From positions 1 through 19,714 of the forward strand of contig JBBIPG010000043.1 of the NCBI GenBank assembly GCA_037442925.1: a DNA stretch of 19,714 nucleotides, given 5' to 3'. Origin of the DNA: Candidatus Fraserbacteria bacterium. Lineage in GTDB: Bacteria; Bipolaricaulota; Bipolaricaulia; RBG-16-55-9. How positions within the stretch are numbered: the first letter of the stretch is position 1; the number at the start of each line of letters is the position of its first letter. The translations under genes and the position numbers were made by a program. The notes beneath the pieces were generated by a model, which was given only the letters and a program-made list of their open reading frames with translations, was not told the origin of the DNA and did not search any database. Below, piece by piece: positions 1 through 19,714 of the stretch.

Positions 1-21
1 TTGATGAGGCAATTCGCCCTC

Positions 22-50
22 TTGACTCCGTGAAAGACTTGTGATATTAT
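22..50 (+). promoter_or_regulatory. sigma70-type promoter with extended -10
   Basis: TTGACT (22-27), 17-bp spacer, TG at 42-43, TATTAT (45-50), directly upstream of the riboswitch aptamer. Confidence 0.8.
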
Positions 51-62
51 AACATAAATGTA

Positions 63-156
63 TCCGATAAGGGCAAACCCAGCGAAAGCTGGGGACGTAA
101 AGCCACGGGTCTGAACGCTTGAAAGGGAGCAAGTATGGCGGCTGGGCTGCCGAAGG
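63..156 (+). ncRNA. c-di-GMP-I (GEMM-I) riboswitch
   Basis: Consensus elements in order: AGGGCAAACC, CCCAGC-GAAA-GCTGGG (GNRA-capped P2), GACGTAAAGCC, CGGGTCTGA, ATGGCGGCTGGGCTGCCGA. Equivalents of G20 (g72), A47 (a99) and C92 (c150) are present. Lies in the 5' leader between the promoter and the first CDS. Confidence 0.92.
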
Positions 157-243
157 TGAGAGCACATTTCTCTTTGTTAACCACAGTGAAATCCATCTTT
201 AGCCTTGGCAATTCCTATCTTACCTCAAGGGAGGGAGTGCAAG

Positions 244-1005
244 ATGATCAAGACACGTCAGGAGAGTCAGGATGCATTGGGTTTTACTCGCAGGAGAATC
301 TTAAAGGCAACGGTTATCGGGGCAGGCTTGATAACACTAAATGGATTGGCAGGGTGTACAGAGTTCTTGCCACGGAAAGCTGAGGAGAGCGACAAAGTAG
401 CGAACTTAGAGGCACAGGGTGCGAAGATCGATAGAGATCTCTTGCAGGCGACCTTGGAGCAGTGGAGGAAGGTGGTCAGAGTTCAGAACGGACTTGAAAC
501 AACCACGGTGAGCCAGATGGCAGAATGGGAAGACATAGCGAAGCAGATGACGTTCCGTTTGCTTGACCAAGTCGATGCCAGCGGGTTAGACGCTGAGATC
601 AGCCGTGGATTGGCGGATCTTCCTGAAGAGGTGACGTTCCCCCGCCGGATCACATCGCAATTCATAGCAAAGCTAGAGGATGTTCTTAGGCCGGAGCAAG
701 TCAAGGTGTTGGAGGAGAGGCTCTCCAAGCCAGTGAAGAAATCGCAGGTCGTTGACCCTCTGTTAAGAGAAGGTGGTGTGAGTGCACACCTGCGGAAACT
801 TCTCAGTTCCGTGGAGTCACACACGGCTTCTCAAGGAGTAGTCAAGGCCCTTGGATGTCCGTCAACTTCCGTCGGAATCTGCTCCTTTGCCTTCATTGTG
901 GCCTTCACGTTCTGCGCTTTCGATTATGATTGCTCTGTGTCAGCTGGTGTCGCATCTGCCGTTTGCCTAGCTGCTCTTCTAGCGGGTGGATGCATCCAAC
1001 CATAG
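244..1005 (+). CDS. Tat-exported lipoprotein with C-terminal hydrophobic six-Cys domain (paralog A)
   Basis: ATG 244 follows GGAGGGAG, so it is preferred to TTG 205. Twin-arginine motif TRRRILK, lipobox LAG-C, helical middle domain, tail C-x7-C-x10-C-x5-C-x10-C-x8-C. Aligns with 1587-2348. Confidence 0.85.
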   Translation: MIKTRQESQDALGFTRRRILKATVIGAGLITLNGLAGCTEFLPRKAEESDKVANLEAQGAKIDRDLLQATLEQWRKVVRVQNGLETTTVSQMAEWEDIAKQMTFRLLDQVDASGLDAEISRGLADLPEEVTFPRRITSQFIAKLEDVLRPEQVKVLEERLSKPVKKSQVVDPLLREGGVSAHLRKLLSSVESHTASQGVVKALGCPSTSVGICSFAFIVAFTFCAFDYDCSVSAGVASAVCLAALLAGGCIQP

Positions 1006-1034
1006 CATATCTACTGCGGAGGTGATATTTCCCG

Positions 1035-1565
1035 ATGGGAAAGATCCTTGCTATTGTCATTCTTGCCGTCTGTGTGACACTCCCTGTTCAGGCAGTCGGT
1101 CAACCCCTGATAGGGATCACAGAGGAGTTCATCGCTGGCACGGTGGGTGCTTTGGTCGGAGCCTTTTGGGCTACGTATCCGGACTTGTTCTCCGTTTCTG
1201 GACAGGTTCCAGAGAAGATCTGTACATATCAGGAGGAGAAGAAAACCGATCCAGCGCAAGGGACTGTCACGACCATCATTACTCAAAGTCAAATGCGAGC
1301 AAATTATCGTCTGGGAGTAGGTACGTTCAGCGCAATGGCTGTCGGTTACGTCAGATTATCCAAGCACAAGGGAATTGATGATCCCTTTGGCCGCCCTGTC
1401 CTCGTCATCATAGGTTTGAATGGAGGGCTCGCATTGGCCTGTATGACATTGCCACATATTCAGCAACTTGGAGACTCTCCTGCGATCACCGTACTCAAAC
1501 TGGCCACAACTGTCGCGTTGCCTGCCCTTATCACGGGATGGTTCGCATCTGTGGGTCTAAAATAG
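1035..1565 (+). CDS. Signal-peptide-bearing multi-pass membrane protein, function unknown (candidate immunity/partner)
   Basis: RBS GGAGGTG upstream; signal peptide ending VQA; about four Gly/Ala-rich hydrophobic segments. Confidence 0.75.
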   Translation: MGKILAIVILAVCVTLPVQAVGQPLIGITEEFIAGTVGALVGAFWATYPDLFSVSGQVPEKICTYQEEKKTDPAQGTVTTIITQSQMRANYRLGVGTFSAMAVGYVRLSKHKGIDDPFGRPVLVIIGLNGGLALACMTLPHIQQLGDSPAITVLKLATTVALPALITGWFASVGLK

Positions 1566-1586
1566 ATCTTCTAAAGGGGGTACAGC

Positions 1587-2348
1587 ATGGCAGAATTGAA
1601 TCGGCGGCAGATGCTAAGGCTATTGGGAGTAGGAGGCTGTGTACTGACATTGGGAGCACTGAATGGCTGCGCTCTGCCTCTGAGATGGGATTCCTCCCTA
1701 GCAAAGGGGGAAGCAAGCAGTATGGGACTCGGTAAAGCCGAGCTCGACAGAGGCTTGGCACAAGCAACTCTCGATCAATGGAAGAAGGTGCTAAGGGTGC
1801 AGCATGGAATGGAGAACGTCTCTCCCTCAGAAGTTGAAAGACGGATTACACACGCGAAGGATCTGACCTTGCGGTTGCTGAACCACATCGATGAGATTGG
1901 CCTGAGCAAAAAGATCGATGGTGCGCTGATTGGGAGCCCAGAGGAAATCGTTGTCTCTGAAAATGATGTCTATGAAGCTACCCGCATCTTGCAAGATGCG
2001 ATGCCTGCTGATGAACTCCAAGAACTTAAGAAGCGAATACCAAGAAGAGTAAGCAAGAGCGCTGCGTTGGACCCGATCTTGAAAGAAGGTGGCGTGAGCC
2101 AACACTTCCGCAATGTCATGGCACAACTCAACGTTCAGGCATCAGTTCTTAAAACCGCCAATTCAGAAGAGGCCGAAGCAGGTCAGTTTGTAACAGCGAT
2201 GGGTAGCAATTGCTCGTGGGGCGTTGGCGTCTGTGCTGTTCTGTTTACTCTGTTACTGCTAACCTGTGGTGATGAATGCAGTCAATCAACAACTGATGTC
2301 GTAATCGCTGTCTGTTTCGCAGGCATCGTCGTGAGTTGTGGATCTTAA
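1587..2348 (+). CDS. Tat-exported lipoprotein with C-terminal hydrophobic six-Cys domain (paralog B)
   Basis: RBS AAGGGGG; NRRQMLR Tat motif; lipobox LNG-C; shares QATLxQWxKVxRVQxG and DPxLxEGGVSxH with paralog A; tail C-x6-C-x10-C-x3-C-x11-C-x7-C. Confidence 0.85.
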   Translation: MAELNRRQMLRLLGVGGCVLTLGALNGCALPLRWDSSLAKGEASSMGLGKAELDRGLAQATLDQWKKVLRVQHGMENVSPSEVERRITHAKDLTLRLLNHIDEIGLSKKIDGALIGSPEEIVVSENDVYEATRILQDAMPADELQELKKRIPRRVSKSAALDPILKEGGVSQHFRNVMAQLNVQASVLKTANSEEAEAGQFVTAMGSNCSWGVGVCAVLFTLLLLTCGDECSQSTTDVVIAVCFAGIVVSCGS

Positions 2349-2603
2349 CGTCAGGAGGATGAACGCTCTTCGGCGCGATCTTCTCCATCACGGGCTTCAT
2401 CATCATTCTGTAACGATTGACAGGCTTGGTGGGCCAAAGGTGAATGAAAGCCATGCGGGTAACTTGGACAAGGTGGGGGACGTAGCGCCGCCATGCTCGT
2501 AATGGGCCAACGCAACTGAGGAAGCTTCTCCAATCGCCTGTCCTTATCTGGATCGGGTTCATCTCGGGCGGAGTGGGAGCGACCTTACTGATCACTTCTT
2601 TGT

Positions 2604-2640
2604 GAGAGAGGAGGGTAGGGGACTGCCTTCTTCTCTCTTA
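2604..2640 (+). terminator. 15-bp stem-loop closing the riboswitch operon (probable terminator)
   Basis: GAGAGAGGAGGGTAG-GGGA-CTGCCTTCTTCTCTC; three G-U pairs form only on the + strand; GNRA loop; weak U-tract. Confidence 0.6.
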
Positions 2641-2678
2641 CAGTTCTGTGCTACACAATCACTCAGCAATGTGCCGCA

Positions 2679-2708
2679 TTGACTCTTCTCGAGAAAACTT
2701 GCCATAAT
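2679..2708 (+). promoter_or_regulatory. sigma70-type promoter
   Basis: TTGACT (2679-2684), 18-bp spacer, TGn-CATAAT (2703-2708). Confidence 0.7.
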
Positions 2709-2713
2709 AGCAC

Positions 2714-2845
2714 ATGGAGCAGATGAGTGCGTGGGCTTCATTGTTGGTCGCCATTGCTGCACTGCTGGTCTCGGTCGGTGCCCTGATCGTCTTCCTCCGT
2801 CTGGCTCGACTTCTCGAGCAGATGGAAGAGCGCTTCAAAAAATAA
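2714..2845 (+). CDS. Small single-TM protein, 43 aa (absent from the ORF track)
   Basis: MEQMSAWASLLVAIAALLVSVGALIVFLRLARLLEQMEERFKK*: one TM helix plus a charged amphipathic tail, with its own promoter. Alternative start at ATG 2723. Confidence 0.75.
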   Translation: MEQMSAWASLLVAIAALLVSVGALIVFLRLARLLEQMEERFKK

Positions 2846-2850
2846 GCTGC

Positions 2851-2900
2851 GAAAGAAGAGAGGAGCCCGCAGCCCCTACCCTACGAGCTACGAACTCCTT
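2851..2900 (-). terminator. Intrinsic terminator of the S8 protease gene
   Basis: On the minus strand GGAGTTCGTAGCTC pairs with GGGCTGCGGGCTCC (with G-U pairs), followed by TCTCTTCTTTC, about 10 nt after the stop. Confidence 0.7.
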
Positions 2901-2909
2901 CTTTGTCTT

Positions 2910-5900
2910 TTAGCTTTGCCCTAGGGGCACACAGTTGCTCAGCGAGCTATCGCAGACATCGATGTTCTCGATGGAGAACGGCAGTAGATTTCCATTTCGG
3001 GCCTTCAGGACGAAGTCTCCAGTCTGGTTCGTCAACCTGACCTCAACAGCTCGATCTCCAACGACAACGAAGGCCGAAACCTGGGGCCACCTCTCTCGGT
3101 TTGCGTCCCCATCCATATCCATCTCTGGGGTGAAGTGAAGAGGCTGAGAATCAGGGGGATAGAAATTGACCCTGAAGGTATAGACGACCTTGCCGTCGCG
3201 AGCGGTTCCCTTCAGTAAGATGTTAGGGTTACTTCGATTTGAACCGGTCAGTTGCGCTTGCTCCGCGGAGGCATTGCCGACGACCTGGGGCTGTGAAACG
3301 TCGAGGAAGCCTCTAGGGGACAAGTTCCGGATGAGGATCTGGAAGGGATGATCGCTCGTCCAAGAAGGATCACCTTGCACGACTACTTGAAGATTGTTCG
3401 GCTTATTCCCGATGAGGAAGAATCCGGCTTGGGCAGGAAGCGGGGGCAGTGGCGGTGGTGTCTGGCTCACGGCGATCGTCTGAGAAACTGAGTTTGTAAG
3501 ACCACCGTTATCCGTGACGATGAGCGTCACCTGAGCGTTTCCTGCCCTAGAGAAACTGGTCTGCACGGTGGCTCCTGTGGCATCGGCTCGTCCGTCGCCG
3601 TTGAAATCCCACTGGTAGCGTACGATCTGGCCATCGGGGTCCGAAGAACCAGAGCCATCGAAGGTCACGACTTGATTCACAGTGGGATTCTGAGGGCTGA
3701 ACGTGAATTGAGCGATCGGCGGCTGATTGACAGGACGTTGGCTCACTTGCACCTCTTGCGCTGTCGAATGCGTTGCGCCTTGATTATCTGTGACCGTAAG
3801 CGTGACGCGGTATGTACGAACACTGGCAAAGCGCACGGTCACTCGGACGCCCTGGGCCTCGACACGGGTCGTCCCCTCAAAGAGCCAACGCCAACTCGTG
3901 ATGAACCCATCTGGATCTGAGGAGCTGGAGCCATCGAACGTGACGGAGTCATTCACGAGTGGCTGACTGGGGCTGAACGTGAAGCGTGCCACCGGCGGTT
4001 GGTTCGTGGGCTGTGAGGAAGTCACTTGGAATGACGCGACATCCCATGCGAAGTTGAGCGATGGATTGATCGACTGAATGCGCTGCGTGAGTATAGAGCG
4101 GAATGTATTTGGGTCTGTGAATGTGCTATTTCGTTGGCCGTCAAGTTGCAGATTCACAGCTCCGGAGACGAGGGTCCCATGAACGCTCTCTAGGCCTGTG
4201 GGTTCGCTGATCTGGAGACGAGAGACGCCGAGAAGGCTCGCCAGATTGTAGCTGCCGGCCCGCAGGAATGCGTTCCCCGATTCCCTGGTGGGATAGAGGA
4301 TTGTGACGAGTCCTTGAGCGTCCACATCATAGAGATAGACGTAGCCGTCGGCGTTCGTGATGAACTGAACACGGATTTCGTCCCCGACACGATAGCTCGT
4401 CCGATCCGTCTGGACATCGATGCTGAGCGTTGAGGGTGTTTGAGCGGTCACGGTGATTTGTGAGCTGTTGTTGCTCTCGTTGGATTCGCTCACTTGGTTG
4501 AAGATATCGGCGATGGCTTGGAAGGTCTCCGAGTTCGTGAGGATGGATCTCTGGAAGCTCAGGCGGACGGAAGAGCCAGCTGCCAAACCTCCCACGGTCA
4601 GGCGGTCCGAGCCGCGACTATCGCGCAGTTCAACAGTGAAGGGGCCGGCCGCCGCGTTGCCCTGGTTGACGACCGTGATGGCAAAACTGATGGGGTCACC
4701 CAGACGAGGTGCTTGAGGTGTGAATTCAAAACCGGAGATGATGAGATCGGGTAGCTGCTGAATCTGTTGTGCCGTTACTGTCAATTGTGCCGTGTTGTTG
4801 GATTCATTCGCCTCGCTCACTTGATTGAAGGGATCTGCTGTGAGGGTGAGCGTGTCGCTGGAGGCGTTCACTTGACGATTGAAGCTGATATTCGTCGAAG
4901 CTCCCGCAGCGAGGCCAGAGAAATTCTGAGTGAGGGTCCCAAAACTGTCTCGCAGTTCCACGACGAATGGACCTGCTGTCGCATTTCCTTGGTTTCTCAC
5001 CTGAGCTGTCACAGTGATGAAGTCTCCCAGACGGGGACTGCGCGGAGAAAAGTCGGCACCGATGATCGTAAGATCTGGTCGTTGAGCGATCTGAACTGTT
5101 AGGTTGAGCCTCCCGGCGCCGAACTGAGTGGGAGAGCCCATAGGGATAGCTCCTCCCTTAAGTCGGGACTCGAGGCCACTGGCGGTGAGTGTTGGGTTCT
5201 CCGAGAGCAAGAGAGCCGCCGCACCGGCCACGTGCGGAGCCGAAGCAGAAGTCCCGATGAAGGGGCTAAAGCCCGCCGTGGAGGTGGAGACGCTATCGGG
5301 TCCGGTGATATCCGGCTTGCTTCGCCCGTCTGTTGTGGGTCCTTGCGAGCTGAATGGCTGAAGCGGACCTGTCGTCCAGTTCAGGTACGAGACCGCACCG
5401 ACGGCGATGGCGGAAGCAGCATCGGCGGGCGTCACAAGGCTTCCCGCTGAGATGAAGGGATTGATGTTCTGGTTGAGATTGAAGAGCGATAGCTGTTTGG
5501 GCGAAGTGACGGTGGCGGCCTTGACGCGGAGCTCATATGTCCCACCGGAAGTCAAACGAACTGTCAAGTTTTCTGTGGGCGGTTGACTCCCGTTTTGGAG
5601 CCGCTCGGATGAAGCGACCGTCACTCCAGTGCTGCTCACGAGGAAGAGATCATAGTCTTGAGCACTCGTTGGCCAGTCTTGCCAGGTGAGGAAGGCGTTG
5701 ACGGTCTCGCCGGCTTGGGCGGTGAACTGCAATCCTTCGCGACCAGAGGCGAATTCCACAAAGGTATTGCCGTTGCTGTCCGTGGCGAATCCCTGCCAGT
5801 GGCGCAGGCCGTAGTTGCCTGCCGCGTTCACCCAGAGGATGTCGGCGGCGCGAGCCCTCTGAACAGCGGCGGCGATCGGTCCCGTTCCGTCGTAGAAGCT

Positions 5901-6722
5901 CGTGTTGAACCACCCGACAGAGTGGTTGATGATGTCCACTCCTTGCCGGATGGCCTCATCGACGGCATTCTCGAGATCGACTTCATCGGCGATCTTCATC
6001 AAGTAGAGCTGAGCGTCCGGAGCCATGTCGTAGACGATCTCTGCCACGGCCGTCCCGTGAGAGGTCGTGCTCTCCAGTCCCGTGCCACTGAAATCGAATG
6101 TCTGGGTGTTTACGGGGAGTTCTCCCCGAGATCTTGCCGTGGAGAACCCAGCGAAGCCTAAGTCGATCACGGCGATCTTCGCGCCTTGCCCTCGGAGGCC
6201 ATTGCCGTGATACGAGGAACCTCCGCTGACCCCGACTCCCTCACTCACGACTAAAGCTTGCGGTGCCAAGGGAGGCCGGATGTACGTGATCCCGGTAATC
6301 GATGCTACCTGGAGGAGGACTGCAAGGGGTGTAGTGATAGCGGAAGTAAGGGGTATCTGAAGCTCAAGGAAGTTACGCGACTGGGATCGGACAATGCTAC
6401 TTCCGGTGAGTTGAGCTGCCACAGCTGCCACAGCACCCACGATGCCCGCAGCTGAGCCGGAGGTCTGGGCGATGACCGTGATCGTGTTGCCCTGGATGGG
6501 GATGCCCGCTTGGCTGGCGGCTTGTTGGACGGCTTGGCTGCTCACGCTGCTGCTTTGCACCATCTGGAGTAGCTGGACCAAGACACTGTCTACCTTTGGG
6601 TTGGGGGTGGTCTTCTGTGCGCTCGTGGTGTGAGTGGCCTGATCCACCCAACTTGTGGCACCCAGCAGCAAGAGGGTGAGGCTTACGATTGCCAGTGTTC
6701 GTAAAATGTGCGCTTTCTTCAT
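2910..6722 (-). CDS. Secreted multidomain S8 subtilisin-like serine protease (propeptide, S8, 2x CARDB, DUF4384-like, 2x PKD, C-terminal beta domain)
   Basis: Signal peptide; catalytic motifs VIDLG (Asp), HGTAVA (His), AAGN (oxyanion Asn), GTSASAPHVAG (Ser); two PDL...NQGxAxAGPF...ESNExNN CARDB repeats; two NQPPxAxF...DGSxSSDPDG...W...V.LxVTDNxG PKD repeats; RBS GAAGGAGG. Confidence 0.95.
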   Translation of the reverse strand: MKKAHILRTLAIVSLTLLLLGATSWVDQATHTTSAQKTTPNPKVDSVLVQLLQMVQSSSVSSQAVQQAASQAGIPIQGNTITVIAQTSGSAAGIVGAVAAVAAQLTGSSIVRSQSRNFLELQIPLTSAITTPLAVLLQVASITGITYIRPPLAPQALVVSEGVGVSGGSSYHGNGLRGQGAKIAVIDLGFAGFSTARSRGELPVNTQTFDFSGTGLESTTSHGTAVAEIVYDMAPDAQLYLMKIADEVDLENAVDEAIRQGVDIINHSVGWFNTSFYDGTGPIAAAVQRARAADILWVNAAGNYGLRHWQGFATDSNGNTFVEFASGREGLQFTAQAGETVNAFLTWQDWPTSAQDYDLFLVSSTGVTVASSERLQNGSQPPTENLTVRLTSGGTYELRVKAATVTSPKQLSLFNLNQNINPFISAGSLVTPADAASAIAVGAVSYLNWTTGPLQPFSSQGPTTDGRSKPDITGPDSVSTSTAGFSPFIGTSASAPHVAGAAALLLSENPTLTASGLESRLKGGAIPMGSPTQFGAGRLNLTVQIAQRPDLTIIGADFSPRSPRLGDFITVTAQVRNQGNATAGPFVVELRDSFGTLTQNFSGLAAGASTNISFNRQVNASSDTLTLTADPFNQVSEANESNNTAQLTVTAQQIQQLPDLIISGFEFTPQAPRLGDPISFAITVVNQGNAAAGPFTVELRDSRGSDRLTVGGLAAGSSVRLSFQRSILTNSETFQAIADIFNQVSESNESNNSSQITVTAQTPSTLSIDVQTDRTSYRVGDEIRVQFITNADGYVYLYDVDAQGLVTILYPTRESGNAFLRAGSYNLASLLGVSRLQISEPTGLESVHGTLVSGAVNLQLDGQRNSTFTDPNTFRSILTQRIQSINPSLNFAWDVASFQVTSSQPTNQPPVARFTFSPSQPLVNDSVTFDGSSSSDPDGFITSWRWLFEGTTRVEAQGVRVTVRFASVRTYRVTLTVTDNQGATHSTAQEVQVSQRPVNQPPIAQFTFSPQNPTVNQVVTFDGSGSSDPDGQIVRYQWDFNGDGRADATGATVQTSFSRAGNAQVTLIVTDNGGLTNSVSQTIAVSQTPPPLPPLPAQAGFFLIGNKPNNLQVVVQGDPSWTSDHPFQILIRNLSPRGFLDVSQPQVVGNASAEQAQLTGSNRSNPNILLKGTARDGKVVYTFRVNFYPPDSQPLHFTPEMDMDGDANRERWPQVSAFVVVGDRAVEVRLTNQTGDFVLKARNGNLLPFSIENIDVCDSSLSNCVPLGQS

Positions 6723-6759
6723 GAAGATGTACCTCCTTCATTCATCGCACAAAGGCGTC

Positions 6760-7596
6760 TTAGAGGCTTGGTGGCTGGGGGCGACTGGGGAGCCGGACGA
6801 AGGTCACCGCAGGGTCACGTGCCAGATCCGCCAGTCGGTGGATGAGTGCTTGTACTCGTACGAGTCCACCACTGCGCGATTCGATTACCAGATTCAATCC
6901 CTCCGGAAGCTCGGCATCGGGTGAGTTGAGCTCAACGATCACCACGGCTCTCAACCCGGAGAGCTCGATCTGGTTCGTGCTGGCATAGTCCTTCCAGTCG
7001 GGTGCGAGCATTAGCCCATAGAGCACGGAGTCCAGCCGCACGCCCTCCGGTGGCGCGGCCTTACTGGATGGAATCAATGGCTCGAATTTCAAGGACCCTG
7101 TCTGCGTGGGCAGCACTCCCAAAGGACTGAATGTCGAGAGGATTTCGCTCACATCTTCGGAGCTAAGCTCTGACTTGGGCACGTTGGGAGAGACGATGAG
7201 TTCATATCCCATGGGCACATCCGGCGATGGGCGCAGGTTGAGCCGCCAATTCGGTTCATCCAGGCGGATCCAGAAATTCTGCCCATCGACGTGCAACTGT
7301 GGAGGTGTAAAGAACTGCTCTTCCTGCAAGGGGCTGCACGAGGTGCAAGGCAGCAGGCCTTTGAGATACGTCACGTCCCGTCCCGTCTGAATCCGAATCC
7401 AGTAGTCGAGTCCTTGGGCCGCCTGGATGACACTGAGGATGTCATTCTGCGGCGGAGGCAGGAGTGCTCGGAAGTGGCTCTGAGCACCTACGGCCGCTCC
7501 TGTACTGCTCGTGTTCATCCAGAATCCGATGAGTGTGCTTAGAACAAGGAGTGTGGCTCCAAGTCCGATCCATAGTTCAGTGAGGTGGATTCTCAT
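6760..7596 (-). CDS. Membrane-anchored/secreted protein with a C-terminal subtilase-propeptide-like domain
   Basis: RBS GGAGG; N-terminal hydrophobic helix; last ~90 aa align by eye with the propeptide of the adjacent S8 protease. Confidence 0.75.
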   Translation of the reverse strand: MRIHLTELWIGLGATLLVLSTLIGFWMNTSSTGAAVGAQSHFRALLPPPQNDILSVIQAAQGLDYWIRIQTGRDVTYLKGLLPCTSCSPLQEEQFFTPPQLHVDGQNFWIRLDEPNWRLNLRPSPDVPMGYELIVSPNVPKSELSSEDVSEILSTFSPLGVLPTQTGSLKFEPLIPSSKAAPPEGVRLDSVLYGLMLAPDWKDYASTNQIELSGLRAVVIVELNSPDAELPEGLNLVIESRSGGLVRVQALIHRLADLARDPAVTFVRLPSRPQPPSL

Positions 7597-7621
7597 TGTT
7601 TCCTCCTCTCCGGATGTTCGG

Positions 7622-7654
7622 AGGGGGAGCCCACTTGAGGAGCTCCCCCTTTTT
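7622..7654. other. Intergenic inverted repeat (RNA stem-loop)
   Basis: AGGGGGAGC...GCTCCCCCT; the T-run lies on the + (antisense) side only. Confidence 0.6.
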
Positions 7655-7665
7655 GTTGAGTGTCG

Positions 7666-9039
7666 TTAGAAGCTGAAGCAAATGACGAACTGGAAGCCCG
7701 GCACATCGACGAGTACGAGACAGACCCTGACTTGCAAGAAGGGCATGAGCGTCCCGGCGGGGAAGGTGATCACAAAGGGGTTAGAGGGCGGATTCCTCAG
7801 TGTGCTGCCAAGGAAGACGAACTCCCTCTGCCGCTCCAGTGTGCCATTGCCGTCAATGTCCAGCCGCAGATCGAATCGGATCTTGGTTGTGTTTTGGGAG
7901 ACGCCGATGATGTAGTCAATCCGGCCGCTCCTCACGGTGCCCTGAAGCACGAGCTGGTTGCCTATCGGCACAGGTACGATGCCCTGAGGGCTGACGTTGC
8001 CGGAGATCTGTTGATCCACGCTGGTAAAGAGCCCGTCGGTCTCCAAGCTGATTCGGAAGGCGTGGTCCGTGGTCCACGTGGGTGAACCCTGGACGGAGAT
8101 GCGGATGTGAGTGTTATCCACGGCATCTATGTGGAAGCCGGGCTGGCTAGGCACTGGGGGTGGAGGTGGCGGAGTGAGAGAGAACACCGTGACGAACTGC
8201 GATGTCGCGCTGGAAGCTCCACGGTTGTCCGTCACCGTCAGCGTTACGGAATATGTGCCGGGGAATGAGTAGGCATGTACGGCTGTAGGACCGAATGCGG
8301 TGCTGCCATCGCCGAAGTTCCAGATGTGGGAGACGATGAAATCACCCAGATCGGGATCGAAGGAGTTAGACGTGAACTGGATGCTCTGGCCGACAAAGGC
8401 CGTGGCCGTGCTCATGGTGAACTGCGCCACGGGAGGCCGGTTGACCGGCGGAGGAGGTGGCGGCGGTGTAGTTCCCACCACGGTGAAGCTGATGAAGGCT
8501 GTGGCGAGCTGACCCACAGCGATGATCCCCTGAACTTGCGGGTTACTCTGTACTTGTTGGGCAAACTGCTGGGGATTGGTGCAGAGAGTCGGGAACGGAT
8601 CGCCTGGGTTTGCCGGAGCATTGAAGATCTGGCTCAAATCTAGAGGCTGCAAGCTGGCAAACACTTGGACGAACTCTGTTCCCACAGGGGGCACCACTTG
8701 GAAGCGATAGGTGCTCCTGTCCGGCAGGGTGAAGGGTCCTACAGGGATCAAGGCGCTGGGTGAGAACGCATTGGGGAAGATGAGCGTGCATCGTCCTGCG
8801 GCATCGATGTCGACGACGTTGAGATAGACCTGGCTGGCGCTGGGAGCTGTGGTCTGGATGAAGAGTCGAATCTCCTCGCCCACGACATACGTGCGATCGG
8901 CTTGGTCCACGTTGATGGTCACTTGGATTTGGCTGGAAGGGGGCACGATGATAATCCCTTGGCCGGTCTGGGTGAGTCCGATCTGACCCAATCCCAGCAC
9001 GAGTGCCAAGAGTACTGCGAACAGACTGAACCGTTTCAT
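7666..9039 (-). CDS. Secreted DUF4384-like + PKD domain protein with Pro linkers and a C-terminal beta domain
   Basis: Signal peptide; YxVGEEI...YLNVVDIDAAG..LIFPN...GTEFVQVFAS (DUF4384-like); NRPPVAQF...WNFGDG...HAYSFPGTYSVTLTVTD (PKD); RBS GAGGAGGG. Confidence 0.88.
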   Translation of the reverse strand: MKRFSLFAVLLALVLGLGQIGLTQTGQGIIIVPPSSQIQVTINVDQADRTYVVGEEIRLFIQTTAPSASQVYLNVVDIDAAGRCTLIFPNAFSPSALIPVGPFTLPDRSTYRFQVVPPVGTEFVQVFASLQPLDLSQIFNAPANPGDPFPTLCTNPQQFAQQVQSNPQVQGIIAVGQLATAFISFTVVGTTPPPPPPPVNRPPVAQFTMSTATAFVGQSIQFTSNSFDPDLGDFIVSHIWNFGDGSTAFGPTAVHAYSFPGTYSVTLTVTDNRGASSATSQFVTVFSLTPPPPPPVPSQPGFHIDAVDNTHIRISVQGSPTWTTDHAFRISLETDGLFTSVDQQISGNVSPQGIVPVPIGNQLVLQGTVRSGRIDYIIGVSQNTTKIRFDLRLDIDGNGTLERQREFVFLGSTLRNPPSNPFVITFPAGTLMPFLQVRVCLVLVDVPGFQFVICFSF

Positions 9040-9061
9040 GTGTAGATCCCTCCTCTAAGGA

Positions 9062-9838
9062 TCACGATGTGCGGCCGCGGTCGGCGGCCAGTTGTCGGAC
9101 GATGGGTGCCCACTCATTGCCGGTGGTGTGGGCCTCGATGTACTGAATGAGCGCAGCGGGAAGCGCCTCGGCTCCAACGAAGGAAGGGGCACGCAGCTCT
9201 CGCATCACTTCGGATTTCATGCCGGCAACGTCGTCGAGTTTACGATCGAGCTTGCGCTCGAAGCGATCCAAGGCCACTGCCGTGGCTGTGATCACGGTAT
9301 CCACTCGACTGACGTTGAGCTCGATCTCACCCGCATCGGTTTGAATGACTTTCATGGAGACGTTCGGTTCCAAATAGATGCCTAAGCTGCGATAGACAGG
9401 GGCGACGCTCCGGATGAGTCGACTCAGGACGATGACCTCCTGAGCGGCCGTGTTCATGAACTCGCCCTTGACTTGCTCGCGGCTGAAAAGCTCGAAGACC
9501 CTACGAATCAGGAGTTCCGCTGGCAGATCGCTCTTGGCAGGGTTGATGATGGAGCCGATGGTCGTAAGCATGTTCTCAGCGGAGGTCTGATTGCTCGGGT
9601 TGATGCGATCGTTGACTTCCTGGAGGAGCTGCAACGCCCGACTGGCTTGAAGATGGCCTCGGGCGATCCCCGCTTGAAAATCCTGACACAATGTGCTCTT
9701 AAGTCCGGTCGAGATATTGAGAGTCCCTTCGATGTAGGTGCACACGTCCTGGGCGGTCTGTCCTGCGGCTGGGGAACTGAGCAAGAGCAGAAGTACGAGG
9801 ACGAGTGTGACGTTCATGGCACTTCGCTGGTGAATCAT
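9062..9838 (-). CDS. Secreted alpha-helical hypothetical protein
   Basis: Signal peptide ending AAG-Q; ATGA overlap with the anti-sigma stop; 258-aa ORF. Confidence 0.75.
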   Translation of the reverse strand: MIHQRSAMNVTLVLVLLLLLSSPAAGQTAQDVCTYIEGTLNISTGLKSTLCQDFQAGIARGHLQASRALQLLQEVNDRINPSNQTSAENMLTTIGSIINPAKSDLPAELLIRRVFELFSREQVKGEFMNTAAQEVIVLSRLIRSVAPVYRSLGIYLEPNVSMKVIQTDAGEIELNVSRVDTVITATAVALDRFERKLDRKLDDVAGMKSEVMRELRAPSFVGAEALPAALIQYIEAHTTGNEWAPIVRQLAADRGRTS

Positions 9839-10389
9839 GTTTGATCACTCACGTTCTTCACTTCTCGGACGGCGTTGACCGTGTTGTTGACGCTGCGGAC
9901 TAAGTAATCCGCGGCAGGGTCATACGCCCACCACTGGCCATCGATCTTGAAGCCGTATTCGTATGTTCGGGGTGGCAGCTTGAGGTTGATGTACCAGAGG
10001 CCATTGCGGCGCTTGAGGGGGATGTCCTGCCACTCTTTGTAGCCTTCGACAGGGTAGTCGATGGCCAGGGTCACCTCTTTGGCTTCCGGATTGAAAACCA
10101 CGAACTCTACCCCCTGGGCGCTTAACGGATTCGAGGTCCAATTGCCCACGAGAAAACCCAAGACGAAGAGAGCAGCGGCAGCAGCCAGCGCCCAGGCCGG
10201 TCGCAGACCCGGCGTGCCGAGCAGCCAGTCAAATCGTGTGCGGGAACGGCGTCTCTCTAGCTCGCGCATGACGTTGATCTCAAGCCGGGAGAGGCGTTCT
10301 TCCTCTCGAGCAACGGCCTGGGAGAGCCCCTCTCGAAGGAGCTTGCCCACCTCGTCATCGTGCAGTTCTTTGGAGTACTCTTCACGCAT
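9835..10389 (-). CDS. Putative anti-sigma factor with TM helix and extracytoplasmic CBM48/AMPK glycogen-binding-like domain
   Basis: Overlaps the ECF sigma stop; short charged N-terminal helix; Ala-rich TM; VEF...PEAKEVTLA...W..IPLK..NGLW.I.LKLPP.TYEYGFKIDGQWWAYDP...N matches the CBM48/E-set pattern. Confidence 0.8.
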   Translation of the reverse strand: MREEYSKELHDDEVGKLLREGLSQAVAREEERLSRLEINVMRELERRRSRTRFDWLLGTPGLRPAWALAAAAALFVLGFLVGNWTSNPLSAQGVEFVVFNPEAKEVTLAIDYPVEGYKEWQDIPLKRRNGLWYINLKLPPRTYEYGFKIDGQWWAYDPAADYLVRSVNNTVNAVREVKNVSDQT

Positions 10390-10930
10390 TGCCTTTCACC
10401 CCTCTTGCTTCTAGCCACTCTTTCAGGGCGAGCTTGGCTCGATGAATTCGCGTCTTGACCGTGCCTTCCGGCACGCTCAGAGCTTCCGCGATGTCTTTGT
10501 ATTCGAGATCCCCATAGTAGTAGAGGACCAACGGCTCCCGATATTTCTCATCCAACGACTTCAATGCCTCTTGGACAAGCGCTTGGCGTTCCTCATGCGC
10601 CACCTGCTCTGCGGGATCCTTCCCGCCCAGAAGGCGGGAAGCGTCTTTTAACGGAGCAAAGAAGCGCTCGCGCCTAAGTTTGTTCTTGCAGATGTTCGCC
10701 GTGATCGTGAAGATCCACGTGGAGAACTTCTTGCTCAAATCATAGCGGCGCAGGTTCTCATAGGCGCGGATGAAGGCGTCTTGGGCGGCGTCCTCGGCAT
10801 CGGGCGGGTTACCTAGGATGCCGAGTGCGATCCCGAAGACGGCTTCTTTGTAGCGGCGCACGATCTCCCCCCAAGCGTCCATGTTGCCTTGAAGCGCCTG
10901 CTGAATGAGCTCCAACTCTCCCTCACCCAT
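10382..10930 (-). CDS. ECF RNA polymerase sigma factor (SigW/RpoE-like)
   Basis: Region 2 DAEDAAQDAFIRAY...FSTWIFTITAN; region 4 YKDIAEALSVPEGTVKTRIHRAK; 182 aa. Confidence 0.95.
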   Translation of the reverse strand: MGEGELELIQQALQGNMDAWGEIVRRYKEAVFGIALGILGNPPDAEDAAQDAFIRAYENLRRYDLSKKFSTWIFTITANICKNKLRRERFFAPLKDASRLLGGKDPAEQVAHEERQALVQEALKSLDEKYREPLVLYYYGDLEYKDIAEALSVPEGTVKTRIHRAKLALKEWLEARGVKGNA

Positions 10931-10953
10931 CTGGATTCCTTTCGCCCTCCATC

Positions 10954-10979
10954 TACACCTACCTCCTAAGAAAGTTTCA
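10954..10979 (-). promoter_or_regulatory. Candidate autoregulatory ECF promoter
   Basis: TGAAAC-N16-TGTA ending 24 nt upstream of the sigma ATG; close to the B. subtilis SigW consensus TGAAAC-N16-CGTA. Confidence 0.6.
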
Positions 10980-11132
10980 CTCCGGAGTTTACCTTAACCT
11001 GACCTGACACTCATCACCCAACTCCCAGACAAAACGGCGAGAGGGGGCGAACGGGGGTCCTTGGGAGAAGGGGCCTGTTCCTCTACGCTGTATCACACGA
11101 GATGGCATGATCCGTGTGAATGAGGAGGTCGT

Positions 11133-12464
11133 ATGTTAATCCGCGCAATCTTGAAGAATGTATGCTACCATTTGACAAAACGCGCTCTTTGCCTTCTGCT
11201 GGGCTTGGGCATGACCTTCGCGCTTGCCAGCTGCACCTTTCTCAGTCAACTGCCCGTGGCCATTGCCATGGCTGCTCCCACAGCGGGAGAGGCACCGCTC
11301 ACGGTTCAGTTTGACGGTTCACAGTCCTTCGATCCCGATGGAACCATCGTCACGTTCTCGTGGGATTTCGACGATGGCAGTGCCGTGGCGACCGGACAGA
11401 CGGTCTCTCACCAGTTCGCCAATGAGGGGATCTTCATCGTCGTGCTCACCGTCACGGACGATAAGGGCGGCAAAGACAGTGATACGGTGTCCATTCAGGT
11501 CGGGGAGTCAAGCATCTACTTCTCTTCAAACAGGACAGGCAACTCCGAGATCTTCCGCATGGACACGGATGGCAACAACCAAGCCCAAGTGACCTCCAAC
11601 CCCAATAGCGACCGCTTCCCCAGCTTGGTGCCCAACACTCGAGACAAATTAGCCTTCACCTCCGACCGCGATACTCCTGGAGTCAATGACATTTTCGTCT
11701 CGAATCCCGATGGGACACTGCCCTCAAACTTGACGTCGGCTGCCCCTGCGAGCAATGAGATTCAACCTACGTGGTCGCCCGATGGTGCTTTTTTGGCCTT
11801 CGCCTCTGATCGAGTCGGCGGAGGAGTCTTTGAGATCTTCGTCATGACGGCAAGTGGGGTGATTGTAAGCGGTGGCGATCCGCTGGTAAGCCAATCTCCC
11901 AGCTACGCTGTCGCCCCCGCATGGAAGCCGGTCGTCCTCTCCGAAACGGCCACCTCCGAGACTCATGAACTGGTCTTCGTCCGCTTTGACCCTGGCACTA
12001 CCGATACCGATCTCATGAAGGTGCAATTCACGATCAACTTGACCACTCCGCCTACGATTACAGGGGTTACTGTCTCAAACCTCGTGGTTGATGCCGCGTT
12101 CAAAGACGGAGCGATTGACCCCCTGGGGGGCCTCACATCCACACCCTCGTGGAAGCCTGACGGGACCCGTATTGCCTTCACCCGCCAAGTCGCGCCGGGT
12201 AACTTGGACATCTTCACCCTAAAGTCCGATGGGAGCGACCTAAAGGGCCTCAACGCGGAGTGTTTCTCCGGCAACGCGGATCAGGCGGGATCGAACGAGT
12301 TTGACCCCTTCTGGATTCAGAACGGCGATATCGCCTTCACTTCGGATCGCACGGCCTCAGACCAGATCTTCAAGGTAGACTGCACCGCAGGCTCAGGCGT
12401 TGTCACGCAGCTTACGTCGCTGGGGGCGAATGTGCAGCCCGCAGGCGAAGAGAGGCAAAGGTAA
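11133..12464 (+). CDS. Lipoprotein with PKD domain and TolB-like (PD40) beta-propeller
   Basis: RBS GAGGAGG; lipobox LAS-C; PKD GEAPLTVQFDGS...WDFDDG...LTVTD; repeated PxWSPDG/IAFTSDR/EIFxM motifs. Confidence 0.9.
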   Translation: MLIRAILKNVCYHLTKRALCLLLGLGMTFALASCTFLSQLPVAIAMAAPTAGEAPLTVQFDGSQSFDPDGTIVTFSWDFDDGSAVATGQTVSHQFANEGIFIVVLTVTDDKGGKDSDTVSIQVGESSIYFSSNRTGNSEIFRMDTDGNNQAQVTSNPNSDRFPSLVPNTRDKLAFTSDRDTPGVNDIFVSNPDGTLPSNLTSAAPASNEIQPTWSPDGAFLAFASDRVGGGVFEIFVMTASGVIVSGGDPLVSQSPSYAVAPAWKPVVLSETATSETHELVFVRFDPGTTDTDLMKVQFTINLTTPPTITGVTVSNLVVDAAFKDGAIDPLGGLTSTPSWKPDGTRIAFTRQVAPGNLDIFTLKSDGSDLKGLNAECFSGNADQAGSNEFDPFWIQNGDIAFTSDRTASDQIFKVDCTAGSGVVTQLTSLGANVQPAGEERQR

Positions 12465-13917
12465 TCACGCCACCCAGATAGACCAGACTCAGATAGACAA
12501 ACCCGTCGCCCCAGCGAGTGTAGAGCGTCTGCCCGTCTCTGAGCTGGACGACACCTTGTAGAGTAGCTCGTTCCTCGATCTCTGTTCTGAGCAGTATACG
12601 GCCCTGCGGGTCGATGATGCCGGAGATGCCTGTATTGGCAGCTTGTACAAAATAGCGACCGTTCTCCACGGCGCGAAAGACACCCTTGGCAAAGTGTTGC
12701 GGCAAGGCCCAGCTGTTCCTAAACCAGGCATCGTTGGTGATCGTGACGATGAGCTCGGCCCCACGCTGAACAAAAGCCCGGCTGATCTGGGGGAAGATGG
12801 ACTCAAAGCAAATGGGGGTCGCAATCGTTCCCAGTTCTGTTTGTAACGGCTCGAAGCCCGTTCCTGGAGTGAGGGCTCCCAGACGTCCGATGGGAATCCA
12901 GCGCCAGAAGCCCAGTCGATCCAACAGCCGGATGCCGGGGAAATACTCCGTGCTGAAAGGCACGAGCTGTACTTTGCTGTACGTATCTACCACTTCACCC
13001 TGGGGCGAGAGGAACGCCACGCTGTTATAGATCTTCTGTGACTCGTACGTGTATGTGCCAAGCAGCAATGCCATCTGATTTGCTTTGGCCCATTCTGTGA
13101 AGACCTCTCGCACGGAAGGCTCTTGGATCACGAAGGCGGGCAAGATGGACTCCGGAAGAATCACCAGGTCATTCGCTTCGCTTTGTTGGCCGGCTTCATT
13201 GAGAAGCTGTCTATGAATCGCAACGAATTCATGTAGTCGGCTGGGGTCGCTGCGCATGCGCTGTGGGATGTTAGGCTGTATCAAGCTGATATACACTTCG
13301 CGTCCTCGGTGCAGGGGGCGCTCCAGCGCGAGCCAGCCCCAGCTGAAGACCAATCCCACAAGTGCCAAGGCCATTAGGGGGTAGCGCCATTGATGATGCT
13401 TGATTCCTAAATAGAGCAAATAACTTGTCAGTACGACGAGGAACGAGACTCCCCAGGAACCCGTGATGGAAGAGAGCTGAACGAAGGGGAGCTGCTGATA
13501 GAGCGCATCGGCTACTTGTCCCCATGGGAAGCCGAAACGGGTGAGTGAGCGGATGAATTCCAGCGATGCCCAGAGAGCTGGCACAGCGATGATGACCATC
13601 CAGCTGGGGAGCCGACGGTTGAGGAACGAATAGAGTGCACCGAAGACTCCCCAGTAAAGAGCCAGATAGCCGATCAAAACGAAGTAGCCAAGGAGGATGA
13701 AAACGGATGCCCAGTCCCATAGCGTGTACAGCCAGTAGAGTAGCGCCCCAAAGTAGACAACACCTGCAAACCAGCCGATGAGAAAAGCCTGTTTGGGGCT
13801 TCTGCCATCGAGAACTCCAAAGAAGGGGATAAGCGCAACCCAAGCGAGCCATCCCCAATTGGGTCCGGGCATGCTCAAAGCCAGCAGCAGGCTCGAGGCG
13901 AGTAGTGCGATGATCAT
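12412..13917 (-). CDS. lnt: Apolipoprotein N-acyltransferase
   Basis: Start moved to ATG 13917 (ATGA overlap with the upstream stop); multiple TMs, GFPW, QPNI, catalytic Glu (PES), Lys (YSKVQLVPF), Cys (ICFES), TNDAWF, RAVEN, ANTGIS. Confidence 0.95.
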   Translation of the reverse strand: MIIALLASSLLLALSMPGPNWGWLAWVALIPFFGVLDGRSPKQAFLIGWFAGVVYFGALLYWLYTLWDWASVFILLGYFVLIGYLALYWGVFGALYSFLNRRLPSWMVIIAVPALWASLEFIRSLTRFGFPWGQVADALYQQLPFVQLSSITGSWGVSFLVVLTSYLLYLGIKHHQWRYPLMALALVGLVFSWGWLALERPLHRGREVYISLIQPNIPQRMRSDPSRLHEFVAIHRQLLNEAGQQSEANDLVILPESILPAFVIQEPSVREVFTEWAKANQMALLLGTYTYESQKIYNSVAFLSPQGEVVDTYSKVQLVPFSTEYFPGIRLLDRLGFWRWIPIGRLGALTPGTGFEPLQTELGTIATPICFESIFPQISRAFVQRGAELIVTITNDAWFRNSWALPQHFAKGVFRAVENGRYFVQAANTGISGIIDPQGRILLRTEIEERATLQGVVQLRDGQTLYTRWGDGFVYLSLVYLGGVITFASLRLRAAHSPPAT

Positions 13918-14519
13918 AGCCAAAGAGCGAGCCCTGCGGCGACCAATCCCAGAAGGCCGATGAAGCGAATGTGCTTCAGATTCATAGAAAGGCGTCTCAA
14001 GAGCCAACGATGAGCTAAAATGATAAGGAACATGAGAATGCCCGTCAAGGCTATCAGACCTAGGGCGTACGCTACCAGCTGCAGGAGGCCTGACCAACCT
14101 CCTACGGAGGCGCTGGCGCTGAGAGTTGCAAAGTAAGGACCACAGCTGACAAACCCCAGAGAGTATGCCATACCCAAAATGAAATCCCACCACAGCGCAG
14201 ACCTACGCCGGATGGGTGTAAAGAATGCGAGAAGCGCCACGAAGAGAAAACCCGCCGCAGCGAAATCGAGCGCTCTTGCCAATTGAGCTGGATTCGGCGG
14301 GCCCATCACAACGGGTAGTATACCGGAGACGGACAAGACGAGAAGGAGGCCTCCACACGTGAGCGTTGCCCACTCCCAGGGTTTTCGTACGGTTACAGCA
14401 AGAAACGCTAAGCCATACGATACCAACGCCAGAACCATGACCCATCCGCAGGGCTGAGCGCCAACCGTGACGAATGGAGCTGTGAAGGCCCACTGAATCA
14501 TCCACTCATTCATGTTCAT
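13914..14519 (-). CDS. CcdA/DsbD-beta-like membrane protein (divergent)
   Basis: About six TMs; intramembrane Cys motifs AQPCG and VSCGPY plus LVAYALGL, resembling CcdA SPC / PCxGP / YxLG. Confidence 0.6.
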
Positions 14520-14532
14520 GAGCGTCCGTCAT

Positions 14533-15276
14533 TCATCGCATGTAGATCCCGCCGTTGATGTTGATCGTCTCGCCGGTGATGTAGCTTGCTTGCTCAGAGC
14601 AGAGAAAGGCGATCACAGAAGCGATCTCTTCGGGGCTTGCCACGCGCCGTAAGGGGATCTTTGTCCGAATCTGCTCGCCCTTCTCTTGCAGGGCTTTGCG
14701 GTTCATTTCGGTATCGGTGTAGCCGGGCGAGACGGCATTGACGGTGATCTCCGGCGCGAGTTCCAGGGCCAGCGATTTGGTCAAGCCAAGAAGACCAGCC
14801 TTGGCTGCGGCATAGTGCGCTCCGTGATCCGAGCCGGTCATGGCGCGGAGCGAACAGACGTTGACGATGCGACCCCAGTTTGCTCGCTTCATGTGGGGCA
14901 CGCTGGCACGAACGCAATAGAACGCTCCATCCAGCGTAACGGCCATCATCTTGCGCCACTCTTGCCGGGGGAGCTTGTCAATGGTGCCATGTGAGGAATA
15001 GCCCGCGTTGTTCACCAGAATATGCAGTCCGCCCAACACCGTCACGGCCTCATCGATCATGTGCTGGACTTGTTCATAGTTAGAGACATCGGCCTGGATT
15101 GCAACGACTCTTCGTCCTAGGGCTTGAATCTGCTGCGCTACATCACGAGCGCGTTCAGTTTGTGAAAGATAATTCACGACGACATCGCAGCCGTCTCGGG
15201 CGAGCCGGAGGGCTGTAGCTGCGCCGATGCCGCGACTTGCGCCCGTAACTAGTGCAACTCTCCTCTTCGCGTTCAT
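14533..15276 (-). CDS. Classical short-chain dehydrogenase/reductase (FabG-like)
   Basis: [36 protein letters not shown]; start placed at ATG 15276 ([10 protein letters not shown]). Confidence 0.93.
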
Positions 15277-15283
15277 CCGCGGA

Positions 15284-15313
15284 ATGGTACGAGAACTTCT
15301 GAGGAGGGCGCAA
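15284..15313 (-). promoter_or_regulatory. sigma70-type promoter for a probably leaderless SDR mRNA
   Basis: TTGCGC-N18-TACCAT with 7 nt between the -10 and ATG 15276; no SD sequence in that gap. Confidence 0.5.
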
Positions 15314-15395
15314 ACCGCAATCGCCATGCTTGACGGACACCCACGCAATCTGGTTCAATAATTCGCACAAAACACTCACGGAGCAGGAGGTTCCC

Positions 15396-16769
15396 ATGCC
15401 TATTGCGACAGAGATCAACTGGAAGAAGTGCGGGGAAGAAGCGACGAAGATCCTGTCAGAACTCTTGCAGATTGACACCACCAATCCACCGGGCAACGAG
15501 CGCCCGGCGGCCGAGTACCTCCAGAGGTTCCTAAAGAAAGAGGGCATCTCTTCGGAGATTTTGGAGAAAGAACCGGGACGGAGCAATCTGCTGGCACGCA
15601 TCAAGGGCTCGAACCCCGGTCCTACGCTGATGCTTCTCTCCCACACGGACGTCGTACCCGCCACCAATCCCAAGAACTGGAAATACCCGCCATTCAGCGG
15701 CGCCATCAAAGACGGCTACATCTGGGGCCGCGGCGCGCTCGACATGAAATCCATGACGGCCATGCAGGCTGTGACCTTCGCGCTGTTCAAACGTCTGAAT
15801 CTGAGTTTCTCGGGAGAGTTGATCTTTCTAGCCGTAGCCGACGAGGAGAAGGGAGGAACATACGGAGCGGCATGGCTGGCTGAGAAACACCGAGACAAAG
15901 TCCACGCGGACTATGTCATCAACGAGGGTGGCGGAATGCCTTTGGAGCTGAACGGGAGAGTCTTCTATACCATCGAGACGATGGAAAAGGGTCTCTTCTG
16001 GGTCAAGGTAAGGGTCAGGGGAACAGCAGGCCACGGCTCCATGCCTCACGATGACAATCCACTCGTCAAGAGCGCGCGCTTGATCGACCGCATCGCTCAG
16101 CATAGATTCCCCAAGATGATCTCACCTTCTTTGCGTACGTTCTTTAAGAGGATCGCCCGTGCCTTGGATGCTCCAGGGCGCAAGGCGATCCAGACCATTC
16201 TTTCTGAAGGCATAGAAAGCGACCTCAAGCCGCTGCTGGCTGGCACTCCGCTCGCTCCTCACATGGTGAATGCCTTCATCCGCACGACGTGCTCGCCCAA
16301 CATGATCCATGCGGGCCTTAAGGAGAACGTCATTCCCGATTCGTCGGAATTCGTGCTCGATTTTCGCTTCGTGCCCGGCTTCTCCCGCGAGCAGATCCAG
16401 AGAACTCTGGAGTCGTTCGCGCAAGAGCTGGGGATCGCTATCGAGATCGAGACCCTGCAATTCCACAACGTCTCCGAATCGCCCAGCCATACAGAGCTTT
16501 ACAGGATCATTGAAGAGACGGTGCACGAGGAGATGCCGGGCGTGGAGGCTGTGCCGTATCTCATGACGGGTGCTACGGATTCTCGTTTCTTCCGCGAGAG
16601 TGGCTCTCTGGCATATGGATTCCAGCCTCTGTCCACCCAGATGAGCCTCTCCGAGCGGAATCTGCTCATTCACAACGACAACGAGCGAATCGATGTGGAG
16701 AGCCTAGAGCTGGGAGTAAAGCTGCTCACCAAAGTGGCGATGAAGACTCTGAACGCTCGAGCTTCATGA
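15396..16769 (+). CDS. M20/M25/M40 family metallopeptidase (ArgE/DapE-like)
   Basis: RBS AGGAGG before ATG 15396; SHTDVVP, GRGALDMK, DEEKGG, NEGG, GHGSMP, GATDSR, HNDNERI. Confidence 0.93.
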   Translation: MPIATEINWKKCGEEATKILSELLQIDTTNPPGNERPAAEYLQRFLKKEGISSEILEKEPGRSNLLARIKGSNPGPTLMLLSHTDVVPATNPKNWKYPPFSGAIKDGYIWGRGALDMKSMTAMQAVTFALFKRLNLSFSGELIFLAVADEEKGGTYGAAWLAEKHRDKVHADYVINEGGGMPLELNGRVFYTIETMEKGLFWVKVRVRGTAGHGSMPHDDNPLVKSARLIDRIAQHRFPKMISPSLRTFFKRIARALDAPGRKAIQTILSEGIESDLKPLLAGTPLAPHMVNAFIRTTCSPNMIHAGLKENVIPDSSEFVLDFRFVPGFSREQIQRTLESFAQELGIAIEIETLQFHNVSESPSHTELYRIIEETVHEEMPGVEAVPYLMTGATDSRFFRESGSLAYGFQPLSTQMSLSERNLLIHNDNERIDVESLELGVKLLTKVAMKTLNARAS

Positions 16770-16840
16770 CATATTGGCTTCTCTATGATTCGCATTTGCG
16801 TTTCGACAGACTCCTTGCTACCCTGCGCGCGGTCTGAGGG

Positions 16841-17854
16841 ATGACAAATGCATTGGTGACAGGGGCCACTGGACTGGTCGGTAGCCACCTAGTCGAACGG
16901 CTCGTCGAACGAGGAGATCGGGTGCGAGCGCTCGTTCGCACCAACCGTCTACCAGATTTCCTCCAAGATCAAAGCATCGAGATCGTTACTGGCGAGCTGT
17001 CCGATTGGGCTTCCCTCGAAAGGGCTGTGGAAGGCGTGGAGGTCATCTACCACTGTGCGGCGCGGCCACCCCTGGGAGGTACTTCCCAGGAGTTTTATAG
17101 TGATAACGTCAAGGGCACAGAGAATCTGCTGGAGGCAGGGTTACAAGAAGGGGTCGAGAGGTTGGTTCATGTAAGCACCGTGGACGTATATGGCTACAGC
17201 CATCATGATGGAACGGATGAGCGTGCACCCTACAAAGCAGATGGTCTGTATTCGTGGTCCAAGATCGAAGCCGAGCGGATCGTCATGCGATACTACGAGC
17301 GACATCATCTGCCCGTCTCTATCGTCCGGCCTTGCCTGATCTATGGCCCTCGCGACCGCCATCTGCTCCCCACTGTGCTCCAATTGATCTCGCGAAAACA
17401 CGCCCCCCTCATCCGTGGAGGACGTGTGCTCTTGGATCTCGTCTATGTGGAAGATGTGGCAGAGGCTCTGTGTTTAGCAGGGACGATGCAGGCGGCTATC
17501 GGCCAAATCTATAACATCACGGATGGGGTTCGTCACACCTTGCGTGAGGTCGTTCAGTTTTGTGCTCGTGCGGTGGGACGGGCGCCCCAGTATGTCAACT
17601 TGCCGTATTCGTTGGCCTATGGCACGGCGCTGATCGTCAGTGGGCTAAGCTCCTGGCTGAAGTTCTCGACTCTACCGATCTTGCGCTGGGAGGTCATTAA
17701 AGCGATGGGACATCACCGCCACTTTGACATTTCCAAAGCCATCCAAGAACTGGGGTATCGACCGCAGGTCCCTTTGAAGAAGGGGCTGCAGCTCACACTG
17801 GAATGGTATCGTTCTCAAGAATCTCAATCCGTTAAGAGGTTCGTTCGGGGCTGA
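16841..17854 (+). CDS. NAD-dependent epimerase/dehydratase (extended SDR, 3-beta-HSD-like)
   Basis: TGATGLVG, HCAA, NVKGT, HVST, YSWSK, RPCLIYGPRD, YVEDVA. Confidence 0.92.
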   Translation: MTNALVTGATGLVGSHLVERLVERGDRVRALVRTNRLPDFLQDQSIEIVTGELSDWASLERAVEGVEVIYHCAARPPLGGTSQEFYSDNVKGTENLLEAGLQEGVERLVHVSTVDVYGYSHHDGTDERAPYKADGLYSWSKIEAERIVMRYYERHHLPVSIVRPCLIYGPRDRHLLPTVLQLISRKHAPLIRGGRVLLDLVYVEDVAEALCLAGTMQAAIGQIYNITDGVRHTLREVVQFCARAVGRAPQYVNLPYSLAYGTALIVSGLSSWLKFSTLPILRWEVIKAMGHHRHFDISKAIQELGYRPQVPLKKGLQLTLEWYRSQESQSVKRFVRG

Positions 17855-17866
17855 AGTCATAGCGTA

Positions 17867-17896
17867 TTGACAACGGGTATCCTCTTGGGATATATT
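17867..17896 (+). promoter_or_regulatory. sigma70-type promoter with no credible downstream CDS
   Basis: TTGACA (17867-17872), 18-bp spacer, TATATT (17891-17896). Confidence 0.65.
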
Positions 17897-17902
17897 GTAT
17901 GG

Positions 17903-18032
17903 TTGGGGCTTGGCTTGCAGCCTCGAACCGCGTCCTCAAAAATCACACCCTGCCCGGGCCAAGCCCTCTTCGCTTGTGGGAAGGCTTGCTAAGAGCTAAT
18001 CACAACCTCCCATCGAAAAACAACCGAAGGAA
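17903..18032 (+). ncRNA. Candidate small structured RNA (family unknown)
   Basis: Starts at the predicted TSS; stem GGGGCTTGGCTT-GCAG...CTGC-CCG-GGCCAAGCCCT; second stem TGGGAAGGCTTG...CAACCTCCCA. Confidence 0.4.
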
Positions 18033-18043
18033 GATCGAAATCA
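18011..18043. repeat. Degenerate 11-bp-period direct repeats
   Basis: CATCGAAAAAC | AACCGAAGGAA | GATCGAAATCA; the last unit is identical to a unit at 18730-18740. Confidence 0.55.
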
Positions 18044-18051
18044 GGTGGATT

Positions 18052-18660
18052 CTACTTCTCGGAACTCGGTGGGAATCCGCCGGGTTCACCTACCCGGACC
18101 CTCAGGGCCAGTAGGCCTCCTACTGCGGTCAGCTCCTTCTCCCGACCCTTGGCCGCGCTGAGGAAGGCGAGCGCTTGACGCATCTCCCATTGGGCTGCGT
18201 CCAGCTGCGTTTGATCGAGGGCCTTCAGGGTATGAGCAATCGCTTGTTCCAGATATAGTGAGATGTTCTGCAAAGCGTTTTCAAGCCCCACGCGGGTCTC
18301 CTCAGTGGCTCCTCGGATCTCCGGGGCTTGGCGGATCTCTTGGACATAGTTGAGCACTCCAACGCCATCTCCGGGGTCACTATAGGAAGGATCATAGTTT
18401 GGTCCCCTAAGTCCTTCCAGCACATTGAGTACAGCATGGGCATGAGGTTTCAGATCCTCCAGCGGGAACCTCACATGAGCGAATACCGCTTGCTCGATGG
18501 CCAAATCGAGTTGCTCGATGGCCTTGATGATCACATCCGCTGTGGCCGGGTTGGAAGCCCCGGAAGGTTGAATCGCCGCCGCAGAGAACAGCAACAGAAC
18601 GAAGAGGACCAACACCGTCCCCTTGCGGGCCTGGTCTCCTTCGAGTTTGGTTCTTATCAT
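18052..18660 (-). CDS. Secreted/periplasmic helical hypothetical protein
   Basis: RBS GGGAGGG before ATG 18660 (preferred to 18699); signal peptide; HAHAVLNVLEG...DPGDGVGVLNY segment. Confidence 0.8.
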   Translation of the reverse strand: MIRTKLEGDQARKGTVLVLFVLLLFSAAAIQPSGASNPATADVIIKAIEQLDLAIEQAVFAHVRFPLEDLKPHAHAVLNVLEGLRGPNYDPSYSDPGDGVGVLNYVQEIRQAPEIRGATEETRVGLENALQNISLYLEQAIAHTLKALDQTQLDAAQWEMRQALAFLSAAKGREKELTAVGGLLALRVRVGEPGGFPPSSEK

Positions 18661-18707
18661 ACTATCCACCCTCCCTATAGCATATACCAGAAACCCCAAC
18701 AGTAGAC

Positions 18708-18750
18708 CATAGAAACGGGATCGAAATCGGATCGAAATCAGATCGAAATC
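18708..18750 (-). repeat. Tandem 11-bp direct repeats (3 perfect GATTTCGATC + 1 degenerate); putative OmpR/PhoB-type operator
   Basis: Minus strand reads GATTTCGATC-T-GATTTCGATC-C-GATTTCGATC-C-CGTTTCTATG, followed by a TACTGT -10-like hexamer. Confidence 0.75.
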
Positions 18751-19676
18751 TTATAGCCATGTCCGCGAACGTTCTCAATCAGATCGGGTTGTACCCCATT
18801 CTCTCTCAGCCGTTTTCGGAGCAGATAAATGTAGTGAGTGGTATCCTTACGTGTCATCGAGCGATCCTCTGGCCAGAGCTCACGGCGGATCTCTTCCTCA
18901 GAGAAGACTCGTCCGGGCTGGGAGGCCAGAAATCGGATCAGGCAATACTCCTTGGGGGGAAGAGTGAGTGAGTGCCCGTCATCTGTGATGATCATCTTTT
19001 GTGAGTCATCGATCAGGAAGCCATTCAGGCGTACGACGGCGGGCGACAGATCGGGCATGATCCAAGCTATGGCTGGGGCTTCTTCCGGAGAAGAGCTCGT
19101 TTCCGTGCGATGACGGGTTCGCCACAAGAGCCAAGCAGCCAGCAACAGGCTCAGGCCCAGTAGAGCAGCGAGGCTAACCCCAGCAACAAACGCTGTCTCT
19201 TGCAGGATTCCCCAAAGGACCGTATTCAGGGAGACCCCTACGCGGATGTAACCATGGGAGTCCGAGAGAGGGGTAATGGTATCTACCAGTAGAAGCCCGT
19301 CGGTCCAGAGGCGTTGGGTCTGAGGCCGTAGCTGATCTGTTCCTAAAGGTTCGAGATCCAGATTCAGGACCTCAGGGCTGCGTATGTCTACTCGCACCTC
19401 TCCTTGATGGACGAATTGGGCATAGTGGACAGAACCGAAGGCGATCTTCTGCAGTTGGTTGCGGATCTTCTGCTCGTCCTCGTGGTTGCTGGCAAGGCTC
19501 TCAACGACCGTTTGAGCCAGCAACTGTGCTTGTGCCGTACCCGCTGTCATCAGCGTAGACCAGCTGCGATAGAGATAGAGTCCATCGAACAGAAGGATAA
19601 GGAGAAGAATGACACCCAAGGATCGCCAGAAGGTGCGATTTCCGCACACAGCGCTCCTGCGCGGCTGCTTCAGCAA
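18738..19676 (-). CDS. Membrane-bound one-component regulator: TM-sensor-TM fused to a C-terminal OmpR/PhoB winged helix
   Basis: TTG start after GGGAG; two TM helices flank a ~120-aa loop ending GYIRVGVS; C-terminal LTLPPKEYCLIRFLASQPGRVFSEEEIRRELW...HYIYLLRKRL...IENVRGHGYK (Trans_reg_C). Confidence 0.88.
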   Translation of the reverse strand: MLKQPRRSAVCGNRTFWRSLGVILLLILLFDGLYLYRSWSTLMTAGTAQAQLLAQTVVESLASNHEDEQKIRNQLQKIAFGSVHYAQFVHQGEVRVDIRSPEVLNLDLEPLGTDQLRPQTQRLWTDGLLLVDTITPLSDSHGYIRVGVSLNTVLWGILQETAFVAGVSLAALLGLSLLLAAWLLWRTRHRTETSSSPEEAPAIAWIMPDLSPAVVRLNGFLIDDSQKMIITDDGHSLTLPPKEYCLIRFLASQPGRVFSEEEIRRELWPEDRSMTRKDTTHYIYLLRKRLRENGVQPDLIENVRGHGYKISI

Positions 19677-19714
19677 TCGTCTCCCTCTCCCTTGCCAGCG
19701 CCTTTCATTCCCCG

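Follow-up and report, generated by a model that had tools for sequence, protein, structure and literature searches.

Tat-signal lipoproteins with six-cysteine hairpin tails form candidate pro-bacteriocin/immunity pairs in a Fraserbacteria genome

In the accessible part of its description, the halocin C8 precursor ProC8 is a Tat-exported protein of 283 amino acids (aa) whose N-terminal part is a pro-domain and whose C-terminal peptide is released by proteolysis, at a cleavage step that is not known; HalR and ABC-transporter genes are neighbours of halC8 (bioRxiv 10.64898/2026.07.27.741052). Polymorphic toxin loci, as covered in the available sections of Zhang et al. 2012 (PMC3482391), include broken copies, strings or arrays of immunity genes and orphan partners. 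Myxobacterial SitA proteins are described as polymorphic lipoprotein toxins acting between related diderm cells (excerpts of PMC5562445 and PMC8546572), and the glycocins sublancin and glycocin F as helix-loop-helix peptides with nested disulfides (PMC10125368, in part). Here we analyse two proteins, A and B, that belong to an undescribed and unnamed family. No earlier description of it was found in the literature searched; the supplements of Makarova et al. 2019 (mBio) and of bioRxiv 10.64898/2026.07.27.741052 may list members as halocin-like. Judged by listings, the literature searched describes no interbacterial weapon for Bipolaricaulota.

The source is a Candidatus Fraserbacteria bacterium (GCA_037442925.1, contig JBBIPG010000043.1), and the window—the whole stretch of DNA that was analysed—spans positions 1 to 19,714 of the forward strand (19,714 nucleotides). 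A preliminary description had proposed one self-contained unit of promoter, c-di-GMP-I aptamer, A, a membrane protein (M), B and a closing hairpin, and all of these parts are present. Two further parts can be added: behind B, what is left of a decayed membrane gene, and within the aptamer, an AUG codon.

22..50, + strand: sigma70-type promoter-like site, TTGACT-17-TATTAT with TG (promoter scan)
63..155, + strand: c-di-GMP-I (GGC) riboswitch aptamer (Rfam RF03167 match)
135..383, + strand: 82-codon upstream frame from an AUG within the aptamer (ORF list; putative role)
244..1005, + strand: precursor A, 253 aa, starting at the ATG behind GGGAGGGAG; Tat motif at 286–306, lipobox Cys38 at 355–357, carrier at about aa 60–190, then a linker
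856..993, + strand: six-Cys hairpin tail of A, aa 205–250
1035..1565, + strand: M, 176 aa, candidate cognate immunity protein of A
1587..2348, + strand: precursor B, 253 aa, with Tat motif, lipobox (Cys28 at 1668–1670), helical carrier and six-Cys tail
2211..2339, + strand: six-Cys hairpin tail of B, aa 209–251
2363..2605, + strand: decayed hydrophobic frame with three internal stops; candidate immunity-gene remnants
about 2600..2643, + strand: strong closing hairpin, terminator-like (folding z −3.67)

A subtilase gene at 2910–6722 was considered as a part of the cassette and rejected; it is convergent and is not seen at related loci.

Promoter and riboswitch

The promoter-like site scores 10/12 with its TG. 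Two such sites occur in 4 kb, against 2.3 in shuffles, a count that by itself is at chance level; TTGAC boxes are similarly placed upstream of most other aptamers in the same genome. The aptamer is an ordinary member of its class, matching the RF03167 covariance model over its full length with 66.8 bits (gathering score 59) and carrying a G at the position equivalent to Vc2 G20, which we take to be the determinant for c-di-GMP rather than cGAMP. It departs from the class in that the basal pair of P2 is G–U and P3 contains an AUG. RF03167 matches number 17 in this genome and are present in 33 of the 35 genomes of the order. The genome encodes one GGDEF protein with its GGDEF and NDxxGHxxGD motifs intact, residues that presumably mark a canonical cyclase.

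The AUG at 135 is preceded, within the aptamer, by the Shine–Dalgarno (SD)-like AAAGGGAG and opens an 82-codon frame that overlaps the SD and the start of A out of frame. An AUG lies at the same aptamer position in 8 of the 17 matches of the genome, and the frame is likely to be the read-out of the switch: binding of c-di-GMP would change its translation and, in turn, access to the start of A. The SD of A is mostly paired in the predicted ensemble, with folding no better than in shuffles (z about 0), and a terminator scan after the aptamer found none. As a trait of the family the riboswitch did not recur, as the aptamer is present at only 1 of 18 other loci, with a CRP gene intervening there; the link at the A/B locus is genuine, but it is a local feature that brings little that is new. 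Elsewhere in the genome, another aptamer heads CRP, PqqD-like and radical-SAM-like genes (labels assigned by eye).

Precursors with a helical carrier and a hairpin tail

An alignment of A with B covers 249 columns at 33% identity (E = 1e-38). Both have the Tat signal and lipobox proposed for them (TRRRILK and LAGC38 in A, NRRQMLR and LNGC28 in B) and six cysteines in the tail. The picture of a lipid-tethered precursor whose C-terminus is a separate hydrophobic peptide rich in cysteine is supported. Nine of 18 members match the Tat profile TIGR01409 (E ≤ 0.5); one relative exceeds its cut-off of 16.7 bits, B lies below it at 11.6 bits and A has no match. TatC, LspA, Lgt, DsbB-like and Omp85 proteins are encoded in the same genome.

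The helical domain, first put at 170–180 aa, is shorter: its confidently folded part is about 130 aa (60–190 in A), flanked by disordered linkers. The AF2 models have a pTM of 0.68 for A, with 74 of 253 residues at pLDDT under 50, and of 0.79 for residues 47–253 of B. No invariant catalytic-type residues were found in the carrier. The idea of a conserved domain with a variable tail fails for A against B, which share 38% identity in the domain and 36% in the tail. Close pairs show the same (A and P0002, 84% carrier and 91% tail; B and P0004, 83% and 93%), and in the main family the tail does not vary more than the carrier (median identity over 351 pairs: carrier 19%, tail 25%, tail without Cys 15%), an outcome that the preliminary description had itself named as refuting its proposal.

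The cysteines of the tail are arranged as a mirror-symmetric ladder along a predicted helical hairpin: 21 non-redundant tails contain 57 nested Cys pairs, whereas 2,000 randomisations averaged 38.3 and never exceeded 45. In the AF2 models of both proteins the tail is a helix-turn-helix behind a linker with pLDDT under 50, and three nested disulfides (205–250, 213–241 and 224–230) are predicted for the tail of A. The aligned range of four-helix-bundle matches extends to the end of tail helix 1 in both models, and this helix appears, as modelled, to complete the four-helix bundle of the carrier. Tail GRAVY values are 0.5–2.0 and most tails are net acidic; typical membrane-lytic peptides are cationic. 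The linker motif (V/L)-x-A, defined after seeing the data, occurs in 15 of 21 cases and in 19 of 109 background windows, with the instances VKAL in A and VTAM in B.

The earlier statement that no named family has this combination stands, as nothing in Pfam or NCBIfam exceeds a cut-off for A, B or M, and no known toxin domain or fold was matched by family, fold or PDB sequence searches. A Foldseek check against the PDB and viral models gave nothing at E ≤ 0.001, and the best PDB sequence match was a three-helix-bundle entry (E = 0.0035). The best Z scores of a wide fold comparison, 8.3 (r.m.s.d. 3.4, 119 aligned) and 8.6 (r.m.s.d. 2.9, 115 aligned), were set aside as generic four-helix bundles in the noise range of the tool for helical models. 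NF058595 (‘putative C-terminal anchoring domain’) matches the tails of two relatives at 18.1 and 13.9 bits (cut-off 37); it was rejected as an identity for the tail, being unspecific and also matching all 14 control genomes.

Kinship with halocin C8, suggested previously from the layout, is not borne out by either profile. TIGR04449 (halocin_C8_dom) has no match in this genome at E ≤ 1 (a Haloferax control matches) and none over cut-off in 35 genomes, with 3 weak matches elsewhere; it is absent among the matches listed for 18 members (the best 25 of 27) and for 11 further proteins. PF22862 (HalI-like) matches nothing in this genome, in 61 genomes of the class or in the 18 members. A remote likeness to the HalI fold may nonetheless exist, because bacterial C8 homologues miss PF22862 too (bioRxiv 10.64898/2026.07.27.741052, accessible part). 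The fold matches listed for the carrier hold no HalI chain and are generic four-helix bundles at Z ≤ 8.6, and the ESM Atlas lists a halocin C8 cluster for A and B with feature scores of 0.77 and 0.76, which serve as a lead only.

Partner genes, shared leaders and a HINT subfamily

Of 184 Ca. Bipolaricaulota genomes, 10 were found to encode the folded carrier domain, and they belong to a single order; six of 16 matching genomes were left out as matches to the signal region only. Two of 18 search hits, P0006 and P0018, were dropped as repetitive, unrelated proteins, and a scan of metagenome and genome contigs found no additional family loci. Loci counts are of members with genomic context, which excludes P0002–P0004, P0009–P0014, P0017 and seven HINT proteins.

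M has a signal-peptide-like N-terminus and 3 hydrophobic segments (Kyte–Doolittle scan); 24 of the 39 differences listed between it and a relative fall at third codon positions, with no indels. Counting as partners directly downstream genes for proteins of ≤260 aa with ≥2 hydrophobic segments, we found one 3′ of 15/15 precursors in a first scoring and at 17 of 19 loci overall, against 52 of 944 adjacent pairs (5.5%), a background of crude ORF calls in this genome only. The four loci added to reach this total were G027:C45 and G006:C16, both with a partner, B, with the remnant only, and G028:C142, where an S26 peptidase is next. Because a small membrane gene follows nearly all relatives, these are likely to be toxin-plus-immunity pairs directed at neighbouring cells.

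The partners are of several unrelated types, many of only 90–130 aa and some with 6–7 hydrophobic segments; none of 14 scanned has a Pfam signalling domain. Their similarity tracks that of the tails weakly (Mantel r 0.14, p 0.08; with the carrier r 0.17, p 0.04). M-like proteins also occur at precursor-free sites, for example behind Lon or a beta-rich exported protein. Some copies are broken, small membrane genes can stand in strings or as orphan partners, and at least seven M-like genes make up one tandem array. S26 peptidases are encoded at 2 loci (G026:C130 and G028:C142), and three loci have CRP-like regulator genes upstream.

The partner gene that once followed B has probably been lost. 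Part of the remnant behind B (2512–2598) is a truncated copy, with 88.5% identity, of a stand-alone membrane gene of 102 codons (G000:C18:25660-25968). The closing hairpin likely arrived with this copy, because 2599–2646 matches DNA just beyond the end of the 102-codon gene. None of 200 shuffles folds as well; the hairpin has no clean U tract and is absent from the terminator-scan list.

DNA common to paralogues comprises the promoter and signal region up to the lipobox Cys codon. This leader is 78–87% identical between paralogues whose bodies barely align or are unrelated, and in 5 of 10 non-self matches the similarity stops at the Cys codon or a single base beyond it. The lipobox Cys appears to be where the constant part ends, so that carrier, tail and partner would move together.

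One homologue carries PT-HINT (E = 1.7e-17); without the leader, its carrier homology has P = 5.6e-5 (score 9.7, maximum of 4.7 in 200 shuffles), with 97% in hhalign. In total, eight proteins have a carrier–passenger–HINT architecture, with HINT behind the passenger and only a few to 17 residues behind HINT. The conserved carrier and variable passenger that the main family lacks are found here: over 21 pairs of seven proteins, median identity is 64% for carrier, 34% for passenger and 64% for HINT, and one pair has 85%, 14% and 62%, respectively. No membrane partner is next at the single locus seen.

Interpretation and comparison with known systems

On balance we favour reading the A/B family as pro-bacteriocin/immunity pairs of the polymorphic-toxin type, with putative toxicity and release. 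A and B, as Tat-signal lipoproteins, would likely be pro-forms of membrane-active peptide toxins, in which the helical carrier holds a hairpin predicted to be stapled by disulfides. A signal-peptidase-I-like enzyme may cut the flexible linker near (V/L)-x-A, freeing the hairpin to damage target-cell membranes, and M would protect the producer. At the level of sequence, signs of a conflict system are supported by the frequent partner gene, PT-HINT fusions, S26 neighbours and leader shuffling. Features shared with polymorphic toxin systems are the small partner gene downstream, orphan cassettes or arrays and, in relatives only, HINT; a constant N-terminal body with a variable C-terminal domain is found in the HINT subfamily and between leader and body, not in close pairs of the main family. 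Points against toxicity are the lack of a known toxin match, an intact B without an intact partner, weak partner–tail tracking, tails that in close pairs of the main family have changed no more than the carrier, acidic tails, precursor-free M-like genes, HINT lying after the passenger with no membrane partner next to it at the one locus seen, and the post hoc linker motif.

A more speculative extension, which we hold as a tentative possibility, is a lineage-specific peptide-delivery chassis, in which a portable promoter and Tat/lipobox leader would recombine at the lipobox Cys onto interchangeable carrier–passenger–partner units. The carrier would be an incomplete helical bundle, completed by the first helix of the passenger that it cages, and a dedicated S26 peptidase would cut out the disulfide-laddered passenger. 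In one subfamily HINT, behind the passenger in Hedgehog-like order, would excise it and could also ligate or cyclise it.

Rather unlikely, in our estimate, are kin-recognition or signalling pairs, with the hairpin as a strain-specific identity tag or pheromone and the membrane protein as its cognate receptor rather than an antidote. Such pairs, too, would be expected to have this gene order and this diversity, with cognate pairing, and would suit acidic tails conserved within a lineage, the partners with most hydrophobic segments, the upstream CRP-like genes and a B that persists without an intact partner. However, the scanned partners lack signalling domains and many are very small, and it is from conflict loci that fusions to PT-HINT, decayed copies and arrays of orphan partners are described (PMC3482391, available sections). 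We consider it improbable that the tail permanently anchors a doubly tethered envelope protein in the membrane, or serves it as an oligomerisation hairpin, with a working carrier and M as complex partner or chaperone: the joint divergence of tail and carrier in the main family, the weak NF058595 matches and M-like genes at conserved sites are set against the unspecific nature of that profile, a carrier without invariant catalytic-type residues, a tail helix 1 that appears in the models to be packed in a soluble bundle, patchy distribution with many broken copies and the hypervariable passenger of the HINT subfamily. RiPP precursors with a Cys-rich core modified in trans (glycocin-, sacti- or ranthipeptide-like) and the helical domain as leader are very improbable, as the symmetric ladder accounts for all six cysteines and no modifying enzyme lies in the cassette or was recognised by eye beside related loci, despite the glycocin-like scaffold (PMC10125368, in part) and the radical-SAM-like genes under another aptamer.

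Were the chassis real, it would define a new class of polymorphic peptide toxins and, within the literature searched, be the first conflict system described for the uncultivated Bipolaricaulota. The family provides hairpin peptides that are short enough to synthesise, and a candidate antidote is paired with each, so killing and specificity are directly testable. It is also a second example of the halocin C8 layout, as far as that is described in the accessible source; it is unrelated to the first in sequence and comes with concrete candidate peptidases.

SitA toxins have a cognate immunity gene downstream and mostly enzymatic warheads, which are delivered through TraA/B outer-membrane exchange; compared by description, the A/B passenger is instead a 40–60-aa hydrophobic hairpin with a Tat signal. 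Like glycocins, as partly covered in PMC10125368, the A/B tail has a predicted helix-turn-helix with nested disulfides; unlike them, it has three predicted bridges, is far more hydrophobic and follows a 200-aa lipoprotein pro-region, and the cassette (22–2643) contains no glycosyltransferase ORF, although such an enzyme could act in trans. With polymorphic toxin systems, in the available sections of PMC3482391, the family shares the toxin-then-immunity order, partner strings or arrays, a HINT peptidase and the exchange of cassettes onto a constant 5′ part. It differs from that account in a constant part that appears to stop at the lipobox Cys, which would leave carrier, tail and partner as one moving unit, and in a HINT that lies after the passenger rather than before the toxin domain and that A and B lack; searches with the family matched no catalogued toxin or immunity domain. 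ProC8 (HalI plus HalC8), in its accessible description, resembles A and B as a Tat-motif precursor of similar size with an N-terminal domain and a C-terminal peptide, whereas A and B add a lipobox and a separate downstream membrane gene.

Composition of the cassette

The window is the entire contig C43 of a 2.07-Mb genome. Every part of the cassette in the preliminary description was found, together with two frames that it had overlooked (at 135 and 2363):

22–50, promoter-like site
63–155, c-di-GMP-I aptamer (RF03167, score above gathering threshold)
135 (AUG, within the aptamer), 82-codon frame across the start of A
244–1005, A, Tat lipoprotein
1035–1565, M, membrane protein
1587–2348, B, paralogue of A
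2363–2605, stop-broken hydrophobic frame
about 2600–2643, closing hairpin

A and B are 33% identical. GC content is a little lower in the cassette (49–54%) than genome-wide (56%). Contigs from a second study (run X2), approximately 88–92% alike to positions 145–855, 844–1811 and 1804–2345, indicate that the order A–M–B is retained in a relative. Third codon positions account for 24 of the 39 listed differences in M (46 in total; P = 3 × 10−4) and there are no indels, which argues that M is a gene under selection. Within M, 171 nt (1256–1426) are identical in this relative and both flanks diverge by about 9%, owing to either recent exchange or an assembly effect. Part of the stop-broken frame is a copy, cut short, of a membrane gene of 102 codons on contig C18; a truncated aptamer precedes that gene, and hairpin DNA resembling the cassette's closes it.

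Beyond the cassette, another promoter-like site lies within 2679–2826, along with a small hydrophobic ORF (about 37 codons, ATG at 2715) convergent with a subtilase; similar DNA is present in X2. Positions 2910–6722 (minus strand) encode a secreted S8 peptidase of 1,270 amino acids with CARDB, DUF4384 and PKD domains.

Precursor anatomy and family

A, B and M matched no Pfam or NCBIfam family above cut-off. Searching 1.84 billion representatives returned 18 matches; two repetitive proteins were discarded, leaving 16. Judging by their source names, the homologues belong with Ca. Bipolaricaulota. Of 184 genomes from this phylum, 16 have profile matches, extending past the signal region in 10, all from the window's order; outside that order, 0 of 149 genomes matched. 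Four genes of this genome bear the helical carrier domain (A, B and those on C45 and C56). ESM Atlas yielded, as leads only, an unnamed bacterial cluster of 71 members (score 0.90) and a halocin C8 cluster (0.76–0.77).

Every precursor has a twin-Arg motif and a lipobox; among the genes of this genome are those for TatC, LspA, Lgt (two), a DsbB-like protein, Omp85 and S26 peptidases (two). In the AF2 models a confidently predicted helical domain (about 130 amino acids) is joined through a disordered linker to a tail of two helices (pTM 0.68 for A and 0.79 for B residues 47–253, with pLDDT of just 52–66 in the second tail helix). Structure matches are generic four-helix bundles whose aligned range, for both models, takes in tail helix 1 and then stops; we infer that this helix would complete the carrier bundle. 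The six tail cysteines are spaced mirror-symmetrically (7-10-5-10-8 in A, 6-10-3-11-7 in B). The 21 tails compared, after removal of 6 close relatives from 27, contain 57 nested Cys pairs versus 38.3 in the null (maximum 45 in 2,000), consistent with a disulfide ladder across the predicted hairpin. A (V/L)-x-A-type motif, defined post hoc, lies ahead of 15 of these tails versus 19 of 109 background windows.

The proposal of a conserved domain with a variable tail did not hold for the main family, in which the tail is no more variable than the carrier (351 pairs; median identity 19% for carriers and 25% for tails, or 15% without Cys). In close pairs, tail identity equals or exceeds carrier identity; a few pairs deviate (for example, L053/P0020, 48% versus 29%). 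This is consistent with co-evolution of each carrier and its own passenger. The classical pattern appears in the HINT subfamily (carrier 64%, passenger 34%, HINT 64%; 7 of 8 proteins aligned, borders set by eye), whose kinship to A and B holds when the carrier is compared by itself, although it falls below threshold in the pooled search. One HINT-type member carries an archaeal MAG label, which may reflect mis-binning or transfer.

Leaders, riboswitch and membrane partners

Paralogues share leader DNA (promoter to lipobox) at 78–87% identity. In five of ten non-self matches the likeness breaks off at the lipobox Cys codon or a single base beyond; in the remainder it stops 8 nt upstream of that codon, 12 nt downstream, or still further upstream. 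Signal-peptide selection could contribute, yet the untranslated leader lies within the shared stretch. The same leader precedes a second precursor body, unrelated to A/B, whose tail is likewise Cys-rich and hydrophobic and which has membrane genes behind it. It occurs at L060:3939-4991, L048:4290-5156, L049:958-1500 and on C47 and C45 of this genome, with CxxC-rich tails, Pro-rich ends and one to four small membrane genes. Repeats of (CTTAC)n, about 2–11 units, lie between promoter and SD of leader-bearing paralogues (C45, C47 and C56 here; loci in G006 and G008); three contig ends lie inside them, and they are a possible phase-variation or recombination site.

Riboswitch linkage was seen at 1 of 18 related loci scanned (aptamer, CRP-like gene, precursor), a lower bound because several loci end close upstream; other loci have a promoter and then (CTTAC)n. 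The order has aptamer matches in 33 of its 35 genomes, and this genome has 17, including the window's (14 above cut-off). The window's aptamer has a G20-type base and the genome one canonical-looking GGDEF cyclase. Eight of the 17 matches have an AUG at the same position; three of these share the frame of the gene behind the aptamer, and the window's is out of frame with A. The SD of A is predicted to be paired, not significantly; translational coupling of the AUG frame to A, of either sign, is proposed.

Of the 17 aptamers, one (C21:16392-16466) has A instead of G at the G20-equivalent position, which might change its ligand. Another heads CRP-like, PqqD-like and radical-SAM-like genes, interrupted by a transposase-like ORF, and then MFS- and transglutaminase-like ones (C36:11732-16800; labels by eye). 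Those on C40, C58, C26, C27, C42 and C15 head large lipoproteins that have a common N terminus and diverge in their Cys-rich ends. A different exported protein follows in each case, and these could be additional precursor–partner families.

Of the 19 loci that combine a carrier match with available downstream sequence, 17 have a small membrane gene directly behind the precursor: 15 that were scored together, plus G027:C45 and G006:C16. The two exceptions are B, behind which just remnants lie, and the HINT locus, where S26 comes next. The crude background is 52/944. These partners are of several mutually unrelated types. M-like genes form a wider family (in 20 of the order's 35 genomes) that includes orphans, a tandem array and copies at housekeeping-like sites. 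Because of these copies, and because partner similarity follows tail or carrier similarity just weakly (Mantel P = 0.08 and 0.04), the partners are best termed putative immunity proteins. A number of the relatives are frameshifted or interrupted.

The array (L088, G024:C116:7000-20000) has at least seven M-like genes with no precursor in between, and many M-like proteins share a C-terminal beta-strand-like motif finishing in Phe or Ile. About 1 kb behind one precursor–partner pair, an 89-amino-acid ORF (L055:5814-6083) resembles, as judged by eye, a Nif11-type leader.

Interpretation and known systems

A and B belong to a real family, apparently undescribed, in which a lipoprotein carries a Cys-laddered hydrophobic peptide and has a candidate cognate membrane partner. 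We lean, by a modest preference, towards toxin–immunity pairs. A role in recognition or signalling is considerably less probable, anchoring is improbable, and a modified RiPP is very unlikely.

The likeness to halocin C8 holds for layout, which A and B share with the precursor ProC8 (bioRxiv 10.64898/2026.07.27.741052); the family fails both defining profiles (TIGR04449 and PF22862) and is therefore not classed as halocin C8. Compared with polymorphic toxin systems (PMC3482391), it lacks a catalogued toxin domain, has its exchange point at the lipobox and reverses the position of HINT, but has most of their genomic features. SitA toxins and glycocins (PMC10125368) are further analogues.

Follow-up and report, generated by a model that had tools for sequence, protein, structure and literature searches.

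Subtilase propeptides use their β-sheet to engage two helices on the catalytic domain's surface and place their C-terminal tail in the cleft; this tail helps without being essential (PMC6993865; PMC10580911). The fold also occurs as a stand-alone I9 inhibitor, with Pleurotus POIA1, yeast PBI2/IB2, Arabidopsis SPI-1 and Toxoplasma TgMIC5 named in one source (PMC6993865) and Trichoderma TrI9 in a preprint (bioRxiv 10.64898/2026.05.05.722857). Plasmodium SUB1-ProM, encoded beside subtilisin genes, is described in the same source as a potent inhibitor whose tail is one residue short, carries a non-canonical P2 residue and raises affinity while remaining dispensable for inhibition (PMC6993865). The principle of a propeptide inhibitor acting in trans is already known from POIA1, SUB1-ProM and the bacterial protein Spi.

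The window analysed here, a stretch of 19,714 nucleotides from a genome that the names of three homologues place in Bipolaricaulota/Acetothermia, encodes a protein, P0001, whose C-domain is a free-standing homologue of such propeptides. Like the MEROPS I9 stand-alone inhibitors, P0001 presents the propeptide fold as an independent protein; those examples are all eukaryotic, whereas the P0001 C-domain is bacterial, matches no PF05922 profile and carries two extra N-terminal helices, which are present too in the prodomains of Tk-SP, CspB and PCSK9. These cis prodomains (Tk-SP, 3afg; CspB, 4i0w, PF18425; PCSK9) are the best structural and language-model matches of residues 183–276, but they are zymogen parts cut at P1, whereas P0001 is the product of a separate gene, without a catalytic domain and without the P1 Leu. 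As described in PMC6993865, SUB1-ProM shares with P0001 a separate secreted propeptide-fold product, a conserved locus beside subtilisin genes and a tail that is shorter or non-canonical relative to the cis prodomain. SUB1-ProM, however, is eukaryotic and single-domain, with its inhibition measured, whereas P0001 is bacterial, bears an additional 143-aa N-domain and is known from sequence and a structural model; the capping residues also differ, being acidic in SUB1 and Arg/Pro in P0001 (PMC6993865).

Two bacterial arrangements resemble the locus. In Streptococcus pyogenes, the propeptide analogue Spi is encoded beside the protease SpeB and co-transcribed with it, but SpeB is a C10 cysteine protease whose propeptide fold is unrelated to that of P0001 (PMC2873492). 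In Tannerella, the potempin PotC is encoded immediately upstream of the S8 protease mirolase, but it is an OB-fold lipoprotein with a reactive loop rather than a propeptide homologue (PMC9890683). One Bipolaricaulota member is stated to encode a single extracellular protease (PMC6092417). A literature search whose coverage excluded most subscription journals returned no prokaryotic free subtilase propeptide, this phylum included. What is new is the two-domain form of the protein and its near-obligate, phylum-wide pairing with an S8 protease.

The P0001 gene and its genomic setting

P0001 comprises the following features, with an adjoining hairpin.

6760-7596 (-): P0001 gene, free-standing propeptide homologue of 278 aa with two domains and an export-type N-terminus
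7492-7596 (-): predicted export signal, either cleaved or kept as an anchor, hydrophobic stretch at about residues 9-27, without a lipobox
7063-7491 (-): N-domain, α/β fold, residues 36-178 (143 aa), pLDDT 92.6 when modelled alone
6760-7050 (-): C-domain, I9-fold and subtilase-propeptide-like, residues 183-278 (HHalign, structural matches)
6763-6795 (-): tail R268-L278, with the R-x-P-x-x-P motif common to the cis prodomain and P276 at the presumed P1 position
7623-7649 (no strand assigned): G+C-rich hairpin in the gap separating P0001 from the DUF4384/PKD gene, with a T run on the + strand only

An AGGAGG ribosome-binding site lies 6 nt 5' of the ATG, and this site, together with its own start and stop, a uniform length among homologues and a separate clade, marks P0001 as an independent gene product. 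It matched no Pfam or NCBIfam family. The AlphaFold model (pLDDT 89, pTM 0.82) resolves two well-folded domains (residues 36–178 and 183–276) preceded by a helix at residues 9–22 of low pLDDT. Among the 52 long, P0001-type proteins, 46 carry an N-terminal hydrophobic stretch and many N-termini resemble cleavable Sec signals, several with Ala-x-Ala sites recognised by eye; export of P0001 is likely on these sequence features. The first-pass annotation had proposed a membrane-tethered protein, a view that finds no support in this family: the lipobox pattern occurs in 0 of the 52, in contrast to a potempin-like lipoprotein. The hairpin just 5' of the P0001 ribosome site (z -2.98; 0 of 200 shuffles fold equally well) is possibly an mRNA stabiliser or an antisense terminator, and a scan for sigma-70 promoters and terminators gave chance-level results.

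The N-domain, undiscussed in the earlier annotation, accounts for half of mature P0001. Against solved structures, Foldseek gave no match at E<=1e-3 and the best VIA match had Z 5.2, and the Atlas returned no usable match. The VIA rows obtained (phosphoglycerate mutase, flavin monooxygenases, TBP and YwmB; Z 4-5.2) reflect a common arrangement and were rejected as evidence of a family. As modelled, the domain is without a clear solved relative, which does not in itself establish a new fold. Its CxxC (C84, C87) is kept in the order to which the window belongs and lost in the alignments of families f8 and f9, and a role as an essential redox motif was rejected for that loss.

P0001 is part of a putative operon on one strand with short gaps, running from an ECF sigma factor through an anti-sigma-like protein, a secreted protein and a DUF4384-PKD protein to P0001 and the S8 protease.

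10382-10930 (-): ECF sigma factor, head of the putative operon
9835-10389 (-): anti-sigma-like CBM48 membrane protein
9062-9838 (-): secreted protein without assigned family
7666-9039 (-): secreted DUF4384-PKD protein, upstream of P0001
2910-6722 (-): S8 protease of 1270 aa, 37 bp downstream of P0001
6252-6596 (-): cis prodomain of the S8 protease, K43-L157 (HHalign, tail comparison)
5088-6251 (-): catalytic domain of the S8 protease, with D187, H222, S492 and oxyanion N303 motifs intact

The S8 protease consists of a signal, the prodomain, the catalytic domain, two CARDB domains, a DUF4384 domain and two PKD domains, and inspection revealed no evident C-terminal anchor. Its catalytic domain matches PF00082 (E 3.5e-21) and aligns to subtilisin BPN' with the triad and oxyanion residue in place, and its prodomain is diverged and rich in Ala, Ser and Gln. 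Homology links the DUF4384-PKD protein to the protease's C-terminal tail (2910-5087; E 3.6e-38), such that a second part of the S8 protein likewise exists as a free-standing gene in the same putative operon. The ECF-headed order recurs in 13 loci of family f5; a phylum-wide ECF linkage was rejected, no ECF gene being found beside any of 19 S8-adjacent f8/f9 loci.

Elsewhere in the window, two paralogous proteins (205-1005 and 1587-2348, +; 33% identity, E 1e-38) flank a small membrane protein (1035-1565). Their N-termini are twin-arginine-like and lipobox-like and their C-terminal tails hydrophobic and rich in Cys, with no Pfam or NCBIfam match. The prodomain of the partner S8 in f8/f9 is preceded by some 170-200 additional residues (L047:7512-8438 (+), L082:5598-6533 (-), L063:7193-8167 (+)), which weakly resemble one lobe of a solute-binding protein (SBP_bac_8; one of five scanned, at E 0.01, below the cut-off).

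Homology, lineage and tail of the C-domain

Homology between the C-domain and the adjacent prodomain emerges at the level of profiles. Compared as single sequences by BLASTP, P0001 and the adjacent S8 gave no significant match (best E 0.76), and an HMM of close C-domain homologues left the adjacent prodomain unmatched at E<10 among the ORFs of the genome. HHalign of the C-domain against adjacent prodomains, in contrast, gave 97.4% with E 9.9e-12 and a score of 66.8 (33 vs 11 sequences, 4 of the 15 prodomains being left out where the extraction pattern failed), whereas 60 column shuffles scored no higher than 16.4 and the N-domain control scored 12.3; larger sets gave 97.9% and E 4.2e-13 (61 free vs 48 cis sequences). 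Aligned columns (free/cis) include R187/K43, I210/I74, E239/R112, F266/Y147, R268/R149 and P275/A156, and D189/D45, L192/L48 and A205/A69 are near-invariant across the 61 free and 48 cis sequences. In the tail, R268/R149 stands at 100/98%, P270/P151 at 95/100% and P273/P154 at 98/98% in the same sets. The proposal that this C-terminus is homologous to the adjacent prodomain is borne out, and the four segment pairs on which it was based are present and in register in the profile alignment.

The structural model leads to the same family. Strands at residues 216–223, 237–242, 245–251 and 264–268 (pLDDT >96) form a four-stranded antiparallel sheet with two helices, and the best 13 VIA matches of the P0001 model among 48,161 solved chains are all subtilase or proprotein-convertase propeptides. 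The top match of residues 183–276 is Tk-SP (3afg; Z 7.6, rmsd 2.3, 74 aligned), a Z range common among unrelated folds, so that the weight lies in the uniform identity of the top rows: PAM protease, TKS, a BPN' variant, PCSK9, pro-subtilisin E, CspB, cucumisin and EpiP follow. POIA1 (1v5i_B) aligns over its full length to residues 215–276 (Z 4.8). Foldseek assigned the CspB prodomain a probability of 0.96, but with E 0.086, and returned nothing at E<=1e-3 for the whole model; the best ESM Atlas clusters for the C-domain are CspB_prodomain (0.95), and a profile search of PDB sequences yielded chance matches only (best E 0.47). None of the 61 long or 50 short members matched PF05922 (Inhibitor_I9) at E<=0.1, and the adjacent cis prodomain is likewise unmatched. 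The likeness to CspB_prodomain is one of feature and fold only; no long member out of 61 matched PF18425, and the matches of two out of 50 short members (best E 0.041) stayed below the profile cut-off. Where the BPN' and SUB1 propeptides have an acidic pair that caps the helices (PMC6993865), P0001 has Arg268 and Pro270 at the presumed positions; as the cis prodomain has the same replacement (Arg149 and Pro151), it is, on these sequences, a subfamily trait. With HHalign homology and propeptides alone at the top of the structural matches, the description of P0001 as a free-standing I9-like propeptide homologue stands.

The free domain also has its own history. All 52 P0001 homologues measure 162-284 aa, the C-terminal ends of 33 aligned ones fall within a few residues of one another, and the N-domain profile matched proteins of 264-282 aa in 39 of 39 cases within the 253-2000 aa class, a result weak as a negative. 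In a domain tree, which is rough (66 rows, 98 columns, with 6 cis prodomains unextracted and 3 mis-cut) and was used for its main splits only, a branch with SH-aLRT 99 separates the 20 long-family domains from the other rows, and another branch (88) sets all 40 stand-alone domains apart from 19 adjacent cis prodomains. The adjacent prodomain is not the closest relative of the P0001 domain, and the stand-alone domains group nearer the prodomains of a second S8 lineage. Three S8 prodomains elsewhere in the genome score higher with the close-homologue HMM (E 3e-6 to 2e-4) than the adjacent one does. By these sequence comparisons the free C-domain is an old paralogue of the S8 prodomain and no recent duplicate; the earlier term "copy" is apt for homology and inapt for a recent origin.

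At the C-terminus, residue 276 of the model aligns in VIA with the position at which four solved chains end (TKS propeptide 69, PCSK9 152, POIA1 76, 8c4x_B 81), and counting from the capping position given in PMC6993865 yields the same register, with P273 at P4, P275 at P2 and P276 at P1. The cis equivalent of P276 is Leu157, and P275 pairs with A156, one residue before this conserved Leu. P0001 ends two residues beyond the equivalent of the prodomain's last residue, as expected from the first-pass annotation, which had the protein stop just past the likely autocleavage site. Its "Pro in place of Ala" is literally correct for P275 against A156 but fails as a cleavage-site change, the position being most likely P2 rather than P1. 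Pro at P2 is well tolerated by subtilisins. As a source of resistance it was rejected, the P2-equivalent Pro being shared by 6 of 37 cis prodomains and present in only 21 of 48 free copies.

Among the sequences compared, free tails differ consistently from cis tails in that they have lost the P1 Leu or end ahead of P1. The P1-equivalent Leu occurs in 33 of the 37 cis tails extracted by pattern and in a single free tail (L054) of 48, a count that omits L020, whose frame overruns. The free tails carry Ala (16), Pro (9), Gly (2), Val (2) and Gln, Ile or Leu (1 each) at this position, or have already ended (16). Viewed along S4-S1, the motif is kept to P4, and 41 of 48 free tails have Pro, Ala or no residue at P1, in a register uncertain by 1-2 residues; aligned to BPN', the mature S8 N-terminus puts the cut nearer Q155, 1-2 residues earlier than Leu157. 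The claimed cleavage resistance therefore loses its Pro-for-Ala argument, while the idea of a poorly cleavable tail is retained for another reason, the lost or absent P1 Leu. A second long-family paralogue (L083:6640-7482 (+), G003:C37; also P0060), near a contig end, stops before the conserved Arg and has no tail.

Pairing with S8 proteases and the wider family

The P0001 profile matched in 134 of 184 Bipolaricaulota genomes, including weak prodomain-only matches. Among the best 131 listed matches (E<=2e-19, one covering the propeptide part only), 123 have an S8 gene directly downstream: 110 have an S8 catalytic domain, as listed by the domain search, on the same strand and no more than 1.5 kb away, and 13 more proved adjacent when the loci were fetched. 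The remaining 8 comprise 4 at contig ends (L083, L092, L096, L098) and 4 that are not adjacent (L056, L090, L093, L095), L056 and L090 being second copies in genomes that also hold an adjacent pair. As the paired genomes are kin, 123 of 131 measures conservation and does not represent independent trials. The adjacency foreseen by the first-pass annotation is thus conserved in other genomes, and P0001 is a dedicated neighbour of S8. One contig of 6.1 kb (L100, G047:C77) bears the pair together with an identical, inverted second copy of it, which probably stems from misassembly.

A search with the C-domain alone recovered 96 representatives, mostly of 90-200 aa with the domain at the protein's end, of which 34, mostly short forms, carry a looser lipobox-like pattern; named members include Bathyarchaeia and Halobellus. 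The short form carries a lipobox or membrane anchor and adjoins a different S8 lineage from the partner of P0001. Across 18 loci in relatives, it has an adjacent S8 in 14, one 4.7 kb away in 1 and none in 3. The same genome provides an example on contig C4 (G000:C4:53282-56383 (+)), where a second S8 gene is followed by a propeptide-like-domain-only lipoprotein with a 134-aa frame and Tyr at the P1-equivalent; in family f1, a conserved GTPase-like gene follows this pair. For 3 of the 5 S8 genes of the P0001 genome no partner gene was detected.

Outside the phylum, a neighbourhood scan of genome contigs gave one row (L084, probably spurious), one metagenome set gave none, and a second metagenome scan gave two near-identical loci, counted as one. 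A Halobellus-like short copy on a haloarchaeal-type contig lies directly upstream of an S8 gene with a weak PGF-CTERM match, and no S8 is annotated within 8 kb of the Halogeometricum pHBOR04 copy. Among cultured haloarchaea, the short form is present in Halobellus as WP_256545302.1 and in H. borinquense as HBOR_RS18710. P0067 (555 aa), P0081 and P0146 contain several matching stretches (4 in P0067) or C-terminal membrane tails, which suggests that the free domain also occurs in repeats or anchored at its C-terminal side.

Proposed mode of action and alternatives

Propeptide homology and fold, the old lineage, the pairing, the intact triad of the protease and the divergence at P1 together favour P0001 as a trans-acting, non-cleavable docking inhibitor that would restrain mature S8 at the vacated propeptide site and be reusable, a reading to which we assign a probability of about 0.55 on sequence, modelling and analogy. 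P0001 and S8 would be co-expressed and both exported; S8 would fold on its own prodomain, cleave after approximately Leu157 and lose the prodomain. The β-sheet of the free domain would then dock on the two surface helices of the protease, with the last strand and the R-x-P-x-x-P tail directed to S4-S2 as in solved propeptide complexes, whose enzyme-contacting regions correspond to the conserved last strand and tail. Because Pro, Ala or nothing would occupy P1 in place of Leu, the tail would be a poor substrate and the partner, unlike the cis prodomain, would not be consumed. The N-domain may add stability or a second contact, either to the protease insert or to the cell surface. Counting against an inhibitor are the unlinked copies (4 of 131 long, 3 of 18 short, and Halogeometricum), the 3 of 5 S8 genes without a detected partner, the modest top Z of 7.6, the replaced acidic capping pair, the uncertain P1 register and the finding that the free domain has closer relatives than the adjacent prodomain.

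Block of the active site by the free domain may be weak or absent, because 16 of 48 tails end before P1 and the G003:C37 paralogue is tailless. These shortened tails would fit a docking adaptor that fills the propeptide site, leaves the cleft mostly open and tethers, stabilises or positions active S8 at the envelope, its N-domain binding a surface component. Lipoboxes or membrane anchors in the short family, the conserved and well-folded N-domain and a protease with no evident C-terminal anchor on inspection point the same way, but the tail motif is almost invariant up to P4, propeptides lacking a full tail still inhibit according to PMC6993865 and PMC10580911, and the long family has no lipobox. 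From sequence and model, we judge such an adaptor rather unlikely.

By analogy with propeptides as intramolecular chaperones (PMC6993865), P0001 could instead aid folding or refolding of the large exported S8 in trans, alongside a cis prodomain that is itself diverged and Ala/Ser/Gln-rich; its upstream position means that it would be produced first. All adjacent S8s examined (48 sequences), however, possess their own prodomain with a conserved tail, and known stand-alone forms are described as inhibitors that act independently of chaperone activity (PMC6993865), which leaves a chaperone improbable. Little credence, on sequence grounds, can likewise be given to a broad shield inhibiting several subtilases, whether of its own genome or of neighbouring microbes, with linkage reflecting shared regulation: the HMM ranking of the other three prodomains, the affinity of stand-alone domains to the second S8 lineage and the unlinked copies are in its favour, but the same S8 lineage is adjacent in 123 of the 131 best listed matches, in all sampled gene-bearing families, and the second lineage has a separate partner gene. 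Finally, a functionless N-terminal piece of a truncated or split protease gene, the outcome that the first-pass annotation had named as fatal to its proposal, is highly improbable and was rejected: the chain end does coincide with the prodomain end and a frame from the same genus (G001) does continue past the usual end, but homologue lengths are uniform, the long-family clade is old and separate, and a signal and a prodomain are already present in the downstream S8 itself. The frame in question (L020:356-1423 (+)) is an orthologue overrunning into the S8 region through a frameshift or assembly error.

More tentatively, and with doubt, the docking inhibitor may belong to a two-component protease module shared across the phylum: a partner with two domains, its N-domain unclassified, would take over from the consumed prodomain as a switchable, non-cleavable gate, under ECF control in one order. 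It would then represent the most derived lineage within a large, unannotated family of bacterial and archaeal free subtilase prodomains. If the inhibitor reading is true, a stable, poorly cleavable propeptide scaffold would be of interest for subtilisin-inhibitor engineering, and prokaryotes would hold a widespread, unannotated family of free subtilase-propeptide regulators. The near-obligate pairing would then point to S8 having a central role in the envelope of these organisms, for which genomes are the main source of knowledge.
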